In this document: one piece after another, positions 1-64,000 of the stretch
How positions within the stretch are numbered: position 1 is the stretch's first letter
Layout of the letters: every line of letters starts with the position of its first letter
NCBI GenBank assembly: GCA_019694515.1
Contig: JAIBBU010000007.1
Coordinates: 6,573-70,572, forward strand
DNA from: Oligoflexia bacterium
GTDB taxonomy: Bacteria; Bdellovibrionota_C; UBA2361; JBGSMV01
DNA length: 64,000 nucleotides
Direction: 5' to 3'
Made by a program: the position numbers and the translations under genes
The notes under the pieces: model-generated
Told to the model about the DNA's origin: nothing
The model's database searches: none
The model's input: the letters and a program-made list of their open reading frames with translations, nothing else

Positions 1-213
1 ACCGTACTGCTCGTAACGCACAACATTCGGGAAGCGGTATGTCTTGGGGATCGGGTGGTATTGATGACCGGAAGCCCTGGGATCATTAAAGATCAGTTTG
101 AGATCGATATGCCTAGACCACGCGATATAAATAGTGTGAGCTTGGCGCAAACCGCTACTAACATCACTCACGCGCTCAAAGGGGCGCCAGCGGTATTCCA
201 GGGGATCTAGCCG
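1..213 (+). CDS. ABC transporter ATP-binding protein, C-terminal fragment (gene starts upstream of window)
   Basis: Frame 1 reads ...TVLLVTHNIREAVCLGDRVVLMTGSPGIIKDQF... to TAG at 211-213. The TH-x-x-x-EA...DR-VV-M motif is typical of the ABC ATPase C-terminal H-loop region. The stop lies 2 nt before the permease start. Confidence 0.55.
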
Positions 214-215
214 CT

Positions 216-986
216 ATGAATATGCGCCGCATAACCGTCTCACTGTTGTTCTTCCTGGTGCTGTTGGGTGGTTGGGAGGCGCTTGTTAGGTTCGAAATTA
301 TCGACGAGTTCTTATTCCCTGCCCCTACCCAGATCCTGAGTTATCTGATAGGTGCGCTCAAAGATCGATCGCTGATCTTCGCCTCGGGCATTACACTTAA
401 ACGTTTGATGATGGGGTATGCGGTGGGGCTTATTTGCGGACTGCCGCTCGGAATGTTGTGTGCGCGCTTTAAAGCCCTCGATGATACGCTGGGGCTGCTG
501 GCGCTAGGTTTTCAGACTTTGCCCAGCGTGTGTTGGGTACCGTTGGCGCTGCTCTGGTTCGGACAAAGCGAGGGGGCGATGCTATTCGTCGTTATCATGG
601 GCTGTCTCTGGTCGGTGTTGCTGGCTGCGAAGCATGGCGTGGAGCATGTACCCCCTCTGTTTCACCGGGTCGCTAGCACCATGGGCTCCTCCGGGTTGCA
701 TCAGGCGCTCTTCGTAACTCTACCCGCAGCCCTGCCTGGAATTTTGGGTGGGATGAAGCAGGGCTGGGCCTTTGCTTGGCGCTCTCTAATGGCGGCGGAG
801 ATATATGTCACTATTCTCACCGGTTTTGGACTGGGTCACCTGCTTCATTACGGCCGTGAGTTGCATGCCATGGATCAGGTCTTCGGTGTAATGCTGGTGA
901 TTATGCTGTGTGGCTATCTGGTGGACCGTGTGGTTTTTTCGCCTGCTGAACGCTACCTCCATCGGCGCTGGGGAACGGCCGCTTGA
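216..986 (+). CDS. ABC transporter permease, NitT/TauT (SsuC/TauC-like) family
   Basis: 256 aa multi-TM protein. The EAA-like region (GMKQGWAFAWRSLMAAEIY) and overall layout resemble binding-protein-dependent transport permeases. Tightly coupled to the upstream ATPase fragment. Confidence 0.8.
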   Translation: MNMRRITVSLLFFLVLLGGWEALVRFEIIDEFLFPAPTQILSYLIGALKDRSLIFASGITLKRLMMGYAVGLICGLPLGMLCARFKALDDTLGLLALGFQTLPSVCWVPLALLWFGQSEGAMLFVVIMGCLWSVLLAAKHGVEHVPPLFHRVASTMGSSGLHQALFVTLPAALPGILGGMKQGWAFAWRSLMAAEIYVTILTGFGLGHLLHYGRELHAMDQVFGVMLVIMLCGYLVDRVVFSPAERYLHRRWGTAA

Positions 987-1038
987 TTTTTTAAGCTAGG
1001 CTGTTGAAGATAACTGCACACCTTTTGGAGGAATTTAG

Positions 1039-1629
1039 ATGAAATCAAAACTACTTCTGATCGCTGCAGCCTTCTTGCTTCCGGCTTCCGCGTTTGCGGC
1101 GCATTACGCCATCGACCCTGATCACAGCAACGTAACCTTTAAGGTCAGGCATCTGGCAATTTCTTCGGTCTCGGGGCGGTTTGCGGAATTTTCCGGCTCG
1201 TTTGATTACGATCCGGCAAAAATCGAACAGTCAAAGACTGAAGCGCTGATCAAGACTGTCAGTATCGATACCCGTCAGAAGAAGCGAGACGATCATTTGC
1301 GTAGCCCCGACTTCTTCGATGCAGCGCAGTTTCCGGAGATTAAATTTGTCAGCAAGGGCATTAAAAAGGCCACTGCGGAGGGTTTCGAACTAAGCGGCGA
1401 TCTAACGATGCGGGGCGTAGTTAAGCCGGTCGTATTGAATGTGGAGTTTGGCGGCTTGGCCAAGGACCCCTTTGGAAATGAGCGCGCCGCTTTTACCGCA
1501 ACGACAAAGCTTAATCGCAAGGATTGGGGAGTAAGCTGGAGTAAGGTGCTGGATAGCGGAGCGCTGGTAGTTGGCGACGAGGTTTCAGTTACCTTGGAGA
1601 TCGAAGGGATTCAACAGACCGCGGGATAA
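1039..1629 (+). CDS. YceI-family periplasmic protein (signal peptide)
   Basis: Signal peptide, then HYAIDPDHSNVTFKVRHLAISSVSGRFAEFSG, the YceI signature. GGAGG ribosome-binding site 6 nt upstream. Confidence 0.85.
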   Translation: MKSKLLLIAAAFLLPASAFAAHYAIDPDHSNVTFKVRHLAISSVSGRFAEFSGSFDYDPAKIEQSKTEALIKTVSIDTRQKKRDDHLRSPDFFDAAQFPEIKFVSKGIKKATAEGFELSGDLTMRGVVKPVVLNVEFGGLAKDPFGNERAAFTATTKLNRKDWGVSWSKVLDSGALVVGDEVSVTLEIEGIQQTAG

Positions 1630-1657
1630 TACGCTGTCAGTCTTGATCTCGCCCCGC

Positions 1658-2053
1658 CTATTTTACAGTACTTATGAAATAGGCGGCGGCGCCCATTACT
1701 GCGCTAAAAAATAGGCAGTAAGGAATCCCTAAGACCATCAGGACGAACAGGAACAGATCCACCCGCGGCCGGATCACCGGCATTCCACCCCACAAGATCA
1801 ATGCAAAAGCTGCCGCACCTCCTACTATTGCGAGCGCCACCAGCCACGAGCGCCTGGCCCGTAAGAAGTAAATCGTTGCAATCGAACACAGCAGCGCCAG
1901 CAGCTGTCCTAGCACCGGAATAAAGATAGCGGTCATGATCAAAAACGGAGTGGAGATCAGCGAAAACAAGAGCCAGCCGACGGCCTCTCTTCGTTCTGCG
2001 GGTGCGAGCAGAAAGCTGCATCGTTCTGGAGAAAATATCGCGGGTCCACTCAT
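1658..2053 (-). CDS. ExoD-family membrane protein (exopolysaccharide synthesis)
   Basis: 131 aa with 3-4 TM segments. Size and hydrophobic layout fit ExoD-like proteins. Convergent with the YceI gene. Confidence 0.6.
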   Translation of the reverse strand: MSGPAIFSPERCSFLLAPAERREAVGWLLFSLISTPFLIMTAIFIPVLGQLLALLCSIATIYFLRARRSWLVALAIVGGAAAFALILWGGMPVIRPRVDLFLFVLMVLGIPYCLFFSAVMGAAAYFISTVK

Positions 2054-2207
2054 GCGGGCGTTATTGTAGTCCGGCTTTGCGCAGTTTGTAATGTTGAAAA
2101 TGCAGCTCCGGATAGAGGGGCCTCAATTAAACGGATTGTTAGAACGGCAACCCTCTGTTAGTTTCAAAATGCTGTATTGTAAAAAGTTGATTGGTTCAGA
2201 GGCCCCT

Positions 2208-3893
2208 ATGAAATTCGGTTTGCGACTAGCTATTAGTCTATGTGCTTTGCTTGGGTTAGCTCCGCTAGAACTCGCGGCCATAACGATCGATCACTTTAAC
2301 GACAATCAGTTCGTTCAAACCCCGCCCTCCCCAACGCAGGGCACCCTTACCCCTGTAACTGCCCTTGGCGGGAGCCGGAAGATCCAAGCTAATAAGACCG
2401 TGGGTATTGGTCGGGTGAGCGGGGAGGTGTTCCTTGATACCTCGGTTTCTCCCAGTGTCGGCGCTTACTTTCATTCCCAGGACGCCGGCGTGAGCGGTGA
2501 TACCACGCTGATTTATGATGGCACCGTGGGACCCAGTTTAGACGGCGATGGGCTCGGCGGAATAGATTTTACTCGCGATGGCGGGTCCGCTTTTCTGCTC
2601 AAGACTTTGAACTTCAATCCGCCCGATTCAGGCGGTGTTCAAGCTAAAATCACCGTCACAAAGGCTTCGAATCCGGCGACACAGGCAAGTGTAGTATTGG
2701 CCATTACCACCTCGGGCGATCTCCTATTTCCCTTTTCCGGGTTCTTAATCGGCGGAAACCCCGCTAATCCATTTCCTTTTGCTGAGGTCGGCTCGGTACA
2801 GCTTCAGATCATCGGAGGACCCGCAGCTGATCTGGCCATTGATTGGTTCGGCACTAATGGCCGCTGCGATCTGATTCCCCTATCCTCTACCCAGGTGATC
2901 GTGGATGAGTGCGGAGTGTGCGGCGGAGACAACTCCACCTGTAAAGACTGTCTCGGAATACCAAATGGCCCCGCCCTTCCCGGTACGGCCTGCCAAACCG
3001 GGGTCAATGGACCTCCCAACTGTTCGACGAGCAGCTGGCAGCAGGTCGGTATTGCCATCCCAATTCAATGTTCCTGTACGCCAGTGCCCCAGCCTGAGAT
3101 CTGTGATGAGCTGGATAACAACTGTAACGGGCAGATCGATGAGGCCTTCCCACTCAAGGGACAGACCTGTGGTATCGGCAGCAACGGTTGCACGGCAGAA
3201 GGGACATATATCTGCAGCGAGAACGGCGGACTTTTCTGTACTGCCGAAAATCTGCAGCCCGAGGTGGACGAGTGCGAGAATTCACGTGGCTGTGATGGGG
3301 TTCCATATAGCGGGCTGGTTTACGATCAGTGTGAAGTATGCGGAGGAAACGGCACCTCTTGTTTAGACTGCGCCGGAACTCCGAATGGCATCGCCACAGT
3401 GGATAGCTGCGGGGTCTGCCAAGGAGATGGATCCACCTGTATTAGCTGTGATGAGAAGGAGAACACCGAGCACCAGGCAGCCCTAGATGGCACCGCCAAG
3501 GCGCAAGAGAAAGTGATCAAACTCGTACTTACCCGTATGCAACGAGAGTTTGGAAAGAAGCCAGGGCTGCTGCCGATGATTGAGGCTTGGAGAGACGAGA
3601 CCCACCGTTTGCAGATTAGGAACTGGATCATCTCGTGGACCCTGCCGAACATTACGGTGCAGTGCGCCAATAAGACCCCGCAGTGTATCACCACCAGCAA
3701 TGAGCCGTTGCTGACCGAGTATCGCAAGCATGCCAAAGAGCTCCGGGAGATGATGGACACGGTGTTGGCCAAATACCGGCAGCTTCTACGCAAGCGCAAG
3801 TTCGGGGGAAATTACGCCAAGATGGCTGAGAAGCTCTATCAACAAGGGCTGACCCTTGCTAATAGCTTCGCTCTTACGCAGGACGACTGTTGA
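2208..3893 (+). CDS. Secreted cysteine-rich repeat protein (three D-x-C-G/E-V-C-G/Q-G-D/N-x-S/T-x-C repeats plus a MopE-like C-D-x-x-D-N-N-C-x-G-x-x-D-E motif)
   Basis: The ORF track starts at 2091, but the signal peptide MKFGLRLAISLCALLGLAPLELAA begins at the ATG at 2208. Repeats: DECGVCGGDNSTC, DQCEVCGGNGTSC, DSCGVCQGDGSTC. ICDELDNNCNGQIDEAF resembles the putative metal-binding (MopE-type) motif common in myxobacterial and planctomycete secreted proteins. Confidence 0.65.
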   Translation: MKFGLRLAISLCALLGLAPLELAAITIDHFNDNQFVQTPPSPTQGTLTPVTALGGSRKIQANKTVGIGRVSGEVFLDTSVSPSVGAYFHSQDAGVSGDTTLIYDGTVGPSLDGDGLGGIDFTRDGGSAFLLKTLNFNPPDSGGVQAKITVTKASNPATQASVVLAITTSGDLLFPFSGFLIGGNPANPFPFAEVGSVQLQIIGGPAADLAIDWFGTNGRCDLIPLSSTQVIVDECGVCGGDNSTCKDCLGIPNGPALPGTACQTGVNGPPNCSTSSWQQVGIAIPIQCSCTPVPQPEICDELDNNCNGQIDEAFPLKGQTCGIGSNGCTAEGTYICSENGGLFCTAENLQPEVDECENSRGCDGVPYSGLVYDQCEVCGGNGTSCLDCAGTPNGIATVDSCGVCQGDGSTCISCDEKENTEHQAALDGTAKAQEKVIKLVLTRMQREFGKKPGLLPMIEAWRDETHRLQIRNWIISWTLPNITVQCANKTPQCITTSNEPLLTEYRKHAKELREMMDTVLAKYRQLLRKRKFGGNYAKMAEKLYQQGLTLANSFALTQDDC

Positions 3894-4663
3894 TACTAGC
3901 CCGCAAAGCTTTGGTCCTTGCGGGCATTTTGATCGTCGTCGGCAGTCCGCATAGTGCGCTCCCGCAAAGTAGTGCTTCTAGCCATGAAGTGCGTTGTCCG
4001 CCATTTATTGCAGAGCGTGCCGGGGGCCTATTCTATCCAAAAAGGAACTATGCCTGTTTCCCCAGCGCTCGCGCTGCACGCAAGGCCGGGCTAGCGGGCC
4101 CGGCACTGGCGCAGAGCCTTCCCGACTATACCGGTTGGTGGCGATTGGGATTTAAGAAGGTTAGCGATAGTTGTAGCGGCAACCTGTCGAGCGATCTCGC
4201 ACGCACTACTATCTTCCTCGAGATACGCCAAGATTCGGCAGGGCTATATGGGACCCTCTGCCCCAATTCGGCGACCAACTACAGTGGAGTAGCGCCGCCA
4301 TTGAAGCCGGTCGAAGCGCAGCGGCAGGGTTTTTCCGTGTCTACTCGTATTATTACCAGCGGAGACACGGACTGCGCGGGCGGGGATGCCGAGACCGTTA
4401 ATACGGTAGAAGCGCGCAATTTCGATCAAAATTATCGGAATGCGCTAACGGCTAGGTTCATTTCAGTCAAGAGTTGTGTGGATCCCGGTCAGTCGAGCTT
4501 TCGGTGCGCACGGGTATACGAGGGGCAAGGGGGGCGCGAAACTCCTGACCATCGATTTTGGCCCGATGTCCCGACTCGATTAGAAGAGTTCAGTCCCGCT
4601 TGTCAAACCGCGCTTACCAAGTGCTCTGGCTGCCACGGCGAACTGCCCGGACCCTTGGGCTAA
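3890..4663 (+). CDS. Secreted hypothetical protein (TTG start, signal peptide, Cys-containing)
   Basis: No internal Met in the ORF. The TTG at 3890 overlaps the upstream stop (TTGA). N-terminus ILARKALVLAGILIVVGSPHSA is signal-peptide-like. Confidence 0.4.
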   Translation: MILARKALVLAGILIVVGSPHSALPQSSASSHEVRCPPFIAERAGGLFYPKRNYACFPSARAARKAGLAGPALAQSLPDYTGWWRLGFKKVSDSCSGNLSSDLARTTIFLEIRQDSAGLYGTLCPNSATNYSGVAPPLKPVEAQRQGFSVSTRIITSGDTDCAGGDAETVNTVEARNFDQNYRNALTARFISVKSCVDPGQSSFRCARVYEGQGGRETPDHRFWPDVPTRLEEFSPACQTALTKCSGCHGELPGPLG

Positions 4664-4670
4664 GGAATTG

Positions 4671-5036
4671 TTATGGCAGACTGGACTGCACGGTAATTTC
4701 GCGGTGGCAGCTTTCACAAACATCAGAGAAGTTCTGCGTATAGCGGCGTGCCATCACCCGGAAGGCAGCACCGCAGGCCGGGCAGGACCCCGCCCCCGAG
4801 AGAACCATTGCTGAAGAACCCGCCGGAATAAAAGCTGATACAACGGTAATTACTAGGAGGAGCGGTGTCACAATCAGATGCACGATCGGAATTAGGGCAC
4901 TAGCGGCAGTAATCAGCAGCAGCAGCATCGTCCGTTTGAAGCGTTTCTTTAACAGATCGGCTGCCGATAGGAACTGCAGCGTTAGTACACCTGGAGAGGT
5001 TGAATTCGAGTAGGTAAGGGTAGCAGGAACTTCCAT
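4671..5036 (-). CDS. Hypothetical membrane protein with C-terminal CxxC...CxxC zinc-ribbon-like motif
   Basis: 121 aa. Two TM helices, then CPACG...CESCH. Confidence 0.4.
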   Translation of the reverse strand: MEVPATLTYSNSTSPGVLTLQFLSAADLLKKRFKRTMLLLLITAASALIPIVHLIVTPLLLVITVVSAFIPAGSSAMVLSGAGSCPACGAAFRVMARRYTQNFSDVCESCHREITVQSSLP

Positions 5037-5207
5037 CAGATATTTTGCTGAAGGCTTTCAGCCTATTCCAATTATCGTGATACCACCAATTCAATTTACA
5101 TGTGCTGGTTACAGAGCGCTGTGGCTACATAGCGCTCTGATCTACAACATGATCTGGCTTTGGCTGTTGGTATAAGATACGACTTATTAGACAGGTAGGA
5201 AACACAT

Positions 5208-5810
5208 ATGAAGATCATGATCATTGCAGGGAGTCATCGGGAGAACTCGGAATCGGAACGGGTGGCGAGATACATTGAAGGACTGCTTAAAGGGGATCAG
5301 ATCGAGTCAGATCTCTTTTCGCTACAAGATAATCCGTTGCCGCTTTGGGAGGAGGGTGCGGTTAAGGGCGATCCCGATTGGAAAACGCTTTGGCAGCCAG
5401 TCAGCGCCAGAGCGCGCGCGGCTGAGGGATTCGTAATTGTTTCGCCTGAATGGAGCGGCATGGTGCCTGCCGGATTGAAAAATTTCTTTTTGTTGTGTAA
5501 CGCCAATGAACTGGCCCATAAACCTGCGCTGATCGTTACCGTTTCGTCTGGGCTGGGTGGATCGTATCCGGTGAGCGAGCTCCGCACTTCCAGCTACAAG
5601 AATACCCGGATCTGCTACCTCCCCGATCATGTGATTGTGCGCAATTGTAATTTAATGCTGAAAGGCGATAGCCCGGCCAACGATCACGACGCCAGTCTGC
5701 GGAAACGCCTCGCATACTGCGCTAAACTGCTAGTTCAATACACCAAGGCGCTTGCGCTCGTTCGTGAGAGCGGTGTGATTGACCTTAAGAATTTCCCCTT
5801 CGGACTTTAG
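5208..5810 (+). CDS. NAD(P)H-dependent FMN reductase (flavodoxin-like fold)
   Basis: MKIMIIAGSHRENSESERVARYI..., the typical NADPH-dependent FMN reductase N-terminus, at 200 aa. AGGTAGGA ribosome-binding site upstream. Confidence 0.8.
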   Translation: MKIMIIAGSHRENSESERVARYIEGLLKGDQIESDLFSLQDNPLPLWEEGAVKGDPDWKTLWQPVSARARAAEGFVIVSPEWSGMVPAGLKNFFLLCNANELAHKPALIVTVSSGLGGSYPVSELRTSSYKNTRICYLPDHVIVRNCNLMLKGDSPANDHDASLRKRLAYCAKLLVQYTKALALVRESGVIDLKNFPFGL

Positions 5811-5874
5811 ACAGATAGGCTACGCGCGGCTCTGTCATTGCTGTAGATGTTACATATTTCGAGGACAATAATTC

Positions 5875-5924
5875 TGTCATTGCGAACCCGAGCTTGGCGA
5901 GGGTGAAGCAAACCCTAACATTAG
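5875..5924 (+). repeat. Interspersed repeat unit, forward copy (core ctgtcattgcga(a/g)c ... gcaaaccctaacatta)
   Basis: Shares both conserved termini with the copies at 6049-6118, 42837-42871, 43020-43053 and 43186-43220. Confidence 0.7.
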
Positions 5925-6048
5925 GTCGATGTAGGCTTTGTCTCTAGATAATAGTAAAAGTTTCCTACGAGCAGTAGGACTACGGCTTTTGGCTGGAAAA
6001 TGTGCAGAAAATTCGCCTAACTTTTTCAGTCCAGAGACCATTACGACT

Positions 6049-6118
6049 TAATGTTAGGGTTTGCCCGCCTCCGCTCATGCTACGGCGTGACAGGCTTTCG
6101 CGCCGCTCGCAATGACAG
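6049..6118 (-). repeat. Interspersed repeat unit, inverted copy with expanded middle
   Basis: Its reverse complement reads ctgtcattgcgagc...gcaaaccctaacatta. It forms an inverted pair with 5875-5924 around a spacer of about 124 bp, so the whole looks like a roughly 245-bp MITE-like element. Confidence 0.7.
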
Positions 6119-6251
6119 ATCAAAGCGCCGTTGCAGGACCGTAACGCCCGCGATGACACCTTTAAGCATTGCGGTATTAGTTTGCATGAGCGCAATCATG
6201 CAGAACCCCCCAGTTAGCGCCGTATAGTACCTCCAAATCGATGGAGGCATA

Positions 6252-6524
6252 ATGAAGCACAAACAGTTTAGAATAACGACGATCTTTGCTCTAGGGCTGC
6301 TGGTAATAACACCAATGCTGAGCGGGTGCGCAGGTCATAAGACCACCACCGAAACGACTACTGAGGTGCGGCATGATCTGGACGCACCACCCTACGATGG
6401 CGGTACTACCGTTGAAACCACCAAGATCGAACAGGTGACAAAAGATGATAATCACAAAGGCTTCTTTGGCATCATCGGAGATATTTTAGCGCTGCCTTTT
6501 CGCGCGATCGGATCGATTCTTTAA
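6252..6524 (+). CDS. Small lipoprotein (signal peptide plus LSGC lipobox)
   Basis: MKHKQFRITTIFALGLLVITPMLSGC..., then a Thr/Glu-rich mature region. GGAGG ribosome-binding site 5 nt upstream. Confidence 0.6.
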   Translation: MKHKQFRITTIFALGLLVITPMLSGCAGHKTTTETTTEVRHDLDAPPYDGGTTVETTKIEQVTKDDNHKGFFGIIGDILALPFRAIGSIL

Positions 6525-7112
6525 TCGGCTAAAAACTAAAGCACGTCCGCGAGTGTCGTACGTTCGAGCCGCTCAGCGACTACTACGCGGAGCTCTTTCA
6601 GCAGGCTAATCATCTTCTTCTCTTTGGCAATCGGGGTTGGTTCGTAAAAATACTTGCTGGCCGACCGGGTAGAGGCTAGGGGACCCTATGGGGCTGTGCG
6701 CTGACCTCAGTAGAGCCGATTCCTCAATTCTAGGCGCGGTAGTAGCGCGAGGACTTGGGGCTTATGATCCGCTGAGGCTGGGGCTGCGTACGGTGCACTC
6801 CGGTAATCTAACTGCCGCAGACGGAACCGTGCAGCGGGACATTTACACTCTGGGGGTGCTTAGAAGGGGAGATCTATGGGAGAGCACCGCGGTGCGGGAG
6901 CTGCGATCGCAGGCACAACGGATCGCTTCAACTGTGGCTCATCGCATTGAACTTGAGCCACAGGAAGTTGCTTCGGGTCGCGAGTTAAGGATGGCTGCTT
7001 CGATGTCGTAATGCCGTAGCGAGTTGCCCCTCAATGCGAAATGCCCCACAGCAGCGTGGGCTAGGGTGCGTAGGTTGACTTCGGGAGTTGGAAGGGACCA
7101 ATTTTAGGTATT

Positions 7113-7598
7113 TTATTTCCAGAACTCCCACCAGCGCTTAGCACCGCCTAGCGCTGCAATTACTAATTCAGAGGTTTTATTGATATCGGACTGTGTCGGC
7201 CTTCCTCGATGGACCTCAAATTGAACCGAGCCTCCAGGGGGAAAAGTTCCCTGTTGAGCGGCCGCTGGATCAATCCCGTGTTTCCGGAGCAAGCTTTCCA
7301 CTCGTGCGGGAAGATCAAGTTCCGCGCCATTCGGGCGCACCGTCACTTTCAAAATGGGGGTATCGCGCCCCCCAATAAATTCGCGCAGCGAACCATCGTC
7401 AACCACAATTGGTTCCGCTCGAAAGGGCGTACCCTCTTTTGCGAATGCGGTGGCCCCCATTCCGTACGGGACAGGAGATAGATTTTCAGTGCAAAGAAGA
7501 TCGAACAACTCATCTCTGAAGTTCTTCACGGCCTCCGGCCTAGCAACAGCGCCACAACTGTTGGGTCCTGGAAAAGATTCGTTCATACGGCCACTCAT
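7113..7598 (-). CDS. Hypothetical protein (low confidence)
   Basis: 161-aa ORF with protein-like composition and no recognisable motif. It lies in a 2-kb stretch (6.5-8.7 kb) without strong coding signal. Confidence 0.3.
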   Translation of the reverse strand: MSGRMNESFPGPNSCGAVARPEAVKNFRDELFDLLCTENLSPVPYGMGATAFAKEGTPFRAEPIVVDDGSLREFIGGRDTPILKVTVRPNGAELDLPARVESLLRKHGIDPAAAQQGTFPPGGSVQFEVHRGRPTQSDINKTSELVIAALGGAKRWWEFWK

Positions 7599-7904
7599 AC
7601 TTCAGCTCCTTCTCTAAGTCCCCGGGTGGGGGAGACAATGGTTGATGAGCCAATAGTTTTGCGCGGATCGAGATGCGAATCAACAGATCGCATAGGGCGG
7701 GGGCCACCGTACTGCGAACAGTGCCGCGAGCGGCAGCCACCGCGGCTGGTTCACCCGATGAGGTTTGAATTTTAATATCGTATTGAAAATATTGGTCCTT
7801 GAGGGGGAGGTTGTAGATCTCCGCCCTTTGAAACAATTAGGTTGGCAGCGCGAATAGTTGGCATAGACCAAGCGGGTGATGCAGTGGACCAATCATCACC
7901 GGTC

Positions 7905-8333
7905 TTACTTTTGCTGCGAGCCAAATACGCCCAATAAGATGCCGGTTGCATATCGGCGCAGGTTCAGCAATCTCGACTCGTCTGCGGATCTCGTAGTGTT
8001 GATACGGGTGCGTAGCACCATTTCCTGGAATTCACTTAGGGCCCCGGAGTCATCCTCTTGCAGCAGACGCACGACCTCGCTTGCTGCAGAGTTGGCTAAT
8101 GCATGAAGCTGATCGCTTCGAGACATCCAATTCGCGACTCTTGTCGCCATCTTTCGTTCCATCTCTTCCGTCCCGCGGGCGGGGAATTGGCTATATGAAC
8201 TCTTCAAGAATCCGATGAAAATCGATACAGAAGTTGAAGCTGCCTCGGATAGGTCTCTAGATACTGCTTGTAGCATGGCGATAAGCTCCCCAAATAGCGG
8301 GCCCAAGCTGCGAGGAGGCCTCTTTGACGGCAA
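7905..8333 (-). CDS. Hypothetical protein (low confidence)
   Basis: 142-aa ORF with no recognisable domain. Confidence 0.3.
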   Translation of the reverse strand: MPSKRPPRSLGPLFGELIAMLQAVSRDLSEAASTSVSIFIGFLKSSYSQFPARGTEEMERKMATRVANWMSRSDQLHALANSAASEVVRLLQEDDSGALSEFQEMVLRTRINTTRSADESRLLNLRRYATGILLGVFGSQQK

Positions 8334-8709
8334 AAGAGTAACGTAATCACGGGTATTAAGCTAGGACGTCGGCTGGCCGGTCTGGACATCAGGGCCCTTC
8401 ATGAGTTCTCGTGAGCAAATGATATTTCTTTTCCTGAGTAATCTCGAACTCTTCATGATCAAATTCGATCCCGCAGTTCTTACCTGAGTTGTTTGGTAGG
8501 AGTCCTACTCCTTGCTGCGGGCTTAAATCAGCGATTGTGTCGGATTAGACACCTCCCGAGTTATCTGCTAGACTGAACTCAGGAAATAATTGTCCGACCC
8601 CAATCCAAGTCGATTACGCGTTCAAAGCGCGTCCAACACAGGGCAGATCGTAGCAAGGAATATCAGGTCGTTATTATTTTAGCTTTAATTAACTAAAAGG
8701 CCTGATCCT

Positions 8710-9984
8710 ATGTCATTCGATCGTCTTGGGCTCGATCCCATTATATGTCGCGCTGTATCCGAAGCTGGGTATAAATCCCCAACCGCTATCCAACTTTCCG
8801 CCATTCCGGAGGTCTTAGCCGGCCGGGATCTGCTGGCTTCGGCGGATACCGGGACTGGGAAAACTGCGGCATTCATGTTGCCAGCATTGAATCGCTTGAC
8901 GCGCCCAAGCCGCGGAACCGGCAAAGGGCCGCGTGTCCTGGTGTTAACTCCGACGCGCGAACTTGCTACCCAGATCACCAACGCAGCCCGCAAATATAGC
9001 CGCCATATGCAGCGCATTAGAACCGTAAGCATTTTGGGAGGCATGCCTTATGAACCGCAGCGCCGCGATCTTAGTCAGCATGTCGATATCATGGTGGCGA
9101 CCCCTGGCCGTCTCCTCGATCATCACCGTGAGGGCCGGGTTGATTTCCGGCGGGTCGAATTGCTAGTGCTGGACGAAGCAGATCGAATGTTAGATATGGG
9201 GTTCTTTGAGGACGTGACGACGATCTCAAACGCGGCCTCTTCAGAGCGCCAAACTTTGTTGTTCAGCGCTACGTTAGGCAAACGCATCTTGTCGCTGGCG
9301 GACTCGGTCACTCGCGATGCTAAGCGCATCGAAATCGCGCGTTCAGCACAAACCAATGACAACGTCTCTCAGAGCGTGATCTGCGTTAACGATCAGAAGC
9401 ATAAGTTTAAAGTGTTGTTGCACCTCTTGGAGCGCGGGGCTGAAGGACAGGTAATCGTATTCAATGCAACCAAGCGTGGCGCCGATCGGCTGAGCGATGA
9501 ACTTTGCGATAGCGGAGTTTCGGCGATCGCGTTGCATGGCGATATGCGGCAGAACAAGCGCTTACAGGCGATCCGTAAGATCCGTGAGAACAAGTTCCGG
9601 GTGCTGGTTGCAACAGATGTCGCGGCTCGTGGCATCGATATCTGCTCAGTCGGTCTGGTCGTGAACTTCGATCTCCCACGGACCGCTGAAGATTATACGC
9701 ATCGGATCGGACGCACAGGGCGCGCCGGTGCGCAGGGTGAGGCGGTGACCTTTATTGCACGGCAAGATCTGCGTGATTTCAAAGCGATCGAACGGACATT
9801 GGGCCATGCGATTGCAGCCAACAGCATTGAGGGCTTGGAGGCTGGATTTGATCCGAACGCTCGGGCAGAACGTCGACCCGATCGGAGTGGACGAAACGGC
9901 GGCGGGGGTCGGCGTCCGTTCCGTGCTGGGGGCGGTCGATTCAAAAGAGCGCGGCGCGGCTTTAAGCGCGCTTCGGCGCATTAA
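8710..9984 (+). CDS. rhlE: DEAD-box ATP-dependent RNA helicase (RhlE-like) with RG-rich C-terminal tail
   Basis: Q-motif region; ADTGTGKT (motif I); PTRELATQ (Ia); DEAD; SAT; ARGID; HRIGRTGRAG. C-terminus rich in RGG and RR. Preceded by a leader of about 375 nt with no ORF. Confidence 0.9.
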   Translation: MSFDRLGLDPIICRAVSEAGYKSPTAIQLSAIPEVLAGRDLLASADTGTGKTAAFMLPALNRLTRPSRGTGKGPRVLVLTPTRELATQITNAARKYSRHMQRIRTVSILGGMPYEPQRRDLSQHVDIMVATPGRLLDHHREGRVDFRRVELLVLDEADRMLDMGFFEDVTTISNAASSERQTLLFSATLGKRILSLADSVTRDAKRIEIARSAQTNDNVSQSVICVNDQKHKFKVLLHLLERGAEGQVIVFNATKRGADRLSDELCDSGVSAIALHGDMRQNKRLQAIRKIRENKFRVLVATDVAARGIDICSVGLVVNFDLPRTAEDYTHRIGRTGRAGAQGEAVTFIARQDLRDFKAIERTLGHAIAANSIEGLEAGFDPNARAERRPDRSGRNGGGGRRPFRAGGGRFKRARRGFKRASAH

Positions 9985-10132
9985 GCACTGCCCGCCTAGG
10001 GCTTGAATATCAGCGTAAATGGTTGCTAACCAGCCCTAGGGATTGCTCTGCCTACGCGGCACCGTACACCTTGCCTAATATCCAACATAATCGGGATAGC
10101 GCTAATAGTCATTTTGGTGACGGCGACACTAA

Positions 10133-10885
10133 ATGTGCCCCAGTTCCTCTCAAAATCTTGCCCCAGCTCCGGCGCACTTTAGGGCGCCGGTCTCTGAGGT
10201 ATTTATCAGTGTTGATCAACCAGAGCTTGAAACTCTAGCGGCACCCAAACCCGCTCGGGAATTGTTAAAATCGCTGGCCGAGGAGGTGAAGCTAGAATTG
10301 CGGAGAGGGCCGGAGAGCGAGCCAGGCTCAAAATCGGTGGCGGCGTTAAGAATATTGGCTAAGTGTGAGTGGAAGCCTACCGAGGAGCTCCTAATCGCTG
10401 CCAGTGAGGCGGCCTTTCGGGGAGGGAAAGGGGACCGGAAGATAATCCAGGCACTATCAGAGTTCGACAGTCCTAGAACGAGATTGCAGCTTAGCAAAAT
10501 AGCCCAGGGGGATTTCTTCCGCACAGAAATTCTAGCGTTCCTGAACGATCCATATGAAGGCGCGCCCTTCAGCGACAAGCTAGCGGGGATTCTAAGGGCA
10601 CCGTTTTCCTTGGCCGGATCTGTTTTGAGTGATTCGGAGGAAACTTATAGTAGTTCTAGCATGTCCGGACGAGGGGCACTGGGCGTGCTGACCATCGCCT
10701 TGGCTATCGTAGTGGTGGGAGAGCCGGTTGCTTGCTTGATTGCGGGATCCTGGGCATTGAAGCGCGCCATTTTCGATAACCCCAAACGCCCCGTTCATAA
10801 CGATGCGATGCAAGAATTCGCCAAGTTGAAATTAGCCGAGCGCACGCAGCGGCCTGAGAATATAGGCTCTGAACATCCCGTGTAA
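10133..10885 (+). CDS. Hypothetical protein (possibly shorter; C-terminal hydrophobic segment)
   Basis: 250-aa ORF with no recognised domain. Its 3' end overlaps the convergent CHAP-like gene by 54 bp, so its extent is uncertain. Confidence 0.3.
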   Translation: MCPSSSQNLAPAPAHFRAPVSEVFISVDQPELETLAAPKPARELLKSLAEEVKLELRRGPESEPGSKSVAALRILAKCEWKPTEELLIAASEAAFRGGKGDRKIIQALSEFDSPRTRLQLSKIAQGDFFRTEILAFLNDPYEGAPFSDKLAGILRAPFSLAGSVLSDSEETYSSSSMSGRGALGVLTIALAIVVVGEPVACLIAGSWALKRAIFDNPKRPVHNDAMQEFAKLKLAERTQRPENIGSEHPV

Positions 10886-11422
10886 CGTCGCATAATTCAC
10901 CCAGCTGTTCGTGTTGGGATCAAACTTTGCTCCTACCAGCCAATGGGTGGCATCCGCCTCTGCAGCTCCGTCTTTATGGGCTCCCACCGACCAGATGCGG
11001 CCAGCTGCCCGATTGACGGAAGTTATGATCTCAACGTGAGCGCCATTTGATCCCTGTGCTGCCCAGTCCAAAACCAGGAGATCTCCTGATTGAATCTGTT
11101 CCAGAGCCCTTACCCGGGCGAAGTATTGGCCGGCGCGTGGTAACGACTCCGCCTGCACATAGTGTTCGCTGCCATCGGACATGCGCCAGGTCGGCATGCG
11201 GTAGCCCGCATAGGTTAAGCTGTCGCCGACGAATTGATTGCACTTGTAACGGCCTCGTAGCCATTCCAATGGAGTGGACCCCGGGACACTGTTGCCGCTT
11301 AAGTGGGAATAGGGGCTGACCGGAGCGCCATTGAGACCGTAGCTCGACCCTCTTTGTGCCGCGAGTCTCAGCGCGATTTGCGCCAAATTCGAGGGGCTTG
11401 GGAAATTTAATGGCGATGGCAC
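10832..11422 (-). CDS. CHAP/NlpC-P60-like cysteine peptidase-domain protein (putative peptidoglycan hydrolase)
   Basis: Cys in YKCNQFVGDSL and His in NGAHVEIITSV, spaced as in CHAP-domain catalytic Cys/His. Signal-less N-terminus. Confidence 0.45.
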   Translation of the reverse strand: MPSPLNFPSPSNLAQIALRLAAQRGSSYGLNGAPVSPYSHLSGNSVPGSTPLEWLRGRYKCNQFVGDSLTYAGYRMPTWRMSDGSEHYVQAESLPRAGQYFARVRALEQIQSGDLLVLDWAAQGSNGAHVEIITSVNRAAGRIWSVGAHKDGAAEADATHWLVGAKFDPNTNSWVNYATLHGMFRAYILRPLRALG

Positions 11423-11512
11423 CTGGGTCGATCCTCGATTATCCTGCCCGAATTAGCAGTGCAATTCAGCTTGATGCCATTTGTTCGTCGATCTGCTTTA
11501 GTAGTTTCCTAA

Positions 11513-12406
11513 ATGTTTGGAATCGCTCTCGCAATAATATCATGCTTCATACTGACCTGCGGCGATGCGGGCAAGAGACACTTAGCGGGGAGCACGCACC
11601 CTCTTTACGTGCCTTGGCTCACACTCGGATTCCTCTCGCTCAGCGGCACGATCTATTTTGGCGTAATGTATTCTGCCGCGGCGCATTTGCAGATAACGGA
11701 TCTCAGAAGATTTCTATGGCTGGCTGGAGCAATGGCCGGATTTAGCTTTATCGCCGAGATCTTATTTATTCACGCTGTTAATGCGGGGGATTTTTCGCGT
11801 GTGATGCCGCTGGGCGCATTCACACCTATCGTCACGATGCTGTTGGCATGGCTGACCTTCGACGAAGCGCCGACTAAATTGGCTTTAGGGGGGGTGCTCC
11901 TATTGATTTTGGGGGCCTATGTACTTTATCTGCCGCAGGTGAATTCTCGTTCCTTGATCGCTCCACTCAAGCTTTTAGTGTCCGACACCTCGGCCCAATG
12001 CATGGGGTTGGTCACAATCTGCTTTGCCTTTATGGCCACTCTGCAAAAGCTGGGGGCCGAGCTAAGTTCCCCGATCTTTTTTATTTATTTTTCATCTCTT
12101 CTGGCCTATTTAGGATTTACGGTGATGATGATCGCGCGAGGGACGTGCTCCTTTCGCCCGCTAGAGGGAAGGAAGCTTGTAGCCCTGGCTACAGTGGCAT
12201 CATGGACCGTGGGCTACGTAGGAATGTTCGTTTCCTTTAGCTATACTGTGGCTGTTTATGCTGCGGCGCTGAGCAAGTTGAATGTGCTGTTTGCGCTGGC
12301 TATCGGGCATTTTGCGTTCAAGGAAGATCGCGCTATGACTCGATTAGTGCCTGCGCTGCTCATGCTGCTGGGTGCTGCGCTGGTGATTGCGGGAGGGATG
12401 GGATGA
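11513..12406 (+). CDS. EamA/DMT-family transporter (10 TM)
   Basis: 297 aa. Two repeated 5-TM halves typical of drug/metabolite transporters. Confidence 0.7.
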   Translation: MFGIALAIISCFILTCGDAGKRHLAGSTHPLYVPWLTLGFLSLSGTIYFGVMYSAAAHLQITDLRRFLWLAGAMAGFSFIAEILFIHAVNAGDFSRVMPLGAFTPIVTMLLAWLTFDEAPTKLALGGVLLLILGAYVLYLPQVNSRSLIAPLKLLVSDTSAQCMGLVTICFAFMATLQKLGAELSSPIFFIYFSSLLAYLGFTVMMIARGTCSFRPLEGRKLVALATVASWTVGYVGMFVSFSYTVAVYAAALSKLNVLFALAIGHFAFKEDRAMTRLVPALLMLLGAALVIAGGMG

Positions 12407-13176
12407 ATCAGCAATTGGAAATTGTTTTTGAACAGTTCAATAATGGTGAATTACGCGGTTCAGATCCCGTTGCGCGTCAGCGGCTGCTGGACGCTTTTTC
12501 GGAATTCCCCGTTCAATATCTGAGCTCCGATGGAGCCTTTCAATCCGAGTCTACGCATGCTGCCGGGATTGATAAGTTTGGCAGTTTGCTCAATCGTCGC
12601 GCCCCGAAATTGAAAGCCGATGGCAATCGGATCGTCCCGGGAGCGATGATCCGGGATGGCGTACATATCGGCAGACACAATATTTTTATGTTCCACGCTG
12701 CAGTTAATATCGCTGCATATATCGGCGACGATAACATGATCGATTCGCACGCCTCGGTGGGGAGCGCCGCGCAAATTGGGAATGGTAATAAGATTGGCTC
12801 GTTCGTGAGTCTCGAAGGTGTCTTAAGTCCAGCGAATGCTGAGCCGGTCATTATCGGAGACCATAATTTTCTAGGAAGCTTTGTTCGAATCGGCACCGGC
12901 ATTGTCATGGGCAATCATAATTTCATCGGTTCAGGGGTGAACGTTTCGCTGGGGACTAAAATTCGGGATTGCCGCGCGGCCTCCTCCACTCGGGGCGGGT
13001 ATGTGACCTTCCATGACTTGAATCGCAAGTTCGATCATGCGGTGCTGATGCTCAATAACGCTGTCAGAACCTTCGAAGGGGTAGAGGTGTTACCGGGAGA
13101 GTATCTGCTCTTTGAGAACTCCGAGGGCTTCATGGCCCGTTTTGAGGCCGACCCCAGAATTAAGGCGGCGCGTTAG
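12403..13176 (+). CDS. dapD: 2,3,4,5-tetrahydropyridine-2,6-dicarboxylate N-succinyltransferase (DapD), hexapeptide-repeat left-handed beta-helix
   Basis: RIVPGAMIRDGVHIGRHN...NIAAYIGDDNMIDSHASVGSAAQIGNGNKIGSFVSLEGVLSP...IIGDHNFLGS aligns closely with E. coli DapD (RVVPPAAVRQGAFIARN...[42 protein letters not shown]...IIEDNCFIGA). ATGA-coupled to the EamA gene. Confidence 0.8.
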   Translation: MNQQLEIVFEQFNNGELRGSDPVARQRLLDAFSEFPVQYLSSDGAFQSESTHAAGIDKFGSLLNRRAPKLKADGNRIVPGAMIRDGVHIGRHNIFMFHAAVNIAAYIGDDNMIDSHASVGSAAQIGNGNKIGSFVSLEGVLSPANAEPVIIGDHNFLGSFVRIGTGIVMGNHNFIGSGVNVSLGTKIRDCRAASSTRGGYVTFHDLNRKFDHAVLMLNNAVRTFEGVEVLPGEYLLFENSEGFMARFEADPRIKAAR

Positions 13177-13602
13177 TGCCGGCTTACAGCTTGGGTGCTA
13201 AGTAATTCCGGCTCTGCTTGCCAGTTTGAGTAGCGATCGCGCTCGAATTATATTGAATTGTCGCCCTGCTGCAGGGCCTGGATTAGTTTCTGCGATCGTA
13301 GAAATTATTCGAGGTACAACAAGCAATTAGGTTCCACGCACATTGCTCGGGCAATGTGCTCGCGCGGCCCTTAACAAGGAGGTGTTTATAGCGGAGCCAT
13401 CTTGGACGTAACATAGCGCGAGCTGCGGGGGCAGTTGAACCGGTTGGTGAGACTGTCCCCGCAGACAAAACCCGCTATTTTGCTTTGCAAGCTGCACCGT
13501 TCTGACTGTTAAGCTGGTTGTGCCTCAATTTTTTGAGGCGGCCCAAAATATGAGGGAGAGTGCTCTTGCAGCTTATCCCGTTCGCTGCATGCTCCAATTT
13601 TC

Positions 13603-13630
13603 TTGACTTGTAAACTTATTGGCGTAAATT
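13603..13630 (+). promoter_or_regulatory. Candidate sigma70-type promoter (TTGACT, 16 nt, TAAATT)
   Basis: Lies in an AT-rich 600-bp intergenic region, about 145 nt upstream of the ORF at 13776. Confidence 0.3.
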
Positions 13631-13775
13631 GATCGCGATGTTCCATGCCTTTTCCTACCGCTTTTTTTTCTATTTTGCGTCGTAACGACGCAGTAAATCC
13701 CCTTTCGTTCGAAAACTAGGCTGTTCTTTTTAAAATAACCAATAGTTTGGCCATTTTTGGTCAAAGGAAAATCGT

Positions 13776-14150
13776 ATGATTTCAGTCGAAAAAAGAGTTC
13801 TTTTAGCAGTTAATGGTCTTCCACCCTCCAGGGTTTTGCTCGAACTACAACATGCTGCGCGTGATTCGGATGGACATTGTCATGATCCGTATTCTGTCGG
13901 ATCGCGTGACATCACCACGGAAGAGGCAGCGACCCGAGTTGGACAGCTGGATCTCGATGGCTACCAGGGCGTGGTAAATGGCCGCTTGCTGTGTGTAGAT
14001 CTTCGTCCTGATGAGAGTGGGCAGATCGATTTGACCGACTACTGCCGGCTTAACGGTCCGCAAAGCGGCATGGCTGTCATTCGAGCAGTACGAACTTTAC
14101 TTGGCGTAGAGGAAGGAGCAGCGCTCTTACAGCCTCTAGTTGAGGATTAG
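13776..14150 (+). CDS. Hypothetical small protein
   Basis: 124 aa. AAAGGAAAA ribosome-binding-site-like sequence upstream. No recognisable domain. Confidence 0.45.
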   Translation: MISVEKRVLLAVNGLPPSRVLLELQHAARDSDGHCHDPYSVGSRDITTEEAATRVGQLDLDGYQGVVNGRLLCVDLRPDESGQIDLTDYCRLNGPQSGMAVIRAVRTLLGVEEGAALLQPLVED

Positions 14151-14154
14151 GCGA

Positions 14155-15066
14155 TTAACCCGTGGATCCCCGCACCTTCATGCAGAGCTGATTGAGCGTC
14201 GTCTCCATTGTGTCTGCCAGTTGATCGAGATTGGCGAGATTTTGGAAGCTTCCTACGATTACAGGCAGTGGCACCGCCGGAGAATGTTGATTGTAGCCAT
14301 GCGCCAATGCCGCAAAAAATCGTTGTTGCTCCTCCACAGGCAGAGCGGCTCTGCCGACGAGTGCACCGGGATGAATCACTCCGCGGAGGTCCTGAAGCAG
14401 CCACTTGGTACGTTCGCCGAAATCGTAATTGATGCTCCAGGTAAGGAGGCGCTGATCTCTTAGCAACGAATTTAATTCAGTTCGTCGCTCAGGCGGCAGC
14501 AGTGGAGGGATCGGGTTCTCGTCGGGGCCGGTAGCGATAGCGCCAGCTGCTACACGCAGATTATGAACAGCCAGGCCGATTGCTGCTTTTTCGGTGTAAT
14601 TCGGAGATCGAAAAGGCGGGATATGATATCCTTCCAGATCGCGTGCCAATGCTGCGCTAAAGAGAGCTGCAGGATCCCATGCGTGCAATGCCTCTGTCAT
14701 GTTGCGTTTGGTGCTAAAGGTCACACGCGCGCTGGACCAGCTCGCGTGCATAGCTCGCCAGTTTCTTTCAAGAACGTGCTGGATATTGGAGGGAAACCAA
14801 TGACGAGGAAGATTGTCGACTTGGTTAACGACCCTTTGAAACTGCTGCTGCAGCTCGAGATGCACCTTTTGAATGGCGGACTGAGAACAGAGATATCGAG
14901 CGCTGGATTCTTCCAGGTCGTTTACCAATATTGCCAATGATTCGCCCAGCCGCGTCGCAACGGCCGAGAGTTCCGACCCTGGCACTGTCTCGGAAATCTC
15001 GACCTCACTCCGTCCCGCCGATGGAAAGATAACTGATTGTGGACCCCTCTCAATTCTGGTTTCCAT
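14155..15066 (-). CDS. Hypothetical protein
   Basis: 303-aa ORF convergent with 13776-14150. No recognisable domain. Confidence 0.45.
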   Translation of the reverse strand: METRIERGPQSVIFPSAGRSEVEISETVPGSELSAVATRLGESLAILVNDLEESSARYLCSQSAIQKVHLELQQQFQRVVNQVDNLPRHWFPSNIQHVLERNWRAMHASWSSARVTFSTKRNMTEALHAWDPAALFSAALARDLEGYHIPPFRSPNYTEKAAIGLAVHNLRVAAGAIATGPDENPIPPLLPPERRTELNSLLRDQRLLTWSINYDFGERTKWLLQDLRGVIHPGALVGRAALPVEEQQRFFAALAHGYNQHSPAVPLPVIVGSFQNLANLDQLADTMETTLNQLCMKVRGSTG

Positions 15067-15164
15067 TTCGCGCTCTTACTTGCCTTTCCTCAGTTATGCC
15101 CCTTTTCGTGCTATCTGTAAGGAGGGAGCGTCCTAAGCGCATGGCAAGCGGCGCATGGTGCATC

Positions 15165-15180
15165 CCAACATTTCTTAAGT
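15165..15180 (+). repeat. Direct repeat ccaacatttcttaagt (left copy) flanking the AT-rich cassette
   Basis: An identical 16-mer recurs at 16426-16441. A degenerate third copy (ccccaacatttttcaag) sits at 16406-16423. Confidence 0.7.
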
Positions 15181-15290
15181 GCCAGGCAAGGAGGCTTCGG
15201 TTGGTTGAGCCACCGCGAATGTGGGTGTCTACCTCGACATGGGCTGACTACGACGATTAGCGATAGGCATGGAAGAGCTTCTTCGGCCTT

Positions 15291-15812
15291 CTATTGAATA
15301 AACCGCTCAATGATTTCACCTTCCGATAAATGTTCACGTTTGGCTAACTCGGTTAGTTTGGACGCCACCGATCTCTTAAGCCTAAAAGAACGCATCACCT
15401 TCTTTTCACTCAGCGGAACTACGCGCTTATCTTTTGGCTTAAATTCGGTCCACATTTTAAACATTTCATAGGTAAAACCTTGGTAACTTGGGCCAGTCGG
15501 CGCTTGCAATTTAAGTTGATCGACTATCTCGGTAAGCTGTTTTGGGAGTTTGTTGACATTGATAGCTGTCTTTGGAAAATGAATCACTACTGCAGGTAGT
15601 AATTCTAATACCCGCGGCTCAACGTTCTCGCCAACCCAGAGAGCATCAACGACATTGAACTTTATTGATGGGCGGGCAGGAATCCAATCGACAAGCAATA
15701 AACCCTTAGCTTTTAAGAACCCCAAGACTCTAGTTGCGCGGGGATCCTTGCTGCGTTTTTCATGTAATTGAGCAAGTTCTTTCGCTTTGTCAATAATATC
15801 TTGATCGCGCAT
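15291..15812 (-). CDS. Hypothetical protein with C-terminal ribbon-helix-helix (CopG/antitoxin-like) DNA-binding motif; inside the AT-rich cassette
   Basis: C-terminus KVMRSFRLKRSVASKLTELAKREHLSEGEIIERFIQ fits a beta-strand plus two-helix RHH pattern. The gene is visibly AT-richer than its surroundings. Confidence 0.5.
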   Translation of the reverse strand: MRDQDIIDKAKELAQLHEKRSKDPRATRVLGFLKAKGLLLVDWIPARPSIKFNVVDALWVGENVEPRVLELLPAVVIHFPKTAINVNKLPKQLTEIVDQLKLQAPTGPSYQGFTYEMFKMWTEFKPKDKRVVPLSEKKVMRSFRLKRSVASKLTELAKREHLSEGEIIERFIQ

Positions 15813-15818
15813 ACGAGT

Positions 15819-16313
15819 TTATTTCAAAAACAGATTTATATTGCCGCCATTTTGCCTAATGCACCTGATTAGAGGGGAGCCGTATATCCCAATTGCTTGC
15901 TGAATTAAAAATCGATTCTTGTGGGGTGCCTTCACCGCTTTACTGACAAGCGCAAACAAAGGTTCAATTGCTTCTATTCTTAGGTTGCTTGATTCGTACA
16001 GTAAAATAAACTTAGAATTTGGCGGGATCCAAATCTCTTCGCTATGTTCGTCATAAACGAACCCGAGTCCGAGGAGTACTTCTTTAATTGCGGTTCGTGC
16101 CGACCAATCACACTTAAGCAATGCATCCACATCAACAGTATTTGCCAGCTGAAGTTTAGAATTAACTTCTGGGTTGACGATTAACGAAAACTGACCCAAC
16201 AACGAGATCTCGGCCAGACTCAAGGACAACAAACCGTCTTTGAGTCTTTCCTGATTCAGGACGGTAAGCTTTGCCTCAATTTGCTGCGCAAGTTTCCCAA
16301 GTAGCTCGTTCAT
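15819..16313 (-). CDS. Hypothetical protein (first gene of the AT-rich cassette)
   Basis: 164 aa, 6 bp upstream of the RHH gene on the same strand. Preceded by a very AT-rich 5' region (16314-16400). Confidence 0.5.
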   Translation of the reverse strand: MNELLGKLAQQIEAKLTVLNQERLKDGLLSLSLAEISLLGQFSLIVNPEVNSKLQLANTVDVDALLKCDWSARTAIKEVLLGLGFVYDEHSEEIWIPPNSKFILLYESSNLRIEAIEPLFALVSKAVKAPHKNRFLIQQAIGIYGSPLIRCIRQNGGNINLFLK

Positions 16314-16425
16314 ATATACAGTATAACATTATATATAGGTAATGCAATACAATATTATCATATTGATAACAGTGAATATAATAACTTATCCGGGGTCGGC
16401 TTTCGCCCCCAACATTTTTCAAGCA

Positions 16426-16441
16426 CCAACATTTCTTAAGT
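16426..16441 (+). repeat. Direct repeat ccaacatttcttaagt (right copy)
   Basis: Exact copy of 15165-15180. Confidence 0.7.
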
Positions 16442-16609
16442 TTCAGTTGGGAGGGTGAATGTTCATAAATCCTATAAATTTTGGGTGATTAGGCACCTAG
16501 AACGCATAGCCGTTTGAGAAAAAAGCTTGGTGCACTCGGGGGGTCAGAGCCGCGGCGCAACGGATGCCGGAAGCGGGGGTAGAAATATGAGGTGGCCGCT
16601 GTCTACGCC

Positions 16610-17842
16610 CTACGAACAGGTCGATGCGTGCCCGACTCCGCTGCTAAGCTCGCTGACAAAGGAACAGGTCACGGTCCCGCCACTGGCTGTGCCTGCGTGA
16701 AGGGCCGCGTCAATTTGAATTTGATTAACGATGATTGTTGCAGAGGCACCGTTGGCGTAGAGGGCGTAGCTGCCTCCTCCATTCAGGGTGGAATGCGTAA
16801 ATTGTATGCGACTATTCGAGGCGTAGATGCCCACCCCGTCGGTGTCAATGGTGGCGCCACTAATGTAAGTAGTGAGGGTAGATCCCGAAGTTAGAATCGC
16901 ATTACCGTTTCCGCCGATAATCCGGAAAGAAGTCCCCTCAACTCGAGCTACCTTCGTAGAGCCGCTTCCCGAGAAATAGGCCCCATAGTCAATCGTGGCA
17001 TTTCCGACTCGGACGGCCGAGTGTCGAAGCAGTACGTCGGCATTGGTGGCGTAGAGCCCGTAGTGACCGGTGCCGGTCGCCCCTGTTACGTCCAAGTAAA
17101 CGTGGTCCAGGAATGTAGTGAAAGTGGATGGATCTGCCGTGTCAGAGGCGCTTATATTTGAGGCACAGATGGCAGTCGCGTGGTTGGTAGTGGCTGCATT
17201 CCTGATTCCCAGATAGGAGAGGGATGCGCCCGAGGATAGATTGAGAAGGCATCCAGAGGCAACCGATCCGGCGCTGATTGAGCCTTCGAGAGTAGTGGCA
17301 TACATCCCGGCGCCCCGAACGTGGACGCCGCTCGGTATCGTCAGCGCAGAATCCACGGCAAAGCTGCCGGGACCGACAATCACCAGGTAAGGATTGTCCT
17401 CCGCAGCATCACTGATGGCGGCGATCGCGGTTGCAAGCGAGCTGTAATCGCCTCCAGAAACTGAGACGCGGATCACATGGTCATCGCGCGTCTCGGTTTC
17501 GAGATCAGAGACTCTGGTGGTAACGGTGCTCAGATCGGAAGCGCTGCTGAAATCGGCGCTGGAATGTCCATCGAGTGTGTCTGCATCGAGTCCACTGCCC
17601 GAGCCGTCTACTCCGGAAATATCACTGAGTAGGGCGCTCGCGGCAGGGCGGTATACTTCCTGGTATTTCGCGGGACAGGTGGATGTCGATGTGGTGAAGG
17701 AGTTTGAGATCTTCACCTTTCCATTGGACAGCTTAACCGTCCTCTTAGCACAGAGCGCACTTTCCGCGTGAACAGATGACGCGATGCAGAGGACTATCAG
17801 AGATAGCGGAAGAAAAATTGCAGCAATCGATTTAGATCTCAT
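16610..17842 (-). CDS. Secreted right-handed beta-helix repeat protein with phage tail-fibre/collar-like N-terminal motif
   Basis: The signal peptide MRSKSIAAIFLPLSLIVLCIASSVHA starts at the ATG at 17842; the ORF track extends to 17983. The motif GSGLDADTLDGHSSADF is followed by Gly/Ser/Thr/Asn-rich beta-helix-like repeats. Confidence 0.65.
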   Translation of the reverse strand: MRSKSIAAIFLPLSLIVLCIASSVHAESALCAKRTVKLSNGKVKISNSFTTSTSTCPAKYQEVYRPAASALLSDISGVDGSGSGLDADTLDGHSSADFSSASDLSTVTTRVSDLETETRDDHVIRVSVSGGDYSSLATAIAAISDAAEDNPYLVIVGPGSFAVDSALTIPSGVHVRGAGMYATTLEGSISAGSVASGCLLNLSSGASLSYLGIRNAATTNHATAICASNISASDTADPSTFTTFLDHVYLDVTGATGTGHYGLYATNADVLLRHSAVRVGNATIDYGAYFSGSGSTKVARVEGTSFRIIGGNGNAILTSGSTLTTYISGATIDTDGVGIYASNSRIQFTHSTLNGGGSYALYANGASATIIVNQIQIDAALHAGTASGGTVTCSFVSELSSGVGHASTCS

Positions 17843-18125
17843 ATTTAGTTTCCGGCCAGGTCGCAAACAGCAAGGCGGAACCTGGATATTTATGGGTAAC
17901 AATGGAGCGCCCTTTGGCGTTAAGATCGGAGCTCTGAGCAATCCGCTTGAGCACTTGAATGTGAACGGTGTGCTAGTCGGCAAGGCCGAACCTGAGAGTT
18001 TGATTCAAGTTTCGGGCCAGTAATTTCGCCATATTCCCTGCCTTTCACCCCGCATGTGAGGCGTTGTTTCTGACAGTCGCGTCAACTGGACGCATAAAAG
18101 GATAGGTAATCCGGAGAAGAAGAAG

Positions 18126-18914
18126 ATGGTTACACAAGCAAGCGCCCACCAGAGGCAGCCAGGCGATGGGGCTACCCCATGGATCTCGGCTCACCAGCCG
18201 GAGGGCAATACGCTACATGACCTGACTGCCGAGGCGATTACCTCACCGCCCGAAGCAATCATGCACAAGCTCAGCATTGAGGAGCGCATGAAAAACTATC
18301 AGAGTGGGGTCGATGCGGCCTTAGCGAGAATCGATCGGGCTTCCAGCCTCTATACCAGAAATTTCTTGATCGCCGCGGGTGCGCTATTGGCTGCATCAGT
18401 AGGTGGTTGTTTTGCAGCCAATGCGCTGGAGTCGACCGGCACGGCTATCGCGGGATTTTTTGGAATTTGCGGTGCGATTGGCCTGTTTTTTACCGGCGCC
18501 TGCACCGCGAACCATAGACAGAGCCCAGAAAATACTTTACTGAGTTTGATCTCTAACTTTAGGGAGCTACGATCTGATGCTCCTGGGCAGTTGTTGCAGG
18601 TCTCGGGGATGTCACTTGCAGAGATGGGAATCTTGGTGGAATCCATGGCCAATCCTATTCGACGGGGAGACAGTGGGACCATCAAACTCAGTACCGATAT
18701 GGCGGTCAACACGCTTCAAGAGATTGGCGAATTCATGCTGAAACACCGCTCGGAACTGGAATCAATGGGCACTTCCGTTCCTCCGGCTCAGTGGTTTGCG
18801 GCAAAATTCCGTGATTTGGCGAAGAGCCAGCAGATGTCGAAGGAGACAGCTTCGTTCGCCGGCAAAGCTTACAAATACTTTACGGAGTTCAAAGAAGCGA
18901 GCGTAGAGAGCTGA
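18126..18914 (+). CDS. Hypothetical membrane protein (2 TM)
   Basis: 262 aa. GGAGAAG ribosome-binding-site-like sequence upstream. No recognised domain. Confidence 0.45.
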   Translation: MVTQASAHQRQPGDGATPWISAHQPEGNTLHDLTAEAITSPPEAIMHKLSIEERMKNYQSGVDAALARIDRASSLYTRNFLIAAGALLAASVGGCFAANALESTGTAIAGFFGICGAIGLFFTGACTANHRQSPENTLLSLISNFRELRSDAPGQLLQVSGMSLAEMGILVESMANPIRRGDSGTIKLSTDMAVNTLQEIGEFMLKHRSELESMGTSVPPAQWFAAKFRDLAKSQQMSKETASFAGKAYKYFTEFKEASVES

Positions 18915-18918
18915 GCTG

Positions 18919-19938
18919 CTACGAGATACAGAGGACGCGCATCTCTTTTAGATTATCGACGATTTTTCCAACACCGCGTACGACGCAGCTCAACGGGTCT
19001 TTAGCTCGGTGGAACTGAATTCCCGTTTCCCGATTCAACCGTTCACTAAGCCCTTTAAGCAGGGCCCCGCCTCCGGCTAAGTACACACCTCGGGCGATGA
19101 TATCATGGGCTACCTCGGCGCTGGTCTGCTCAAGGGCGGTTACTACAGAGGAGATAATTGCTGAGATCGGCTCATTTAGTGCCTCCCGAACCAGCTCGTC
19201 AGAAATCTCGATTTGATGCGGCATCCCGGTGGCGAGCTCGCGCCCGCAAGAGGTAATACTGCGGGCCTTGCCGAATGGCAGCGCTGAACCGATCACCAGC
19301 TTAATGCGCTCGGCTTCAAAGATCCCGATCTGGAGTCCAAAATGCCGCTTCACTTCGCGCTGGATGGCTTCATCCATTTCATCGCCTGCAACTCGAATGG
19401 AGTGCGAATATAGGGTGCCGTTTAAGCTAATAATTGCGACCTCGGTCGTGCCTCCGCCGATATCCACGACCATGTTTCCCACTGGCTTCTCGACCGGCAG
19501 GTCGGCGCCCAATGCCGCCGCCATGGGTTCTTCGACTAACATCACCTCGCGCACCCCTGAGGCTAGAGCAGCATCGATCACCGCACGTTTCTCAACCTGA
19601 GTGATGCCGGAGGGGACCCCGATCACTATTCTGGGTTTATGAACCGACCTCGATCGACGGGCCTGCCGCAGCATGAAGTCGATCATCAAGGAGGTCATAT
19701 CAAAGTCGGCAATCACGCCGTCCTTCATCGGCCTGATGCAGCGCACGGCGCGGGAGGTCTTGCCGAACATACGTTTAGCAGCGTTTCCCACGGCGACCGC
19801 TTTGCCGCTCTCTTCATCGACCGCCACCACGGAAGGTTCATTCAGGATGATGCCGCGATTGCGCACGTATACGAGGGTATTGGCGGTTCCCAAGTCCATG
19901 GCCATGTCATGCGACCACAGCGAACCCAGAAAACCCAT
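18919..19938 (-). CDS. mreB: Rod shape-determining protein MreB (actin homologue)
   Basis: MGFLGSLWSHDMAMDLGTANTLVYV..., then DIGGGTTEVAIIS and the actin-fold phosphate motifs. Start placed at the ATG at 19938, preceded by AGAGGG; the ORF track extends to 20010. Confidence 0.9.
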   Translation of the reverse strand: MGFLGSLWSHDMAMDLGTANTLVYVRNRGIILNEPSVVAVDEESGKAVAVGNAAKRMFGKTSRAVRCIRPMKDGVIADFDMTSLMIDFMLRQARRSRSVHKPRIVIGVPSGITQVEKRAVIDAALASGVREVMLVEEPMAAALGADLPVEKPVGNMVVDIGGGTTEVAIISLNGTLYSHSIRVAGDEMDEAIQREVKRHFGLQIGIFEAERIKLVIGSALPFGKARSITSCGRELATGMPHQIEISDELVREALNEPISAIISSVVTALEQTSAEVAHDIIARGVYLAGGGALLKGLSERLNRETGIQFHRAKDPLSCVVRGVGKIVDNLKEMRVLCIS

Positions 19939-19990
19939 CAACCCTCTGCCGGAGGGCCGCGGAAGCTCCAGCGCCGAAGGAACGGAGAGA

Positions 19991-21151
19991 CTAAGCTCGG
20001 CGGAACTCATACAACTCTCCCTGTTTAAGCTGGGAACTTTCGAGGACCGCGGTGTCGGCGATTAATCGCTCCAAGGTTGATGATTTGTAACGGCGATCGC
20101 GCATGCTGCGGCGTGAATAGAGGAATTGCGGCTGCGCGCGACCCACGCAAACGCGTGAGCAGGCCGCCGAAATTCGATTTTCATAGAAGGAGCTGGTCAT
20201 AGTGTCGAGGCTAGCGAGCAAGTCGCCATTCGCCAGGGTGAGGAGCGGGCAGCCTGGGGGCAAGGACTGTTTCACCAGGCGATGCATCTGCTCTACCAGT
20301 TTTAAGCATTCGCCGGTGCCGAGCTCGATCTCAAGCTCTTCAAAATTCTTGAGCTTGATCCGCAGCACTTCAAGTGAGTCGCGTCCGATCGTCTCCACGA
20401 GTTTGATCGTCTCCGACAAAAAGTGTGACCAGGTCTCGGCGTTGCGAGTAACTGGAGCTCCGCGAGCATGCAATCGGAGCAGATTGGAAACCTCGAGCGA
20501 AAGATCTTCAAGCAATTTCCCCTGCAGTTTGGAAAATGCAAAGGCCTTGCGGCTGTCGCATGCTATTACACCGGACATCGCAGTCGCATCTTGCGTCACA
20601 TCTCCCCGCATTGGCAGAGCCACTGGAATGCCGATAAAGCTCTTGAGCTGCTGATCATGGGTGTAGATTCCGAGTGTGCGGCTGTCCCTCTCGAAAGGAG
20701 AGACGTGAATTGAACGGCGATGTTTTGCGACCCAGCCGATTAATCCGGTGCTAACCGCCAAACGGCAATTAGGCAGCAGTTCTCGGCTCAGCGAGTGCAG
20801 CCCGGCCAATCCGAGATAGCTCTCCGCGGAGGAAGCCGTTCTGCCTAGCGCGGTTGCTTGGCCTTCTAAATATTCTTCCGGCAAAAAAATGAAGCAGCTA
20901 TGCGCATCCGAAATGTTTGCACCAAAACGCGCCAATCGGCAGAGATCCCGTTTCATGCCGCTTTCAAATCCGGCACCTGCATGCATCGGTGGAGCTGAGC
21001 TGCTGATATTCCGGCTGGCTGAACTCCGCGCTTGAAGATCATCAAACGCACTATGCTCTATGGGACTGTTCTCTATGGGACTGCTCTCTAGGGGATTTTT
21101 CACCACAACGAAATTCCTTGCCCAGCAAAGTCGTGGACTTCCGAGCGACAA
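19991..21151 (-). CDS. Hypothetical protein with GAF-like domain
   Basis: The central region STGLIGWVAKHRRSIHVSPFERDSRTLGIYTHD...IGIPV resembles a GAF small-molecule-binding domain. The N-terminus contains the short tandem repeat SPIENSPIE, so the true start is uncertain. Confidence 0.5.
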   Translation of the reverse strand: MSLGSPRLCWARNFVVVKNPLESSPIENSPIEHSAFDDLQARSSASRNISSSAPPMHAGAGFESGMKRDLCRLARFGANISDAHSCFIFLPEEYLEGQATALGRTASSAESYLGLAGLHSLSRELLPNCRLAVSTGLIGWVAKHRRSIHVSPFERDSRTLGIYTHDQQLKSFIGIPVALPMRGDVTQDATAMSGVIACDSRKAFAFSKLQGKLLEDLSLEVSNLLRLHARGAPVTRNAETWSHFLSETIKLVETIGRDSLEVLRIKLKNFEELEIELGTGECLKLVEQMHRLVKQSLPPGCPLLTLANGDLLASLDTMTSSFYENRISAACSRVCVGRAQPQFLYSRRSMRDRRYKSSTLERLIADTAVLESSQLKQGELYEFRRA

Positions 21152-21237
21152 ATGGATCTATGCGCTATAAATCCGCGAAATTAAAGGTAACAGACGAGGC
21201 TGTCTTGGACAATCTGCAAAATTGCAGGAGCTGCGGA

Positions 21238-22824
21238 TCAGGTCACTTCTTCGGCTGGTTCGCCAGCGGAGTTGTCATCCTCGAGGGAGCTGGCCGGCTC
21301 CGGAATGGGAATATGGCCGTGCTGCACAGTAGTGCGCTGTTCCCGACTGGATTCAAACTCAAACTCGTATTCGTCGGCCCTCAAGCGGCCGTCTGCCAGG
21401 ACAAAAATCTTGGCGCCATAGTGGGTTTCAAGCTCATTTAGGTCGCGTTTCTTGCTATTCAGGAGAAAAAGCGCAGCGCCGGGTGCTAAACGTGCCTTGA
21501 CCAGGCTGACGTGCCCAACAATGATCCCCGATTGGATCTTACGCAGGGCTTCCAAAGCTACCAGCTCCGGATTACGGATCCTCCCCGTTCCCTGACATTC
21601 AGAACAATCCAGATGGCTCTGGCTGGTTAAGGCGCCCCGCAGCCTTTGCCGGGACATCTCTAGCAGACCGAACTTGGAAAGCCTGCCGATCTCGATCCGG
21701 GCCTTATCGGTCTTGATCGCTTCTCTCAGACGGCGCTCTACCCCCGCTTTGTGGCGTCGGTCGGTCATATCGATGAAATCCACCACGATCAGTCCGCCCA
21801 AATCGCGCAACTTTAGCTGTCTAGCGATCTCGTCGGCCGCTTCGAGGTTGGTCTTGTAGGCTGTTTCTTCGATACTGCCCTCATTGGTAGCCTTTCCAGA
21901 GTTAACATCTATAGCTACGAGCGCTTCCAGCGAGTCAATCACTATGGCGCCGCCCGATCGAAGCTTAACCTCAGGCTTGAAGGTCTCAAGAACCTGTTCC
22001 TCGATCCGGTGATGCGCCAAGAGCGGCTGCTTGTCCTTGTAAAGTACAACGCGCGAACGATATCGCGGCATTACCTCATCCACGAAGGCGCGCACACGCT
22101 TAAATGTCTCGACGTCATCGATCAAGATCTCGCGGATCTCAGGGGTAAAATAGTCGCGGATGACGCGGGTGGCTAAGTCACTCTCTTTATAAAGCAGCGC
22201 TGGGCAGCTGGCGTTCTGCGAATCATTGGTGATCCGCTCCCACAGCTTTAGCTGCAAGGAGAGGTCCCGTCCTAAGTCACTGAGTGAACGATCCAGCCCG
22301 GCGGTACGTATGATCATGCCGACCCCGGCGGGCATCTCCAGCTCCTGAGCCAGCTTCTTTAGCCGTTTGCGCTGCTCGGAATCACTAATTTTTCGCGAAA
22401 TTCCGCCGCGTTCGCTGCCTGGCATAACCACCAGGTAACGTCCCGGAAGCGAAAGGTAGGTTGTCAGGGTCGCGCCCTTAAGGTCACGCTCCTCCTTGAC
22501 TACCTGTACTACCAGCTCCTGACCGGGCTCCAAGACATCCTGGATCCGGACCCGATAGCCACGCCCCGTCTCTCGCGAGCTAGAGCGGAAATAGGCGGGG
22601 TGTACGTCGTTAATCTGGAGAAAGCCGTTACGCTGGGTCCCGATATCGAGAAAGGCCGCCTGAAGACTAGGCTCGATTCTGGAAATTCGAGCCTTATAAA
22701 TATTCCCTTTTAGTTTGCGCCCGAGATCGGATTCGATCTCAAGTTCAACCAAACTGGAACCTTCGGTAATTGCGATCCTGATCTCTTCCGGATGGACCGC
22801 ATTGATGAGCATGCGCCGATCCAT
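21238..22824 (-). CDS. rng: Ribonuclease E/G family endoribonuclease (RNase G-like: S1 domain plus catalytic core, no scaffold tail)
   Basis: S1 domain (GNIYKARISRIEPSLQAAFLDIG); DNase-I-like catalytic region (LVAIDVNSGKATNEG...GGLIVVDFIDM). 528 aa, the size of RNase G. Confidence 0.9.
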   Translation of the reverse strand: MDRRMLINAVHPEEIRIAITEGSSLVELEIESDLGRKLKGNIYKARISRIEPSLQAAFLDIGTQRNGFLQINDVHPAYFRSSSRETGRGYRVRIQDVLEPGQELVVQVVKEERDLKGATLTTYLSLPGRYLVVMPGSERGGISRKISDSEQRKRLKKLAQELEMPAGVGMIIRTAGLDRSLSDLGRDLSLQLKLWERITNDSQNASCPALLYKESDLATRVIRDYFTPEIREILIDDVETFKRVRAFVDEVMPRYRSRVVLYKDKQPLLAHHRIEEQVLETFKPEVKLRSGGAIVIDSLEALVAIDVNSGKATNEGSIEETAYKTNLEAADEIARQLKLRDLGGLIVVDFIDMTDRRHKAGVERRLREAIKTDKARIEIGRLSKFGLLEMSRQRLRGALTSQSHLDCSECQGTGRIRNPELVALEALRKIQSGIIVGHVSLVKARLAPGAALFLLNSKKRDLNELETHYGAKIFVLADGRLRADEYEFEFESSREQRTTVQHGHIPIPEPASSLEDDNSAGEPAEEVT

Positions 22825-23311
22825 AAAACTCGTCCTGCATTTGGGATCAGACGATTGCCAGCTCGAGCATCACCGGTCGACCGATCTACGGTCTCCCGAT
22901 TAGTACGCAGCATTGTTCCCGAAACTCGGGCGGCTGCAGAGCAATGTTCCAAGGCTTGAAAAATCATCGAGCTAAGCGAAATAGAAATCTGATCCGGTTA
23001 AGGTTAAAAAGAAAAAACTCTCAAAGAAAAATCTATGCAATTCTACTCATTAGAATTTTTCGCCGTAGGTTTCTTGGAAGTACCGTCTGGACCGGCGGGG
23101 CCGAACCAGACATCAAGTGTACTCGTCCCAAGATTCCAGGGCTATCCGGACACCAATTGGCTGTCCGGAACCTGTGGAGTATACCTATAGATATAGGAGG
23201 ACAGAAGGGCCATCAAGTTTTCAGAAATAAAAGACGTTAATCCATTGAAATAACTTGCGGGAATCCTATCTGCCCCGAAAAACTAACGATTTACCCTATC
23301 GGTGTTCTATT

Positions 23312-23632
23312 ATGAGACTAGTTGTTTTACGTGGTTCAGGCCAGGGAAAGGCTTTTCAGTTGGAGCAGGGTAGCAATCTGATCGGTCGCTGGGATCCCGA
23401 CAGCGGGGCCTTCCCCGAGATCGACCTGGAGGAGGAAGACCCGGAAGCTAAGGTCTCCCGCAAACATGCGGTGATCGAATGTACGGGTGAAATGGTTACG
23501 ATTGAGGACCTGGGGAGCAGAAATGGTACCTATCTAAATCGCGACCAAAAGCTCGAACCCGGTAGGCAGTACGACCTGAAAGTTGGCGACGAGCTGATTG
23601 TAGGCAAGACTTTCTTGCGGTTCGAAAATTAG
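23312..23632 (+). CDS. FHA-domain protein (single domain, about 106 aa)
   Basis: MRLVVLRGSGQGKAFQLEQGSNLIGR...VSRKHAVIECTGEMVTIEDLGSRNGTYLN is a canonical FHA domain. The ORF could start at 23255 instead. Confidence 0.7.
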   Translation: MRLVVLRGSGQGKAFQLEQGSNLIGRWDPDSGAFPEIDLEEEDPEAKVSRKHAVIECTGEMVTIEDLGSRNGTYLNRDQKLEPGRQYDLKVGDELIVGKTFLRFEN

Positions 23633-23651
23633 CTTCCGGTCTGCAGCTATT

Positions 23652-24014
23652 TTATTTTAATAGCGTTTCGATGTGATTGACCAAAACCGCAGGTTTGCAC
23701 GGTTTGGTGAGCACTAAATTACATCCTGCATCCAGGGCTTCCTGATGAACCTCGGGGTCATCGAGCGCCGTGAACGCAACTATCGGCAGCTTCAGCCCTT
23801 TGGCTCTAATTTGCCGGACGCACTCTTGCCCATTCATCTTAGGCATCATCAGGTCGATCAGAATTATATCGGGACCGACTTCCTCAACGCACTGCAATGC
23901 TGAAATGCCGTCGGTGCGACGGACAACCTCAAAACCTTTATCTTCGAAAAGATAGTCAACGATATCGAGCGCCGTGAGGTCGTCGTCAATAATTAGTATT
24001 TTTTTATTATCCAT
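23652..24014 (-). CDS. CheY-like single-domain response regulator (receiver only)
   Basis: ILIIDDD...DIILIDLMMPKMNG...LTKP. The phospho-acceptor Asp and Lys are conserved. 120 aa. Confidence 0.85.
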   Translation of the reverse strand: MDNKKILIIDDDLTALDIVDYLFEDKGFEVVRRTDGISALQCVEEVGPDIILIDLMMPKMNGQECVRQIRAKGLKLPIVAFTALDDPEVHQEALDAGCNLVLTKPCKPAVLVNHIETLLK

Positions 24015-24406
24015 CTACGCCGATACGTTTTGCTAAAATTTAGACCACTTCTACTTATATCCTATTACTTGATGCGCGGGCGCGTGGGAAAGATCCAGCG
24101 GTAAATTCAGTAACGGCGCGAAACGAAGTTTTAACCACGAGCGCGCTTGGTATAAGCAAAATCCTGTTTAAATCTACAGATTTCCGGATCTTATTAACAA
24201 CACCGTGTCTCCTATATACAGTACAGCCCAAATGGGCTTTTTAGATACTAAGCTCCGGTTGCCAGGAATTGAGTGCTGAAGTCGTTGTCGAAGTAAGATT
24301 GCGGCGCCCCGCCTCATTCCGCGCTATGAGTCCTGCGGTTGTAACATAATCCGGGAAGCGCTTTAGTATCGCATTCCGAACTGTATTTTCAGTTTGGTCA
24401 TAAAAC

Positions 24407-25747
24407 ATGTTCGCACTTGAAATAGATTTTCGCGACGGCATCTCCGATCCGGAGACCATCTTCGTGCGCCGCCCGCACGCGCTGGTTGGCGCTTCCGACT
24501 ACGCGCATGTCGTGGTGGAGGACATGAAAGAGTTGGGATATCAAATCCGCTTAACTCGCGACCTGGGGCGCAGCTTTCGTTGTCGTTTAGTCTCAAACGA
24601 ACCGGTCGAGGCCGCGGCTCATCTTGAAGGGCTGTATGAGGGAGAGGCGCTGCTGGATACGGGCAGCGTAAAGCTCCGCATCACAGCGCTTGATACAGAT
24701 TTGGTGTTCAAGGACGGCGAAACCCCGGATAGTGCAGGCGCAAGGATTCTACGGCAGGCTTGTGCTGCAGGTAGTCCAACCTTTCCAGCATTGGTGGTGG
24801 CCGGAAGCTTTCCGCTCGTGATCTCTTTTTCCGAAGAGCAGCCGCTTTACCTCGGGCGCTCCAAGCAGTGCGTAGTGCGCTTTGATTCCTCCGAGATCTC
24901 CGCGCGGCATGCGCGGATGGGATTTGAAAACGGTAAATTCTGGATCGAGGATTTGGGTTCCACGAACGGGACCTTTGTAAATCAGCAGCAGGTATCCGGA
25001 AGAGTTAATGTCGAACCTGGAGCTCCGGTAACTCTGGGACGTGAGATCTCAATTGCGGGTGTGACTTCTCCGCAGGAGCTGGCGCAAGCGCTGCACGCAG
25101 AGGAGCCGCGCATCGATCGCAATGCGCCGCTGGCGAATAGATTTCCCGTGTTGATTTCCACCTCCGAAGTCGCCCGGCCAGCTCGAATGGTTTTAAGTGC
25201 CGGCGCAACGGTGACGATCGGGCGGGACCCATCCAGCGATATGTGGATTGGGGCTCCGCATGTATCGCGCAAGCACTGTGCGGTGTTCTTGCATGATAAC
25301 GGTACACTATCGGTCACCGACCACAGTACCAATGGGACCGCCTATACAGGCGGGGTCCTAAAACGTGGCAGCTCGATTCAGGTACGGGAAAGGCCGGAAA
25401 TCCTCGATTTGGGCAGCGGAGTGACGGTGGCGGTCTGTTTAAACGAGGAACAGGAGCGCGTCTTTATCGCTGCGCATGGCTCGCCGCTGGCTTTTGGCGA
25501 ACCTGAAAGAGACCTGCCCAAGCGGGAAAGCCCTGTCATCGCTCATGGCACCCGCTTTTCCGGAGAAGATACGATCTGGAATACCCAACAGATGCGGGCG
25601 CATATGGAGCGCAGCTTCGTGGTATGGCTGCTGGAATACTTCAGATCGTGCGGGTTTTTCGGACGGGCCGCTTTGTTTTGTCTCGTGTTCGCCTTTATAA
25701 TGGTTTTGGCTTTTATTGTATTGATTTTGGGACGCGTTTTCCTGTAG
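24407..25747 (+). CDS. Multi-FHA-domain protein with C-terminal TM anchor; candidate SctD (YscD/CdsD-like inner-ring component)
   Basis: Three FHA-like segments, e.g. LYLGRSKQCVVRF...ARHARMGFENGKFWIEDLGSTNGTFVN and VTIGRDPSSDMWIG...SRKHCAVFLHDNGTLSVTDHSTNGTAY. C-terminal hydrophobic helix FCLVFAFIMVLAFIVLILG. Sits at the head of the sctJ operon. Confidence 0.7.
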   Translation: MFALEIDFRDGISDPETIFVRRPHALVGASDYAHVVVEDMKELGYQIRLTRDLGRSFRCRLVSNEPVEAAAHLEGLYEGEALLDTGSVKLRITALDTDLVFKDGETPDSAGARILRQACAAGSPTFPALVVAGSFPLVISFSEEQPLYLGRSKQCVVRFDSSEISARHARMGFENGKFWIEDLGSTNGTFVNQQQVSGRVNVEPGAPVTLGREISIAGVTSPQELAQALHAEEPRIDRNAPLANRFPVLISTSEVARPARMVLSAGATVTIGRDPSSDMWIGAPHVSRKHCAVFLHDNGTLSVTDHSTNGTAYTGGVLKRGSSIQVRERPEILDLGSGVTVAVCLNEEQERVFIAAHGSPLAFGEPERDLPKRESPVIAHGTRFSGEDTIWNTQQMRAHMERSFVVWLLEYFRSCGFFGRAALFCLVFAFIMVLAFIVLILGRVFL

Positions 25748-25823
25748 CAGAAGGCTGCGCGCGGACCGCGTGAATTTTTGGTTTTTGCAGTTTTTGGTTT
25801 TCAGATAGTAACGGGAGAGAGTC

Positions 25824-26855
25824 ATGGCAACTGACAGTACTGAATTGACCTTCGTTCGATGCCCTTCATGCCGCAGCTTAGTGCCGGCTTCTCAGACACG
25901 CTGCCGGATGTGCGGTGCATCGCTGGATGCTGGAACCCAGCAGGGTGGCGATGATGCCGCGCGGAAGTCGGGACGAGTCAAGCAGCGTACTATGTCGCAG
26001 CCGCAAAGCGACTTAAATTCGGCTGCCGATCAGCTGCGCAAAGAGCATAAGAGCTCCGGTATGGAAGAGCTTCCGGATAGTGGCGATGAGATCTCAGTCG
26101 ATGATCCGTTGAGCGGATATGTCGAAGAAGTCGAGAGCGCCGAAACGGATGCGCCGGCTGAAGCCCCGGCGGCAAAGAGCGCTAATGGTGGCGGGTATGC
26201 ATCGCATGAACGGCCTAAAGAGGCTTCGCCGATGCCTCCCAAGCCGCGCGATGAGCAGAAACCGAAAGTATTCGCTGAGAGCGGTAGAAAGCAGAGTGGC
26301 GGTTTGTCCTTCAATAAGGAGCGATCCGAGCCGCCGGTTGCACGCAATTTGGCTTCCGCTGCCGAGTCTGACGATGCTTGGAGCAGTGTCAATGAAGAAT
26401 TACCGGTTGAAGAACCGGTGCGTGAGCCGCGTGCTTCACGTGAAAAGGAACAGCGCCACACACCGCCGTCAGCTGCGCCAGCTCGCGAAGGAGCTAAGAA
26501 GGCTGAGCAGCGCCCCGGCCGGCTCTTTGGGTGGCTGGTAAGCTATGCCAATCCGGATGGAAGCGCCTTAGAGCTGCGCGAAGGGAAGTTCTTCGTCACA
26601 GCCGGCAGCCTCAAGCCTAGTGATATGATCATTCAAGACCCTAGCATTTCGACTCCGCACGCTTTGGTCAACATCAGCGCGGCGCAGGGATTCGCAGTGC
26701 AGGACCTGATGAGCGATCGCGGTGTCTGGATTAGGCGTCGTGAAGGCGACACCTACCAGCGTGAGGAGAGTCTGCAGGTTAAGCATGGCGACTGGCTGCG
26801 GTTTGGTGATGTTGAGTACCTGGTGACTTTGATCGCACACGTCGGCGCGAAGTAA
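25824..26855 (+). CDS. Zinc-ribbon plus disordered linker plus C-terminal FHA-domain protein
   Basis: N-terminal CPSCRSLV...CRMCG zinc ribbon. Long Ala/Glu/Pro/Ser-rich low-complexity region. C-terminal FHA (GKFFVTAGS...SISTPHALVNISAAQGFAVQDLMSDRGVWI). Confidence 0.7.
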   Translation: MATDSTELTFVRCPSCRSLVPASQTRCRMCGASLDAGTQQGGDDAARKSGRVKQRTMSQPQSDLNSAADQLRKEHKSSGMEELPDSGDEISVDDPLSGYVEEVESAETDAPAEAPAAKSANGGGYASHERPKEASPMPPKPRDEQKPKVFAESGRKQSGGLSFNKERSEPPVARNLASAAESDDAWSSVNEELPVEEPVREPRASREKEQRHTPPSAAPAREGAKKAEQRPGRLFGWLVSYANPDGSALELREGKFFVTAGSLKPSDMIIQDPSISTPHALVNISAAQGFAVQDLMSDRGVWIRRREGDTYQREESLQVKHGDWLRFGDVEYLVTLIAHVGAK

Positions 26856-26978
26856 GAACGTGTGCCGAGGGGGCCCAAATGCTAAGCTTTGGGCTGCCCC
26901 TGACAATGCTCGGGTGGCCGGACGCTTGCGGTTGCGGCACCGGAAAATCTCTAGGAAAGAGAACGTCCTGGAACTGAA

Positions 26979-27854
26979 ATGGGTTATCGAACTAGGTTAA
27001 GCGCATTCAAGGCACTTCGCATCGGCGTCTTAGTCGGCGTTTTGCTGCTGATTTCGGGATGCAATACCTCCGTAGTGCTGAATGACCTCTCGCAGTCAGA
27101 AGCCTTGGAAGTCATAGCGGCGCTCAATGCCACCGGCATTAGCGCCTATTCAGCGGAAGATTCGGGCGCCCGGGGAAAATTTAGTGTGACCGTTGATTCA
27201 GCCCGCTATTCCGAAGCGGTCGCAATCATCAATGACAAACGGCTGCCGCGCCGCAGCGAATTTCGCAAGATGATTGAACCCAAAGGGCTGCTGCCGAATT
27301 CCCGCGAGCTTGAAGCGTTGCGGGTGGATAAGGCGCGCGCGATCGAACTTAAAGAACTTCTCGAGAATCATCCTGATATTGCCTCTGCCGAAGTCACGGT
27401 TCGTCAAAAATTTCTGGCTGAGGATGAAGCCCCCTCAGTTGGAGCTATGGTCGTAACGCGGTCCGGCTCGACGCTATCCACTGATCAGCTGCGCACGATG
27501 ATCCAAAGTTTCGTGCCCGGTATTAATCCTGAGCGGGTGGTCGTGGTTGCACACGCGCTGGATTCTTCAGGCAATGTGTTCAAGGCCGAAGGAATCCTGA
27601 ATGATAATCAGAAACTTATCCATGTGCCGCTAGCGGGCTTCCTGCTGGGTTGGCGTGTGGCTGAAGCCGATCAGAATGGATTGGCGATTACGATTGTGGC
27701 CTTCGTCCTGGCGGTAGGAATTCTAGGGGCAATTTTGGGTTACTCCTACGGTTCATTCAAACGTTCGGAAGATGCTTTAAATGATGCACTCCCGGAACCC
27801 GCAATTCGGGCGGGGCGCTTTGAACGACCGGTTAAGACTTTACCGGAGGAATAA
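26979..27854 (+). CDS. sctJ: Type III secretion inner-membrane ring lipoprotein SctJ (YscJ/EscJ/PrgK family)
   Basis: Signal peptide plus LISGC lipobox, then LSQSEALEVIAALNATGISA (compare YscJ [20 protein letters not shown]). About 290 aa with a C-terminal TM. A lipoprotein of this size argues against flagellar FliF. Confidence 0.85.
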   Translation: MGYRTRLSAFKALRIGVLVGVLLLISGCNTSVVLNDLSQSEALEVIAALNATGISAYSAEDSGARGKFSVTVDSARYSEAVAIINDKRLPRRSEFRKMIEPKGLLPNSRELEALRVDKARAIELKELLENHPDIASAEVTVRQKFLAEDEAPSVGAMVVTRSGSTLSTDQLRTMIQSFVPGINPERVVVVAHALDSSGNVFKAEGILNDNQKLIHVPLAGFLLGWRVAEADQNGLAITIVAFVLAVGILGAILGYSYGSFKRSEDALNDALPEPAIRAGRFERPVKTLPEE

Positions 27855-28073
27855 ATGGATTTGCAGCGTTTTCGAGCTCTATCAGAGAAAGATCGCGCCT
27901 TAGTGGCCGTGGCTGTATTAATGGATGGCCGCGATGCGGGTGTGTATTTGGAGAATGATGCTCAGAGCGGTGCGGTGTTAAAGCGGGCGGCGGATGACTT
28001 GGCAGCACAAGAACTCGAGCTGCGAATGACCTACGCTGCTACGCAGTTGCGGGCAGCGCTGAAGGAGGGGTAG
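27855..28073 (+). CDS. Small helical protein of the T3SS operon (function unknown; in the SctK/SctI position)
   Basis: 72 aa. Its ATG starts immediately after the sctJ stop (TAA at 27852-27854, ATG at 27855). Confidence 0.4.
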   Translation: MDLQRFRALSEKDRALVAVAVLMDGRDAGVYLENDAQSGAVLKRAADDLAAQELELRMTYAATQLRAALKEG

Positions 28074-28391
28074 GTGGATAGCCCCGAGCGGCGTGAGGAG
28101 ATTGCGGCATATATCGATAAGGTCAATGCGGAGCTGGCGAAGCGCCGCAAGCGGGTGCTGGAGCTGGAGAAGGAATTAAGTGATTTGCAGATGCAGGTAG
28201 AAGAGGCTGGTACAAAGATCAGAAGAGGGGTGGGGGATGCGGCCGTTGCCGCCGCTTCAGCCAGCTTTATGGCCTCCGTCGGCAAACGCCGTAAATTATT
28301 GGATGAGCAGTTAGGGGAGGCGCGCAGCGATGTACAACGAGCCGAGGATCGGCTTAGGACCGCCACCCAGGAAATGGATCAATTGAATTAG
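28074..28391 (+). CDS. Coiled-coil protein of the T3SS operon (candidate SctL/SctO, FliH/FliJ-like)
   Basis: 105 aa, charged heptad-repeat-rich. GTG start immediately after the upstream TAG, with GGAGGGG upstream. Confidence 0.45.
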   Translation: MDSPERREEIAAYIDKVNAELAKRRKRVLELEKELSDLQMQVEEAGTKIRRGVGDAAVAAASASFMASVGKRRKLLDEQLGEARSDVQRAEDRLRTATQEMDQLN

Positions 28392-28405
28392 GGAGCAACT
28401 TAGCC

Positions 28406-29434
28406 GTGAAGGCCCAAGCAGGAACGGACAGCGATATTTCAGTGGTACCTTGGGAGCCCGAGAAGACTCTTGAGAAGATGGCGCTGCTGCAGGCCAGGCT
28501 GTCGCGGGGGTTTTTGCGCTCTGACCCTTCGAAATGGTTCCCGGGATTTGCGATGCAGTGGATTCCGCTTACCAGCGCCTTCGGTGTTGAGCTGCAGATA
28601 CGAACTGTCGAGCCGGTGCTGGCCGCACCCCGCGGTTTGAGCGGCTACGTTGGTGCAGTGGACGATGAGCCGATTGCAGTGGGGATGGAAGATCGAGATG
28701 CGCGGCTGTTGACGGCAGCTTTCTGTAGTGGCGCACTGGCGGGAGCTCAGGGGGTCCTGCGGGAATATTTGGCGCGCCGCTTCATAACCAGCATGGCTTT
28801 ATCATGGAGCGGTCCCGAGTCTTCGGTGGTGACCTTTGATCGCAGCATGAATATGTCGCATATGCGCGAGTCGGCAGCGATTCGGATGGAACTCTTGGTC
28901 AATGATCAGGCCTGCAATCTATGGGTCTTGATGGGGAAATTTTTGGTTGAACGTTTGGACGCATTGTGGCGCAAACAGGTGCGTTCCACTGCGCGCCAGG
29001 AGTCCGGTGCAGCGCGCGAACTAGCTCTAGAGGTTACACAGTTAGCTGTGCCGCCTTCGCTTCTAGCGGAGTACATGAAGCCTCGGGCAATCATCGATCT
29101 CGAGACGATCGTCTCAGACCGGGTCTTGCTCCGCGAAGGCGGCAAGCCGCTTTCCTATGCGCGGTTGGTGAACATCGAGGGTCGCTACGGCATCTCCTTG
29201 CTAGACGAGCCGGTAGCCAACCCTAGACTGCCCGACGGTACTACCAGACTAGCTGTCGAGCTGGGGCGCATTGCGGTCGATGGCAATCAATCAGCGGAAT
29301 TTCTTCAGAATGGCGCAATCTGGGAGACCGGTCTGAAACTGGGTCCCGCGGCCAACATGGTAATAAACGATGAAAAGGTCGGCTCTGCCGAGCTGATGAT
29401 CTTTGAGGGGCGCTTTGCGCTGCGGGTAACCTAG
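28406..29434 (+). CDS. sctQ: Type III secretion cytoplasmic-ring protein SctQ (YscQ/FliN/FliM family; C-terminal SpoA domain)
   Basis: The C-terminus LQNGAIWETGLKLGPAANMVINDEKVGSAELMIFEGRFALRVT is a FliN/SpoA-type domain. A second SpoA-like segment lies upstream (VLLREGGKPLSYARLVNIEGRYGISLL). Confidence 0.7.
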   Translation: MKAQAGTDSDISVVPWEPEKTLEKMALLQARLSRGFLRSDPSKWFPGFAMQWIPLTSAFGVELQIRTVEPVLAAPRGLSGYVGAVDDEPIAVGMEDRDARLLTAAFCSGALAGAQGVLREYLARRFITSMALSWSGPESSVVTFDRSMNMSHMRESAAIRMELLVNDQACNLWVLMGKFLVERLDALWRKQVRSTARQESGAARELALEVTQLAVPPSLLAEYMKPRAIIDLETIVSDRVLLREGGKPLSYARLVNIEGRYGISLLDEPVANPRLPDGTTRLAVELGRIAVDGNQSAEFLQNGAIWETGLKLGPAANMVINDEKVGSAELMIFEGRFALRVT

Positions 29435-29526
29435 TTCTCGGTCGAGCGCTTTGAATCAATCTGCATTTGTCAGCCACACCCCTTAAGTGGGTAGCCTCAA
29501 AAGTTGCGATTGCTTATAGTTGAAGC

Positions 29527-30111
29527 ATGGATGGCTTTCTGCAGTCGCTGCTGGCAATTTTAGTCTTCACCGGCTTTGTTAAGATCTTCACAGCTCTGTG
29601 TATTGCGCGCTACGGTCTGGGCCTCGATCAAGCGGGCTTCGGCATCGTCATCGGAGTTTTGGCTTTGGCCCTCTCGATCTTCGCAGTGGAGCCGCAGCTT
29701 AGGCCCTATGGGGGCTGGAGCATCCTGAATGGTGGTGAAAACCAGAAGGTAGATCTGCCTAGGACCTTTACGCCGTTCTTGGTCAAGCATTCGGATGCGA
29801 AAATTATTTCGGAACTTGAAAAGCTGCGCCCAAATTCCGAAGGGCAAAAGAACGACACACCGGAGTTCTCATTACTGACAGTGAGTTTTTTGCTGAGTGA
29901 GTTGAAATCAGCATTCGAAATTGGGCTGTTACTTCTCATTCCGCTGATCATCATCGATCTTTTAACCTCCAATATTTTAATGGCGCTGGGTATGCAGCAG
30001 CTTTCCCCGGCGTTGGTCTCCCTGCCGATTAAGTTGCTGCTATTCTTAGCGCTGGATGGCTGGACTCTGTTTAGCGAAAAGCTGCTCAATTCATATACGG
30101 GGGCTGGATAA
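29527..30111 (+). CDS. sctR: Type III secretion export-apparatus protein SctR (YscR/FliP family)
   Basis: LIPLIIIDLLTSNILMALGMQQLSPALVSLPIKLLLFLALDGW matches the FliP/YscR signature (...GMMMLSP...PFKLLLFVLVDGW). No cleavable signal peptide, as in non-flagellar SctR. Confidence 0.85.
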   Translation: MDGFLQSLLAILVFTGFVKIFTALCIARYGLGLDQAGFGIVIGVLALALSIFAVEPQLRPYGGWSILNGGENQKVDLPRTFTPFLVKHSDAKIISELEKLRPNSEGQKNDTPEFSLLTVSFLLSELKSAFEIGLLLLIPLIIIDLLTSNILMALGMQQLSPALVSLPIKLLLFLALDGWTLFSEKLLNSYTGAG

Positions 30112-30366
30112 ATGGACGCCGTATTATACAGCATGTTTATTGAGGCTATTCGCGTACTGCTGTTGGTCGGGGTGCCATCGGCGCTGCTGATCGGCTGTGC
30201 AGGGGTATTGGCTGGCGCGTTTCAGAGCGTTACCTCGATTCACGATCCGGCGATTGGCTACACTGCGCGGCTGCTGGCGCTGATTGCGGCGTTGTATTTC
30301 TTGGGCGGATTTTTTTGGGAACGGGTGCGGAACCTGCTTGAGCAGGCACTGCTCGCACAGTCATGA
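30112..30366 (+). CDS. sctS: Type III secretion export-apparatus protein SctS (YscS/FliQ family)
   Basis: 84 aa, two TM. Overall FliQ-like pattern (AIRVLLLVGVPSALLIGCAGVLAGAFQSVTSIHDPAIGY). ATG immediately follows the sctR stop. Confidence 0.8.
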   Translation: MDAVLYSMFIEAIRVLLLVGVPSALLIGCAGVLAGAFQSVTSIHDPAIGYTARLLALIAALYFLGGFFWERVRNLLEQALLAQS

Positions 30367-30980
30367 TCTTAGAAATCTCATTGCTGACGATGCTGCTCGG
30401 CGGCGCCCTGTTGTTCGGAATGTGGCCGGGACTGGTGATGTTAGCGGGGACTTTTGCCTACGCCGCCTCTCAGTACCATCCCGCTGCCGTTGGTCTGGTA
30501 GTCTTAACCTGTGCCGCGGTGACGGCGGTTCCGCTTAGTGCCGCAGTGTGCGGTGCCGCGCTCGAGCGCCATACTTTTGTGCATGTGCGACGTAATGGGC
30601 AGCTGAATGCGCTGGTCCTTGCCACTGCTACAACCGCATTCTTGCAGACAGGGCTGCCGGTTTCCTTTTTCACTGTGATTGAACGTGCGCAATTGCATGG
30701 CAAAGCGCTCGATTATGGGCAGGCTATCGCAGGGATTATCAGCGCCGCACTGTCAGTCGGTTCATTTGCCGCGCTGCTAATCATGGGTGTCGTATTGCTG
30801 GCAGAGGTGCCGCTAGTGATTGCCGGCCGCATCGGAGAATTTAAAGCAGACCATCACATCACACTTTTTCGGCCGCTGCTTGTGGTATTTGTGCTTTCCA
30901 TGGCGATGAACCTCTTGCTGGGCTTGTTTTTCGAGGAGCTCGCACCGTTACGCATTTTGCCGCTGGGGAATCAACCATGA
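30363..30980 (+). CDS. sctT: Type III secretion export-apparatus protein SctT (YscT/FliR family), short form
   Basis: 205-aa polytopic membrane protein in the canonical R-S-T-U position. ATGA overlaps on both sides. Confidence 0.6.
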   Translation: MILEISLLTMLLGGALLFGMWPGLVMLAGTFAYAASQYHPAAVGLVVLTCAAVTAVPLSAAVCGAALERHTFVHVRRNGQLNALVLATATTAFLQTGLPVSFFTVIERAQLHGKALDYGQAIAGIISAALSVGSFAALLIMGVVLLAEVPLVIAGRIGEFKADHHITLFRPLLVVFVLSMAMNLLLGLFFEELAPLRILPLGNQP

Positions 30981-31639
30981 GCGAGAGGACGGAATGGCCG
31001 ACTGCTGCCAAGCTGGGAGAACTAAGGGAGCGCGGTTTAGTGCCGGTCAGCAGGCTGGCGCTTTGGTCTGGCGCGTTAATCGGCTGTGTTATTGCAGTCT
31101 TTGTTCTAGGCAGCACCTGGAATTTCCCGCAGCGCTGGCTGGAAATTGGTGCGGCGACCCAAGCAGATTCTCCGAATCTAATGGCCGAGCTAGCGGCGCA
31201 TCAGGGCGAGATAGTTAAACTGTTATGTCTGCCGGCTTTGGGAGCAGCTCTCTTGGTAATCCTTGCGGGGGTAGTTCAAACCCGCTTTCTTTTCAGGCCT
31301 GCCACGCTCGCGCCTCAGGGTGAGCGGTTGTGGAACCCAGCAGCAGCAAGCTTTGCAAGGCCCATTGCCCGCCCCCTATCGGCGGTGCTCTGGCTGGTGC
31401 TTGGAATTTTTTGTGGATTCCTGCTTTTTAGTTCGCAGTCGGCGCTGCTCTTAGGACTGCTAAATCAGAGCGTTGCTCCGGGGATTGCCCGGCTGACCGA
31501 CATGCTGAAGAGCTATGCCTTGATCGCCGCAGCGGCTGCTTTGGCAGGGGCTATTCTTGGTTGGATTGCGGCACGCCTCATTTTTATGCTGAGACATCGC
31601 ATGACTCGCCGTGAGGTGCAAAGCGAGGTTGGTGAGTAA
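30977..31639 (+). CDS. sctU: Type III secretion SctU (YscU/FlhB family), membrane domain only; lacks the C-terminal autocleaving (NPTH) domain
   Basis: The N-terminus RTEWPTAAKLGELRERGLVPVSRLA matches the FlhB/YscU N-terminus (KTEAPTPKRL...G.VPKS.EL). Four TM segments. The ORF ends at RMTRREVQSEVGE, equivalent to the MSKQEVKDE linker that normally precedes the cytoplasmic domain. Confidence 0.7.
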   Translation: MSERTEWPTAAKLGELRERGLVPVSRLALWSGALIGCVIAVFVLGSTWNFPQRWLEIGAATQADSPNLMAELAAHQGEIVKLLCLPALGAALLVILAGVVQTRFLFRPATLAPQGERLWNPAAASFARPIARPLSAVLWLVLGIFCGFLLFSSQSALLLGLLNQSVAPGIARLTDMLKSYALIAAAAALAGAILGWIAARLIFMLRHRMTRREVQSEVGE

Positions 31640-31708
31640 CTCGGTGTAATTTGTGGCTTTGCCTGATCTGGCCGCCCCGAGCTATCATCAGCCTGAGTTA
31701 GTAGAACC

Positions 31709-31966
31709 ATGAAACGCAGCATATTTGACCCCCCTGAAGCCTTCTCGTTGTCCCCGCTACTCGCATTGCTGCCGCAAAAAGGACAGCTCTCAAAATTAGA
31801 GACCCTCTCGGCTTCGCTCTTTGCCCGCTATGAAAGGGTTACAGGGCTGCTGGGCGAGATTGCGGCGGGCTCCTCCCCTGAGTTAGAAACCCGTCTTTCG
31901 CGGGAGCAAAATATGCTGCGCCAGGTCTTGGAGTGGCTCAACATTAAGCCCGAAGGTCAGGCATGA
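31709..31966 (+). CDS. Small hypothetical protein, ATGA-coupled to the TPR chaperone gene (candidate chaperone partner or substrate)
   Basis: 85 aa. Its stop overlaps the next start. No needle (SctF) signature. Confidence 0.4.
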   Translation: MKRSIFDPPEAFSLSPLLALLPQKGQLSKLETLSASLFARYERVTGLLGEIAAGSSPELETRLSREQNMLRQVLEWLNIKPEGQA

Positions 31967-32397
31967 ACCAGGTGCGTCCGCGAGTGCCCTCTGAAATCCT
32001 GAAGCGCGGTTATACCGACGACGAAATCGCGAACATTTACGAATTAGGCCGGCTATTCTTAGAGAATGGCGATCTAAGACGCGGTGAGACGATTATGTTG
32101 GGCTTGCTGGAGATCATGGGCGAATACTCACCGGCCTGGTTAGCCATGAGTTACATTCATTTTGCGAACAAGGCCACCGAGTCGGCAGTAAACGCGGCGC
32201 AAAACGCGTTGAAGCACGATCCCGAAAGTGTCGAAGCCATGTTGGCCCTGGTGGCGGGGCTTCTTACTCTGGGCGACTTTAATAGCGCCGGTACATATCT
32301 GGGTGAGGTGGGTGAGAAATTAGACGCCGGACTTAGCGACGATCCGCGAGTCGTACGTTTCTATAAGGCCATGCTGGCGCGTTATCAAAATCGCTGA
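31963..32397 (+). CDS. TPR-repeat protein, candidate T3SS class II chaperone (SycD/LcrH/CesD-like)
   Basis: 144 aa. Three TPR-like helical hairpins (GDLRRGETIMLGLLEI...; AWLAMSYIHFANKATESAVNAAQNAL; AMLALVAGLLTLGDFNSAGTYL). Size and location are typical of translocator chaperones. Confidence 0.55.
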   Translation: MNQVRPRVPSEILKRGYTDDEIANIYELGRLFLENGDLRRGETIMLGLLEIMGEYSPAWLAMSYIHFANKATESAVNAAQNALKHDPESVEAMLALVAGLLTLGDFNSAGTYLGEVGEKLDAGLSDDPRVVRFYKAMLARYQNR

Positions 32398-32445
32398 GTT
32401 CGTTTTGACCGCAGGACCTGCACCTAGTGCGTGCCGGACTGAAAT

Positions 32446-33045
32446 ATGAGCAGAGCACGTCTCGTACCCTTCCTGATATTTTTGAGCTGCGCCGTCGCGC
32501 TGCAAATTCTAACCATGTGGTTAATGGGGCGTGTGTGGTGGTGCGGCTGCAACGAGTTTTTCATCGCATCGTGGAGTATTTGGAGCCGCCATAATTCGCA
32601 GCATCTGATTGATCCCTACTCATTCAGCCATCTCTCTCACGGGTTGATATTTTTTCTTTTTTTGAGATGGTGGGGGCCGCGGCCGAATGTCGATCTAAAG
32701 TTGGCGATCGCCTGTACGATCGAGATTGTTTGGGAGATTGCCGAGAATACCAGCTTCATAATTGAGCGCTATCGTAGTGTAACGATCTCCCTGGACTATT
32801 TCGGTGATAGCATCGCCAACTCGGTTGCTGATTTGATCTGCTGCCTCGCAGGATACTTGCTGGCACAAGCGCTCGGAGTGCGCCGTACGATCTTGCTATT
32901 CATCATGATCGAAATAGTACTGCTTCTCACGATCAGAGACTCGCTCACGATCAATGTGATCATGCTGCTTTGGCCGTTGCAATCGATTCTGCGTTGGCAG
33001 CAGGCAGGACTGCTGGAGCTTGGTACGATGCTAATGCCGACTTGA
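32446..33045 (+). CDS. Polytopic membrane protein, DUF2585/UPF0314-like
   Basis: 199 aa. Motif WWCGCNEFF early in the sequence. Five or six hydrophobic helices. The family assignment is tentative. Confidence 0.45.
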   Translation: MSRARLVPFLIFLSCAVALQILTMWLMGRVWWCGCNEFFIASWSIWSRHNSQHLIDPYSFSHLSHGLIFFLFLRWWGPRPNVDLKLAIACTIEIVWEIAENTSFIIERYRSVTISLDYFGDSIANSVADLICCLAGYLLAQALGVRRTILLFIMIEIVLLLTIRDSLTINVIMLLWPLQSILRWQQAGLLELGTMLMPT

Positions 33046-33092
33046 GCGACACTTGGCGATCGTTTTACAGTAATTCGCAGCGAACGGCCGCG

Positions 33093-33443
33093 CTATTTTT
33101 TGGATTTAGGATCGGTCGCTTCTTGCGCGGACATCAATCCGATATCCACGGCCATCTTCACGGCATTGACGACTTTTTGCTTGTTGGCATTAGAGGCCGA
33201 CTTCCCGAACATGTCTTCGGCTTCTTCCTCGATCAGCCGCAGGAGCTCTTCGCGCTCGGCCATAGTCATGGAACGGGTTGCCCCGCGCTTACCAATGCCG
33301 CCGGCCTTGGTTACACCCCCGATGGCGGAGGTTGGCTTGATCCCCTGAACATTCCCGACAGCTTGAGTACCCTCAACCTCGGTCGCCCGGTTGGTGGAGG
33401 TTACCTCACCGACTTTTTTCTTATCGCCGATCTTTTTGGTCAT
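33093..33443 (-). CDS. Small hypothetical protein downstream of the sigma factor (candidate anti-sigma/FlgM-like, speculative)
   Basis: Start at MTKKIGDKKK, with GGAGGA 5 nt upstream. Disordered Gly/Thr-rich N-terminal half and helical C-terminal half (MTMAEREELLRLIEEEAEDMF...). Confidence 0.45.
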   Translation of the reverse strand: MTKKIGDKKKVGEVTSTNRATEVEGTQAVGNVQGIKPTSAIGGVTKAGGIGKRGATRSMTMAEREELLRLIEEEAEDMFGKSASNANKQKVVNAVKMAVDIGLMSAQEATDPKSKK

Positions 33444-33453
33444 CTGTTCCTCC

Positions 33454-34251
33454 TCATCCACTCCGCAGCAAGCGCCGGAACTCTCCCTGTTCAGACTTCT
33501 TTCGTAACTTTATCGCAACTTGCTTCAGTCCGGGACGTACTTTTACGGCTGTGCGCCGTTTGCCCTTCGATAGGCTTTCAAGCAGATGCTCCAAAAGCAC
33601 TTTATGTTCTCTAATTACATTTAATTCGTCCGTTTCCCACTCATCGGCGACGTTACGTAGCGAGCAGCCCTCCCAGTAGATCTTCCAAATCAGGGATTGA
33701 TGAACGGGGTCCATGTCAGCCACCACTTCGATCATCTTCTTGTAATCAAGGGCTTCCTCAGGAGTGGCAGTAGCCAGACCCTGCCGCGCGGCGATCAAGG
33801 TGGCGCCGATCAAGAGTTGTCGGACCGCCATGCGGGTATCGGCTTCATCATTACCTGAGGATTCGTCGCTCAGCGGCAGCTGTCCGGTTCGTAAGTCCGG
33901 ATAGACATTTAATAATTCAGCAGAAATCTCGCGGGTTTGAACTTCCGCGCGTGAACCGCTGCGCCAGCCGCGTGATTTTCGCGCGGCTTCAGTTGAGGCT
34001 TCATGAATGCGCTTGCGCGCATAGCCGCGGAAAGGCACTCCCCGGGAGGGTTGGAAGCGGCGCGCACAGAACAGCAGCGCCTCCATAGCGGCTCCATCCA
34101 GCCCGTCCAGCTGCCAGTCCAAATTCCAGCCCCGGGCGACCGACCGGGCGATACTTTCGGCCCAGCCACGATGCTCCAGCGCCAGCTGATCAGCTTCCTC
34201 AATCGGGAGGGTAGGATGTTGACCCACTGTCGAAGGCGTTTTTGTCTGCAT
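33454..34251 (-). CDS. Sigma-70 family RNA polymerase sigma factor (sigma-28/FliA-like; regions 2 and 4)
   Basis: Region 2: ADQLALEHRGWAESIARSV...DGLDGAAMEALLFCARRFQPSRGVPFRGYARKRIHEA. Region 4: SLIWKIYWEGCSLRNVADEWETDELNVIREHKVLLEHL. Start chosen at MQTKTPS (34251); the ORF extends to 34374. Confidence 0.65.
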   Translation of the reverse strand: MQTKTPSTVGQHPTLPIEEADQLALEHRGWAESIARSVARGWNLDWQLDGLDGAAMEALLFCARRFQPSRGVPFRGYARKRIHEASTEAARKSRGWRSGSRAEVQTREISAELLNVYPDLRTGQLPLSDESSGNDEADTRMAVRQLLIGATLIAARQGLATATPEEALDYKKMIEVVADMDPVHQSLIWKIYWEGCSLRNVADEWETDELNVIREHKVLLEHLLESLSKGKRRTAVKVRPGLKQVAIKLRKKSEQGEFRRLLRSG

Positions 34252-34559
34252 ATCCGCTAAGTTAACTGATGCTGGAAAGCTCTCCTCGGACTCTAGCTTA
34301 TTAGATCCATCTCCGGCCAGCCGGGGAGCGGATAAGTTGCGGAACCGATGTGACTTATCTCCCCGATAATTCAATTAATTCAATAAGTTAACAAAAAACT
34401 GAAGTGCTTATACGTATTCGGCTGATAGGTGGCAAGAGGACCTGTTACGCCCTGCAACGGGAGGTTTGGGCGGACATCTTCTCGACAGTACGTCCTCGCA
34501 ACGTACCGAGTTCGAAAAGGGAAAGCTCACTTCCGGTTGTCAGTTAGGAGATGGAATCA

Positions 34560-35459
34560 ATGCCTGCAAGTAATCTCAAAGTAAAAGATTTCGATCATGC
34601 AGTTGACGCCAAGCGCGCCGTTGTTAAGACAGCGAAGAGCGCGAAGGTCGTTTCGCTTTTCAAAGCTCCCCGCGCCGGCATTCTAACCCAGCGTCAAAAA
34701 GATAATTTAGTTATCACTTACCAGATCAAAGCTCGTAAGATGGCATTTAGCATTTTGCGTCGCTGGCATTCGCGTCTGGATCTGCAGGAAGTTCACAGCA
34801 TCGTAGATCTATCGCTGTGTGAGGCCGTTAAGCATTTCAATCCCACCAAGGGTGCGAGCTTCTTGACCTTCCTGTTCTACCATCTGCGCGGCAATTTGAT
34901 TCGCGCCGTAACAACCGCGGCTAAACTGAATGCAATTCCGCTGAGCGATCTGGATCCGATGCAGCCCGAGGATCAAGATTCTGCGAAGCAATCTGATGGA
35001 CGTGGTATCAGTGCCGCAGAGGTAGCCGACGCGCTTTCGAGCCGCGAAGCACCGCTGCCCGATGAGGTCTTGGCTCGTAAAGAATTGATCAGAGCAAGTT
35101 TGGATGCGTGTCAGAAGCTGGATACGCTGGAGCGTGAAGTCCTGTTCAGAATCTTCTTGCAGGAAGAGCAGCTGCTGGATGTCGCGGCTTCGCTTGGTTA
35201 CAGCCGCTGCCATATCTCACGGGTTAAGCGCCGTGCATTAGAAAGTTTATACGGCGAGGTATGTCGCGCCGTGTATGGCGAGGAAGGAGCATCGATGAAA
35301 CGGCCTGAGGTGGAGGAGTTAGAGGCGGTAGCAACACGCCGTCCAATTCACCGCCGTAAGCCGCGCGCCGGAATGAAGGCCGGCAAGTTCAGAGCGAGTG
35401 CTGGTGCGCTTAAGCGTTCGATGGATAAGGCAAATTCAATTGTAGCAGCCTATTCCTAA
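34560..35459 (+). CDS. Sigma-70 family RNA polymerase sigma factor (sigma-28/FliA-like), divergent from the upstream one
   Basis: Region 2: ITYQIKARKMAFSILRRW...EVHSIVDLSLCEAVKHFNPTKGASFLTFLFYHLRGNLIRAV. Region 4: LDTLEREVLFRIFLQEEQLLDVAASLGYSRCHISRVKRRALESL. AGGAG lies 9 nt before the ATG at 34560. Confidence 0.7.
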   Translation: MPASNLKVKDFDHAVDAKRAVVKTAKSAKVVSLFKAPRAGILTQRQKDNLVITYQIKARKMAFSILRRWHSRLDLQEVHSIVDLSLCEAVKHFNPTKGASFLTFLFYHLRGNLIRAVTTAAKLNAIPLSDLDPMQPEDQDSAKQSDGRGISAAEVADALSSREAPLPDEVLARKELIRASLDACQKLDTLEREVLFRIFLQEEQLLDVAASLGYSRCHISRVKRRALESLYGEVCRAVYGEEGASMKRPEVEELEAVATRRPIHRRKPRAGMKAGKFRASAGALKRSMDKANSIVAAYS

Positions 35460-35722
35460 TCCGATCGAAATGGTGTTATATAAGCCCGCCGCTATGAATC
35501 AGAAGGGTTCGTAGCGGCGGTTGCTTTATGAGGGTGTCTACAGCTCAGACCCCGACGAAAGTTTCAGATCGGCTCTGGTCAACTCACCGCGGATGGGACT
35601 TATAATGGGTAAAGTTTGAGGTATTTTTTGTGACGATCTTCGAATTATTCGCATTTGTCTGCGCGGGTGCCATGGTGCTCACCATGGTATTCGGCGGCTG
35701 GTCTTAAAGCGATCACCATCCA

Positions 35723-37429
35723 TTGACCGAAACCCGATCAAGCTCCGGCACAATACTGCTGCTACTGGCCTTAGCCTTAGTTCCATTTGTATATCTTTGC
35801 GGCCTTCTGCCGGTCGGTTCGTCCACCGAAGCACGTGAGCTGCTGGTAATTGATACGATCTTGCGTGACCATGCCTGGCTCCTACCGCTCCGCAATGGGC
35901 AGGTGCCATCTAAGCCGCCTCTCTATCACTGGCTAAATGCGATCATAAGTTTCCCGGTCGGCGCTGCTTCTGTATGGCTGGCGCGCCTTCTTTCAGCATT
36001 GCTGGGGGGATTGACCGTGTATTCGACCGCGTTGATTGCAGATGCGGTGGGCGGCAGACGTCCGCGCCTGACACTGCTCAGCGCCGCGCTGCTCTTATCC
36101 ACCTATGGCTTCGTAAAGCTTATGGGCGAAGCCCGCGTGGACATGCTCTTCGCATTCTTGAATACGCTGGCGATGTTCATCGTGCTGCGCCGTTTTGTCC
36201 CTGATTTTACTAGCCGGACGGGGCGCCTCATTCCGCTCGAGGATTTAGATCTTAATCTTTTTTATGCGATCTGCGGCATTAGTGTACTGGCGCGCGGCCC
36301 CCTTGGGATAGTGCTCCCCCTCCTTAGCCTTGGGGCGGTTTTAATCTATACAGCTGGCTTTCGGGCTGCCGTGGTTTACCTATTACGTCCGCGAGCAGGC
36401 TGGTTCATAGCAGCAGCAATCTTTTTGCCGTGGTATTGCAGCGCATTTTTTCGTGGAGGCGATGCCTTCATCAACCGGCAGCTGATCTTTGAGAATATGC
36501 GCCGCTTTTTCGGCGGGGAGCAGGTGAACACTGAAGTTTGGTGGTTCTATCTGCCTTCGTTGCTGCGCACTGCGTTTCCGGTTTCGCTGCTGTTTCTCAT
36601 TTTTCATCGTCGGCTGCGGGATCCGCAGGCCCGCATAATCTCCATCTGGTTCTGGACCGGCTTTCTGTTTTTTTCGCTCGCCTCTGGTAAGCGCCATTCC
36701 TATCTTTTACCTCTTTACCCCGCGTGTGCCGTGTTCGCCGCGCTCTATCTCGAACAGTGGCTTTCACGGCTTTCCGATCGCAGTGGCGAGCGTCTGCGCA
36801 GCATCGCGCGCGCCTTAAATCCCGGAACGATATTCGCAGGGGCGATCTTGGTGTTAGAGGCCTTGCGGGTGTTTGATGAGTTTCACAACCCGGCGGTGCT
36901 GAACGCTAAGATTAGCTTTAATCTGATCTTAGTTCGTACCGAGCTGTTATTGAGTGCCTGCGGAGTTGTGATGCTAGCGTTGTCTATGCTACCAAGCGCG
37001 CGCGCTTATTACCGCAGCCCAGTGCTCTCATGGAGCGCGATTTTGATCGTTTTTTATGCGGCCATCCTGTTGGGGGACGGGTTTAAGAATCAGCTTAAGG
37101 AGTATCCAGCCCAGAGTGCTGCACTGGCTGCAGCCATTCCCGCCAACCAAAAACTAGTGGTTATGAAGAGTGAGTGGGACGAATCCTTTGACGTATTGTT
37201 ATATTATTTGAAACGTCCGGTGATTGTGCACCCTCCGGACGCCCAACCGCTACCGGGCCTGCTGCTGGCTAGCCGTAGCTGGATCGATACCCAGCGTGTG
37301 AAGTGGGTGCAAGCTGGCTGGTCGATGCAGGAAAGGCTCAAGTTAAGCTCCTCATATGATCGGGTGCTCGGGCGGGTTGAGCGCGAGAAAATCCTGTTAG
37401 AGCTTGTGCGATCCGGGCCGCGCCAATAG
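35723..37429 (+). CDS. Glycosyltransferase family 39/83 (ArnT/PMT-like) integral membrane protein
   Basis: The N-terminal loop EARELLVIDTILRDHAWLLPLRNGQVPSKPPLYHWL is typical of undecaprenyl-phosphate-sugar-dependent glycosyltransferases (ArnT-like). 11 or more TM, 568 aa. Confidence 0.7.
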   Translation: MTETRSSSGTILLLLALALVPFVYLCGLLPVGSSTEARELLVIDTILRDHAWLLPLRNGQVPSKPPLYHWLNAIISFPVGAASVWLARLLSALLGGLTVYSTALIADAVGGRRPRLTLLSAALLLSTYGFVKLMGEARVDMLFAFLNTLAMFIVLRRFVPDFTSRTGRLIPLEDLDLNLFYAICGISVLARGPLGIVLPLLSLGAVLIYTAGFRAAVVYLLRPRAGWFIAAAIFLPWYCSAFFRGGDAFINRQLIFENMRRFFGGEQVNTEVWWFYLPSLLRTAFPVSLLFLIFHRRLRDPQARIISIWFWTGFLFFSLASGKRHSYLLPLYPACAVFAALYLEQWLSRLSDRSGERLRSIARALNPGTIFAGAILVLEALRVFDEFHNPAVLNAKISFNLILVRTELLLSACGVVMLALSMLPSARAYYRSPVLSWSAILIVFYAAILLGDGFKNQLKEYPAQSAALAAAIPANQKLVVMKSEWDESFDVLLYYLKRPVIVHPPDAQPLPGLLLASRSWIDTQRVKWVQAGWSMQERLKLSSSYDRVLGRVEREKILLELVRSGPRQ

Positions 37430-37525
37430 ATCTCGATCCGGCAAACGGGTTGAAATTACCCTTGGGCCCCGGCAGAGCTAGCGATTCACTATAATTGCGA
37501 TCTGCAGCCTGAGTTGCGGACTGAC

Positions 37526-38005
37526 TCAGCTCCCTGTTCCGATCTCGGCTTCTTTGACGCCGCTCTTGGCTCGAACGTATGAGAGCAGCATGTGTACCAA
37601 TCGCAGTGAATAGATCGCGGCCAAGGCTACGAGGGTAGCCGAAACGGCTAACGGAAACTTATCAAATCCAACCGCGGTGCCGATTGCGGCCGTGATCCAC
37701 ATCAAGGTGGCCGTAGTTATTCCGGATACGCCGCGGGTGCTCTTAAAAATCGCGCCCGCACCTAAGAAGCCGATACCTGGCACGATCTGGGCTGCTATAC
37801 GCCCGGGATCGGCACCAGGGACCGTCTGGGCTACATAACGCGACATCAGTGCGAAGATACATGAACCCATGCAGATCAGGGAAAAGGTCCGCAGGCTCGG
37901 ATCTTTCCCGGCTAGCTCCCGTTCCAGCCCGATAACTGCACCCAGCACGGCGGAGAGAATTAAATGCCTTGATATCTCAGGGTCCCAAAAAAGTGATAAA
38001 TCCAT
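37526..38005 (-). CDS. MgtC/SapB family membrane protein
   Basis: HLILSAVLGAVIGLERE...TFSLICMGSCIF...GIGFLGAGAI...GITTAATLWITAAIG is the MgtC family signature. Confidence 0.8.
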   Translation of the reverse strand: MDLSLFWDPEISRHLILSAVLGAVIGLERELAGKDPSLRTFSLICMGSCIFALMSRYVAQTVPGADPGRIAAQIVPGIGFLGAGAIFKSTRGVSGITTATLMWITAAIGTAVGFDKFPLAVSATLVALAAIYSLRLVHMLLSYVRAKSGVKEAEIGTGS

Positions 38006-38068
38006 CCGTCAAATATAGCTGAGACTGGGTGCTTTAAGAACCTACCTTTTCGCGGGTATATTGCCCGA

Positions 38069-38671
38069 ATGTATCCAAAGCCCGACTTAATATTATTTGC
38101 CTCCACCAACAGTGGGAAGGCCGTTGAAGTTAAACGGATTGGCTCTGCACACGGTATTAAAGTGGTGCTGCCAGCGGAGCTTGAACGCGGTCTTCCGCCA
38201 GAGGTCGCGGAAACCGGCCTAACCTTTCAGGCCAATGCGAAACTTAAGGCTGAGGCTCTTTATGCCTGGAGCGGCGTACCAACCCTGGGGGATGACAGCG
38301 GTCTTGAGGTTGATGCGCTAAATGGAGCACCCGGCATTCATTCGGCACGATATGCCGGTCCGCAAGCTAGCGACGAAGATAACCGCGCAAAATTGCTTTC
38401 CGCACTGCAGGGGGTGAAGCGTCGTACCGCCCGTTACCGCTCGGCACTCTGTCTCAAGCTGAATCAGGAGCAGTTGTTGATGGCCGATGGAGTATTAGAG
38501 GGAGAGATTGCGCACGCGGAGGCGGGGACGGGAGGCTTTGGTTATGATCGACTCTGCATCATCGCAGGAACCGGAATGACCCTAGCGCAACTGAAGGAGC
38601 AGGGCGTCGAGGTCGAAACCCATCGCGTGCAGGCCTTAAGAAAACTCTTTGCGCGGCTCAAGAGCGGATAG
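38069..38671 (+). CDS. rdgB: dITP/XTP pyrophosphatase (RdgB/HAM1 family)
   Basis: ILFASTNSGK...GDDSGLEVDALNGAPGIHSARYAG...FGYD match the HAM1 motifs. 200 aa. Confidence 0.85.
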   Translation: MYPKPDLILFASTNSGKAVEVKRIGSAHGIKVVLPAELERGLPPEVAETGLTFQANAKLKAEALYAWSGVPTLGDDSGLEVDALNGAPGIHSARYAGPQASDEDNRAKLLSALQGVKRRTARYRSALCLKLNQEQLLMADGVLEGEIAHAEAGTGGFGYDRLCIIAGTGMTLAQLKEQGVEVETHRVQALRKLFARLKSG

Positions 38672-39125
38672 GGCGCTGGGCGATTTGTCGTCTAGCTTCA
38701 TACAATGCGATCGAAACGGCATTGCTTAAATTAAGACTCCGAACCCCGTCACAATCGATCGGAATGCGGAGTGCCTGATCCGGGGGGAAGTGCGACATAA
38801 ATTCCTTCCCCAGCCCTTTGGTCTCGCTGCCAAATACCAAGGCATCCTCAGCAAAGAAATCGGCTTCGTAGTAGCAGCGCGTAGCAAATTTGGAGAATAA
38901 CCAGACTCTGCGGCTGGGAGAACGAGCGCTATATTCCTCCCAGGTGGCATGCAGCTGCAGATCGACAAAGGGCCAGTAATCCAGTCCAGCCCGTCTGACG
39001 GTACGCTCGGAGATCTCAAAGGGAGTCTTTCCCACGATATGCAGCGGGGTATAGGTAGCTGCGCAGGTTCGGGCAATAGAGCCGGTATTTTGAGGGATTT
39101 GCGGTTCGACTAGTACGACTTGCAT
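38658..39125 (-). CDS. trmL: tRNA (cytidine/uridine-2'-O)-methyltransferase TrmL (SpoU-TrmH family)
   Basis: MQVVLVEPQIPQNTGSIARTCAAT matches E. coli TrmL ([25 protein letters not shown]). C-terminal LNLSNAVSIALYEA SPOUT motif. Confidence 0.85.
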   Translation of the reverse strand: MQVVLVEPQIPQNTGSIARTCAATYTPLHIVGKTPFEISERTVRRAGLDYWPFVDLQLHATWEEYSARSPSRRVWLFSKFATRCYYEADFFAEDALVFGSETKGLGKEFMSHFPPDQALRIPIDCDGVRSLNLSNAVSIALYEARRQIAQRPIRS

Positions 39126-39253
39126 CTCAATCAACCCATCTTTTCTGAACTGTTACTATCCGAGGATATGCTGAAAGTCTACTCGACCGGAAAAATCCCC
39201 CAACTTTGCATCACCCCCACCCTTTGCTATCATCCCAAGGGCTAATTTAGGAC

Positions 39254-40048
39254 GTGTTTGTTTTAGGGTTGGTTGTGTTAAACGCCGCGATTACAAAAAG
39301 ATTTGAAGTCACTCCAGATCTAATCATCTTTCAGATCAAACCGGATACCGAAGTGCCGGATTTTTCTCCCGGTCAATACGTAGCTCTAGGATTGCCCGGG
39401 TCGGCTGCTCGCCCATCAAACTTTCCGCCGGAAGCCCAGCTGCCTGCGCCTGACAAGATCATCAAGCGCGCTTATTCGATCGGTTCTCCCCCCCAACAAA
39501 AGGAGTACCTGGAGTTTTACATCGCGATTGCTCCTTTGGGTGCTTTAACTTCGCGCCTGGCGATGTTGCATGAGGGAGACCGTCTGTTCATGAATCCTAA
39601 GATTACCGGAACCTTTACGCTGCATGAGGTCCCAGCTGATCATAATTTGATTCTAGTATCGACCGGCACAGGCATCGCCCCGTATATGTCGATGCTTCGC
39701 ACTGAAAGTAGCTGGACACCGCAGCGCCGCATTACTCTGCTGCATGGTGCGCGGCATGCACAGGATCTGGCTTATCGGGAAGAATTATTGGCGCTGGCTG
39801 CACGCGAGCCACGCTTCACCTATCACGCCATCGTAAGTCGTGAAGATCCAGCCTGGCACGGACCGCGCGGCTATGTGCAGAGCTTCTTCAATGACGGCAC
39901 TATCGTGCTCGACCCGCGGGTGGACCATGTCTTTATGTGCGGCAATCCGGGGATGATTGATCAAACTCAGAAGTATCTTGAGGCGCACGGGTATACCGTG
40001 CACTCGAAACGAGTGCCCGGTAATTTGCATTTAGAAAAATACTGGTAG
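39254..40048 (+). CDS. fpr: Ferredoxin/flavodoxin-NADP+ reductase (Fpr-type)
   Basis: RAYSIGS (FAD-binding motif); GTGIAP (NADP-binding motif); C-terminal ...LEKYW aromatic stacking residue. GTG start; an alternative start lies 21 nt downstream. Confidence 0.85.
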   Translation: MFVLGLVVLNAAITKRFEVTPDLIIFQIKPDTEVPDFSPGQYVALGLPGSAARPSNFPPEAQLPAPDKIIKRAYSIGSPPQQKEYLEFYIAIAPLGALTSRLAMLHEGDRLFMNPKITGTFTLHEVPADHNLILVSTGTGIAPYMSMLRTESSWTPQRRITLLHGARHAQDLAYREELLALAAREPRFTYHAIVSREDPAWHGPRGYVQSFFNDGTIVLDPRVDHVFMCGNPGMIDQTQKYLEAHGYTVHSKRVPGNLHLEKYW

Positions 40049-40057
40049 GCTTCCCAG

Positions 40058-40405
40058 CTATTTCTTCCTCAGTGAGTGCACGAACTCAATCAGGCTGGCA
40101 ATATCTGCGTCAGACAGTCCGGCCTGCGGAGGCATCAGCGCGTTCAAACCGAAAGCGGTGCCCCCCTTCAGAATTAGCTCCTTAAATTTTGCATCGTCGA
40201 CTGCCACCTTCATTGTCCCGGTTTGCAGGTCGCGCGGCTTCATGTCCGCGGGAAGCCCAGCAGCAATTGGGCCATCGCCTTTACCCTCAGTACCGTGACA
40301 GGTAATGCAGCGTTCCATGAAGATGGCCTTGCCCTTTTCCAGGTCCGCGGCAGCGGTAAATGGGAGTGCAAGAATAACTAAAATTAGAGCGTATCTAGCA
40401 ATCAT
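40058..40405 (-). CDS. Class I c-type cytochrome (periplasmic, CxxCH)
   Basis: Signal peptide, then CITCHG haem-binding motif and a distal Met (NALMPPQ). 115 aa. Confidence 0.8.
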   Translation of the reverse strand: MIARYALILVILALPFTAAADLEKGKAIFMERCITCHGTEGKGDGPIAAGLPADMKPRDLQTGTMKVAVDDAKFKELILKGGTAFGLNALMPPQAGLSDADIASLIEFVHSLRKK

Positions 40406-40536
40406 TTGCCTCTATAAGGTTAAATAAGTTAGAAGAGTATACGCTTTGGCATGAGGGCTTGGAATCCCTCGAAAATCGGATCGGTGCTTCAGACCCCACT
40501 GTTTCGCCCTGCATTTGAGTAGATGAAACATTTATT

Positions 40537-40812
40537 ATGCCATTCAAACCACTTGAAATTATCCGCAGTAAAAGCCGAGAGGAATGGGAAGCGCTAGCGC
40601 GCGAACGCTGGACCAATGCCCGGATCTGGACCCAAGAGAACGGCGAGCTTGCACTGGTCTTTGGTTTACTGGCCGGTATCTTCTTTGTGCTGGCGCTAAA
40701 GCTTGTGGTTATGTTGCTGGTGATTGCGGGATTGGCTGCGTTTGGAGTTTGGCTATACGCCCTTCCGGACGGACAGAAGCGCGGTCCCTCCTCTGACGAG
40801 AACCCGTCGTAA
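40537..40812 (+). CDS. Small hypothetical membrane protein (2 TM)
   Basis: 91-aa ORF with two hydrophobic helices. Confidence 0.4.
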   Translation: MPFKPLEIIRSKSREEWEALARERWTNARIWTQENGELALVFGLLAGIFFVLALKLVVMLLVIAGLAAFGVWLYALPDGQKRGPSSDENPS

Positions 40813-40998
40813 GGGGGCCCTCTCGGGAATGATTATTCTAGTCGAAGTACTGCTTCCAACTGTATCTAGTTAACATCTTAATATTGAGCATGAATTAGGC
40901 TTCGCCCTGCCGGATTGCAGGGCCGCCAGATTTAAGGCTTATTGGCAGCTTGCCGATATAACTATATTATCTTCATTTACTGGAGGTTTTGTTATTCG

Positions 40999-41385
40999 AT
41001 GGGCACCGTGCCGTTCATCGAGATTGCGGAACATCTTGAGCTAGCCGGTTTAATCTGGCAGCCCGAAATCGGAGACGAGGTCTCCAAACGCGCCCAGCGA
41101 GCGTCGGTCTCGATTCTCGTTGATCCCCAGGGGATGACCCCTACAGAGCTCCGATCGACCTTCCTGTGGCTTCCTACAGTGGAGCAGATCGTGCTGCAAT
41201 TTGAGAGCCGTCAGGCGATTCTGTTTCATGCTGGGCTCGAACTTTCCAACTATTCTATGCTTTATAAGACCGTCGTTCAAAAACGCGACGAACAGATTGA
41301 ACAAAAAGGCGAAAGCTTGAGGATTGCCATGGGACTCGCGCTCAGGGATCTGCTGCTAATCGATAACCAGGCGGCCGTTAATTAG
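40999..41385 (+). CDS. Hypothetical protein
   Basis: Start at MGTVPFIEIAEHL, with GGAGG 12 nt upstream; the ORF track begins at 40942. No recognised domain. Confidence 0.45.
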   Translation: MGTVPFIEIAEHLELAGLIWQPEIGDEVSKRAQRASVSILVDPQGMTPTELRSTFLWLPTVEQIVLQFESRQAILFHAGLELSNYSMLYKTVVQKRDEQIEQKGESLRIAMGLALRDLLLIDNQAAVN

Positions 41386-42079
41386 CTGAGCCCGATTGGT
41401 TGGGCGCATCGCTATCCCCTGAATCATTCTCTCCCAATACCAGCGATTCGAGCTGGCGACGGCGGCGGCGATATATCCAGTAGCCGACTGTGCCCAATAA
41501 GATCGTTGCAATTACCGTCATGAACTTCGCTTCGGAAATATAATGCAGCGCCATCTTGTAATTGTCTGCGACTAAATATCCCACAGCCAAGAAAAAAGGC
41601 AGACTGACCAGTGCGGCTAAACAGTCAGCCACCAAAAATTTTCGAAGATTCATGCGGACGGCACCGCACGTTAGAAACGTGACTGTCCTCAATGTAAAGA
41701 GATGCCGGGCCACGAAAATCATCAGCAGGCTGCGGCGTTCAAGACGACCGCGAATGCTTTTGATTTTTCCGCTTGGCACACGCGATCTGAACCAGCGCGT
41801 CTTGAAAAGAGCTAAGCCGAAGCGACGGCCCACGAAATATACAACTAGATCGCCTAGAATCAACGCCGCGTAACACACGCCTAGGGTGGGCCAAAGCTGC
41901 ACCTGCTCAGTTTGAATTAGAACGCCGCCCAAAATCAGGGGAAGATCCTCAGGCAGCGGCAGCCCGACAGCTCCAGCCATCAGCATGAAAAAGAGGGCGA
42001 GATAAAGTACTAGCCCATGTTGTCCGAGCAGCCACGCGTCCATTCGGCTTAATATGTTACTTAATGCTAATTCAGGCAA
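41378..42079 (-). CDS. DedA/SNARE-associated (VTT-domain) family membrane protein
   Basis: GLPLPEDLPLILGGVLI..., then the conserved F(V/I)ARHL...R motif region. 233 aa. Confidence 0.75.
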   Translation of the reverse strand: MPELALSNILSRMDAWLLGQHGLVLYLALFFMLMAGAVGLPLPEDLPLILGGVLIQTEQVQLWPTLGVCYAALILGDLVVYFVGRRFGLALFKTRWFRSRVPSGKIKSIRGRLERRSLLMIFVARHLFTLRTVTFLTCGAVRMNLRKFLVADCLAALVSLPFFLAVGYLVADNYKMALHYISEAKFMTVIATILLGTVGYWIYRRRRRQLESLVLGENDSGDSDAPNQSGSAN

Positions 42080-42103
42080 TAAGAGGACCAGTCGCTTGCG
42101 CGA

Positions 42104-42460
42104 CTATTTCTTATCGAGCACAGAAAGAAATTCAGCGACCTTAAAAGGTTTTTGTAAGTAAAGATCGGCGTGCACAGATTGGTCGAGCACCATCGGTGAA
42201 TCGGAATTTGCAGAGAGCATAATCACTGGGACACCGGCTGTGCGCGTATTTTGTCTGAGCTGCTTCAGTACGTCGATGCCATTCATGCCCGGCATTTGAA
42301 GATCGAGAATCAGGACATCAGGGAGCGCATTGTCCATGCTGTGCAGGCAGTCTTCGCCCTTTTCAAAGGCTTCCACCGTGTGGCCGGCACTCTCCGCGAT
42401 ATCACTAATCAGGGTGCGAATCACCGGATCATCGTCAACTATCATGATTTTCTTGGTCAT
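42104..42460 (-). CDS. CheY-like single-domain response regulator
   Basis: IMIVDDD...DVLILDLQMPGMNG...LQKP. 118 aa. Confidence 0.85.
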   Translation of the reverse strand: MTKKIMIVDDDPVIRTLISDIAESAGHTVEAFEKGEDCLHSMDNALPDVLILDLQMPGMNGIDVLKQLRQNTRTAGVPVIMLSANSDSPMVLDQSVHADLYLQKPFKVAEFLSVLDKK

Positions 42461-42836
42461 CTTTGCACCTTAATTTCCTATGGCTATATCGGAAGATTTC
42501 TGAGGAATCTTGAATGCTGAAGTTTTGAGGGGCTGATTGCGGCGGTGCTGCATTTGAAGGGGGAAACATGGCCTTGGGAGAAGCGGCGTAAGGTTTATAC
42601 ATACGGGACTGCCGGAGGTTGGAGGAGCAGCTAATTGCTAACGGCGTCGGACTTTGGATGGGTATGGGGCCTGGTAGTTCTCCGATTCGAGCATGAAGTT
42701 CCGGCCAGTGCGCTTGGTCCGTCCTTGCGAGCGGAGCGAAGTAATCTAAGATTTTGCCTGGCAGTGCAAACACCCTGCGATGGGGGGAGGGGAACACGCT
42801 TCCGATCATAACTGGGTAAAATAGAGCGTGCCTCAG

Positions 42837-42871
42837 TGTTAGGGATTGCTTCGCTCTGCTCGCAATGACAG
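42837..42871 (-). repeat. Interspersed repeat unit (compact 35-nt copy, inverted)
   Basis: gtgttagggattgcttcgctctgctcgcaatgacag is the reverse complement of the ctgtcattgcgagc...gcaatccctaacac core. Confidence 0.7.
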
Positions 42872-43019
42872 AGAATCTGTTCTCGAATTGCGTAACTCGT
42901 ACAGCAATGACAAAACAGAGCACAAGACGAACGGTTTTCGTGCTCGAAACCGGGGAAAGCTTTAATTGCCGATATTTCATATTTCGACAACGGAATAATC
43001 GCCACCAATCCGGACGGCT

Positions 43020-43053
43020 CCGTCATTGCGAGCGAAGCGAAGCAAACCCTAAC
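43020..43053 (+). repeat. Interspersed repeat unit (forward copy)
   Basis: ccgtcattgcgagcgaagcgaagcaaaccctaac. Confidence 0.7.
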
Positions 43054-43185
43054 TTTAAGTCGAAATGAACGCTCTATTGAAGAAGCTAGGGGAATTTCCT
43101 GTGCATATTCCAGTCATTGGCGGTAGCTTGCATGCTTGTAAGAAGTTTTTGCAATTACCAAAGAACAAAGCCTCCTTCGGTACAA

Positions 43186-43220
43186 TGTTAGGGATTGCTT
43201 CGCTCTGCTCGCAATGACAG
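43186..43220 (-). repeat. Interspersed repeat unit (inverted copy, near-identical to 42837-42871)
   Basis: tgttagggattgcttcgctctgctcgcaatgacag. Forms an inverted pair with 43020-43053 around a spacer of about 130 bp. Confidence 0.7.
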
Positions 43221-43416
43221 GGTCGCGCGTTTAGCCCCCTATTTTCGGCGTCGAGTGTTAGAGACGGGTTTCGGATTCAGCATCAGCTCTGCGCACCGGC
43301 AAACTGCGCGCTGATTCCGTTTCGGAATTCAGAGATGCAAGCCGGATGCTGGCCCACGGCGATTAGTTAAGGGACGCGGTCTTCTGACTTTGATGCGGTC
43401 AACGCGACAGCTACAT

Positions 43417-45867
43417 CTAATGAGGGCCGTGAGCACCACTATCGATGCGGGGGCTTTGGCTGACTGAAGGAGCCGAGGCCAGAGCCTGTTTCACGGCTTT
43501 TGCCAATGTTTGCAGATCGAACGGCTTGGGGATCACGGTCTCGCTGGGATCGCCGCCGGGAGGATTAAGACCGTAGCCGGTCATAACCAAAGTGCGCACT
43601 GAGGAATCGCTAGCTTTCAATTTAGAGATCAATTCGGTGCCGTTCATCTTCGGCATAATCATGTCGACCAACACCAAATCGAAATCCTCACTATGCTGTT
43701 GCTTTAGAGCATCTTGGCCATTTGAACAGCTTGAGACGTTATAGCCTAAGGTCGCTAACATCTTGGCGATTAATTCTCGAACTGTCGGCTCATCTTCTAC
43801 CACCAGGATCTTCTGGCGATTGCCACGCAGTGTTGAGTTGATTTCCTTGGTGTCATTCATGGAGCCTGCTTTCGACTCGGCAGCCAGTGAATCGATTCGA
43901 GCATCCTCTTTTAGCGGTAAATACAGGGTGATAGTCGTCCCTTTTTCGGGGTGACTTTCGGCGGCTAAGAAGCCGTCATGCGCGCGCACGATTGCGAAGA
44001 CCATCGAAAGACCGAGCCCGGAATGCCCGCTGGCCGATCGGGTGGAGAATAGGGGATCAAAGGCCCGTGCCAGGATCTCGCGACTCATACCCTGCCCATG
44101 GTCGCGCACCCGAATGCGCACAAACCGGCCGGCATGCGCGCCGCTGTGCAAATACGCCACGTTCTGGTCGAGTTCCTCTTGGTCTAGAACAATTTCAATC
44201 TCGCCTGGTTTGCCGTTGTAGGATTCTTTGGCATTTAGCACTAAGTTGGTCAGGGCCTGCAGCATTAGGTTAACGTCGCACTCAACCGGCATCTTTTGTC
44301 CGCTGTGCGCCAGTTTAATTTCGTAATTTTCGCCAGCCATGCGTTTAATCAGTTCTAAACGGCTGGTTAAGACATCGGTTAGATCAACCTGTTTGATTTC
44401 ATCCGGCTTGCCCTGGGCAAAATCCATGAGCTTGCGCACCAAATCACCAGCGCTCTTGGCAGCTCCCAAAATTTTGTTCAAGCACTGTTGGACCTCGGCT
44501 TGATCAGGAGTGTGACGCGCGTAGCTGGCGTGGCCAATGATGGTGGTTAGAGAATTATTGAAGGAATGCGCAATCCCGCCGATGACCTCGCCAATTGATC
44601 TCACTTTTTGGGCTTGCAGTAGTTGACCCTCTACAGTGCGTTTGTCGGTGATGTCCTGCACGGTTAAAATCACGCTGTCTGGTCCGCTTGAAATCGACGA
44701 ATCGTCAAAACTTTCGGGACGCGAGGAACACAGCTCGAAGAATCTTAGCTTGTCGGGAAGCTGATTTAATTTGAATTCGACTGTCCGTGCGCCAACAGTG
44801 CGGGTGGTTTCCACCAGCTCCAAGATGGGTTTCAAGATCTCCGGATTGATGCCCAGCGACGCGATATTCCTGCCCGTTATCTCACCCTCGGGTAAGTTAA
44901 GGATCGTGCGTAATTTACGGTTGGCATAGGTGACCGTCCCGGTTGTATCGATCGCACACACGCCTCTTGTCCCCGCAAAGGAGAGCAGGGCGCCGCCATC
45001 GCTCGATTTCTCTTTGCGTTGATCCTCGCTGGGCGGCTGGATGTTGACCGAACTGCGCCGCCGCCAGTAGTCGCTTGAAAGTCCTGAGAAGGTTTGCCCA
45101 CGAGAGTCGGGCATTAGCTGAGCAGCGAAATATTGACGGAAGTCCCGTCGCAGCACGCCGCACAAGCGCCAGGCGCTTAAGGCTGGAACTGCTATGCAGA
45201 ATGTGACCAACAGCAGCAGATTGCCGGCCGCAATCTGTTGTAGCAGCCCGCTCGGCTGCTGGCTGCCGCCGCCAATCCATAGCACACAGAATATCGTGAG
45301 CACTGACACCAAGGTTACGGTGTGGATCAACAAGGCATCGAGAGCGCCGCGGCGCGGCTTCTGCGTACACCAGCCCCACAGTACCGGACTAAGAGACAGA
45401 GCTCCTGCAAGCAGCGTCATGAGCGTCTCTTGCAACAGCTGAAATATCACACCGAAATTGTGAATGATCGGATTAGGGATAGTGTTGGGGCCAATCCAGT
45501 ATGCCAGCGGCCCGAAAACTAACAGCCATGCGGCGAAGGTCACGGTGAAGCTCGGCAGCTGCGGCGCAAGAATATTGGCATAACCGATCGCTACGGCAAT
45601 CGTGACAATTCGCAGCGCTTCGAAGTATTCGCCGCTAGCAAAAAAAGGAAAAACCAGCGCTACGGCGCAGGCACTGAGCGCTCCAGAGGGACCGAAAGCC
45701 AACGCGGCAAAGAAAATAAAGATCGTTCCCAAATTATAGAGTGGGGTCGGCGCAAAATTGCTGCAGGTCACGTTGACGGCCAGCGCGGCCAGACCCAGTC
45801 CGAGTGAGAACTTCAAATCCCTCTTGGAAAATTGCGGATTGATCAAAATTTTAGCTCCAAAAAGCAC
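43417..45867 (-). CDS. Hybrid sensor histidine kinase (polytopic membrane sensor, PAS, HisKA, HATPase_c, C-terminal receiver)
   Basis: About 8-10 N-terminal TM segments; PAS-like region; H-box IGGIAHSFNNSLTTIIG; G-boxes DHGQGM...GLGLS; C-terminal receiver ILVVEDE...LVLVDMIMPKMNG. Confidence 0.85.
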   Translation of the reverse strand: MLFGAKILINPQFSKRDLKFSLGLGLAALAVNVTCSNFAPTPLYNLGTIFIFFAALAFGPSGALSACAVALVFPFFASGEYFEALRIVTIAVAIGYANILAPQLPSFTVTFAAWLLVFGPLAYWIGPNTIPNPIIHNFGVIFQLLQETLMTLLAGALSLSPVLWGWCTQKPRRGALDALLIHTVTLVSVLTIFCVLWIGGGSQQPSGLLQQIAAGNLLLLVTFCIAVPALSAWRLCGVLRRDFRQYFAAQLMPDSRGQTFSGLSSDYWRRRSSVNIQPPSEDQRKEKSSDGGALLSFAGTRGVCAIDTTGTVTYANRKLRTILNLPEGEITGRNIASLGINPEILKPILELVETTRTVGARTVEFKLNQLPDKLRFFELCSSRPESFDDSSISSGPDSVILTVQDITDKRTVEGQLLQAQKVRSIGEVIGGIAHSFNNSLTTIIGHASYARHTPDQAEVQQCLNKILGAAKSAGDLVRKLMDFAQGKPDEIKQVDLTDVLTSRLELIKRMAGENYEIKLAHSGQKMPVECDVNLMLQALTNLVLNAKESYNGKPGEIEIVLDQEELDQNVAYLHSGAHAGRFVRIRVRDHGQGMSREILARAFDPLFSTRSASGHSGLGLSMVFAIVRAHDGFLAAESHPEKGTTITLYLPLKEDARIDSLAAESKAGSMNDTKEINSTLRGNRQKILVVEDEPTVRELIAKMLATLGYNVSSCSNGQDALKQQHSEDFDLVLVDMIMPKMNGTELISKLKASDSSVRTLVMTGYGLNPPGGDPSETVIPKPFDLQTLAKAVKQALASAPSVSQSPRIDSGAHGPH

Positions 45868-46300
45868 AATAGGGTTTGCTTCTGCTTATAGATGCAGGTC
45901 GGGAACCCAGAGAACGAAATAAAGTTATAATGCTCCCCGATGCGCTAGAAACCTGTTTTAATAATCGTCAGATTCTCCTAGCTAGTTAAGGACTTAACTG
46001 TAATATATTAGAAACATGGAGAATTCATGATTGCTGAGATTTGCGAGCGGTTCGCAGGACCGTGTCAACGCTGTTATTTTAAATTTTCTCCACCCGGCCT
46101 CAAATGATAGCCGATAGTTAATTGGAGAATTCCTGTTCCCATTCCGAACTGGATGAATCTACTATACTGACAGAGTAGTTTATTTAAATTGCTAAGAGTC
46201 TGATCTGCCGGAGTCCAGCGTGCCCGCGGCGCGTGTTTTTGTTGGCTTCGCCACGCTCACTGGTTGGGCTCACTGGTTGTGTTTTGGAGGATGTCTACTA

Positions 46301-47056
46301 ATGAATCGCCACTATAGTCTGATCGTTATTCTATTTGCTGCGTTGGTCTCTGTTCAGAGCGCCATCGCTCAGGACGTCCTGCCGGCCGATAATGGGTTGG
46401 CTACATATCATACGGCTCCGCGCTATCGCGAAAGTGAGTCGCACCCATTAAGAATTCTTGCTTACGTCGCGCATCCGATCGGGTGGGTGGCGCGCGAGGT
46501 GCTGTTTAGGCCGCTAAGTTATTTTGCCTCATCCACTGAAACCACCCGAAGCGTGATGGGATACCGCGAGCCGTTCGACTATCGGCAGCCTGAGTGTTTC
46601 TCAGCCGATGATAGCATTCCGGATTGTCGGGCGATCTCGCCGTTTAACTACGACTCCGGGGCGGGCAACGCTGACACCCAGGAAACCGCGCTTAACACGG
46701 GGGATCATGTACGCGAGGTGTATATGCCTGATGTGAATTTCGACTTTAACGTTCGTACCTTGAATGATTTGGGCAAAGGTCAGGCACGCCGGATTAAGGC
46801 CATGCTTGATAAGGAGCCCAATCTAAAAGTTGTGCTTGAGGGCCACACTGACTACAAGGGTGGTGATACCTACAACGAAAAGCTGGGCATGGATCGCTCC
46901 GAAGCAGTGCGGCAGGAATTGCTGGCGCTGGGAGTACCGGCTGAAAGACTTTCAACCGTCACCTTTGGAAAGACCAAGCCGATCTTCTCCGATCAAACAG
47001 ATTGGGCACGCGCTGTGAATCGTCGTGTGCAGGTGCATGTTGACGGCGAAGGCTGA
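46301..47056 (+). CDS. OmpA-family peptidoglycan-binding protein (signal peptide; C-terminal OmpA-like domain)
   Basis: The signal peptide MNRHYSLIVILFAALVSVQSAIAQ starts at 46301, with GGAGGA 9 nt upstream. The C-terminus VVLEGHTDYKGGDTYNEKLGMDRSEAVRQELL...NRRVQV is the OmpA/MotB signature. Confidence 0.8.
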   Translation: MNRHYSLIVILFAALVSVQSAIAQDVLPADNGLATYHTAPRYRESESHPLRILAYVAHPIGWVAREVLFRPLSYFASSTETTRSVMGYREPFDYRQPECFSADDSIPDCRAISPFNYDSGAGNADTQETALNTGDHVREVYMPDVNFDFNVRTLNDLGKGQARRIKAMLDKEPNLKVVLEGHTDYKGGDTYNEKLGMDRSEAVRQELLALGVPAERLSTVTFGKTKPIFSDQTDWARAVNRRVQVHVDGEG

Positions 47057-47084
47057 GATTAGCCTTAGTCAAAATTAGATTTTT

Positions 47085-47113
47085 AGAGGCGGATTTATTC
47101 CGCCTCTTTTTTT
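47085..47113 (+). terminator. Rho-independent terminator (agaggcgga-tttatt-ccgcctct plus T7)
   Basis: A 9-bp GC-rich stem followed by tttttttg, 29 nt after the OmpA-like stop. It may also act on the convergent EEP gene. Confidence 0.7.
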
Positions 47114-47175
47114 GCCTGATCAGCACTTCGCGCCGGCTTTAAGTGCAGAGGTTAAAGTTGCAGGGCAGCGCCGTG

Positions 47176-47802
47176 CTAGAGTTCGAACTCAACAATCAGG
47201 GGTAAATGATCGGAGGCTGTCCGGGTCAGCGTAGTGCTTGGAGCTTCCACCCCTAACACTTTCATATTGGCTGTGGCGAATACATGATCGATCCGGCCTA
47301 ACCTGAACCTGCTGGGATAGGTGCGTTGCGGACGCCTTGCGGCTGAGGCCTGTTGAGTATCCTTGAGTGCCCGCACGGTTGCCCGCCAAACGAACGATCG
47401 AGGCAGGGCGTTGAAATCACCGAGCAGCAGCGCCGGCGCCGTGCAGCTAGGATGGCGGAGCCAATCCGGGCCGAGCAACGCTTCGATCTGCAGCCGCTTC
47501 TCCGCGGGGCGCAATCCCAGGTGGGTATTAATAATTTGGATCTTCTGTTCGGCGGCGCTGATCTCCACCCACAGCGCGCCGCGCGGTTCGAGGCTGGGGT
47601 TGAGTTCGAGCCCCGGTAGCGCGGCAGCCTTGATCAGACGCATCGGTAGGCGACTAAAAATAGCGTCGCCGTACTGCTCGCCCTGGGCTTCCAGTGCGGG
47701 GCGAAAGTGAAAGTTCATATCGAGCTCGTGCGCAATTTCTTCAACCTGATGCACTAAGCCGCTGCGGCTGCGCTTAACATCCAGCTCTTGAAGCGCGACC
47801 AC
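47176..47802 (-). CDS. Endonuclease/exonuclease/phosphatase (EEP) family protein
   Basis: Catalytic motifs LLGDFN and the C-terminal SDHLPLIVEFEL. Confidence 0.8.
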   Translation of the reverse strand: MVALQELDVKRSRSGLVHQVEEIAHELDMNFHFRPALEAQGEQYGDAIFSRLPMRLIKAAALPGLELNPSLEPRGALWVEISAAEQKIQIINTHLGLRPAEKRLQIEALLGPDWLRHPSCTAPALLLGDFNALPRSFVWRATVRALKDTQQASAARRPQRTYPSRFRLGRIDHVFATANMKVLGVEAPSTTLTRTASDHLPLIVEFEL

Positions 47803-47921
47803 CTCCAGTATTCAATTAATATGGCCTGCCGCGGTATGACGTATTACAGTCTGAAGCCGAATATACATAACAGAGACATGCTCATTTTTGGGAAATAACG
47901 CCGAGAACTAATACAATCGAT

Positions 47922-49424
47922 ATGCAAAGAACCAGACAGATCAATCTTCATGAAATTGCGGACGAGGCTTTGCGGGAGCGCGGACTGCGTACCGATTTCT
48001 CGGCGGAGGCCAAGCGCCAGGCGGCCGCAGTAGAACTTCCCGATTTCTCAGCATTGAAGATCCCCGATCTTTCTGCACTACCGTGGTCATCCATCGATAA
48101 TGATGATTCCAAGGATCTTGACCAGGTCGAGTGTGCGACGGTTGAGGGTAAACGTACCCGAATTCTTGTTGGAATTGCCGATGTTGCGGCCGTAATCCCT
48201 AAGGACAGTCCCCTCGATCAGCACGCCCGTAATAACACCACCTCAGTGTATACAGGGGTGCAGACCTATCCGATGCTGCCGCCGCGGCTCTCAACTGATT
48301 TAACCTCGCTGAATGAGTCGGAAAAGCGCCTGGCGGTAGTGATTGAGGCGGTGGTTTCAAAAGAAGGAGAAGTCGAAAGCTTCAAGGTGTATCCGGCGAT
48401 TGTGCAGAATAAAGCGCAGCTCACCTATGAGGCGGTGGCAGCCTGGTTAGAAGATCATCAGCCGGCGGATTCTGAAATTACTCAGCGGATGCTGGAGAAG
48501 ATCCGTGCCAACCCCGAACTACAAGCACAATTAAAGATTCAGGACGAAGCGGCGCAGGCCTTGCGCCGGAATCGGCATGAGAACGGGGCGCTGGTTTTTG
48601 GAACGCAACAACTTCGGCCAACGATCGAACCAGATGGCTCTATTCACCTGGCTGCGCAGAAATCCAATCGCGCCACGCAGCTAATCGAGGAGTTCATGGT
48701 AGCGGCAAACCAGTCGGTTTTGGAATATTTGGACTCTAAGGGCTACCCGGATCTCGAACGAATCGTCCGCGAGCCGGAAAGGTGGCAGCGTATGGTGGAG
48801 CTCGCTGCGGAGCACGATGGCGATCTTCCGGCGCAACCAGATGGTAAAGCTTTGGCTAAGTTTCTAGTGAGTCAGGAGCGTAAAGATCCCGATCGTTTTC
48901 CGGATCTGTCACTGGCCATGATTAAATTGATGGGTCGGGGCGAATATGTAATGAAGGCACCGGGTCAGAAAGGTGAGGGCCACTTTGGATTGGCGGTACC
49001 TGGTTACGGGCACACGACTGCACCCAATCGGCGCTTTCCCGACCTGATTAAGCAGCGCATTCTGCATGCTGCATTTGAAGGCAAGAAATCTCCCTATAAC
49101 AGAGCGGAGCTGCAGGAACTGGCAACGCGATGCTCCATGATGGAGCAAGCTGCCAGCAAAGCAGAGCGACAGGTGCATAAGAGCATCGCTGCCCTGGCGC
49201 TGCAGGATCGCATCGGCGAGAAGTTCTCAGGATTCATCACCGGTGCCGGTGAAAAGGGCGTTTGGGTGCGCATTGCCAATCCGCCTGTGGAAGGCAAGGT
49301 TGAAGGACTGACCGCTGGCCTAAAGGTCGGCGACCAGGTCGAGGTGCGGCTGCTCAGCACCAATGTGGAGCGCGGTTATATCGATTTCGGGGTGGTAGAT
49401 TTTGGCAAGCGGCGCCGTCGTTAA
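47922..49424 (+). CDS. RNase II/R family 3'-5' exoribonuclease (RNB domain plus C-terminal S1), lacking N-terminal cold-shock domains
   Basis: RNB motif I SIDNDDSKDLDQ. C-terminal S1 (FSGFITGAGEKGVWVRIANPPVEGKVEGL). 500 aa. Confidence 0.8.
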   Translation: MQRTRQINLHEIADEALRERGLRTDFSAEAKRQAAAVELPDFSALKIPDLSALPWSSIDNDDSKDLDQVECATVEGKRTRILVGIADVAAVIPKDSPLDQHARNNTTSVYTGVQTYPMLPPRLSTDLTSLNESEKRLAVVIEAVVSKEGEVESFKVYPAIVQNKAQLTYEAVAAWLEDHQPADSEITQRMLEKIRANPELQAQLKIQDEAAQALRRNRHENGALVFGTQQLRPTIEPDGSIHLAAQKSNRATQLIEEFMVAANQSVLEYLDSKGYPDLERIVREPERWQRMVELAAEHDGDLPAQPDGKALAKFLVSQERKDPDRFPDLSLAMIKLMGRGEYVMKAPGQKGEGHFGLAVPGYGHTTAPNRRFPDLIKQRILHAAFEGKKSPYNRAELQELATRCSMMEQAASKAERQVHKSIAALALQDRIGEKFSGFITGAGEKGVWVRIANPPVEGKVEGLTAGLKVGDQVEVRLLSTNVERGYIDFGVVDFGKRRRR

Positions 49425-49561
49425 AGGCGATTGGTCCGCGGCATTGGGCGATCCGTGACAAGTTTTCGGGTTCCCATCCGCGTGTTCCAAATTCTATTAT
49501 AAGCCTATTTGGCGCATCGCCTGCTGTGTGCAGGCCTGTGTCGGTATCTGAGTAGGCAGCA

Positions 49562-51667
49562 ATGAATCTATTAGCTCTATTCTTTGTGCTCGCGGCAATT
49601 TTTTGGTGCGCGGGCTTGCCGGCCTTCGAGTTTGCAGTGGGCGTCATGCTGCTTACTCCGATTATAGCTTATTTGGTGCAGCTGCAGTTTGGGGCCTTTC
49701 TTTGGGTTCACTTTCTAATCATGGCGCTGCTGATCGTCGCAGCCTATTTCTCGGTACCGCGCCGCCGGGAGCTGGCGAAGAGGCGCGAGCTAAAGCAGCT
49801 CTTTCCGTGCGGCATATTCGCTCTGGCATATCTGATTCTACTTTCTTTGTGTTTGCGCTGGCCCGACTTCATTGCGATGGGGGAGCGGCTTCGTGACTAT
49901 GCCATCCTGGGGTCAAGCGTGCTTGACCCCGTGCATATCAAGGAGCCCTGGATGTCAGGGGCATTGCTCTATTACTATGCCTATTGGTACCGCTTTGGCG
50001 CCATGCTGAGCACGGCTTTGGCCATGCCGGTATGGAGCACCTACCACGCTCTGGTTGCCTTTAGCTTGGCGCTGTATTTCACCTGTGCTTTTCTAATTTT
50101 TCAACGTCATTTGGGATTCAAGAGTGCCAGTGCGCTCTTTGCTGCACTATTGGTGGCGATCGGATCCAATGTTGAGGGCATGCTCAATTTCTTTCGTTCC
50201 GACAGCAATTGGTGGGGGCCTTCACGGGTAATTCCTGGAGCAATTAACGAATTTCCCGCCTGGTCTTTTCTGCTCGGCGATTTACATCCGCATTATCTGA
50301 ATCTTTGTTTCTTTCCGCTAATCTTGCTGCTTTTTTTGGAAGTCGCGAACCATTCTGCAATTCACATCCAGTTACGTCCTTCCCCCCAAAAGGTTTTGTT
50401 TTACGGGGCGCTGATCCTGATCCCCCCGCTTTGGCTCTATAATGCCAACGCTTGGGAGGTTCCAATGTGGCTCGGGCTCGTTGGAATCTTCGGACTGCTC
50501 CTCTTGGTTTCAACTCGCGGACGGATGTTCAGCATTGGCTATCGCCTCCTCCCGCATTTACGAACATTTGTCACGCCGGCGAGTCTTTTAATTGCCGGTT
50601 TAATCTTGCTGACTGCGGTCTCGCTGCTCCTCTCCTGGCCTTCAATACCCGGCGGAACTGAAAGCAAGTTTAGTTTAGTGCGTGATCCGATTCAGCGCTC
50701 GCATTCATGGAATCTAGTGCAGCATTGGGGATTACCGCTCGCCCTAATTGCAATATCTACAATCATGCTCATTCCCGATCTTAGCTGGCGCTGGCTGGGG
50801 GGCGCGTTTCTGGCGGGATCGCTGCTATTTGAGGATGGTTTGACGTTTCTTTATCTGCTGTTGTTTCTGAATTTGCTGCGTTTGATTCCTATTTTCGGAC
50901 TGGGAGCGACAAAGGCCAAACACCCCGACACCAAGAACTTGCTTTTTAATGCGGTTGGGCTCTGGAGCATCATGCTTTTGATCATACCAGAGCTGGTGTT
51001 CTTGGACGATGCATACGGCGGTGAAAACGAGCGCATGAATACGATCTTTAAGATCTACACCACCGACTGGTTCTTGCTGTACTGCTTTGCGTTCTACTTA
51101 ACGGCGCGCGCATTTGCAGCCTGGATTTCTACGGCCCATCGCCAGCGCGTCCTCCGCGTCGGTCAGGGCATCTTAGCAATCTGCTTGATCGGTTTTTTTG
51201 TACACACCGCCCGTGAGCTAAGACCCACAGTGGATCGAGCAGATGACGTGCCGACGGAGGAGGGGCTTTCGACTGTCCAAAAACTCTTCCCGGGGTCCAG
51301 CGAAACGATACGATATCTGCGCGGTTTGCCTCCGGGGGTCGTACTCGAGGCCCAGGGAAATCCCTACGATTACACCACTTTCGTGAGCACCTTGGCGAAT
51401 CACCAGAGCTTCCTTGGATGGGCCAATCACGTGGAGCTACTGACGCGGCAATACGCCGAGGTGCGGCGTCGGGATAAGTTGACCGAGGAGCTTTATCGCG
51501 AGGGTGATTGCTCCAACAAGGCCGCGGGGCTGCGTCGTGAGGGTATCGAGTATCTGGTTTACGGCAGTCTAGAGAAGCGCAAGTACCACGGAGTTGATGC
51601 CGCGAGCTTTGGATGTTTAAAGACGCTCTTTAGTTCGGGGGACTATACTCTGTACGGACTACCGTAA
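49562..51667 (+). CDS. Large polytopic membrane protein, DUF2298 (Chlor_Arch_YYY, TIGR03662-like)
   Basis: GALLYYYAYWYRFGAML is the YYY motif. 701 aa with more than 12 TM. Confidence 0.7.
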   Translation: MNLLALFFVLAAIFWCAGLPAFEFAVGVMLLTPIIAYLVQLQFGAFLWVHFLIMALLIVAAYFSVPRRRELAKRRELKQLFPCGIFALAYLILLSLCLRWPDFIAMGERLRDYAILGSSVLDPVHIKEPWMSGALLYYYAYWYRFGAMLSTALAMPVWSTYHALVAFSLALYFTCAFLIFQRHLGFKSASALFAALLVAIGSNVEGMLNFFRSDSNWWGPSRVIPGAINEFPAWSFLLGDLHPHYLNLCFFPLILLLFLEVANHSAIHIQLRPSPQKVLFYGALILIPPLWLYNANAWEVPMWLGLVGIFGLLLLVSTRGRMFSIGYRLLPHLRTFVTPASLLIAGLILLTAVSLLLSWPSIPGGTESKFSLVRDPIQRSHSWNLVQHWGLPLALIAISTIMLIPDLSWRWLGGAFLAGSLLFEDGLTFLYLLLFLNLLRLIPIFGLGATKAKHPDTKNLLFNAVGLWSIMLLIIPELVFLDDAYGGENERMNTIFKIYTTDWFLLYCFAFYLTARAFAAWISTAHRQRVLRVGQGILAICLIGFFVHTARELRPTVDRADDVPTEEGLSTVQKLFPGSSETIRYLRGLPPGVVLEAQGNPYDYTTFVSTLANHQSFLGWANHVELLTRQYAEVRRRDKLTEELYREGDCSNKAAGLRREGIEYLVYGSLEKRKYHGVDAASFGCLKTLFSSGDYTLYGLP

Positions 51668-51685
51668 TTTAAACTGGAGGTGCTC

Positions 51686-52441
51686 ATGGTTGCGCAGGTG
51701 GAACTTAGACCGCTGCGAGTTGTCGAGATCCTGGATCGTGCTTTCAAAGTAGTGAAGGAGAATCTGCAAGCTCTGATGACTCTTGCTTTGATCCCGGCCG
51801 TCTTTACGGCAGCCTCGCATGTAGTTGGCCCAGATCACATCGGCTTGATGATGTTGTTCGGGATATTGGGCGCTATCGCAGGATTGTATATTAACCTGCT
51901 TTATCTGTTCATTCTTGCAGACGGCTGGCACGGCAGCCCTAGTTCTATCAGCAGCGCACGTGAAAGGACCACTTTTGGATTGGCGGTTCGATGGTGTCTC
52001 TTGTCGGTCTGGGTGGCAATTATCGGCGGGCTGCTTTTGCTTCTATTGATCATTCCGGGTTTGATCTACCTCGTTAATCGCACTCTGGCTTATACCGTTC
52101 TTGTGCTGGAAGGATGCAGCATTTCTGAGGCGCTAAGTAACAGCAAGATGCTGATGACCGGGGAGCGCTGGTATAAGCTTAGTAGTCCTACGATGCGCTT
52201 GGGAGGCCTCTGGATAATCTTGATGGTTATTTGGCTTACCGGGTATGTTTTGATAGGGGCCTTAGCGGTGCCGTTCATCTCGGAAGCGGGAATTGTGAGC
52301 GGCATTGCGCAGGGAGCCCAGGTGTTCTTTCAATCGGTGCTCTCGTGCTTCGGGATAGCGGCCTTGATCGGTTTTTATTACGACTTGCGAAATCGATATG
52401 AGGGTCATGATCTGAGCCAACAAATCAGCCAACTCTCCTGA
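51686..52441 (+). CDS. Hypothetical polytopic membrane protein
   Basis: Start at the ATG at 51686, with GGAGG 5 nt upstream. Six to seven TM. Confidence 0.55.
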   Translation: MVAQVELRPLRVVEILDRAFKVVKENLQALMTLALIPAVFTAASHVVGPDHIGLMMLFGILGAIAGLYINLLYLFILADGWHGSPSSISSARERTTFGLAVRWCLLSVWVAIIGGLLLLLLIIPGLIYLVNRTLAYTVLVLEGCSISEALSNSKMLMTGERWYKLSSPTMRLGGLWIILMVIWLTGYVLIGALAVPFISEAGIVSGIAQGAQVFFQSVLSCFGIAALIGFYYDLRNRYEGHDLSQQISQLS

Positions 52442-53175
52442 TGCGCGGGCTTTTTTGGCTGATTATAGTGGTAGCGCTGGGGTGCTCGGCAGCATTGGCT
52501 GAAAGGCTGCCACCGGACGGGTCACAAAAGCTTACCCAAATTCTTTCTGCTCCGGAGTTTCAACCGCGCTCGGTCAACCCTGGCTGGCGTGAGCGTTTGG
52601 GACAGTACCTGATGCACCAAGCGCAGGAATTTCTCAATCGGATCGAAGATTGGGGTCGCAATAATGCCATCGATTCCTGGCTGCCGCAGGGTCTGAGGAA
52701 CTTTCTGGGTAATTTGGCCGCGATGCTAAAACAGCTGGGGGAGCTGCTCGGCGCTCTGGCGCAAACTTTGGTGCTCGTGCTCTTGCTTGCAGCACTCTGG
52801 ATCTTTGCTCGAATTGCGTATTCATATCTGCGCCCATATTTCCAAGAGTCCGGCAACATCGCGCCGCTGGGGGAAGAGCGCGCGGAGCTTACTGCGGCCA
52901 ACTTAAATGCCTATCTGAGCGCCGGGCAATACTCGGCGTTACTGGAAGGTTTACGGCTAATTTTGCGAGGCCAGTTCGAAAGACGCTATGCTCTTCAGAG
53001 CGGAATGACGGACCGTGAAATGCTAGGCGCCGCGCCCCGCGGACTTGCTGCCTTGGAGCTTTTCCGGGACGCGAGCTTGCTCTTCGAGCAGCGCGCCTTC
53101 GAGGGTGGCACTCTCGATGCTGATGCGGTCGTAAGCTTATTTGGACGATTTTGTAGAATCGCAGATCGGCCGTGA
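52441..53175 (+). CDS. DUF4129-like protein (MoxR-operon associated, N-terminal signal/TM)
   Basis: Position immediately upstream of the DUF4350-like, MoxR and DUF58 genes. One internal TM. TGATG overlap with the upstream gene. Family assignment from context and architecture. Confidence 0.5.
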   Translation: MRGLFWLIIVVALGCSAALAERLPPDGSQKLTQILSAPEFQPRSVNPGWRERLGQYLMHQAQEFLNRIEDWGRNNAIDSWLPQGLRNFLGNLAAMLKQLGELLGALAQTLVLVLLLAALWIFARIAYSYLRPYFQESGNIAPLGEERAELTAANLNAYLSAGQYSALLEGLRLILRGQFERRYALQSGMTDREMLGAAPRGLAALELFRDASLLFEQRAFEGGTLDADAVVSLFGRFCRIADRP

Positions 53176-54326
53176 AGAAACGATATGTCGCGCTGATTGT
53201 TGTAGCCCTGCTGTTAATGCTGCTGGGGCCTCTGTTTCAAAAGCCTGCAGCGCCAACTTCATTTGCCGCAAATCCCCCGGGCGCTAAAGCATTCTTCTTG
53301 TTTTTGAGCCAAGTTGGAACGCCGGTCGAGCAATGGCTCTATCCTTTTAAAGATCTCGTTCGAGCGCCGCAGGGTTCCGTTCTCATTCTGGCAGCACCAA
53401 TTACTCCCGTCGCGGGGCATCAGGGGCTGCTTGATTGGGTCAGGAAGGGAAATACTCTAGTGCTTCTCGATGACCAGAAGAATTCGATCTTTGATGCTCT
53501 TGACCTCGAATGGAAAGCGGCTGAAGGACGGCAGTTACTGATGCAAGCAGCAGGCTTCGCTGACCAGGGCGTGCCCGTCAACTGTAGCGGAGAATTCAAT
53601 TCGATCTGCGAAGGGGTGCGCTTAATCAGCACACCGCTGGGACATTTCGAAACGGTCCCAGCGGGCGCTCAGATCTTGGCAGGAACAACCGGCAATGCGT
53701 TGGCCGTCGGTATGGCGCTAGATCGGGGCAAGCTGTTCGCCTTTCCAGGGCCCGAACCGCTGCTTAATTCGAATATCGATAAATTCGATAATTTACGCTT
53801 GCTCTTTCAGATCGTATCGAGCGGCAAGCGCATCCTGATCGATGAGTTTCATCATGGATTCACGGCACCCGTTGCGGCCGAGAATGCTGCACGCTGGGAT
53901 TCGATTTTGATGCTGAGCGGTTATCTAACGCTGCTGCTGGTCCTGGCAGCCCTCAGTCGATCTGTGCGCTTTGGACCGCCGACGCCGGAGCTGCCCGCGC
54001 CGCACTCATCCAGCGTGCAGTTTACCCAGGCCCTCGGTTTGCTGTATGCCGAGAACGGAGCGCAGGATATGCTGAAATACTACCGCGCAGCGTGGAGATC
54101 GAGATTGCAGCGTGCTTTCGGAATCCCCACCAGTCTTGCTCACAGCAGTGCGGTTGAGGAGCTCTTGCACCGCCGGCTGCTGAACGCGGCCTCGGCAGCG
54201 GCTATTATTAGGACATCCAAAGCGATTGATGCAGGCGCACCTCTGGAAGCCTCGCAGCTTCAGGCGCTGGAGAGAATTTTCACAAGTTCGGGAGAGATAA
54301 ATGCAAGACCGGGAGATCATCAGTAA
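53172..54326 (+). CDS. DUF4350-like protein (MoxR-operon associated)
   Basis: N-terminal TM. Conserved ILIDEFHHG motif. Internal TM before the C-terminal domain. GTGA overlap with the upstream gene. Confidence 0.55.
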   Translation: MKKRYVALIVVALLLMLLGPLFQKPAAPTSFAANPPGAKAFFLFLSQVGTPVEQWLYPFKDLVRAPQGSVLILAAPITPVAGHQGLLDWVRKGNTLVLLDDQKNSIFDALDLEWKAAEGRQLLMQAAGFADQGVPVNCSGEFNSICEGVRLISTPLGHFETVPAGAQILAGTTGNALAVGMALDRGKLFAFPGPEPLLNSNIDKFDNLRLLFQIVSSGKRILIDEFHHGFTAPVAAENAARWDSILMLSGYLTLLLVLAALSRSVRFGPPTPELPAPHSSSVQFTQALGLLYAENGAQDMLKYYRAAWRSRLQRAFGIPTSLAHSSAVEELLHRRLLNAASAAAIIRTSKAIDAGAPLEASQLQALERIFTSSGEINARPGDHQ

Positions 54327-55284
54327 TTTAACAACCAAGGTAGTGACGCAGATTGGCGAGACCGTGCTTGGTCAAGCCAAGGTAAGCGAGCTGCTGTTCG
54401 GAGCGCTCTTGATTGGCGGTCATGTGCTGCTTGAGGGGCCTCCGGGGGTGGCCAAGACGCTATTGGCGCGCTGTTTTGCAGAAACTCTCGGACTTAGCTT
54501 TCGCCGTATCCAATTCACACCGGACTTGATGCCCTCTGATATCACCGGGGTGAATGTGTTCGATCGGGAAAGTTCGACCTTCAGATTCGCACCCGGTCCG
54601 CTCTTCGCGGACATTGTTTTAGCCGATGAGATTAATCGCACTCCCCCCAAGACGCAGGCGGCGCTGCTTGAGGCCATGGAGGAACATCGTGTGACTGTGG
54701 ATGGAAAGCCCTATGAGCTGGGTGAACTTTTTACCGTTGTAGCAACGCAAAATCCAATTGAAATGGAGGGGACCTTTCCATTACCGGAAGCACAGCTGGA
54801 CCGCTTCTTGTTCAAGCTCCAGATTTCTTATCCCGACAAGACAGCGGAACAGCAGATGTTGGAGCGATTTAGTTCCGAACCGCAGCTCAGAAGCTTGCAG
54901 CCCAGTCCCGAGCGGAGTCCTGGCCGGGCTGGCTTGCAGTTAAGTGACCTGCTAGAAGCGCGCGCTGCTTTGCGGCGGGTACGGCTGGCTCCAGCGATCT
55001 CCGATTATGTGCTGCGATTGGTCAGCGCCACCCGTACCCACGGCGCCCTCGAACTGGGCGCTAGTCCCCGCGCCGGACTCGGACTGGCCTTGGCTGCTAA
55101 GCTTAGCGCGGCGCTAGAGCGGCGTGACTTTGTGATCCCGGACGATGTGAAGAAAGTTGCGCGCCCAGTACTGCTGCACCGCCTCATTCCGAAGAGCGAC
55201 CTATACGATTCCGCTGACGGAGTAGAATCGGTTTTGGATCAGCTCCTAAAGACTACCCCAGTGCCTTCAAAGGTGGAGGGGTAA
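54301..55284 (+). CDS. MoxR-family AAA+ ATPase
   Basis: Walker A GPPGVAKT. ...ADEINRTPPKTQAALLEAMEE (Walker B/sensor). Typical MoxR length of 327 aa. Confidence 0.9.
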   Translation: MQDREIISNLTTKVVTQIGETVLGQAKVSELLFGALLIGGHVLLEGPPGVAKTLLARCFAETLGLSFRRIQFTPDLMPSDITGVNVFDRESSTFRFAPGPLFADIVLADEINRTPPKTQAALLEAMEEHRVTVDGKPYELGELFTVVATQNPIEMEGTFPLPEAQLDRFLFKLQISYPDKTAEQQMLERFSSEPQLRSLQPSPERSPGRAGLQLSDLLEARAALRRVRLAPAISDYVLRLVSATRTHGALELGASPRAGLGLALAAKLSAALERRDFVIPDDVKKVARPVLLHRLIPKSDLYDSADGVESVLDQLLKTTPVPSKVEG

Positions 55285-55291
55285 TGCGCAG

Positions 55292-56656
55292 ATGAAAAAG
55301 AACCCCCGACAGGCGCTGTTGTTGCCGCTGCTGACGGTTAGAGGGGTCACATTCCTGGCAGTTGGTTTGATCTTTCCGCTGCTTGGGGTCGCCTTGGATC
55401 TGCCGTTCAATGCAGTCGTCACGCTCTGCAGTCTTTGGCTGGTGCTCGCGTTGGTGCTCTTTGGAAGCGAGTGGCTCAAACTCAGCCGCACAGTTCAGGC
55501 GCTCAAGGTACGGCTGACCCTCCCCGGCCGGCTGCCCGCGCTAAAGGCGATCAACGCGGAGGTGCAGGTGGAGAGCCGTGTCAGCTCGGACGCCACCGAA
55601 TTGATGCTGAGATTCGCACCGGTTACAGGAGTGCGCTTCGTGCAGCCGCAGCTAAACTTCATGCTTCAACGCCGCGGTACCCTGGTCTCGCAGCCGCTGC
55701 AGATACGGCCGATCATGCGGGGCAGCGTGGAGATCGTCAACTTCGACGTGCGCGCTCGGCTGAGGCGGGGCCATCTCACTGTTCAGACGGCGTTGCGACT
55801 AGAACCAGGGGTGAGAACTGTCGTCACTCCGGCCTCCGACGGCAACGACCGTCGAATTAGACGTAGCGCGATTAAATATATCTCCGGTAACCGTCTCTTT
55901 CATTATAATGCGGGGGAGGGGCGTGAATTTGATTCTCTAAAATACTACTCGCCCGGAGAAGATCTGCGCCGGGTTGACTGGAAGCGCAGTGCGCGCAGTG
56001 ATGCGCTGCTTGTGCGACTGTATCGTCCTGAATCACACCAGCGTGTAATGATCGCCATCGATTGTAGCCGCCGGATGTCAACCCGCGTGGGGGAACGTCT
56101 CTATCTAGACTATGCCGCTGATGCTGCCGCGCATCTGGTTCAGACGGCCTACCGCTGTTCGGACCAGGTCGGCCTTTTGGCTTTTGATCATAGGCGCCTT
56201 TGCTTTCGTCCCTGTGCTCAGGGGGCCGCGCATGCCGGCAAGCTGCTTGAAGAACTGACCTCCATTCAGCCGGGAGACTTTGAGGCGGACTATCAGATTG
56301 TGGCGCAGTGTGCAGCAGCGTTGCGCCGGCGCACGATGCTGGTATTGATCACTAGTGTTTCCAATAGTGCAGCAGTCGAGAGTTTGTGCGCCAGTTTAAC
56401 ACGGCTAAAGAAGAAACATCTGCCGCTAGTGCTGGCGATCGCCGATCGTGACCTGATCGCGCTGAACAGCGAGCCGGCGCGTAGCATCGAGGAAGCTTTC
56501 ATCATCAGCGCTGCTAACCAGCAGATCACAGGGTTACGCACCCGACTAAACGGGCTGGCCCGTCAGGGTATCGAATGCGCATACGGCGATGCGCTTGAAC
56601 TGGAATCTTTGCTTGAACGGCGCTATTTCCAATTAAAGCTCGGCGGCCGGCTCTAA
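55292..56656 (+). CDS. DUF58 (vWA-like) protein, MoxR partner
   Basis: DLRRVDWKRSARSDALLVRLYRPESHQRVMIAIDCSRRM is the DUF58 signature. N-terminal TM pair. Confidence 0.8.
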   Translation: MKKNPRQALLLPLLTVRGVTFLAVGLIFPLLGVALDLPFNAVVTLCSLWLVLALVLFGSEWLKLSRTVQALKVRLTLPGRLPALKAINAEVQVESRVSSDATELMLRFAPVTGVRFVQPQLNFMLQRRGTLVSQPLQIRPIMRGSVEIVNFDVRARLRRGHLTVQTALRLEPGVRTVVTPASDGNDRRIRRSAIKYISGNRLFHYNAGEGREFDSLKYYSPGEDLRRVDWKRSARSDALLVRLYRPESHQRVMIAIDCSRRMSTRVGERLYLDYAADAAAHLVQTAYRCSDQVGLLAFDHRRLCFRPCAQGAAHAGKLLEELTSIQPGDFEADYQIVAQCAAALRRRTMLVLITSVSNSAAVESLCASLTRLKKKHLPLVLAIADRDLIALNSEPARSIEEAFIISAANQQITGLRTRLNGLARQGIECAYGDALELESLLERRYFQLKLGGRL

Positions 56657-56753
56657 AGATACAATAAATCGCCGCTAGTAGTTGCCGCACCAGCATCTTC
56701 GTATATATATATAGCAATAAGATGTTGTGCCGATCGTCGTTCCATAGAGGGGC

Positions 56754-57824
56754 TTGATGGAGCCCGAAACAGGTCCTCAGCATATCGCTCCGGAAGAGGA
56801 TCGGTCCGGAATAACAAGATCCAATCCGGGAATATTAAGTGCAATCCAGGGCGCATTTAGCGCTGGCATGACCCGCTTTCGCGCGGAGCCGGGTGAAACA
56901 CCTGAAATTGACCCAACCGCGCTGCCGCGCAAGGCGCTCTCATTCGGAATTGACCTAGAGGAGGAGCTCCCGAAGGAATTCGTGCGTCATGCTCAGCCGG
57001 TGGTGCTGCAGGGTCGGGTCGACGCTCCGGTGTTGCAGTTCTATGGGGGGCTCGGTCAAACCTCGCTGCCGTGTTTGGAATTGGCACGGCTCTTTAATCA
57101 ACAATCCGGTTATACCTGTGAGCTTTACAGCTTGGAGGGTCACCAGGGCTCCTGGCGTAAGATCATTGCTCAGTCGGAAATCCACTGGGTGAGGGATGTA
57201 ATCGAGCGCGCAGAGAGGGTCTTGGCAGAAACTGGAAATCCCACTACGGGATTCGGGTTTTCGACCGGTGGTTTGACGTTGCTAAAAGCGGCCGCAGAGC
57301 GCCCTGAATTGTTCAGTAAATTGGTCCTGATCGGCACACCGCTTGAATTGCGCAACCGTGTCCACGTGGCTGCGCTCGAAGTGGCCGAGATGTTGGCCTC
57401 CCATTTCACCGCATTGCGTATGCTCACACCCTATATCCCGGTGCCCCTGGCGTGGAACGATCTGCTGGTGAAGAACACCTTCAATGCCAAGGGGCGACGG
57501 CGCCTAGAATTTCTGCCGCTCTCCCGATTTCTATGTCTAAAGCGGCTACAGCTGAAGACCGTGGCATCCTTGACCCGGGTTTCATGCCCCGTAATCTTCG
57601 TACATGGCAGTGAAGACGAGTTTTCTACTCCAGCTACGATCAAGAAGCACTTTGGGCGGCTCGGTACCTCAGATAAATATCTGCACCAGGTAAGTGGTGG
57701 ACACATGTTAATCTTGGATGGCGATGTAGTAAGGCTCTACGGTGAACTGGAGCGCTGGTTAGAGGCTAGAAGCGTGCCAGCAGCGGTGCGCGGGGCGAAA
57801 GGGGCCAGTAACGTCAGCCAGTAA
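56754..57824 (+). CDS. Alpha/beta-hydrolase fold protein
   Basis: Nucleophile elbow GFSTGG. VIFVHGSEDE. Catalytic His in GGHM. Confidence 0.7.
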   Translation: MMEPETGPQHIAPEEDRSGITRSNPGILSAIQGAFSAGMTRFRAEPGETPEIDPTALPRKALSFGIDLEEELPKEFVRHAQPVVLQGRVDAPVLQFYGGLGQTSLPCLELARLFNQQSGYTCELYSLEGHQGSWRKIIAQSEIHWVRDVIERAERVLAETGNPTTGFGFSTGGLTLLKAAAERPELFSKLVLIGTPLELRNRVHVAALEVAEMLASHFTALRMLTPYIPVPLAWNDLLVKNTFNAKGRRRLEFLPLSRFLCLKRLQLKTVASLTRVSCPVIFVHGSEDEFSTPATIKKHFGRLGTSDKYLHQVSGGHMLILDGDVVRLYGELERWLEARSVPAAVRGAKGASNVSQ

Positions 57825-59533
57825 GCCGCCCCGAGGGCCAGGCCGAAAATCAATTTCACAGCGGTTGGAAGCTGCTCGTAGGGTGAAACAAAACCCTCCA
57901 CTAAACCTGCGACGACCAAACCCATGGAGCTGAATATTATCAGATCAAACAATGCTCGCCCGCGAAGCTGCAGAGATTTAACGCGGGTTAGATCTCGGGG
58001 ATGTAATAGGGCGTCGCCCAGGGCCAGGCCGCACCCTGCGGCGACCGCAATAATCGACATTTCCAAGAAACCGTGGGCCACTACAAAATTGAAGAGCCGG
58101 TGCGCCATGCCATAGTGGGAGAGCGCTGCAAAGATTCCTCCGAGGGAGGCGCCGTTGAAGACCAGAACCAGAATTGTGCCGAAGCCCCCCGCTATTCCCA
58201 GAGTAAATGCGAGGATCGAAACCTGAATGTTGTTAGTCATGATGCGTGAAGACGATACGGCATTGAGCCCCTTGATGCCTTCAGTCCATAACCTTCCCTC
58301 AGTTAGTGATTGAATCGCGTCTTCCGACAGGATCAGCCAGGAGAGGTTCGGGTTCAGAATCACTAATGCTGCCGTTAGCCCGGCGCTGATCGTCATCAAG
58401 CCGATTGCGCCCATAATGAAGGGCCACGCTTCGCGATAGCCATGGCGCACCCGATCGATCCATGGAGCTTGCCGCCGATCCTCACGATCTACTAACCGCC
58501 GTCCATAAATTACGCGCCGTCCGAAGCGTACCAACGAAGCTGCGCGGAGTGCTTCCTGCGTGTCGGGGAAAAAAGTGGAGAGTTCGGAATAAAGCTGACA
58601 CAAACGCTGATAAGCCAGGGCGATGCGATGGAGAGTTTGCGAAGACAGCATCCCCGTGGCGCGTCGGAGCTGTCGAATTTCACCTTCAGCTAGATTCAGA
58701 TCATACTGCAGTTTTCGCCATTTAATCGGATCGGAGCTCTGGGCGCGATGGTATTGCTGGGATTTTTCAGGCTGTGCTCGCTTAAAAAGTTCGTCCAACC
58801 ACTGATCAAGCCGCTCAGGACTCGACCCCTGGGCTGGGGGCAAAGCTTTCGGCTGTGCCTGCGTGATGGAGCGGATTAACTGCTGCTGCAGTTCGGCTTT
58901 TTCGGCGGCATGAATCTGCTCCCTGCGCCGCAGATAAGCTTCGAGTACCCGGTAGTGTTGTAGCGGCAGAGTCAGGGCGTCAGTAGCTACAGCGGATTTG
59001 TGGATTAGATCTTCGCGTCCCTTGAAGTCATATACTACGAGAGTACGTGCAACCAGATCTCCAATACGCTGGGAGCGGGGTGTAAAAAGCATGCTAATGA
59101 AGCCCACCGCGCCGACTCCAGGCAGCAGATCGATCAGCATAAAGGCATTGCGCAGGAAGGATGAGGCCAGTGAGATTGAAAAACCACGCTCGTCCACCAC
59201 GCGGAGCCCCACCAGCTTCTTCCCCGGAGTAAGCCCGTCGCGCCGAACCTCAAAATAGATCGCATAAGCCCATTCGGTCAGGAAGAAGAGTAGCACGATG
59301 CAGGCTAGTAGGGCGCTGCTGATATGAGAGCCCCCATTTTGGGCAACGCTTCTGACAGCGCCCCAAATATTCAGCGACTCCATTAGGGGTGTAAGCGATA
59401 AAATCAGATAGATTAAGAGCAGAATTATGGTCCAGCGGATGGCGAAATCGATTAAGTACGCCATCGCCCGGCTGCCAAAGCTAGCCGGCTGGTAATCGAT
59501 CCAGGCCTGTTCGGGAAGCAAAATGCGCATCAC
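57737..59533 (-). CDS. Fused RDD-family / SpoIIM-like (DUF95) membrane protein
   Basis: N-terminal RDD (AYLIDFAIRW...GLRVVDERG...LIDLLPG). C-terminal TNNIQVSILAFTLGIAGGFGTILVLVFNGASLG matches the stage II sporulation protein M / DUF95 core. Confidence 0.7.
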   Translation of the reverse strand: MMRILLPEQAWIDYQPASFGSRAMAYLIDFAIRWTIILLLIYLILSLTPLMESLNIWGAVRSVAQNGGSHISSALLACIVLLFFLTEWAYAIYFEVRRDGLTPGKKLVGLRVVDERGFSISLASSFLRNAFMLIDLLPGVGAVGFISMLFTPRSQRIGDLVARTLVVYDFKGREDLIHKSAVATDALTLPLQHYRVLEAYLRRREQIHAAEKAELQQQLIRSITQAQPKALPPAQGSSPERLDQWLDELFKRAQPEKSQQYHRAQSSDPIKWRKLQYDLNLAEGEIRQLRRATGMLSSQTLHRIALAYQRLCQLYSELSTFFPDTQEALRAASLVRFGRRVIYGRRLVDREDRRQAPWIDRVRHGYREAWPFIMGAIGLMTISAGLTAALVILNPNLSWLILSEDAIQSLTEGRLWTEGIKGLNAVSSSRIMTNNIQVSILAFTLGIAGGFGTILVLVFNGASLGGIFAALSHYGMAHRLFNFVVAHGFLEMSIIAVAAGCGLALGDALLHPRDLTRVKSLQLRGRALFDLIIFSSMGLVVAGLVEGFVSPYEQLPTAVKLIFGLALGAAYWLTLLAPFAPRTAAGTLLASNQRSSSP

Positions 59534-59588
59534 CTCTAGGCTACTATAACCGCGTGCCGAGGCGTACTCGTTATCCTTTAAATCGAGC

Positions 59589-61541
59589 CTACTTACGGGT
59601 CAAAAGCGCCACATTGCTGAAACCGCTCGGATCTCCACCCCAGCCGGGCTTCCAAGGGGTGTGCAGCAATGCATACTTAAAGAAACCTTTAACCGTCATT
59701 TGGGTATAATCCGGTACCCACCAACCCCGCAGCTTCAACTTGCGAATCTCGAAACCCTCCGGAAGATCGGGATCGTTGTCCTTCCAGTCTTGGAGAATGT
59801 ACTTGTAGTCTTTCTTTTGTTCCTTCGTAGCTTCATAACGCAGCGGCAGATTTCGCAGATACCAGACGGTCGGCCACACCGATTCACCGCTGACTAGCAC
59901 CTGATCCCGCTTCTCCTCAGGCTGCAGCAGCAGCTTCGTGCGAATATCTCGCACCACCTGATCGTACTCGTAGGTGGTATGAACCTGGCTCAGGAGCTCG
60001 TTAGGTTTCCCAGCGTAGGTGAAATTAGTCAGGATTGAGATATGCAGCAGATATAATCCGATCACCACAAAGCCGGTCGAAATCAAGCTGACACGCGCCG
60101 AATCACCGAGCCACGAATATACCAGCGCAAAACCGGTCAGCAGGGCGCCATACACGAAAAACATCAGATTGTGGGACATGCCATCGTCCAACAAGCCAAA
60201 CAGCAGGCCCAGAAAGATGCTGCAAATTCCAGCGCCGCCGATTAAGTATTCCAACGGAAATACGCGCCAGTCCTTAATCGGATTTTTGGCGAAGTAATCG
60301 TCAAAATATAGGGTCAAATACACCAACCCACAGACGAAGGGATAGATCGAGAGCCAGGGGGTTTTCTCCCCGGCGTAGCTGTAGGCAAAGAAATTGGCAT
60401 AAAAGAAATAGCCGAAGAAGGCCAGTTTACGCTCGCCCCTCAGCAGATGATAAGTTGTAATGATCAGCGACTGGCCGACCAAGAAAATCAGCCCGAAGAT
60501 GTCGATCCCATCTTTAAGTTTGAAGAGTTTCCAAAGTTCGAATTCCGGAGTGGGCTTGGTTTGTGACATTAGCGCGCAGAGCAGAGCGGCGCTCAGACAG
60601 GACGCAATTGCAATTCTGAAGCGATCGCTGGCGGTTGAGAGCAGTAGCAGCGTTTGTGCTGCCATTACAATAATGAAAGGCAGTTCGTACCAAGAAAGCA
60701 CATAGAAGTGGAACATGAAGGGCCCCACAATTCGTTCTTTATTGTGCTGATCTAACCAATAGCTGAAACCCTTGCGGTAGAGTCCGTCTAAGATTCCATC
60801 TGTGTACCGGAAGCCGGAGGAATAGAAGTAACAAAAAATGAAGGCTGCTGCCGCAAGTCCGAACAGGACGCCAGCCCAGTTGGCTCGGACATAACGACCG
60901 AGCTTGCCCGCGCATGTATCTCCCGCCAAGCCGACGACTCGGCTGATAATTACTTCATAGAAAAGATAAGCCACTAAAAGTGCTACCGTAATATATACGT
61001 TGGCCTTGACTGCCCATTGCACAGCAATGCCGCAGAGAAAAAATAATGCGCGCTGTTTTTCGCGGGATAACGTTGCCCCGTAGAGCATCAAAATCCACCC
61101 CAGTAATACCAATAGATCATGGTGAATCAACCTGGACCAGTAAACGAGTGTGGGCGAGAGGGCCACAGCACCGGTCAGCGCCAGCAATGCGGTTGATGAA
61201 AAATAACGCCGGAAAATAAATGGGACAAAAATGAAGATCGATCCCAGAAATGCAATCGGCGCCCGGATCGACCAGTCTGAGATCCCCAGGATTGCGTAAA
61301 CCAAAGGATATAGGTTGTACATCATCGGGCCATGGAGCATCGGGTCGTAACGATAAAATTTCTCATCGGGCCAATCGAAGAAATAAATACCGTACATGGC
61401 GTGGAGTGATTCATCGTGATGAATCGGCCGCACATCGAGCTGCAGCCAGCGTAATAGCAACCCCGCCCCAACTAGCAGGAGAAAGACCGCCCATTCGCGG
61501 TTTGTCAGGTATGATGCATTGCCCCGTTCTGATGTGCTCAT
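59589..61541 (-). CDS. Large polytopic membrane protein, TIGR03663-like (glycosyltransferase-39-like), usual partner of DUF2298
   Basis: The N-terminal loop DVRPIHHDESLHAMY is characteristic. 650 aa with more than 12 TM. Confidence 0.65.
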   Translation of the reverse strand: MSTSERGNASYLTNREWAVFLLLVGAGLLLRWLQLDVRPIHHDESLHAMYGIYFFDWPDEKFYRYDPMLHGPMMYNLYPLVYAILGISDWSIRAPIAFLGSIFIFVPFIFRRYFSSTALLALTGAVALSPTLVYWSRLIHHDLLVLLGWILMLYGATLSREKQRALFFLCGIAVQWAVKANVYITVALLVAYLFYEVIISRVVGLAGDTCAGKLGRYVRANWAGVLFGLAAAAFIFCYFYSSGFRYTDGILDGLYRKGFSYWLDQHNKERIVGPFMFHFYVLSWYELPFIIVMAAQTLLLLSTASDRFRIAIASCLSAALLCALMSQTKPTPEFELWKLFKLKDGIDIFGLIFLVGQSLIITTYHLLRGERKLAFFGYFFYANFFAYSYAGEKTPWLSIYPFVCGLVYLTLYFDDYFAKNPIKDWRVFPLEYLIGGAGICSIFLGLLFGLLDDGMSHNLMFFVYGALLTGFALVYSWLGDSARVSLISTGFVVIGLYLLHISILTNFTYAGKPNELLSQVHTTYEYDQVVRDIRTKLLLQPEEKRDQVLVSGESVWPTVWYLRNLPLRYEATKEQKKDYKYILQDWKDNDPDLPEGFEIRKLKLRGWWVPDYTQMTVKGFFKYALLHTPWKPGWGGDPSGFSNVALLTRK

Positions 61542-61545
61542 GGTA

Positions 61546-63963
61546 CTAACCTGTCATTTCAGTTCGAGACAGCGCACTCAGCGCCGAATCCCGAACAGTA
61601 TAAATCTTAAAATCACCACTAACAAAAAGCGGCGGAAACAGATCCGATCGCTCCTCGAATTTTCTTAGACCCTCGGCAGAGTATGTGGCGCGTTCTACGT
61701 CGCCCACCACAATAACCTGGGCCGCATACTTGCGCGCAATCTCTAACGCCAAATTAACATTGCCCGTATTGTAAAAAGTTTTTACATCGGCCTTGCGGCG
61801 TTCAAGGTCGCCATTTGAGGAGCCGCGCTGACTGGCATGATATTGCCACCCCAATACCACCGGAATTCCGGTGTGCATTACGATCCGGCTAAACTCTCGG
61901 TAGCCGTCGCCTTGGGCCTCAAACATCGTCGGCAGCCCCGGAACATGCTGAGCCAGCCACTGAATGCCTTTGTATTCATCGGCCTTCTTAGGATCAGCTC
62001 CAAGAAAGGCCTGACCATCTAATGCGGGCTTGGGACCGGGTACGCGGTTAAAGCCCATCATTACGTACAAATTGATCAGGCTTCCGCTGCCGGCGATCAG
62101 GAGTAACGCAGAAATCAAGCACAGTCCCGCGACGCGCGGTACTTTGAGCCCCAAGGTGGCGCTGTGAGCGCGCAGCGCAGTAATAAGACCCGGCAGCGTT
62201 AACAGCGCCGCAGCAGCCAAGAATATCCAGGTAGGAATAAAAAACTTAAAGATCGTGTTCATGCGATCGTTCAAGAAAACCAGCTCTGTGGTGCTGATTA
62301 CGAATCCCCCCATCACTGCTAAAACACCGCCAAAACGGATCGCCGGACGGGTGGATGCCACGAGGTAAAGAACCATGCCGGCCGCGATGAGCAGCGCGGC
62401 GAGCGTCTCGATCGCCCAGGGCATATTGCGAATGCCGCTGGCGAAACTGCATCCGGTCAGAATGAAGGGGTAGCAGACCAAAACTGCGCCGACTAATGCC
62501 GGTAAGCGATTGCGGCGCAGCGTGCTGCGTAGCGCACGAACTTCGAGACTCGCAGCGAGGAGAATCGGAACAATCCATAGTCCGAAATGCCTTAAGATCT
62601 GCCAGACCGAATTAAATTCGGAGGATTGTACCCAGCCATAGTGGGTGTGAATCGCCTCGCCCGAGGAGAGCACGAAGGGCACCACACTTACGAGTGCCAA
62701 CGCCAGGATGGAGAATCCATCGAACAATAATTCGTCGAGCATCTTAGCGGCTGGCACCCGTTCTGAAATGAACTGTATCAGTCGCAGCAGAAAGATTAAC
62801 GCCAGTAGTGCGCCATATATGATCAGATCCCAGGAGTTGATCACGAACAACGAGCCAAATGAAACGCCTAAGAGAGCGCGCAGCAGGAATGCGCCGCGGC
62901 TGCCCGCACCTGGAGGCTCAAGAAAAAGCTGCGAAGCTAGAAATAGCGTAACGATGCCGAAAGGGATCGCCATAAAATGCGCGTGCAGATCGGCAAATAG
63001 AATCGACCAGAGCGGATACTCGGTAAATGAAGGCGAGGTGAAGAGCCGGGTGCTGGCCCAAAATAGATCGAAGCCCATTTTGATCGTGCCGAAGCAGGTC
63101 AAATACAGCACCTCCAAATTGCTTAGAATGATCGCCGCGAAGGCGCAAAGCGCGGCGATCCAGAGGCGTGCGGCAAAGGCTGCGAAGAGCGAGAAGGCGG
63201 CTGAGCAAAGCCATCCGGCCACCGTAGCGATGGCCAGATTATAGGCTACCCCGGGCAGCACGGCCGTGCACTTTTGCATCACACCGAAAAGCAGCGATCC
63301 GAAATAATAGTAATGCATCGCATTGCGCGCAGCCCAAGGGTCCTGAGGAGGAGGATAGTCCAGCCGTGCAAAAAAATTCAGGAATGAAAAATCCATCGGT
63401 TTTTCACCCCAGAAAACTTCGGGTTGAAAGGAGCGCACCACCAGGAAGAAGAAAAAGCAGCTCAGCCAGAATACCTCTGAAACTAGCAACGCCGGTCCCA
63501 TCTCCTCGGCCAATTGGCGCCATGATCCCCATCGCCGCATCACGAAGGTGTGACTGATCGTAAGCAGCACGGCTAGGATGCCGAATAGGCTGTGGGCGCG
63601 AAGCGTTGCCAGTTCAAAATAGGAAAGCACCCATGTAATCAGAGTTAATGCTAATAGTCCGAGCGCTTTACTCACGCCAAATCCGCGATCGGCGGCCTTA
63701 GGGAGAGCCGCGGCCAGGAATGGGAAGATCCACAGTCCTGCGATCTCAAGAATACAGAGCCACCAAAGCGCCTGGAGCAGTGTGGGGACCCGCAGGAATG
63801 CGCGGCTGCCCTGCGCATCAGTAGAGTCGGTTTGCATGATTTCCCTGAGCGTCGGAAGCATGCGCTCCTCGGGGGGGTGCAGCATCCTGGCTTTCAGATC
63901 AGTCACGCTAAGATGCTGCTGATTCTTGAAGATCGTCACTTTGGGATGATCATAAACCGACAA
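61546..63963 (-). CDS. Large polytopic membrane protein, DUF2298 (YYY-motif) family, second copy
   Basis: DPWAARNAMHYYYFGSLLFG is the YYY motif. 805 aa. Lies 4 bp upstream of the TIGR03663-like gene. Confidence 0.7.
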   Translation of the reverse strand: MSVYDHPKVTIFKNQQHLSVTDLKARMLHPPEERMLPTLREIMQTDSTDAQGSRAFLRVPTLLQALWWLCILEIAGLWIFPFLAAALPKAADRGFGVSKALGLLALTLITWVLSYFELATLRAHSLFGILAVLLTISHTFVMRRWGSWRQLAEEMGPALLVSEVFWLSCFFFFLVVRSFQPEVFWGEKPMDFSFLNFFARLDYPPPQDPWAARNAMHYYYFGSLLFGVMQKCTAVLPGVAYNLAIATVAGWLCSAAFSLFAAFAARLWIAALCAFAAIILSNLEVLYLTCFGTIKMGFDLFWASTRLFTSPSFTEYPLWSILFADLHAHFMAIPFGIVTLFLASQLFLEPPGAGSRGAFLLRALLGVSFGSLFVINSWDLIIYGALLALIFLLRLIQFISERVPAAKMLDELLFDGFSILALALVSVVPFVLSSGEAIHTHYGWVQSSEFNSVWQILRHFGLWIVPILLAASLEVRALRSTLRRNRLPALVGAVLVCYPFILTGCSFASGIRNMPWAIETLAALLIAAGMVLYLVASTRPAIRFGGVLAVMGGFVISTTELVFLNDRMNTIFKFFIPTWIFLAAAALLTLPGLITALRAHSATLGLKVPRVAGLCLISALLLIAGSGSLINLYVMMGFNRVPGPKPALDGQAFLGADPKKADEYKGIQWLAQHVPGLPTMFEAQGDGYREFSRIVMHTGIPVVLGWQYHASQRGSSNGDLERRKADVKTFYNTGNVNLALEIARKYAAQVIVVGDVERATYSAEGLRKFEERSDLFPPLFVSGDFKIYTVRDSALSALSRTEMTG

Positions 63964-64000
63964 ACTTTCGTCGGCTAAGTCGTCATCGAAGAAACTTGAA

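What the first reader, a model, noticed from the sequence alone, without database searches (positions are those of the whole stretch)
5831..6118. MITE-like element: inverted pair of repeat units with conserved termini around a 124-bp core
The units at 5875-5924 (forward) and 6049-6118 (inverted) share the termini ctgtcattgcgagc and gcaaaccctaacatta but have different middles. A further partial ctgtcattgc lies at 5831-5840. The same termini recur three times at 42.8-43.2 kb, which makes this a dispersed repeat family. It may be a REP/MITE-type element, with possible effects on transcription termination or mRNA stability of the flanking FMN-reductase and lipoprotein genes.
Basis: seen in the sequence. 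Interest (0 to 1): 0.6.

Follow-up and report, generated by a model that had tools for sequence, protein, structure and literature searches.

The report
Paired Ssn-type hairpin repeats (CGTC-REPs)
The reported element is real, but it is an ordinary member of a known, very widespread family of bacterial hairpin repeats: the "CGTC-tagged REPs", which are the binding and cutting sites of small GIY-YIG single-stranded-DNA nucleases called Ssn.

Summary
The window carries five clear repeat units and three degenerate ones, with the design (C/T)GTC-ATTGC-GAG-[variable hairpin]-GCAA(T/A)-CCCTAAC. They form three inverted pairs with the GTC tags outermost: 5874-6118, 42719-42871 and 43020-43220. The first and third pairs also share their ~125-bp spacer (about 75% identity). 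The same unit occurs in dozens of phyla. In 86 loci from genomes and metagenomes, a ~95-aa single-domain GIY-YIG gene sits between two inverted units: 67/79 have a unit upstream, 72/84 downstream and 60/77 both. This architecture is already published. Di Nocera 2013 described CGTC-tagged REPs, mostly head-to-head dimers with no known transposase. Chenal 2025 described Ssn nucleases that bind NTS/SRM hairpins as single-stranded DNA and cut just upstream, with an SRM-ssn-SRM gene layout. The suggested IS200/IS605-RAYT partner is wrong: the partner family is GIY-YIG. No ssn gene lies in the ~72 kb of host DNA (an Oligoflexia MAG) that I could read, so activity in this genome is untested. The ATTGCGAG unit type does not fit the published SRM search string. 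Verdict: new member of a known kind, low to moderate interest.

The parts
5829..5873 (+).
   Evidence: Matches the reverse complement of 42872-42921 (I2, 74%) and a third copy on ENA contig L161. The other two copies read GTCA(T/C)TGC...GCAAT-T, which is unit-like.
5874..5923 (+). Unit U1: cTGTC tag, ATTGC...GCAAa stem, distal hairpin CCC-GA-GC-TTG-GC-GA-GGG, tail CCCTAACATTA
5924..6048 (.). 125-bp spacer/core of head-to-head dimer A; its ends are complementary (AGGTCG...CGACTT)
   Evidence: About 75% identical to the spacer of dimer B2 in reverse complement (I1 and 10). I18 gives 21-nt arms at 95%. No GIY-YIG remnant by HMM.
6049..6118 (-). Unit U2 (inverted), with a 42-nt distal insert between the conserved ends
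   Evidence: (D2, D3).
42719..42750 (+). Degenerate unit U6 (CCGTCCTTGCGAGCGGAGCGAAGTAATCTAAG), left half of dimer B1
   Evidence: (2 mismatches) and I11.
42837..42871 (-). Unit U3 (short form, GC-AGA-GC loop), right half of dimer B1
   Evidence: D2.
42872..42921 (-). Second copy of the diverged unit/module, next to the head of U3
   Evidence: I2.
43020..43057 (+). Unit U4 (short form GCGAAGC mini-hairpin), left half of dimer B2
   Evidence: I3, I4.
43058..43184 (.). 127-bp spacer/core of dimer B2, homologous to core A in reverse complement
   Evidence: I1.
43185..43220 (-). Unit U5, right half of dimer B2 (97% identical to U3 over 38 nt)
   Evidence: D2.

Best explanation
The units are hairpin repeats of the CGTC-tagged REP superfamily, that is, Ssn-related motifs (SRM/NTS-like). 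Each has an unpaired (C/T)GTC tag, a stem that starts with AT (ATTGC/GCAAT), a purine-rich internal loop, a distal hairpin of variable length, and a C-rich tail. In the window they are arranged as three head-to-head dimers with the tags outermost. Two of these dimers share a conserved ~125-bp spacer, so each dimer is a 200-245-bp composite repeat comparable to Neisseria NIMEs. Shown here: in other genomes the same unit type brackets a ~95-aa single-domain GIY-YIG gene, as unit(+) - gene - unit(-). Taken from the literature: Ssn nucleases bind such hairpins only as single-stranded DNA, in one orientation, and cut a few nucleotides upstream of the tag. Inferred for this window: a cognate Ssn encoded elsewhere in the host genome, or formerly present, recognises these units whenever the DNA is single-stranded (replication, repair, incoming DNA). 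A head-to-head dimer then offers one cleavable site on each strand, just outside each end. The gene-less dimers are most likely non-autonomous derivatives of the SRM-ssn-SRM element, or are amplified by it. Any effect on the neighbouring FMN-reductase and lipoprotein genes would be secondary.
For: The repeat is statistically real. The whole composite is repeated. As ssDNA the composites fold into long hairpins (z -7.8 and -5.1). The unit occurs in 70 loci across many phyla, mostly as tag-outward pairs. In L066 a GIY-YIG ORF (Pfam PF01541, E 3.8e-15) lies between inverted units, and its upstream unit has the same GCAATCCCTAAC tail as the window units. The protein has 2707 homologues that stay 60-70% identical across phyla. 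Flanking units were seen in Paceibacterota, Nitrospirota, Anaerolineales and Thermodesulfovibrio. Across 86 loci, a unit head lies within 200 nt upstream in 67/79, an inverted head within 150 nt downstream in 72/84, and both in 60/77; the background is 0.67 heads per kb. The stem covaries: ATTGC/GCAAT 357/393, ATTCC/GGAAT 21/28, ATCGC/GCGAT 11/14, ATTCT/AGAAT 10/12, against a control of 10/677. One orthologous pair shows a compensatory change. Literature: CGTC REPs have a CGTC or TGTC tag, a stem starting with AT, a 3-nt tail, mostly HH dimers (HH = tags outside) with conserved spacers, and no transposase (PMC3733652). For Ssn/NTS, the 3 nt upstream of the palindrome control cleavage, the C just after the palindrome controls binding, and the gene layout is NTS-ssnA-NTS (PMC11893778). 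The invariant Y8, Y19 and E66 of alignment A1 have the same spacing as the SsnA catalytic mutants Y6, Y17 and E64.
Against: No ssn/GIY-YIG gene was found in the window or in about 8 kb of extra host DNA, so a cognate nuclease in this Oligoflexia MAG is unproven. The published SRM search string gives 0 hits in the window and fails on ATTGCGAG-type units. The stem is interrupted (5 bp plus an internal loop), unlike the 8-9-bp stems of described CGTC REPs. Three of the five clear units have GCAAA instead of GCAAT, which breaks the terminal A-T pair, and the two composites are only ~75% identical, so these copies may be old and inert. I could not compare A1 directly with N. meningitidis SsnA or with cd10448; membership rests on size, single-domain architecture, flanking hairpins and residue spacing. 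Mobility of the dimers has not been demonstrated anywhere. No target-site duplication is visible, and no clean empty site was found.
Confidence: 0.75

Rival explanations
1. REP/REPIN elements mobilised by a RAYT (IS200/IS605-type Y1 HUH transposase).
For: Inverted doublets of short hairpins with a spacer look like REPINs (PMC3116915 and PMC3337134, listed). They are intergenic and show no target-site duplication.
Against: The tag is CGTC/TGTC, not GTAG. Di Nocera 2013 found RAYT association only for GTAG REPs (Table 1). In 86 loci the flanked gene is GIY-YIG, not Y1_Tnp. No ORF family other than common ones recurs next to the units in 70 loci.
Confidence: 0.04
2. A classical MITE: a deletion derivative of a DDE-transposase insertion sequence that shares its terminal inverted repeats.
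For: It has terminal inverted repeats of 35-70 nt, a size of 200-245 bp, a conserved core between two copies and a dispersed distribution.
Against: No target-site duplication at any of the three dimers (flanks read). No DDE transposase lies between such ends in any of about 150 loci. The ends are identical across phyla and contain a covarying hairpin, which points to structure-specific recognition.
Confidence: 0.05
3. Primarily an RNA-level element (terminator, mRNA stabiliser, processing site or small RNA) selected for its effect on the flanking genes.
For: It lies downstream of ORFs in two co-directional gene pairs. The composite could fold into a long hairpin. Di Nocera 2013 argues that many REPs are transcribed.
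Against: There are no Rfam matches, even in permissive mode. Single units fold no better than shuffles. There is no U-tract and no terminator-like site at the units. Units occur in both orientations and even inside ORFs. SsnA binds ssDNA, not RNA. This reading does not exclude the main explanation as a side effect.
Confidence: 0.1
4. Integron attC-like or other recombinase sites, suggested by the CCCTAAC...GTTAGGG resemblance to R''/R' core sites.
For: CCCTAAC/GTTAGGG is close to RYYYAAC/GTTRRRY. The middle is variable and the ends are conserved (sequence only).
Against: The units alternate in orientation instead of forming a co-oriented cassette array. No integrase lies nearby. The first base of the core does not fit. 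The association is with GIY-YIG genes.
Confidence: 0.01

Closest known systems
Ssn-related motifs (SRM) / Neisseria Transformation Sequence (NTS) with SsnA GIY-YIG ssDNA nucleases (Chenal et al., Nat Commun 2025, PMC11893778)
   Same: An oriented hairpin repeat: (C)GTC tag, a palindrome that starts with AT and ends with AT, then C. Inverted copies flank a ~94-aa single-domain GIY-YIG gene. Hundreds of gene-less copies lie in intergenic DNA. The family is spread across phyla.
   Different: The window's stem is ATTGC/GCAAT, interrupted by a GA/GAA internal loop, and carries an expandable distal hairpin of 3 to more than 40 nt. NTS has a perfect ATTCCCGC/GCGGGAAT stem with a 3-nt loop. The published degenerate SRM string does not match the window units. 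No ssn gene was seen in the available host DNA. No biochemistry exists for this unit type.
CGTC-tagged REPs (Di Nocera, De Gregorio, Rocco, BMC Genomics 2013, PMC3733652); includes Neisseria dRS3 and Rickettsia RPE-4/RPE-6
   Same: CGTC or TGTC tag, stem starting with AT, short C-rich tail, predominance of HH dimers (tags outside), conserved spacers with complementary ends, location between co-directional or convergent genes, occasional intragenic copies.
   Different: The described families have 8-9-bp stems, 4-5-nt loops and 20-100-bp spacers, and were found mostly in Alphaproteobacteria. Here the stem is interrupted, the loops or inserts are longer, the spacers are 87-127 bp and the host is an Oligoflexia MAG.
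Neisseria intergenic mosaic elements (NIMEs: RS units flanked by dRS3 inverted repeats)
   Same: A 50-150-bp repeated core bracketed by inverted copies of the short hairpin repeat (my knowledge of Parkhill et al. 2000; dRS3 equated with the NTS core).
   Different: The core sequences are unrelated. The window shows only two copies of the core.
REPIN/RAYT systems (Bertels and Rainey 2011)
   Same: Inverted doublets of hairpin repeats with a spacer, presumed to be non-autonomous and served by a single-copy nuclease gene that is itself flanked by the repeats.
   Different: The tag differs (GTAG against CGTC) and so does the enzyme family (Y1 HUH transposase against GIY-YIG).

Membership tests
SRM/NTS (Ssn-associated hairpin repeats) | Unpaired (C/T)GTC directly 5' of the palindrome (controls cleavage) | tested here: met
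   All five clear units read CTGTC or CCGTC before ATTGC. The G before TCATT is nearly invariant in 71 units from other genomes, although the search pattern did not force it.
SRM/NTS (Ssn-associated hairpin repeats) | Hairpin-forming palindrome that starts with AT and ends with AT, followed at once by C (the key base for binding) | tested here: inconclusive
   U3 and U5 read ATTGC...GCAAT-C. U1, U2 and U4 read GCAAA-C, so the terminal pair is broken. The stem is only 5 bp before an internal loop. Covariation across loci supports the stem.
SRM/NTS (Ssn-associated hairpin repeats) | Inverted copies flank an ssn (single-domain GIY-YIG) gene | tested here: met
   Met for this unit type in other genomes: 67/79 upstream, 72/84 downstream, 60/77 both; L066 has the same CCCTAAC tail. 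Not testable for the host genome; no such gene in about 72 kb.
SRM/NTS (Ssn-associated hairpin repeats) | Match to the published search string HGTCWYN(0-2)YYVSBRHN(0-5)WNVSBRGN(0-2)RNCYNB | tested here: not met
   0 hits in the window. The canonical NTS matches; ATTGCGAG-, ATCCCGAG- and ATTCCGAG-type units do not. The string is an operational pattern built from 29 genomes, not a functional definition.
SRM/NTS (Ssn-associated hairpin repeats) | Bound and cut by the cognate Ssn as ssDNA only, on one strand only | not testable with these tools
   Needs biochemistry.
Ssn nuclease family (cd10448), for the GIY-YIG proteins flanked by these units | About 94-aa single-domain GIY-YIG protein with catalytic Y, Y and E, and membership of the cd10448 clade | tested here: inconclusive
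   Pfam GIY-YIG only; no NCBIfam hit. Lengths are 95-99 aa, and invariant Y8/Y19/E66 have the same spacing as SsnA Y6/Y17/E64. The closest solved structures are UPF0213 proteins 1ZG2 and 1YWL. CDD assignment and direct comparison with SsnA were not possible.
CGTC-tagged REPs | CGTC/TGTC tag, AT-first stem, 3-nt tail, HH dimers predominant, conserved spacers in HH dimers | tested here: met
   Three of three dimers in the window have the tags outside. Most pairs in 70 loci are plus-then-minus. Spacers A and B2 are about 75% identical. Stem and loop dimensions differ from the four described families.
REP/REPIN-RAYT | GTAG tag and a flanked Y1 (RAYT) gene | tested here: not met
   The tag is CGTC/TGTC. 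The flanked gene in 86 loci is GIY-YIG.
Classical MITE | Terminal inverted repeats plus a target-site duplication, and a parent IS with the same ends that encodes a transposase | tested here: not met
   Inverted ends are present, but there is no duplication at 5874/6118, 42719/42871 or 43020/43220. The only gene found between such ends is a GIY-YIG nuclease.
Rfam structured RNA families | Covariance-model match | tested here: not met
   No match at gathering or permissive thresholds.

The most novel reading that the evidence does not exclude
The 200-245-bp composites would be non-autonomous mobile elements cut out or copied by a GIY-YIG ssDNA nuclease. This would be a transposon-like system driven by an enzyme family not known to mobilise DNA in bacteria. 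A head-to-head dimer would supply one Ssn cut site per strand, just outside each end. The ATTGCGAG-type unit, with its interrupted stem and expandable distal hairpin, would define a large specificity class in Bacteroidota, Chloroflexota, Patescibacteria, Nitrospirota and Oligoflexia that the published SRM search string misses.
Probability: 0.3. Interest if true: 0.65.

Novelty: new member of a known kind. Interest (0 to 1): 0.3.

Why it matters
For this window, very little: these are ordinary copies of a known repeat family, possibly decaying, lying between genes. More generally, the check shows three things. The unit/GIY-YIG association published for Neisseria-like NTS also holds, with 78-86% occupancy, for a sequence type that the published search motif does not detect, which suggests the catalogue of Ssn/SRM pairs is under-counted outside Proteobacteria. 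These repeats generate spurious ORFs and N-terminal extensions in annotations. They also coincide with a contig divergence point in a metagenome assembly. Whether Ssn actually mobilises the repeats remains open.

Tried and rejected
- Literature search for the unit sequence returned only unrelated primers.
- Rfam found nothing, at the gathering threshold on the window and in permissive mode on the locus and on 8 foreign loci.
- Folding single units as RNA gave nothing significant.
- Clustering ORFs next to units in 70 loci to find a linked protein produced no specific family. The GIY-YIG link came from one locus with an unusually long spacer (L066).
- Testing whether the 125-bp core is a decayed GIY-YIG gene: no HMM or tblastn signal.
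- Metagenome scan for the window-specific unit/core junction CGACYTAAWGTTAGGGWTTGC: 0 hits.
- Viral contigs yielded only one GIY-YIG locus, so the family is not phage-borne.
- Extending the host sequence reached only short ENA contigs; the 112-kb NCBI contig was not retrievable.
- Two searches for a clean filled-versus-empty site both failed, because the whole intergenic region or a neighbouring gene differs (L074 against L076; Mucilaginibacter L010 against L053).
- The integron attC idea was considered from the CCCTAAC/GTTAGGG motif and rejected on orientation and context.
- Literature searches for GIY-YIG plus COG2827/UPF0213/YhbQ, hairpin/inverted-repeat terms or MITE found nothing relevant; the relevant papers came from the searches.

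Full report
OBSERVATION

Reading the sequence confirms the finding.
- U1 lies at 5874-5923 on the + strand: ctgtcattgcgaAc ... gaagcaaaccctaacatta.
- U2 lies at 6049-6118 on the - strand.
- A 125-bp spacer separates them.
- Three further units lie at 42837-42871 (-), 43020-43057 (+) and 43185-43220 (-).
- A degenerate unit lies at 42719-42750 (+).

The 14-mer head with up to 2 mismatches occurs 6 times against 0.57 expected, and none of 100 shuffles reaches 6.

- The whole of 5874-6118, core included, is homologous to the reverse complement of 43020-43220. The arms are 177 nt and 71% complementary (I1); the gapped alignment is about 75% identical.
- The 45 nt to the left of U1 contain the 'partial ctgtcattgc'. 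They recur next to U3 in reverse complement (I2, 74%).
- They recur a third time on a metagenome contig.
- In two of those three copies this module reads GTCA(T/C)TGC...GCAAT-T, so it is a diverged unit.

The window therefore holds three inverted pairs with the GTC ends outermost, and two of them have an extra tandem unit:
- A: 5874-6118
- B1: 42719-42871
- B2: 43020-43220

ANATOMY OF THE UNIT

The unit reads (C/T)GTC | ATTGC | GA | distal hairpin | G(A/T)(A/G) | GCAA(T/A) | CCCTAAC.
- In the short form the distal hairpin is GC-GAA-GC or GC-AGA-GC.
- In U1 it is CCC-GA-GC-TTG-GC-GA-GGG.
- In U2 it is a 42-nt insert.

I found 264 distinct middles in other genomes. Many of the longer ones are perfect stems closed by GAA or other GNA/GNNA loops, with a mean z of -1.6 against shuffles. 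A common subtype repeats the 'stem-GA-[GC NNN GC]-GA-stem' design, which energy models do not score.

Single units fold no better than shuffled sequence. The complete dimers fold as long hairpins as single-stranded DNA: -60 kcal/mol with z -7.8, and -41.8 kcal/mol with z -5.1.

The proximal stem covaries across loci:
- ATTGC/GCAAT: 357 of 393 heads
- ATTCC/GGAAT: 21/28
- ATCGC/GCGAT: 11/14
- ATTCT/AGAAT: 10/12
- ATCCT/AGGAT: 5/8
- ATTAC/GTAAT: 5/6
- Control (reversed 5-mer): 10 of 677

One orthologous pair of Mucilaginibacter copies differs by a compensatory change: ATCCT..AGGAT against ATTCT..AGAAT.

DISTRIBUTION

A scan of one genome per species found 70 loci with the pattern TCATTGCGAGC-N4-34-GCAAWCCCTAAC. 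The organisms include Mucilaginibacter, Bacteroidales, Chloroflexota, Planctomycetota, Patescibacteria, Alphaproteobacteria, Gemmatimonadota, Zixibacteria and others.

In those loci the units mostly come as plus-then-minus pairs 10-60 nt apart. No Rfam family matches. No neighbouring ORF family is shared across the loci.

THE PARTNER GENE

One locus, L066, had an unusually long spacer.
- It holds a 96-aa ORF with a GIY-YIG domain (Pfam E 3.8e-15).
- The ORF starts 25 nt after a + unit whose tail is GCAATCCCTAAC.
- It ends 1 nt before an inverted unit.

The protein has 2707 homologues at E <= 1e-5. They stay 60-70% identical across Bacteroidota, Chloroflexota, Paceibacterota, Nitrospirota, Thermodesulfovibrio and Ignavibacteria, and many sit on contigs shorter than 2 kb.

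Every named example I fetched is bracketed by units, including sequence variants whose stems have changed in a compensated way.

A metagenome scan with the alignment confirmed 586 of 600 candidate stretches as relatives and kept 80 loci. Over 86 loci in all:
- A unit head lies within 200 nt upstream of the start in 67 of 79 evaluable loci.
- An inverted head lies within 150 nt after the stop in 72 of 84.
- Both are present in 60 of 77.
- The background is 0.67 heads per kb further away.
- The nearest upstream unit head starts a median 61 nt before the start codon; in many loci the downstream unit follows the stop within about 15 nt, and the first downstream head ends a median 40 nt after the stop.

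WHAT IS KNOWN

Di Nocera et al. 2013 (PMC3733652) defined 'CGTC-tagged REPs'.
- The tag is CGTC, often TGTC.
- The stems start with AT.
- There is a 3-nt tail.
- Dimers are mostly 'HH', which they define as tags outside.
- HH dimers tend to have conserved spacers, often with complementary ends.
- The repeats lie between co-directional or convergent genes and are sometimes intragenic.
- No transposase is associated.
- Neisseria dRS3 and Rickettsia RPE-4/6 belong to this group.

Chenal et al. 2025 (PMC11893778) showed the following.
- The Neisseria NTS is CGTCATTCCCGCGMAVGCGGGAATCYRG.
- Related 'SRM' hairpins flank ssnA, a 94-aa single-domain GIY-YIG gene (cd10448).
- SsnA binds the hairpin only as single-stranded DNA and only in one orientation.
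- It cuts a few nucleotides upstream.
- The three nucleotides before the palindrome govern cleavage.
- The C just after the palindrome governs binding.
- In N. meningitidis the system restricts transforming DNA that carries NTS.
- The authors note that NTS-ssnA-NTS looks like an insertion sequence, and they leave mobility as a hypothesis.

The window's units map onto this design point by point: GTC tag, AT-first palindrome, C after it, tags-outward dimers and a conserved spacer with complementary ends.

The invariant Y8, Y19 and E66 of my alignment have the same spacing as the SsnA catalytic mutants Y6, Y17 and E64.

DIFFERENCES AND LIMITS

- The published degenerate SRM string finds nothing in the window. 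It fails on ATTGCGAG-, ATCCCGAG- and ATTCCGAG-type units while matching canonical NTS.
- The stem here is 5 bp followed by a purine internal loop, not 8-9 bp, and the distal hairpin can be long.
- Three of the five clear units have GCAAA instead of GCAAT.
- The two composites are only about 75% identical, so they may be old.
- The host is an Oligoflexia MAG: the RNase E/G at 21238-22824 is 100% identical to an NCBI protein of that name.
- No GIY-YIG gene is present in the window or in the roughly 8 kb of extra host DNA I could reach, so I cannot say whether a cognate nuclease exists in this genome.
- I could not run CDD or compare directly with SsnA.
- No target-site duplication flanks any dimer.
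- Neither attempt at a filled-versus-empty comparison was clean.

MECHANISM

Shown: the unit type is the flank of Ssn-like genes. The hairpin is under selection, as the covariation indicates. The dimers are repeated as whole composites.

From the literature: recognition is of single-stranded DNA, is strand-specific, and cleavage falls just outside the tag.

Inferred: in a tags-outward dimer each strand presents one cleavable unit, with the cut falling just outside that end of the dimer. This is the geometry an excision or copy mechanism would need. The gene-less dimers are probably non-autonomous relatives of the SRM-ssn-SRM element.

VERDICT

The element is a new member of a known kind (CGTC-REP/SRM), and it belongs to a sequence type that the published search motif misses. 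Interest is low to moderate.

Noticed in passing
window ~5828; L161 6329-6974: ENA metagenome contig MUNK22-1 scaffold_15702 matches the window exactly up to ~5828. It then continues with a diverged third copy of the 45-nt module and unrelated DNA. This is either an assembly chimera or a strain rearrangement exactly at the repeat.
   Followed up: partly
window 42435-42980 (-): A 181-aa ORF with no Pfam match runs through U3, U6 and the module, and is probably spurious. Likewise, ORF 6051-6227 (+) translates U2 as '...FRAARNDRSK...', and the ENA gene call 6121-6474 is an N-terminally extended version of the ORF at 6252-6524.
   Followed up: partly
database GIY-YIG proteins P0041, P0053, P0061, P0091, P0100: Over-long members (115-130 aa) carry N- or C-terminal extensions such as VIARSGFRDEAI, VIASPPTGGRSNL, HCERSEAIF, LLAMT and SLRGTK. 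These are translations of the flanking hairpin units, a recurrent annotation artefact.
   Followed up: yes
L010 1827-1890 (Mucilaginibacter sp. NFX135) and L053 ~5040-5108: A head-to-head dimer lies in frame inside a conserved 283-aa ORF (translated ...VILSDSEGSNRRQILRSAQNDK...) in both genomes, with a compensatory stem change between them. A second dimer upstream of the same gene is present only in L010.
   Followed up: partly
L072 1293-3984; L062 2118-4267; L016 3204-6304; L077: Some genomes carry units in the same orientation or in clusters: four minus-strand units in L072, direct copies 297 nt apart in L062, eight units in 3 kb in L016, and about a dozen around the GIY-YIG gene in L077. 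This differs from the usual inverted pairs.
   Followed up: no
window 2901-3441: Three copies of a 43-nt coding repeat (GTGGATGAGTGCGGAGTGTGCGGCGGAGAC...) lie inside the 600-aa ORF 2091-3893, which has a weak Cu-binding MopE match. It is probably a repeated Cys-rich domain.
   Followed up: no
window 47922-63963: A gene neighbourhood with two DUF2298 membrane proteins, PMT-type glycosyltransferases, an RDD/SpoIIM protein and a DUF58/VWA protein. FHA/YscD-like proteins and flagellar or type III export genes lie around 24-31 kb. Unrelated to the finding.
   Followed up: no
units in many loci; window U1 5886-5908: A recurrent distal-hairpin design, stem-GA-[GC NNN GC]-GA-stem, with GNA/GNNA loops. 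These are tandem G.A mismatches around a GC-clamped triloop, like the very stable DNA mini-hairpin GCGAAGC. This fits recognition as single-stranded DNA (the stability statement is from my own knowledge).
   Followed up: partly

What the first reader, a model, noticed from the sequence alone, without database searches (positions are those of the whole stretch)
15165..16441. AT-rich two-gene cassette bracketed by a perfect 16-bp direct repeat: likely a horizontally inserted element
ccaacatttcttaagt occurs at 15165-15180 and 16426-16441, with a degenerate third copy at 16406-16423. It flanks a segment of about 1.25 kb that is visibly much more AT-rich than the neighbourhood. The segment carries two co-oriented ORFs. 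The downstream one ends in a ribbon-helix-helix (CopG/antitoxin-like) motif, and the upstream one is unrelated to anything I can name. Repeats of this kind resemble att sites or target-site duplications. The content looks like a toxin-antitoxin or small defence/addiction cassette of an uncharacterised type.
Basis: seen in the sequence. Interest (0 to 1): 0.75.

Follow-up and report, generated by a model that had tools for sequence, protein, structure and literature searches.

The report
Inserted nucleotidyltransferase toxin–antitoxin-like cassette
The repeat-bracketed AT-rich segment is a real, horizontally inserted two-gene operon from an unannotated family found almost only in predatory Bdellovibrionota, and it most likely acts as a nucleotidyltransferase toxin plus DNA-binding antitoxin that left a duplicated target sequence where it inserted.

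Summary
The 16-mer is exact at 15165-15180 and 16426-16441, with a 3-mismatch copy at 16409-16424 and no other copy in the 64 kb. The enclosed genes form the lowest-GC kilobase of the window.

Both ORFs lie on the minus strand. Gene A (15819-16313, 164 aa) matches no Pfam, NCBIfam, PADLOC or PHROG family. Its model is confident (pLDDT 95) and has a polymerase-beta-type nucleotidyltransferase fold. Its nearest solved structures are ANT(2''), the MenT1, MenT4 and TglT toxins, and LnuA. Its T-x-D-x-D, D and K residues never vary.

Gene B (15291-15812, 173 aa) has a helical N-domain with no structural match and a C-terminal ribbon-helix-helix.

A followed by B is conserved in every one of about 60 independent loci, and 26 of 28 named genomes are Bdellovibrionota. 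A palindromic operator overlaps the promoter. A is degraded beside an intact B in about 10 loci; the reverse occurs once. I therefore read A as the toxin and B as the antitoxin and repressor.

Five of 46 loci carry locus-specific flanking repeats of 16-113 bp, against 0 of 239 control placements. They include an ftsK 3' end, a tRNA-like 3' end and a terminator hairpin. This resembles the "insertion with long target duplication" known for restriction-modification units.

No empty site was found. Toxicity and the insertion mechanism are inferred, not shown.

The parts
15165..15180 (.). Left (gene-distal) copy of the 16-bp direct repeat CCAACATTTCTTAAGT. It lies 110 bp downstream of gene B's stop and about 100 bp upstream of the 303-aa gene's start.
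   Evidence: Exact match. It is the only significant similarity between the 450-bp zones either side of the cassette (score 32; shuffle maximum 23; real-sequence control maximum 30).
15181..15290 (-). 110-bp spacer between gene B's stop and the left repeat, with host-like composition.
   Evidence: GC 0.573. It is not homologous to the sequence downstream of the cassette in the closest relative.
15291..15812 (-). Gene B, 173 aa. It has a helical N-terminal domain (about residues 1-135) carrying the invariant D56 and E65-P-R-[VI]-x-E-x-L-P-A74 motif, and a C-terminal ribbon-helix-helix (residues 142-172, about 15297-15389). Proposed role: antitoxin and autorepressor.
   Evidence: ORF. RHH_1 hits. 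Model pLDDT 90.6. Foldseek places the C-terminus on CopG, Arc and VapB, and the N-domain has no PDB match. The family has 351 representatives at 50% clustering. The signature residues are conserved even where A is degraded.
15819..16313 (-). Gene A, 164 aa, with a polymerase-beta-type nucleotidyltransferase fold. Residues G40, Q41, T59, D61, D63, D88, S91, S124, K125, K128, K132 and N133 are invariant. Proposed role: toxin.
16314..16391 (-). AT-rich promoter/operator region (GC 0.205). The -10-like TATACT is at 16320-16325 and the -35-like TTGCAT at 16342-16347, with a 16-nt spacer. The imperfect palindrome GTATTGCATTAC is at 16339-16350. The perfect palindrome TTATCA-ata-TGATAA is at 16355-16369. 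The start codon lies 6 nt after the -10 element, which suggests a leaderless or nearly leaderless mRNA.
   Evidence: Sequence. Homologous upstream regions in 35 of 41 loci carry a GTAT(N)TAC palindromic core about 47-51 nt before the A start, followed after about 17 nt by GATAAT. Nucleotide homology with the closest relative begins at 16368.
16392..16409 (.). GC-rich hairpin GGGGTCGGCTTTCGCCCC between the repeats and the promoter. On the + strand it looks like a terminator, and its T-run overlaps the degenerate repeat copy.
   Evidence: Terminator-like hit; sequence.
16409..16424 (.). Degenerate third repeat copy CCAACATTTTTCAAGC (3 mismatches), in tandem (17-bp spacing) with the right copy.
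16426..16441 (.). Right (gene-proximal) copy of the 16-bp direct repeat. It lies 113 bp upstream of gene A's start and about 170 bp downstream of the 457-aa gene's stop.
   Evidence: Exact match.

Best explanation
The segment is a horizontally acquired, self-contained addiction-type operon of about 1.1 kb, made of an operator/promoter, gene A and gene B. It belongs to an unannotated two-gene family that is almost confined to Bdellovibrionota.

Proposed mechanism:
- A is an active polymerase-beta-fold nucleotidyltransferase and acts as the toxin. By analogy with MenT/AbiEii it probably adds nucleotides to an RNA such as tRNA 3' ends. (Inferred.)
- B is the antitoxin. Its novel N-terminal domain neutralises A, by binding and possibly by provoking self-phosphorylation of the T59 that sits two residues before the catalytic D61, as in MenT1 and MenT3. 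(Inferred.)
- B's C-terminal ribbon-helix-helix dimer binds the palindrome overlapping the -35 element and represses the operon. (Inferred.)
- B is translated by coupling to A. (Inferred.)

The cassette entered the intergenic region between the 457-aa and 303-aa genes. The 16-bp direct repeat is most likely the duplicated target or crossover sequence left by that insertion. This is the short end of a range of 16-113 bp locus-specific duplications seen around other members of the family. It is comparable to the 'insertion with long target duplication' described for restriction-modification units, which are another kind of addiction module.

Shown here: the anatomy, the fold, the conservation, the pairing, the variable genomic contexts, the low GC and the enrichment of flanking repeats.
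Inferred: toxicity, the toxin's substrate, the mode of neutralisation, operator binding and the insertion mechanism.
For: Foreign composition: this is the lowest-GC kilobase of the window, about 4.6 sd below the mean. Cassette GC is below flank GC in nearly all loci.

Conserved pair: A followed by B, with a gap of -4 to about +30 nt, occurs in every locus examined (about 60 independent).

Variable context: the flanks differ between loci, e.g. an ABC ATPase, ftsK, an AAA/DUF58 operon and a GNAT gene. 26 of 28 GTDB-species hits are Bdellovibrionota.

A is an enzyme: the confident model has a nucleotidyltransferase fold, and the hit list is dominated by nucleotidyltransferases, including the MenT1, MenT4 and TglT toxins. 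T59-x-D61-x-D63, D88 and K125/K128/K132 are the same in nearly every intact copy. The [S/T]-x-D ... K pattern matches the residues shown to be essential in MenT1 (T39, D41, K137) and MenT3 (S78, D80, K189) (PMC11375011, PMC7450476).

B is a DNA-binding partner: ribbon-helix-helix by Pfam and Foldseek. A palindromic core overlaps the -35 element in 35 of 41 loci.

Direction of toxicity: A is truncated or frameshifted next to a full-length B in about 10 independent loci, and B's signature residues stay intact there. The reverse occurs once, in L036, where only the ribbon-helix-helix is lost.

Repeats: 5 of 46 loci score 32-136 for flanking direct repeats, against 0 of 239 control placements (maximum 30). 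Each repeat is a different, local sequence:
- the ftsK 3' end, 113 bp at 83% identity (L038)
- a tRNA-like 3' end (L049)
- a terminator hairpin (L055)
- the 3' end of B itself (L029)

No mobility gene lies inside any pair of repeats.

Precedent: restriction-modification units inserted with long, variable target duplications and no mobility genes (PMC2853133).
Against: - No toxicity, neutralisation, DNA-binding or enzymatic data exist.
- The gene order (proposed toxin first) is opposite to that of MenAT and AbiE.
- The C-terminal position of the ribbon-helix-helix is unusual for type II antitoxins.
- No empty site could be found, so the insertion and the origin of the 16-mer are not demonstrated.
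- The window's repeat is only 16 bp, has a tandem degenerate neighbour, and lies 60-110 bp outside the conserved, AT-rich unit.
- 41 of 46 loci have no repeat.
- B stays fully conserved without A, so it may have a function of its own.
Confidence: 0.55

Rival explanations
1. The cassette is foreign, but the 16-bp repeat has nothing to do with its insertion. On this view it is a pre-existing local repeated motif (for example tandem protein-binding sites or terminator-associated sequence) in the intergenic region, and the cassette happened to land between copies.
For: Two copies already sit in tandem on one side (16409-16424 and 16426-16441), and the degenerate one overlaps the T-run of a hairpin. 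The repeats lie 60-110 bp outside the AT-rich conserved unit, and the DNA just inside them has host-like GC. 41 of 46 family loci have no repeat. Chance insertion between repeated sequences is a recognised class for restriction-modification units (PMC2853133).
Against: The motif occurs nowhere else in the 64 kb. An exact 16-mer shared by two 450-bp zones is expected about 4e-5 times by chance. Four other loci of the same family have their own flanking duplications, whereas none of 239 control placements does.
Confidence: 0.22
2. The repeats are attL and attR of a site-specific recombination event catalysed in trans by a tyrosine integrase. The cassette would then be a miniature integrative element, or the last remnant of a prophage or island in which everything except the addictive genes has been deleted.
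For: In L049 the repeat is a tRNA-like 3' end and in L038 it is the 3' end of a protein gene, with an exact 31-bp core inside longer imperfect similarity. That is the classical att signature. In L015/L059 the cassette lies at the end of a viral contig, 340 bp from a Phage_integrase gene and next to exonuclease and single-strand-annealing genes.
Against: No integrase lies within 10 kb in the window. Only L015/L059 matched that integrase; other integrase types near the remaining loci were not screened. Each locus has a different repeat, and the repeat length varies from 16 to 113 bp. The cassettes share no conserved end sequence that could act as an attP. The 16-mer occurs in viral contigs only at chance frequency. 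Five independent decays down to exactly the two genes seem unlikely.
Confidence: 0.13
3. The roles are reversed, as in the HepT/MntA type VII systems. The nucleotidyltransferase A would be the antitoxin that chemically modifies B, and B would be the toxin.
For: The order, with the nucleotidyltransferase first and the partner second with overlapping or coupled genes, is the canonical antitoxin-then-toxin order and matches MntA-HepT (my own knowledge). B's invariant EPRxxExLPA motif looks like a functional site.
Against: A is lost about 10 times while B stays intact with all its signature residues. That would be lethal if B were an active toxin. B carries the DNA-binding ribbon-helix-helix typical of antitoxins. 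B shows no HEPN-like fold match and no conserved R-x4-6-H motif.
Confidence: 0.08
4. This is not a toxin-antitoxin pair. A would be a small-molecule nucleotidyltransferase (of the antibiotic- or metabolite-modifying ANT(2'')/Lnu type), and B its ligand-sensing transcriptional regulator, carried as an accessory operon.
Against: The tight translational coupling, the frequent one-sided decay of A, the consistently low GC, the restriction to one phylum with scattered contexts, and the flanking duplications are all typical of selfish addiction or defence modules. No resistance-family HMM matches A.
Confidence: 0.1

Closest known systems
MenT/AbiEii (DUF1814) nucleotidyltransferase toxins with MenA/AbiEi antitoxins (type IV/VII toxin-antitoxin and abortive-infection systems)
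   Same: Both have a polymerase-beta-type nucleotidyltransferase fold; MenT1, MenT4 and TglT are among the top structural hits. Both have an [S/T]-x-D catalytic or phospho-acceptor pattern and a conserved C-terminal Lys (PMC11375011, PMC7450476). Both are two-gene operons with autoregulation by the partner.
   Different: A has no sequence match to PF08843 or to any PDB chain. At 164 aa it is much smaller than MenT3 and MenT4 (about 290 aa) and has a long N-terminal helix. No conserved acidic motif IV follows the Lys motif. The nucleotidyltransferase gene comes first, not second. The partner is neither AbiEi (winged HTH) nor MazE-like, but a novel helical domain plus a C-terminal ribbon-helix-helix.
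Classical type II toxin-antitoxin modules with ribbon-helix-helix antitoxins (CopG/Arc-type: VapB, ParD, RelB and others)
   Same: Both have a ribbon-helix-helix DNA-binding domain, a palindromic operator at the promoter, small coupled genes, a patchy distribution and low GC.
   Different: Here the ribbon-helix-helix is at the C-terminus, behind a 135-aa structured domain, rather than at the N-terminus ahead of a short toxin-binding tail. The proposed toxin is encoded first. The toxin fold is a nucleotidyltransferase.
Insertion with long target duplication of restriction-modification gene units (Nobusato 2000; Furuta 2010, PMC2853133)
   Same: In both, an addiction module with no mobility gene is bracketed by direct repeats of local target sequence. 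The repeats vary in length and often overlap the 3' end of a gene or a tRNA, and the insert has deviant GC.
   Different: Here the cargo is a toxin-antitoxin-like pair rather than a restriction-modification system. The window's duplication is 16 bp, below the 30-bp criterion used in that work; only the relatives (36-113 bp) meet it. No empty site is available to prove duplication.
HepT/MntA (HEPN-MNT) type VII toxin-antitoxin systems
   Same: Both have a small nucleotidyltransferase encoded first, with a coupled downstream partner.
   Different: A has no NTP_transf_2 match. The partner is not HEPN. The decay pattern points to the nucleotidyltransferase as the dispensable, toxic partner.

Membership tests
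DUF1814 / AbiEii / MenT nucleotidyltransferase toxins | Sequence match to the family model (Pfam PF08843) or to solved members | tested here: not met
   No Pfam hit at E<=1 for the window protein or for any of 16 family members. A profile search of all PDB sequences gave nothing at E<=10.
DUF1814 / AbiEii / MenT nucleotidyltransferase toxins | Polymerase-beta-type nucleotidyltransferase fold with motifs I and II (G-x ... D-x-D, plus a third carboxylate) | tested here: met
DUF1814 / AbiEii / MenT nucleotidyltransferase toxins | Ser/Thr two residues before the catalytic Asp (MenT1 T39/D41; MenT3 S78/D80) and a motif III Lys (K137/K189) | tested here: inconclusive
   T59-x-D61 and K125/K128/K132 are invariant, and the pattern matches the papers. 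A residue-by-residue structural superposition was not available.
DUF1814 / AbiEii / MenT nucleotidyltransferase toxins | C-terminal motif IV with an essential Asp (MenT3 D211, MenT1 D152) | tested here: not met
   No invariant acidic residue follows K132/N133. The conserved positions after it are L136, A140, L148 and G157.
DUF1814 / AbiEii / MenT nucleotidyltransferase toxins | Toxin encoded downstream of its antitoxin (AbiEi, MenA) | tested here: not met
   The nucleotidyltransferase gene is upstream in all loci.
Type II toxin-antitoxin module with a ribbon-helix-helix antitoxin | Two small adjacent co-oriented genes forming one operon, one of which has a ribbon-helix-helix DNA-binding domain | tested here: met
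Type II toxin-antitoxin module with a ribbon-helix-helix antitoxin | Palindromic operator in the module's own promoter | tested here: met
   A GTAT(N)TAC inverted-repeat core overlaps the -35 element in 35 of 41 loci. The window has GTATTGCATTAC and TTATCA-ata-TGATAA. Binding itself was not tested.
Type II toxin-antitoxin module with a ribbon-helix-helix antitoxin | Growth arrest by one protein and neutralisation by the other through direct binding | not testable with these tools
   The only evidence is indirect. A decays beside an intact B in about 10 loci, against 1 for the reverse. One protein, P0208, reads as an A-B fusion but may be a frameshift artefact.
HEPN-MNT (HepT/MntA) type VII toxin-antitoxin system | Minimal nucleotidyltransferase (NTP_transf_2) paired with a HEPN protein carrying R-x4-6-H | tested here: not met
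   No Pfam match. B shows no HEPN structural hit and no conserved R-x4-6-H motif.
Insertion with long target duplication (as defined for restriction-modification units) | Insert under 20 kb carrying the addiction genes and no mobility gene, flanked by direct repeats | tested here: met
   The insert is 1245 bp between the repeats and contains only A and B. The same holds in L029, L038, L049 and L055.
Insertion with long target duplication (as defined for restriction-modification units) | Duplication longer than 30 bp | tested here: not met
   The window repeat is 16 bp with no extended similarity. Relatives do meet the criterion, at 36, 47, 57 and 113 bp.
Insertion with long target duplication (as defined for restriction-modification units) | An empty site in a related genome with a single copy of the target | tested here: inconclusive
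   The left neighbour has no relatives in the GTDB species set or in JGI metagenomes. Every contig carrying the identical neighbour protein is already occupied.
Integrase-dependent integrative element | Tyrosine or serine recombinase gene within or beside the repeat-bounded unit | tested here: not met
   None lies within +/-10 kb of the window cassette. Only L015/L059 has an adjacent integrase.
Integron gene cassette | A conserved attC-type imperfect inverted repeat at the cassette end, within an array next to intI | tested here: not met
   Homology between cassettes ends at B's stop codon and 55-90 bp upstream of A. There is no shared terminal structure and no array.
Insertion sequence / transposon | Terminal inverted repeats plus a transposase, with a short fixed-length target duplication | tested here: not met
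   There are no terminal inverted repeats and no transposase. The duplications range from 16 to 113 bp.

The most novel reading that the evidence does not exclude
The A-B pair may be a minimal self-mobilising addiction element. On this reading a nucleotidyltransferase-fold enzyme and its ribbon-helix-helix partner (or the cell damage they cause) promote their own insertion at the 3' ends or terminators of genes with long, variable target duplication. That would be a mobility mode not yet tied to any enzyme, and it would also bear on the unexplained restriction-modification insertions. A more modest version is a new family of nucleotidyltransferase toxins, confined to predatory Bdellovibrionota, that is controlled by a new antitoxin domain.
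Probability: 0.06. Interest if true: 0.85.

Novelty: new variant of a known kind. Interest (0 to 1): 0.5.

Why it matters
If the reading is right, this adds a fourth architecture to the nucleotidyltransferase toxin-antitoxin systems, alongside MenAT, AbiE and HepT/MntA. It would have a very small toxin (164 aa), a previously unseen neutralising domain with an invariant EPRxxExLPA motif, and a reversed gene order. Several hundred members exist, almost all in predatory Bdellovibrionota, where toxin-antitoxin and defence biology is little studied.

The recurrent locus-specific duplications (16-113 bp at gene 3' ends, a tRNA-like end and a terminator) extend 'insertion with long target duplication' from restriction-modification units to a toxin-antitoxin-like module. 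The cassette is small (1.1 kb) and has many natural insertion sites, so it could be a workable system for finding out how addiction modules without mobility genes enter chromosomes.

Tried and rejected
- Sequence-family searches for both proteins (Pfam, NCBIfam, PADLOC, PHROGs) found only a sub-threshold RHH_1 match.
- Profile searches against all PDB sequences found nothing.
- The AlphaFold-database fold library was not available.
- There is no tRNA in the window. The tRNA-like repeat in L049 is not recognised by ARAGORN or Rfam.
- Empty-site search: the 303-aa neighbour has no relatives in the GTDB species genomes or in JGI metagenomes. The exact-protein look-up returned only occupied sites from the same organism.
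- The 16-mer in viral contigs gave 12 single hits, which I judge to be about the chance level, so it is not a phage att site.
- GenBank phages and PLSDB plasmids contain no homologue.
- Integron cassette, insertion sequence/transposon and HEPN-MNT readings were rejected on their defining features (see the membership test).
- The 323-aa A-B fusion protein P0208 is not used as strong evidence. Its A part diverges at the C-terminus in a way that suggests a frameshift.
Full report
**1. The observation**

The 16-mer CCAACATTTCTTAAGT is exact at 15165-15180 and 16426-16441. A 3-mismatch copy lies at 16409-16424, in tandem with the right copy. Nothing else in the 64 kb matches with up to 3 mismatches; shuffles average 0.36 matches and none of 100 reached 3. 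The 9-mer core also occurs only at these three places, and the two exact copies share nothing beyond the 16 bp.

The enclosed genes have GC 0.429, against 0.535 +/- 0.026 for 1-kb windows. This is the lowest-GC kilobase of the whole window. GC3 is 0.42-0.46, against 0.54-0.66 in neighbouring genes. The compositional boundary follows the promoter-plus-genes unit (15291-16391). The 110 bp and about 35 bp that lie just inside the repeats have host-like GC of 0.57 and 0.56.

**2. Anatomy**

Both ORFs are on the minus strand. Gene A is 15819-16313 (164 aa). Gene B is 15291-15812 (173 aa) and starts 6 nt after A's stop, with no ribosome-binding site between them, which suggests translational coupling.

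Upstream of A lies a 78-bp stretch with GC 0.205. It contains TTGCAT, a 16-nt spacer and TATACT, which ends 6 nt before the ATG. It also contains the imperfect palindrome GTATTGCATTAC and the perfect palindrome TTATCA-ata-TGATAA. A GC-rich hairpin (16392-16409) separates this promoter region from the repeats.

The neighbourhood is ordinary chromosome: mreB, an RNase E/G gene, FHA proteins, a DEAD-box helicase and a hexapeptide transferase. No integrase or transposase lies within 10 kb. The window comes from an Oligoflexia MAG, a class of the phylum Bdellovibrionota.

**3. The proteins**

- a Helicobacter putative nucleotidyltransferase
- the AbiEi C-terminal domain
- LnuA, MenT4 and TglT

The scores are modest, but the list is consistent. 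In nearly every intact copy from about 50 loci (two carry a single substitution), G40, Q41, T59, D61, D63, D88, S91, S124, K125, K128, K132 and N133 are identical. The D-x-D lies on predicted strand beta2, and D88 follows the next strand. This is the expected nucleotidyltransferase active site.

The T59-x-D61 ... Lys pattern mirrors the residues shown to be essential or phosphorylated in MenT1 (T39, D41, K137) and MenT3 (S78, D80, K189) (PMC11375011, PMC7450476). A does not have the C-terminal acidic motif IV of DUF1814.

*Gene B.* B has a C-terminal ribbon-helix-helix. RHH_1 matches 8 of 14 members, best E 4e-5. Foldseek places the last ~36 residues on CopG (prob 0.89), CdbA, Arc and VapB. 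The N-terminal ~135 residues form a confident helical domain (pLDDT about 90) with the invariant D56 and E65-P-R-x-x-E-x-L-P-A74. This domain has no convincing match in the PDB.

**4. The family**

A profile of A finds at least 482 clusters at 90% identity. All are about 167 aa, unnamed and without Pfam domains. A full HMMER scan with the B profile finds 351 representatives at 50% identity, almost all about 175 aa with the same two-part architecture.

I fetched 75 loci carrying family members (about 60 independent) from exact-protein look-ups, GTDB species genomes, JGI metagenomes and IMG/VR. In every one where the contig allows, A is immediately followed by B, with a gap of -4 to about +30 nt. 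26 of 28 GTDB hits are Bdellovibrionota. The exceptions are an Acidobacteriota MAG and a 'Streptomyces' MAG that carries a degraded A.

The flanking genes differ from locus to locus. Cassette GC is lower than flank GC in almost all loci, whatever the host GC.

The upstream region is conserved. In 35 of 41 loci a GTAT(N)TAC inverted-repeat core, often extended to 10-bp arms, overlaps a TTTACA -35 element. GATAAT follows 17 nt later, and the start codon lies a few nucleotides after that.

**5. Which partner is the toxin**

A is 5'-truncated, frameshifted or C-terminally cut in about 10 independent loci (L006, L026, L033, L037, L039, L040, L041, L042, L069, L071/72 and L074). In each of these B is full-length and keeps every signature residue.

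The reverse occurs once. In L036, A is intact and B has lost only its ribbon-helix-helix, keeping the N-domain.

This asymmetry is what one expects if A is toxic and B neutralises it through its N-domain, with the ribbon-helix-helix serving autoregulation. It argues against the MntA/HepT-like reversed reading. It does not exclude an independent function for B.

**6. The repeats**

Nucleotide homology between the window and its closest relative (L007/L008; 80% identity, 84-86% at the protein level) covers only 16368..15297. That relative lies directly after an ABC-ATPase gene and lacks the 16-mer. The same holds for other pairs of related cassettes in different contexts. Homology spans 55-90 bp of promoter plus A plus B, with no shared terminal sequence. 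The repeats are therefore not ends of the element.

I compared the 450-bp zones either side of the cassette by local alignment in 46 independent loci. Five stand out:

| Locus | Score | Repeat |
|---|---|---|
| L038 | 136 | 113 bp at 83% identity with a 31-bp exact core. It duplicates the last 41 codons and the stop codon of ftsK. |
| L049 | 89 | 57 bp with a 31-bp exact core. It is a tRNA-like 3' end...GGTTCAAATCCTGCCCCCGCTACCA on the other strand. |
| L029 (= L064) | 88 | 47 bp, the 3' end of gene B plus 10 nt, repeated 180 bp upstream of A. |
| L055 | 51 | 36 bp, the terminator-like hairpin that follows the upstream gene. |
| Window | 32 | The 16-mer. |

None of 239 control placements of the same geometry elsewhere in these loci and in the window reaches 32; the maximum is 30.

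Each repeat is local sequence and each is different. The spacing is 1.2-1.4 kb, and nothing but A and B lies inside. All five upstream copies sit at or just after the 3' end or terminator of the preceding gene.

This is the pattern that Kobayashi's group described for restriction-modification units as 'insertion with long target duplication': long, variable duplications, no mobility genes, often overlapping a gene's 3' end or a tRNA, and an insert of deviant GC (PMC2853133). The L038 and L049 cases, with an exact core inside imperfect similarity, also fit either site-specific recombination or Campbell-type recombination of a circle that carries a copy of the target.

In one element (L015 = L059, an IMG/VR contig) the cassette lies at the contig end. 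It is 340 bp from a tyrosine integrase gene and next to exonuclease and single-strand-annealing genes. Temperate phages can therefore carry it.

**7. What is not shown**

I could not find an empty site. The 303-aa neighbour has no detectable relatives in the GTDB species genomes or in JGI metagenomes. Every contig with the identical neighbour protein already carries the cassette and the repeats. The 16-mer occurs in viral contigs at about the chance level. The window's repeat is short, has a tandem degenerate neighbour that overlaps a hairpin's T-run, and lies outside the AT-rich unit. A pre-existing local repeat therefore remains a real alternative. Toxicity, the toxin's substrate, neutralisation and operator binding are all inferences.

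**8. Verdict**

This is a horizontally inserted, uncharacterised toxin-antitoxin-like cassette.

Three corrections apply. First, the genes are on the minus strand. Second, the upstream protein is a nucleotidyltransferase by fold. Third, the repeat is best read as a locus-specific insertion scar or duplicated target rather than an att site belonging to the element, and most relatives lack one.

It does not qualify as a member of DUF1814/MenT, HEPN-MNT, the integron cassettes or the insertion sequences. I class it as a new variant of the nucleotidyltransferase toxin-antitoxin kind, with moderate interest. Interest would rise if the recurrent target duplications turn out to reflect a mechanism specific to the cassette.

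Noticed in passing
L038:4651-4763 and 6072-6184 (Bdellovibrionales MAG JBFWQY010000002.1): The last ~41 codons and the stop codon of ftsK (gamma domain) are duplicated at 83% nucleotide and 88% protein identity on either side of the cassette, with a 31-bp exact core. It looks like an att-type or Campbell-type insertion into the 3' end of an essential gene that restores the gene's end.
   Followed up: partly
L049:2317-2373 and 3533-3589: A tRNA-like 3' end (T-arm, acceptor and CCA, on the opposite strand) flanks the cassette on both sides. Neither ARAGORN nor Rfam recognises an intact tRNA at either copy.
   Followed up: partly
L015:1-6489 (IMGVR_UViG_3300025173_000081) and L059: The cassette sits at the very end of two viral-classified contigs; in L015 the contig starts exactly at A's ATG. 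It is followed by a tyrosine integrase gene (1382-2338, minus strand), an exonuclease gene and a single-strand-annealing protein gene. A temperate phage therefore carries the module next to its presumed att end.
   Followed up: partly
P0208 (323 aa): A single protein reads as an A-like N-terminal half fused to a full B. It may be a true fusion or a frameshift artefact in a high-GC contig.
   Followed up: partly
L029:4826-4868: A perfect hairpin with an 18-bp stem (aagaaatcttgaggtcac-aaat-gtgacctcaagatttctt) lies between the upstream repeat copy and the cassette promoter. The window (16392-16409) and L055 also have hairpins at the equivalent place. These may be insulating terminators or recombination structures.
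   Followed up: no
window:13450-13900: A second AT-rich patch (GC about 0.40-0.44) lies in the intergenic region upstream of a 124-aa ORF (13776-14150). It contains no long ORF.
   Followed up: no
window:16610-17983 (minus strand): The 457-aa neighbour has no Pfam match. It has a hydrophobic, signal-like segment near its N-terminus and a Gly/Ser/Thr/Ala-rich C-terminal part. Internal DNA repeats recur with 294-bp spacing (16745-16769 and 17039-17063), which suggests a repetitive secreted or surface protein.
   Followed up: no
window:14155-15066 (minus strand): The 303-aa left neighbour has no Pfam match. It has no detectable relative in the GTDB species genomes or in JGI metagenomes, so it appears to be an orphan gene.
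   Followed up: partly
L006 ('Xanthomonadaceae' MAG), L021 (Acidobacteriota MAG), L042 ('Streptomyces griseus' MAG): A few family members occur in bins named outside Bdellovibrionota, and two of the three carry a degraded A. This could reflect real transfer between phyla or mis-binned contigs.
   Followed up: no

What the first reader, a model, noticed from the sequence alone, without database searches (positions are those of the whole stretch)
23312..32397. Compact non-flagellar T3SS core cluster with FHA-rich front end but no ATPase, SctV, secretin or needle genes in reach
The gene order is: SctD-like (three FHA domains, TM anchor), zinc-ribbon/FHA protein, SctJ, two tiny coiled-coil ORFs, SctQ, SctR, SctS, SctT, SctU, a small ORF and a TPR chaperone. 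This mirrors the Yersinia yscQRSTU and chlamydial cdsJ-L-R-S-T layouts. SctR lacks a signal peptide and SctJ is a lipoprotein, which marks it as an injectisome-type rather than a flagellar system. SctN, SctV, SctC, SctF and translocators are not within 20 kb on either side. The SctK/L/O-position proteins are reduced to 72 and 105 aa. This may be a split or minimal T3SS-derived apparatus of uncharacterised function, possibly a lineage-specific variant.
Basis: partly seen in the sequence, partly recalled or inferred. Interest (0 to 1): 0.8.

Follow-up and report, generated by a model that had tools for sequence, protein, structure and literature searches.

The report
Stripped-down type III secretion relative
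An uncultured Bdellovibrionota (Oligoflexia) bacterium carries a conserved, heavily remodelled relative of the type III secretion machine that keeps the membrane channel but has no motor, ATPase, outer-membrane pore or needle genes next to it, a form that appears not to have been described before.

Summary
The cluster is real. Pfam supports SctJ, SctQ, SctR, SctS and SctU above the curated cut-offs. No SctV, SctN or secretin lies anywhere in the 64 kb window.

- 23312-23632 is a separate 106-aa FHA protein, and a CheY-like receiver gene lies on the opposite strand.
- The "SctD-like" protein is tail-anchored. It has canonical phosphothreonine-type FHA domains and no periplasmic domain.
- "SctT" has no detectable similarity to SctT/FliR. 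It is assigned by position only.
- SctU is only the N-terminal membrane domain. The autocleaving C-domain is absent.
- SctR has lost the methionine gasket found in all 68 canonical homologues compared.

The same cluster, in the same order, occurs in at least 11 other distinct loci from Bdellovibrionota MAGs and metagenomes. It sits between the same housekeeping genes and next to a pair of sigma-factor genes. None of these loci has sctV, sctN or sctC nearby. Of the 150 best representative clusters for the SctU fragment, 138 have the same truncated length.

I read it as an undescribed, vertically inherited, needle-less T3SS derivative wired to phospho-signalling. I could not test whether SctV and SctN are encoded elsewhere in these genomes. 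New variant of a known kind; interest 0.75.

The parts
23312..23632 (+). Small stand-alone FHA protein (106 aa) with the canonical pThr-binding residues (GR, SxxH, NG).
   Evidence: Pfam FHA 1e-14. Residues read from the translation. 52-68% identical in syntenic loci.
23652..24014 (-). Receiver-only (CheY-like) response regulator, divergently placed. It is the best conserved gene of the cluster.
   Evidence: Pfam Response_reg 1.9e-26. 76-83% identity in L001, L002, L005, L009 and L010.
24407..25747 (+). Tail-anchored multi-FHA protein (446 aa). It has a conserved N-terminal domain, two canonical FHA domains and a single TM helix at the extreme C-terminus. It has no periplasmic domain.
   Evidence: Pfam FHA twice, 9e-30. 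TM at residues 423-441. C-terminal TM present in all 7 orthologues. PDB profile hits are pThr-reader FHA proteins, not SctD.
25824..26855 (+). Zinc-ribbon, long disordered linker and C-terminal FHA domain (343 aa).
   Evidence: Pfam FHA 3e-7 and weak zinc-ribbon hits. Syntenic orthologues at 36-54% identity.
26979..27854 (+). SctJ-type inner-membrane ring lipoprotein with a C-terminal TM helix and a conserved cytoplasmic tail.
   Evidence: Pfam YscJ_FliF 8e-13. NCBIfam SctJ 70 bits, below the cut-off of 162. Lipobox found in 7 of the 8 orthologues (not scored in L002, whose ORF start is over-extended); TM helix and tail in all 8.
27855..28073 (+). Conserved 72-aa helical protein of unknown family. 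Its start abuts the sctJ stop codon.
   Evidence: 45-65% identity in 7 loci. No Pfam or PDB hit. AF2 single-sequence model pLDDT 79.6, all helical, with no Foldseek match.
28074..28391 (+). 105-aa coiled-coil protein, possibly FliJ/SctO-like. It is present only in some family members.
   Evidence: Pfam FliJ 0.0067 and YscO 0.037, both sub-threshold. The L070 counterpart hits FliJ at 6e-4 over the full length. Absent in L002, L009 and L010. The PDB profile gives only generic coiled coils.
28406..29434 (+). SctQ-like cytoplasmic protein: a family-specific N-terminal 200 aa plus two tandem SpoA (FliN-like) domains.
   Evidence: Pfam FliMN_C twice. PDB profile best hit is YscQ-C at 6e-4, followed by HrcQ2 and FliN.
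29527..30111 (+). SctR/FliP export-gate subunit. It has no signal peptide, and the methionine gasket is replaced by M-Q-Q.
   Evidence: Pfam FliP 6e-38. Full-length alignment to solved FliP and SpaP. M-loop comparison with 68 canonical homologues.
30112..30366 (+). SctS/FliQ subunit. The positions of the inter-subunit salt bridge (acidic and basic residue) are kept.
   Evidence: Pfam Bac_export_3 1.7e-9. Alignment with canonical FliQ.
30363..30980 (+). 205-aa polytopic membrane protein at the SctT position. Its ORF overlaps sctS and sctU by 4 nt each. It is presumed to be a very diverged SctT.
   Evidence: No Pfam, NCBIfam or PDB hit. hhalign against a FliR/SctT profile gives probability 0.1%. 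The gene at the same position in the deeper relative L070 hits Pfam Bac_export_1 at 3.2e-8. The AF2 model has low confidence.
30977..31639 (+). SctU/FlhB N-terminal four-helix membrane domain only. The protein ends 11 residues after the HRMTR motif, so the autocleaving cytoplasmic domain is absent.
   Evidence: Pfam Bac_export_2 positions 2-219 of 335. All orthologues are 210-273 aa. 138 of the 150 best representatives are 230 aa or shorter, none with NPTH. No FlhB_C-like sequence in any frame.
31709..31966 (+). Conserved 85-aa protein with a proline-rich N-terminus and two helices. It always precedes the TPR gene.
   Evidence: 36-57% identity in 9 loci, including the minimal locus L065. No PDB or Pfam hit.
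31963..32397 (+). 144-aa three-repeat TPR protein, of the size and context of a T3SS class II chaperone.
   Evidence: Pfam TPR_19 and TPR_14. NCBIfam LcrH_SycD 0.0024, sub-threshold. 38-59% identity in 9 loci.
33093..33461 (-). 122-aa protein with a Gly/Val/Thr-rich disordered N-half and a conserved helical C-half. Its ORF overlaps the end of the upstream sigma-like gene.
   Evidence: Syntenic in L001, L002, L006, L007, L010, L070 and L072. No Pfam or PDB hit.
33454..34374 (-). Sigma-70-family-like protein (306 aa), 58-63% conserved and linked to the cluster.
   Evidence: Pfam Sigma70_r2 0.0011. NCBIfam sigma70-ECF and FliA_WhiG hits, sub-threshold. Synteny.
34551..35459 (+). Group-3-like sigma factor (FliA/WhiG/SigF-like), divergent from the previous gene.
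   Evidence: Pfam Sigma70_r2 and r4. NCBIfam sigma-70 superfamily 54.7 bits, above the cut-off, with SigBFG and FliA_WhiG sub-threshold. Synteny.

Best explanation
This is the complete local gene set of an undescribed, vertically inherited family of T3SS-derived inner-membrane complexes found in uncultured Bdellovibrionota.

Shown:
- An SctJ lipoprotein, SctR, SctS, a membrane protein at the SctT position and the membrane domain of SctU are co-encoded with an SctQ-type two-SpoA protein.
- Several ORFs overlap or abut, which suggests translational coupling.
- They are also co-encoded with a tail-anchored multi-FHA protein, two further FHA proteins and a CheY-like receiver.
- An 85-aa protein and a TPR protein always follow the gate genes. 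A sigma and sigma-like gene pair usually follows those.
- The gate is remodelled. It has no SctU C-domain and no methionine gasket, and the SctT-position protein has diverged very fast.
- No needle, secretin, SctV or SctN gene is ever linked to the cluster.

Inferred:
- SctJ forms the ring that houses an R/S/T/U(N) helical channel.
- SctQ docks underneath through the FHA protein, which stands in for the cytoplasmic part of SctD.
- Assembly or opening is controlled by Ser/Thr phosphorylation (FHA readers) and by His-Asp phosphotransfer (the receiver).
- The machine moves a small, dedicated, TPR-chaperoned cargo across the inner membrane only. The 85-aa protein and/or the 122-aa sigma-linked protein are the candidates.
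- This transport probably couples an envelope or contact signal to the adjacent sigma factors, by analogy with FlgM/FliA and IpgC/MxiE.

The energy source is not encoded in cis. Either SctV and SctN are supplied from another locus, or the derived gate no longer needs them.
For: Component identities.

Same gene order in at least 11 other distinct loci: L001, L002, L005, L006, L007, L009, L010, L065, L070 and L072, plus short contigs. At this divergence RNase G is 70-76% identical and SctR 40-47%. The flanks are the same housekeeping genes (RNase G and GAF upstream; PMT, MgtC and Ham1 downstream). GC content is not anomalous. Together this points to a native, old cluster under selection.

Truncated SctU is universal in the family. 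It defines 138 of the 150 best 50%-identity representatives.

The M-loop reads G-M-x-M in 68 of 68 canonical homologues but is polar in all 7 family members. The gasket is reported as conserved and functionally critical in T3SSs (PMC8239009). The SctS salt-bridge positions are retained.

No FlhA/SctV-like or FlhB_C-like sequence occurs in any frame of the window or the family loci, although the same search finds them in outgroup loci. Among the P-loop ORFs over 300 aa matched by a Walker-A pattern scan, those in family loci are HerA-like, RecA or unassigned; none was identified as a FliI/SctN-type ATPase.

A Ser/Thr kinase lies directly upstream of the multi-FHA gene in L070. The FHA domains match pThr readers.

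The sigma pair is linked in 8 of the 12 loci, counting the window.
Against: Every characterised T3SS needs SctV, and I could not search the rest of any of these genomes.

SctQ, a TPR chaperone and a possible FliJ/SctO-like protein are parts that normally work with SctN and SctV. This favours a hidden third module.

The cluster can split. L006 and L007 carry only the R-S-T-U-85aa-TPR-sigma half, so further dispersed parts are plausible.

The SctT identity is unproven.

The cargo and the sigma-coupling idea rest only on gene position. The 122-aa protein shows no FlgM similarity.
Confidence: 0.55

Rival explanations
1. It is one or two modules of a complete but scattered non-flagellar T3SS, as in Chlamydia. 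On this view sctV, sctN, sctL, a separate SctU C-domain, a secretin and needle or translocator genes lie elsewhere, and the whole is an injectisome used on prey or host cells.
For: Scattered NF-T3SSs are known (Abby and Rocha 2012, PMC3459982). This cluster itself splits into two modules in L006 and L007. SctQ, a TPR chaperone-like protein and weak FliJ/SctO-like hits are parts that normally serve the ATPase and SctV. Bdellovibrionota include contact-dependent predators (PMC12428579).
Against: None of the 12 loci (window included) has any of these genes within about 10-30 kb. The SctU C-domain and the methionine gasket, both regarded as essential in working T3SSs, are lost throughout the family. 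The gate proteins evolve faster than the accessory proteins, the reverse of the usual pattern. No literature describes a T3SS in this group.
Confidence: 0.3
2. It is a decaying remnant of an ancestral T3SS with no present function.
For: Core genes are missing. SctU is truncated, the SctT-position protein is diverging fast and shrinking (271 aa in L070, about 200 aa here; a 153-aa membrane ORF with no detectable similarity fills the slot in L065), the FliJ-like gene is lost in some lineages, and L065 lacks SctU.
Against: ORFs are intact and gene order is conserved across at least 11 other loci at deep divergence. Start and stop codons overlap. Residues are invariant at structural positions. There are at least 138 representative clusters of the same truncated SctU. 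Abby and Rocha note that non-functional NF-T3SSs are deleted rapidly.
Confidence: 0.05
3. It is a diverged piece of the flagellar export apparatus.
For: By identity the nearest outgroup SctR hits include flagellar FliP. The nearest full-length SctU relative examined (P0174) is flagellar. The SctR tree does not resolve the placement.
Against: The ring protein is an SctJ-type lipoprotein rather than FliF. SctR has no signal peptide. No FliG, FliF, rod, hook or Mot genes appear in any locus. NCBIfam scores favour SctR and SctJ.
Confidence: 0.03

Closest known systems
Myxococcales 'Myxo' needle-less NF-T3SS (short and long loci), i.e. the Myxococcus xanthus T3SS*
   Same: It is non-flagellar and lacks secretin, needle and translocon genes. 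It is vertically inherited and conserved in a former deltaproteobacterial predator lineage, and was once dismissed as a relic (PMC3459982; PMC10849154).
   Different: The Myxo loci keep the whole export apparatus and the ATPase in the locus. Here sctV and sctN are never linked, SctU lacks its C-domain, the M-gasket is gone, and FHA, receiver and sigma genes are integral.
Flagellar and injectisome export gate FliP5-FliQ4-FliR1-FlhB1 (SctR/S/T/U), solved structures 6F2D, 6S3L, 6PEM, 6R6B
   Same: SctR aligns over its full length to solved FliP and SpaP. The SctS salt-bridge positions are kept. The gene order R-S-T-U with overlapping ORFs is the same. The SctU N-terminal motif and four TM helices are kept.
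   Different: There is no FlhB/SctU cytoplasmic domain. The methionine gasket is replaced by polar residues. The SctT-position protein cannot be recognised.
Chlamydial scattered T3SS with the FHA-containing CdsD (from general knowledge; scattering cited in PMC3459982)
   Same: T3SS genes are split over several loci, with a J...R-S-T block and FHA domains on the inner-membrane partner.
   Different: Chlamydiae have full-length SctU and SctV, SctN, a secretin and a needle. CdsD has a periplasmic ring domain, whereas the protein here is tail-anchored.
FHA and Ser/Thr-kinase control of envelope machines (the T6SS Fha1-PpkA pathway from general knowledge; archaeal ArnA zinc-ribbon-FHA, the top PDB hit)
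   Same: The FHA domains are canonical pThr readers. The cluster contains a zinc-ribbon-FHA protein, the zinc-finger + FHA architecture I recall for ArnA (from memory, not checked here). A kinase gene adjoins the cluster in L070.
   Different: Such control has not been described for a T3SS-type gate. No kinase lies in this window.

Membership tests
Non-flagellar T3SS (core set sctJ, N, Q, R, S, T, U, V plus sctC, as used by Abby and Rocha and TXSScan) | SctJ inner-ring lipoprotein | tested here: met
   Pfam YscJ_FliF at 49 bits against a cut-off of 24. Lipobox in 7 of the 8 orthologues and C-terminal TM helix in all 8. NCBIfam equivalog is below its cut-off.
Non-flagellar T3SS (core set sctJ, N, Q, R, S, T, U, V plus sctC, as used by Abby and Rocha and TXSScan) | SctQ with C-terminal SpoA domains | tested here: met
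   FliMN_C twice. YscQ-C at 6e-4 by PDB profile.
Non-flagellar T3SS (core set sctJ, N, Q, R, S, T, U, V plus sctC, as used by Abby and Rocha and TXSScan) | SctR and SctS export-gate subunits | tested here: met
   Pfam FliP at 131 bits and Bac_export_3 at 38 bits. Full-length alignment to solved structures.
Non-flagellar T3SS (core set sctJ, N, Q, R, S, T, U, V plus sctC, as used by Abby and Rocha and TXSScan) | SctT (Bac_export_1) | tested here: inconclusive
   No HMM or profile hit. The gene position is conserved, and the L070 gene at that position is Bac_export_1 at 3.2e-8.
Non-flagellar T3SS (core set sctJ, N, Q, R, S, T, U, V plus sctC, as used by Abby and Rocha and TXSScan) | Full-length SctU with the autocleaving (NPTH) cytoplasmic domain | tested here: not met
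   Only profile positions 2-219 of 335 are present. No FlhB_C in any frame. The whole family is truncated.
Non-flagellar T3SS (core set sctJ, N, Q, R, S, T, U, V plus sctC, as used by Abby and Rocha and TXSScan) | SctV (FHIPEP) export engine | tested here: not met
   Absent from the 64 kb window and from every family locus. Its presence elsewhere in the genome could not be tested with these tools.
Non-flagellar T3SS (core set sctJ, N, Q, R, S, T, U, V plus sctC, as used by Abby and Rocha and TXSScan) | SctN ATPase | tested here: not met
   No ATP-synt_ab-type protein in the window. No FliI-like P-loop ORF in the family loci. Genome-wide presence not testable.
Non-flagellar T3SS (core set sctJ, N, Q, R, S, T, U, V plus sctC, as used by Abby and Rocha and TXSScan) | SctC secretin and SctF needle | tested here: not met
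   No Secretin hit in the window. The small ORFs of 72 and 85 aa have no needle or rod similarity. Small, fast-evolving proteins could be missed.
Non-flagellar T3SS (core set sctJ, N, Q, R, S, T, U, V plus sctC, as used by Abby and Rocha and TXSScan) | Methionine gasket (G-M-x-M loop) in SctR/FliP | tested here: not met
   The window has G-M-Q-Q. The family has V/I/M followed by polar residues. All 68 canonical homologues have G-M-x-M. Functional role from PMC8239009.
SctD (outer inner-membrane ring protein) | N-terminal FHA-like domain, one TM helix, and a periplasmic domain of ring-building motifs | tested here: not met
   The TM helix is at residues 423-441 of 446 with no periplasmic part, in all 7 orthologues. 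The FHA domains match pThr readers, not SctD.
Flagellar T3SS | FliF and FliG, rod and hook genes, FliP with signal peptide | tested here: not met
   None is present in the window or the family loci. SctR has no signal peptide. Flagellar outgroup loci show these genes.
Myxo-type needle-less NF-T3SS | Locus contains the export apparatus plus the ATPase, SctJ and the inner rod, but no secretin or needle | tested here: not met
   The absence of secretin and needle is shared, but the ATPase and SctV are not in the locus. Direct sequence comparison with Myxo proteins was not done.
T3SS class II (SycD/LcrH) TPR chaperone | About 150-aa protein with three TPR repeats, encoded next to its cargo in a T3SS cluster | tested here: inconclusive
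   TPR is confirmed. NCBIfam LcrH_SycD gives 0.0024 at 17.6 bits against a cut-off of 104.8. Context and size fit. Binding was not tested.

The most novel reading that the evidence does not exclude
These bacteria have no SctV and no T3SS ATPase at all. On that reading the family is an autonomous, minimal FliPQR-type channel (SctJ ring, R/S/T gate, SctU membrane domain, SctQ) whose opening is driven or licensed by Ser/Thr and His-Asp phospho-signalling rather than by the canonical SctV/SctN engine. It could be a regressive specialisation or a surviving early offshoot of the flagellum-to-injectisome transition, used to export a single regulatory cargo and switch a dedicated sigma factor.
Probability: 0.3. 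Interest if true: 0.9.

Novelty: new variant of a known kind. Interest (0 to 1): 0.75.

Why it matters
T3SS evolution is usually described as flagellum, then a needle-less intermediate (so far known only from Myxococcales), then the injectisome.

This cluster would be a second conserved needle-less lineage, and a far more reduced one. It occurs in another predatory former deltaproteobacterial phylum and is diverse there, with at least 138 clusters at 50% identity for the SctU fragment alone.

It lacks three features regarded as indispensable: the SctU C-domain, the methionine gasket, and SctV/SctN at least in cis. It therefore offers a natural experiment on what the FliPQR-type channel can do without them.

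It also links a T3SS-type gate to FHA/kinase signalling and to sigma factors. Current annotation pipelines miss it: all NCBIfam scores fall below their cut-offs, and the two MAG proteins recovered by look-up (SctR and the SctT-position protein) are labelled hypothetical.

Tried and rejected
1. Idea that the 72-aa protein is a FliG N-domain remnant. hhalign against a FliG profile from 9 flagellar loci gave probability 0.45%. There was no PDB profile hit and no Foldseek match to an AF2 model of moderate confidence. Rejected.

2. SctT identity. Pfam, NCBIfam, PDB profile, hhalign against a 14-sequence FliR/SctT profile and a bridge through the L070 SctT were all negative. The AF2 single-sequence model had pLDDT 60 and the Foldseek output was meaningless.

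3. A concatenated five-protein query to the search for homologous proteins returned nothing and cost one search. The SctT query returned only itself, so no alignment could be supplied for structure prediction.

4. The 105-aa protein as SctO/FliJ. Only sub-threshold Pfam hits and generic coiled-coil PDB hits. Left open.

5. The 122-aa protein as a FlgM-like anti-sigma factor. No Pfam or PDB support. Kept only as an inference from gene position.

6. Search for an intermediate with full-length SctU. Of the nearest longer relatives looked up, P0174 (344 aa) sits in an ordinary flagellar fliO-P-Q-R-flhB locus, and the others lie on contigs too short to show context.

7. The divergent locus L065 had large ORFs of SctV and SctN size. 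These are Wzz-type tyrosine kinase, RecA and trypsin.

8. The SctR NJ tree does not resolve the family's position relative to FliP and NF-SctR. Bootstrap support is 78% for the family and 30-36% for either deeper grouping.

9. Promoter and terminator scan, Rfam and tRNA searches gave nothing informative.

10. Literature searches found no description of this system.

Full report
**What is there**

The window has 50-58% GC throughout, with no compositional break at the cluster. It comes from a 112-kb contig of a MAG labelled "Oligoflexia bacterium" (locus tags K1X83_054xx). The two cluster proteins recovered from that record, SctR and the SctT-position protein, are labelled hypothetical.

From 23312 to 32397 the gene order is as follows:

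| Coordinates | Strand | Product |
|---|---|---|
| 23312-23632 | + | 106-aa FHA protein |
| 23652-24014 | - | receiver-only response regulator |
| 24407-25747 | + | 446-aa protein with two Pfam FHA domains and one TM helix at residues 423-441 |
| 25824-26855 | + | zinc-ribbon/FHA protein |
| 26979-27854 | + | SctJ lipoprotein |
| 27855-28073 | + | 72-aa ORF |
| 28074-28391 | + | 105-aa coiled-coil ORF |
| 28406-29434 | + | SctQ-like protein with two SpoA domains |
| 29527-30111 | + | SctR |
| 30112-30366 | + | SctS |
| 30363-30980 | + | 205-aa polytopic membrane protein |
| 30977-31639 | + | SctU fragment |
| 31709-31966 | + | 85-aa ORF |
| 31963-32397 | + | TPR protein |

The genes from sctR to sctU abut or overlap by 4 nt.

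SctJ, SctQ, SctR, SctS and SctU pass Pfam gathering scores. All NCBIfam T3SS models score far below their curated cut-offs, for example SctR at 136 bits against 179 and SctU at 51 against 358. This would explain why the automated annotation left these proteins unnamed.

**What is absent**

Pfam scans of the main remaining ORFs of the window found no SctV, no SctN-type ATPase and no secretin. A six-frame jackhmmer search seeded with FlhA and with the FlhB C-domain found these readily in outgroup loci but not in the window or any related locus. A further 7 kb to the right of the window, recovered from a second assembly of the same strain, also has none.

- The "SctD-like" protein is tail-anchored in all seven orthologues and has no periplasmic domain. 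Its FHA domains match bona fide phosphothreonine readers such as ArnA, GarA/OdhI and Rad53, not SctD. It fails the SctD definition.
- The 205-aa "SctT" has no detectable similarity to SctT/FliR by any test: Pfam, NCBIfam, PDB profile, hhalign against a 14-member FliR/SctT profile (probability 0.1%), or structure prediction. Its assignment rests on position. In the deeper-branching relative L070 the gene at that position is a Pfam-recognised Bac_export_1 protein at 3.2e-8. Even that protein does not bridge to the window's version.
- SctU ends 11 residues after the HRMTR motif, where the cytoplasmic domain normally begins.
- SctR aligns over its full length to solved FliP and SpaP structures, but its pore loop reads G-M-Q-Q. 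All 68 canonical homologues retrieved read G-M-x-M, while all 7 family members have polar residues there. This methionine gasket is reported to be conserved and functionally critical in T3SSs (PMC8239009).
- The acidic and basic positions of the SctS/FliQ salt bridge are retained. This argues that the helical R/S assembly itself is preserved.

**Conservation**

The same cluster, in the same order and between the same housekeeping genes, is present in L001, L002 (identical to L003 and L004), L005, L009, L010 and L072. Upstream these genes are RNase G and a GAF protein; downstream they are a PMT-type glycosyltransferase, MgtC and Ham1. L072 lies inside an 895-kb contig. A deeper branch, L070, has the cluster too.

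The record titles name Bdellovibrionota, Bdellovibrionales and "Deltaproteobacteria" MAGs.

L006 and L007 carry only the second half (sctR-S-T-U, 85-aa gene, TPR gene, sigma genes) behind unrelated genes, so the cluster consists of two separable modules. L065 has only sctR, sctS, a small membrane ORF, the 85-aa gene and the TPR gene, lying between recA/lexA and unrelated genes.

None of these loci contains sctV, sctN or a secretin.

A full HMMER scan of 1.84 billion representative proteins with the SctU fragment returned 220 hits. Of the best 150, 138 are 230 aa or shorter, none has an NPTH motif, and 97 end a median of 11 residues after the same motif. Full-length FlhB/SctU appears only near E = 1e-8. 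The truncated form therefore defines a large, diverse family and is not an assembly accident.

Percent identity to the window protein across the syntenic loci:

| Protein | Identity (%) |
|---|---|
| Receiver | 76-83 |
| RNase G | 70-76 |
| Sigma-like protein | 58-61 |
| Small FHA protein | 52-68 |
| 72-aa protein | 45-63 |
| TPR protein | 44-59 |
| SctR | 40-47 |
| SctQ | 37-40 |
| SctJ | 31-39 |
| SctS | 32-42 |
| SctU | 26-31 |
| SctT-position protein | mostly undetectable; A5 alignment 16-25% |

In canonical systems the gate proteins are the slowest-evolving parts (general knowledge; also stated in PMC3459982). Here the order is reversed.

**Linked regulators**

- A 122-aa protein and a sigma-like gene (minus strand, with overlapping ORFs), together with a divergent FliA/SigF-like sigma gene, follow the TPR gene in the window and in L001, L002, L006, L007, L010, L070 and L072.
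- In L070 a Ser/Thr kinase with HEAT repeats lies directly upstream of the multi-FHA gene.
- The small FHA protein and FHA domains 2 and 3 of the 446-aa protein keep the canonical GR, SxxH and NG residues. The receiver keeps its acidic pocket, Thr and Lys (read).

**Interpretation**

Shown: a native, conserved and strongly diverged T3SS-derived gene set with a remodelled gate and no engine, ATPase, secretin or needle in cis.

Inferred: an SctJ ring houses an R/S/T/U(N) channel. SctQ is tethered by the tail-anchored FHA protein. The complex is controlled by Ser/Thr and His-Asp phosphorylation. It moves a small TPR-chaperoned cargo across the inner membrane only, and probably feeds into the adjacent sigma factors by analogy with FlgM/FliA and IpgC/MxiE (general knowledge). 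I give this reading a confidence of 0.55.

The main rival, at 0.3, is a Chlamydia-like scattered injectisome whose V/N/L/C module lies elsewhere. The modular splitting, SctQ, the TPR protein and a weak FliJ/SctO-like signal favour it. The family-wide loss of the SctU C-domain and the gasket, together with the reversed conservation pattern, argue against it.

Decay (0.05) is contradicted by the breadth of conservation. A flagellar fragment (0.03) is contradicted by the SctJ lipoprotein, the SctR without signal peptide and the absence of any flagellar gene.

An NJ tree of SctR recovers the family (78% bootstrap; 55% when L070 is included). It does not resolve whether the family is closer to flagellar or non-flagellar homologues.

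**Comparison with known systems**

The closest known concept is the needle-less Myxococcales NF-T3SS (T3SS*). It also lacks secretin and needle and was once considered a relic, but it keeps the full export apparatus and the ATPase in the locus (PMC3459982; PMC10849154; PMC12428579).

Literature searches found no report of a T3SS-like system in Bdellovibrionota or of an SctU without its C-domain.

I classify this as a new variant of a known kind.

**Limit of this study**

The decisive question is whether these genomes have any SctV or SctN. I could not answer it, because only about 10 kb of flank per locus was accessible and the collection scans were exhausted.

Noticed in passing
window 33093-35459: A sigma-like gene whose ORF overlaps that of a 122-aa protein with a disordered N-half, plus a divergent FliA/SigF-like sigma gene. 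The trio is syntenic with the T3SS-like cluster in 7 other loci. The 122-aa protein could be an anti-sigma factor, but it has no FlgM similarity.
   Followed up: partly
L070 1-996 (ENA ERZ28614920 scaffold_272): A Ser/Thr kinase with HEAT repeats (852 aa) is encoded directly upstream of the multi-FHA gene in the deepest family member. No kinase is present in this window.
   Followed up: partly
window 32446-33045: A DUF2585 membrane protein is inserted between the TPR gene and the sigma module in this genome only. Other loci carry different insertions: a Na/H antiporter in L001, a U32 peptidase in L070 and a glycosyl hydrolase in L072, each between sctQ and sctR.
   Followed up: partly
window 35723-37429; 49562-51667; 59589-63963: Four large PMT/DUF2298-type membrane glycosyltransferase-like genes. 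The first (PMT, 568 aa) is syntenic with the cluster in L002, L070 and L072.
   Followed up: no
window 51680-56656: A MoxR (AAA_3), DUF58-VWA and DUF4350 operon of the Bat/MoxR type.
   Followed up: no
window 14155-18914: Five consecutive ORFs (303, 173, 164, 457 and 262 aa) with no Pfam hit.
   Followed up: no
window 2091-3893: A 600-aa cysteine-rich protein with a MopE-type metal-binding motif.
   Followed up: no
window 43417-45867 (minus strand); L007 2408-3964: A hybrid PAS histidine kinase with receiver lies 11 kb downstream of the cluster. In L007 a histidine kinase sits directly upstream of sctR. Either could be a partner of the receiver-only regulator.
   Followed up: no
L067, L069 (ENA ERZ28613422): Proteins identical to window proteins occur on short scaffolds of a second public assembly, so the same strain was sampled independently.
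   Followed up: partly
L065 9962-11828: A minimal divergent version (sctR, sctS, a 153-aa membrane ORF, the 85-aa gene and the TPR gene, with no sctU) lies between recA/lexA and unrelated genes on a 131-kb contig. This suggests that R-S plus the 85-aa/TPR pair is the irreducible unit.
   Followed up: partly
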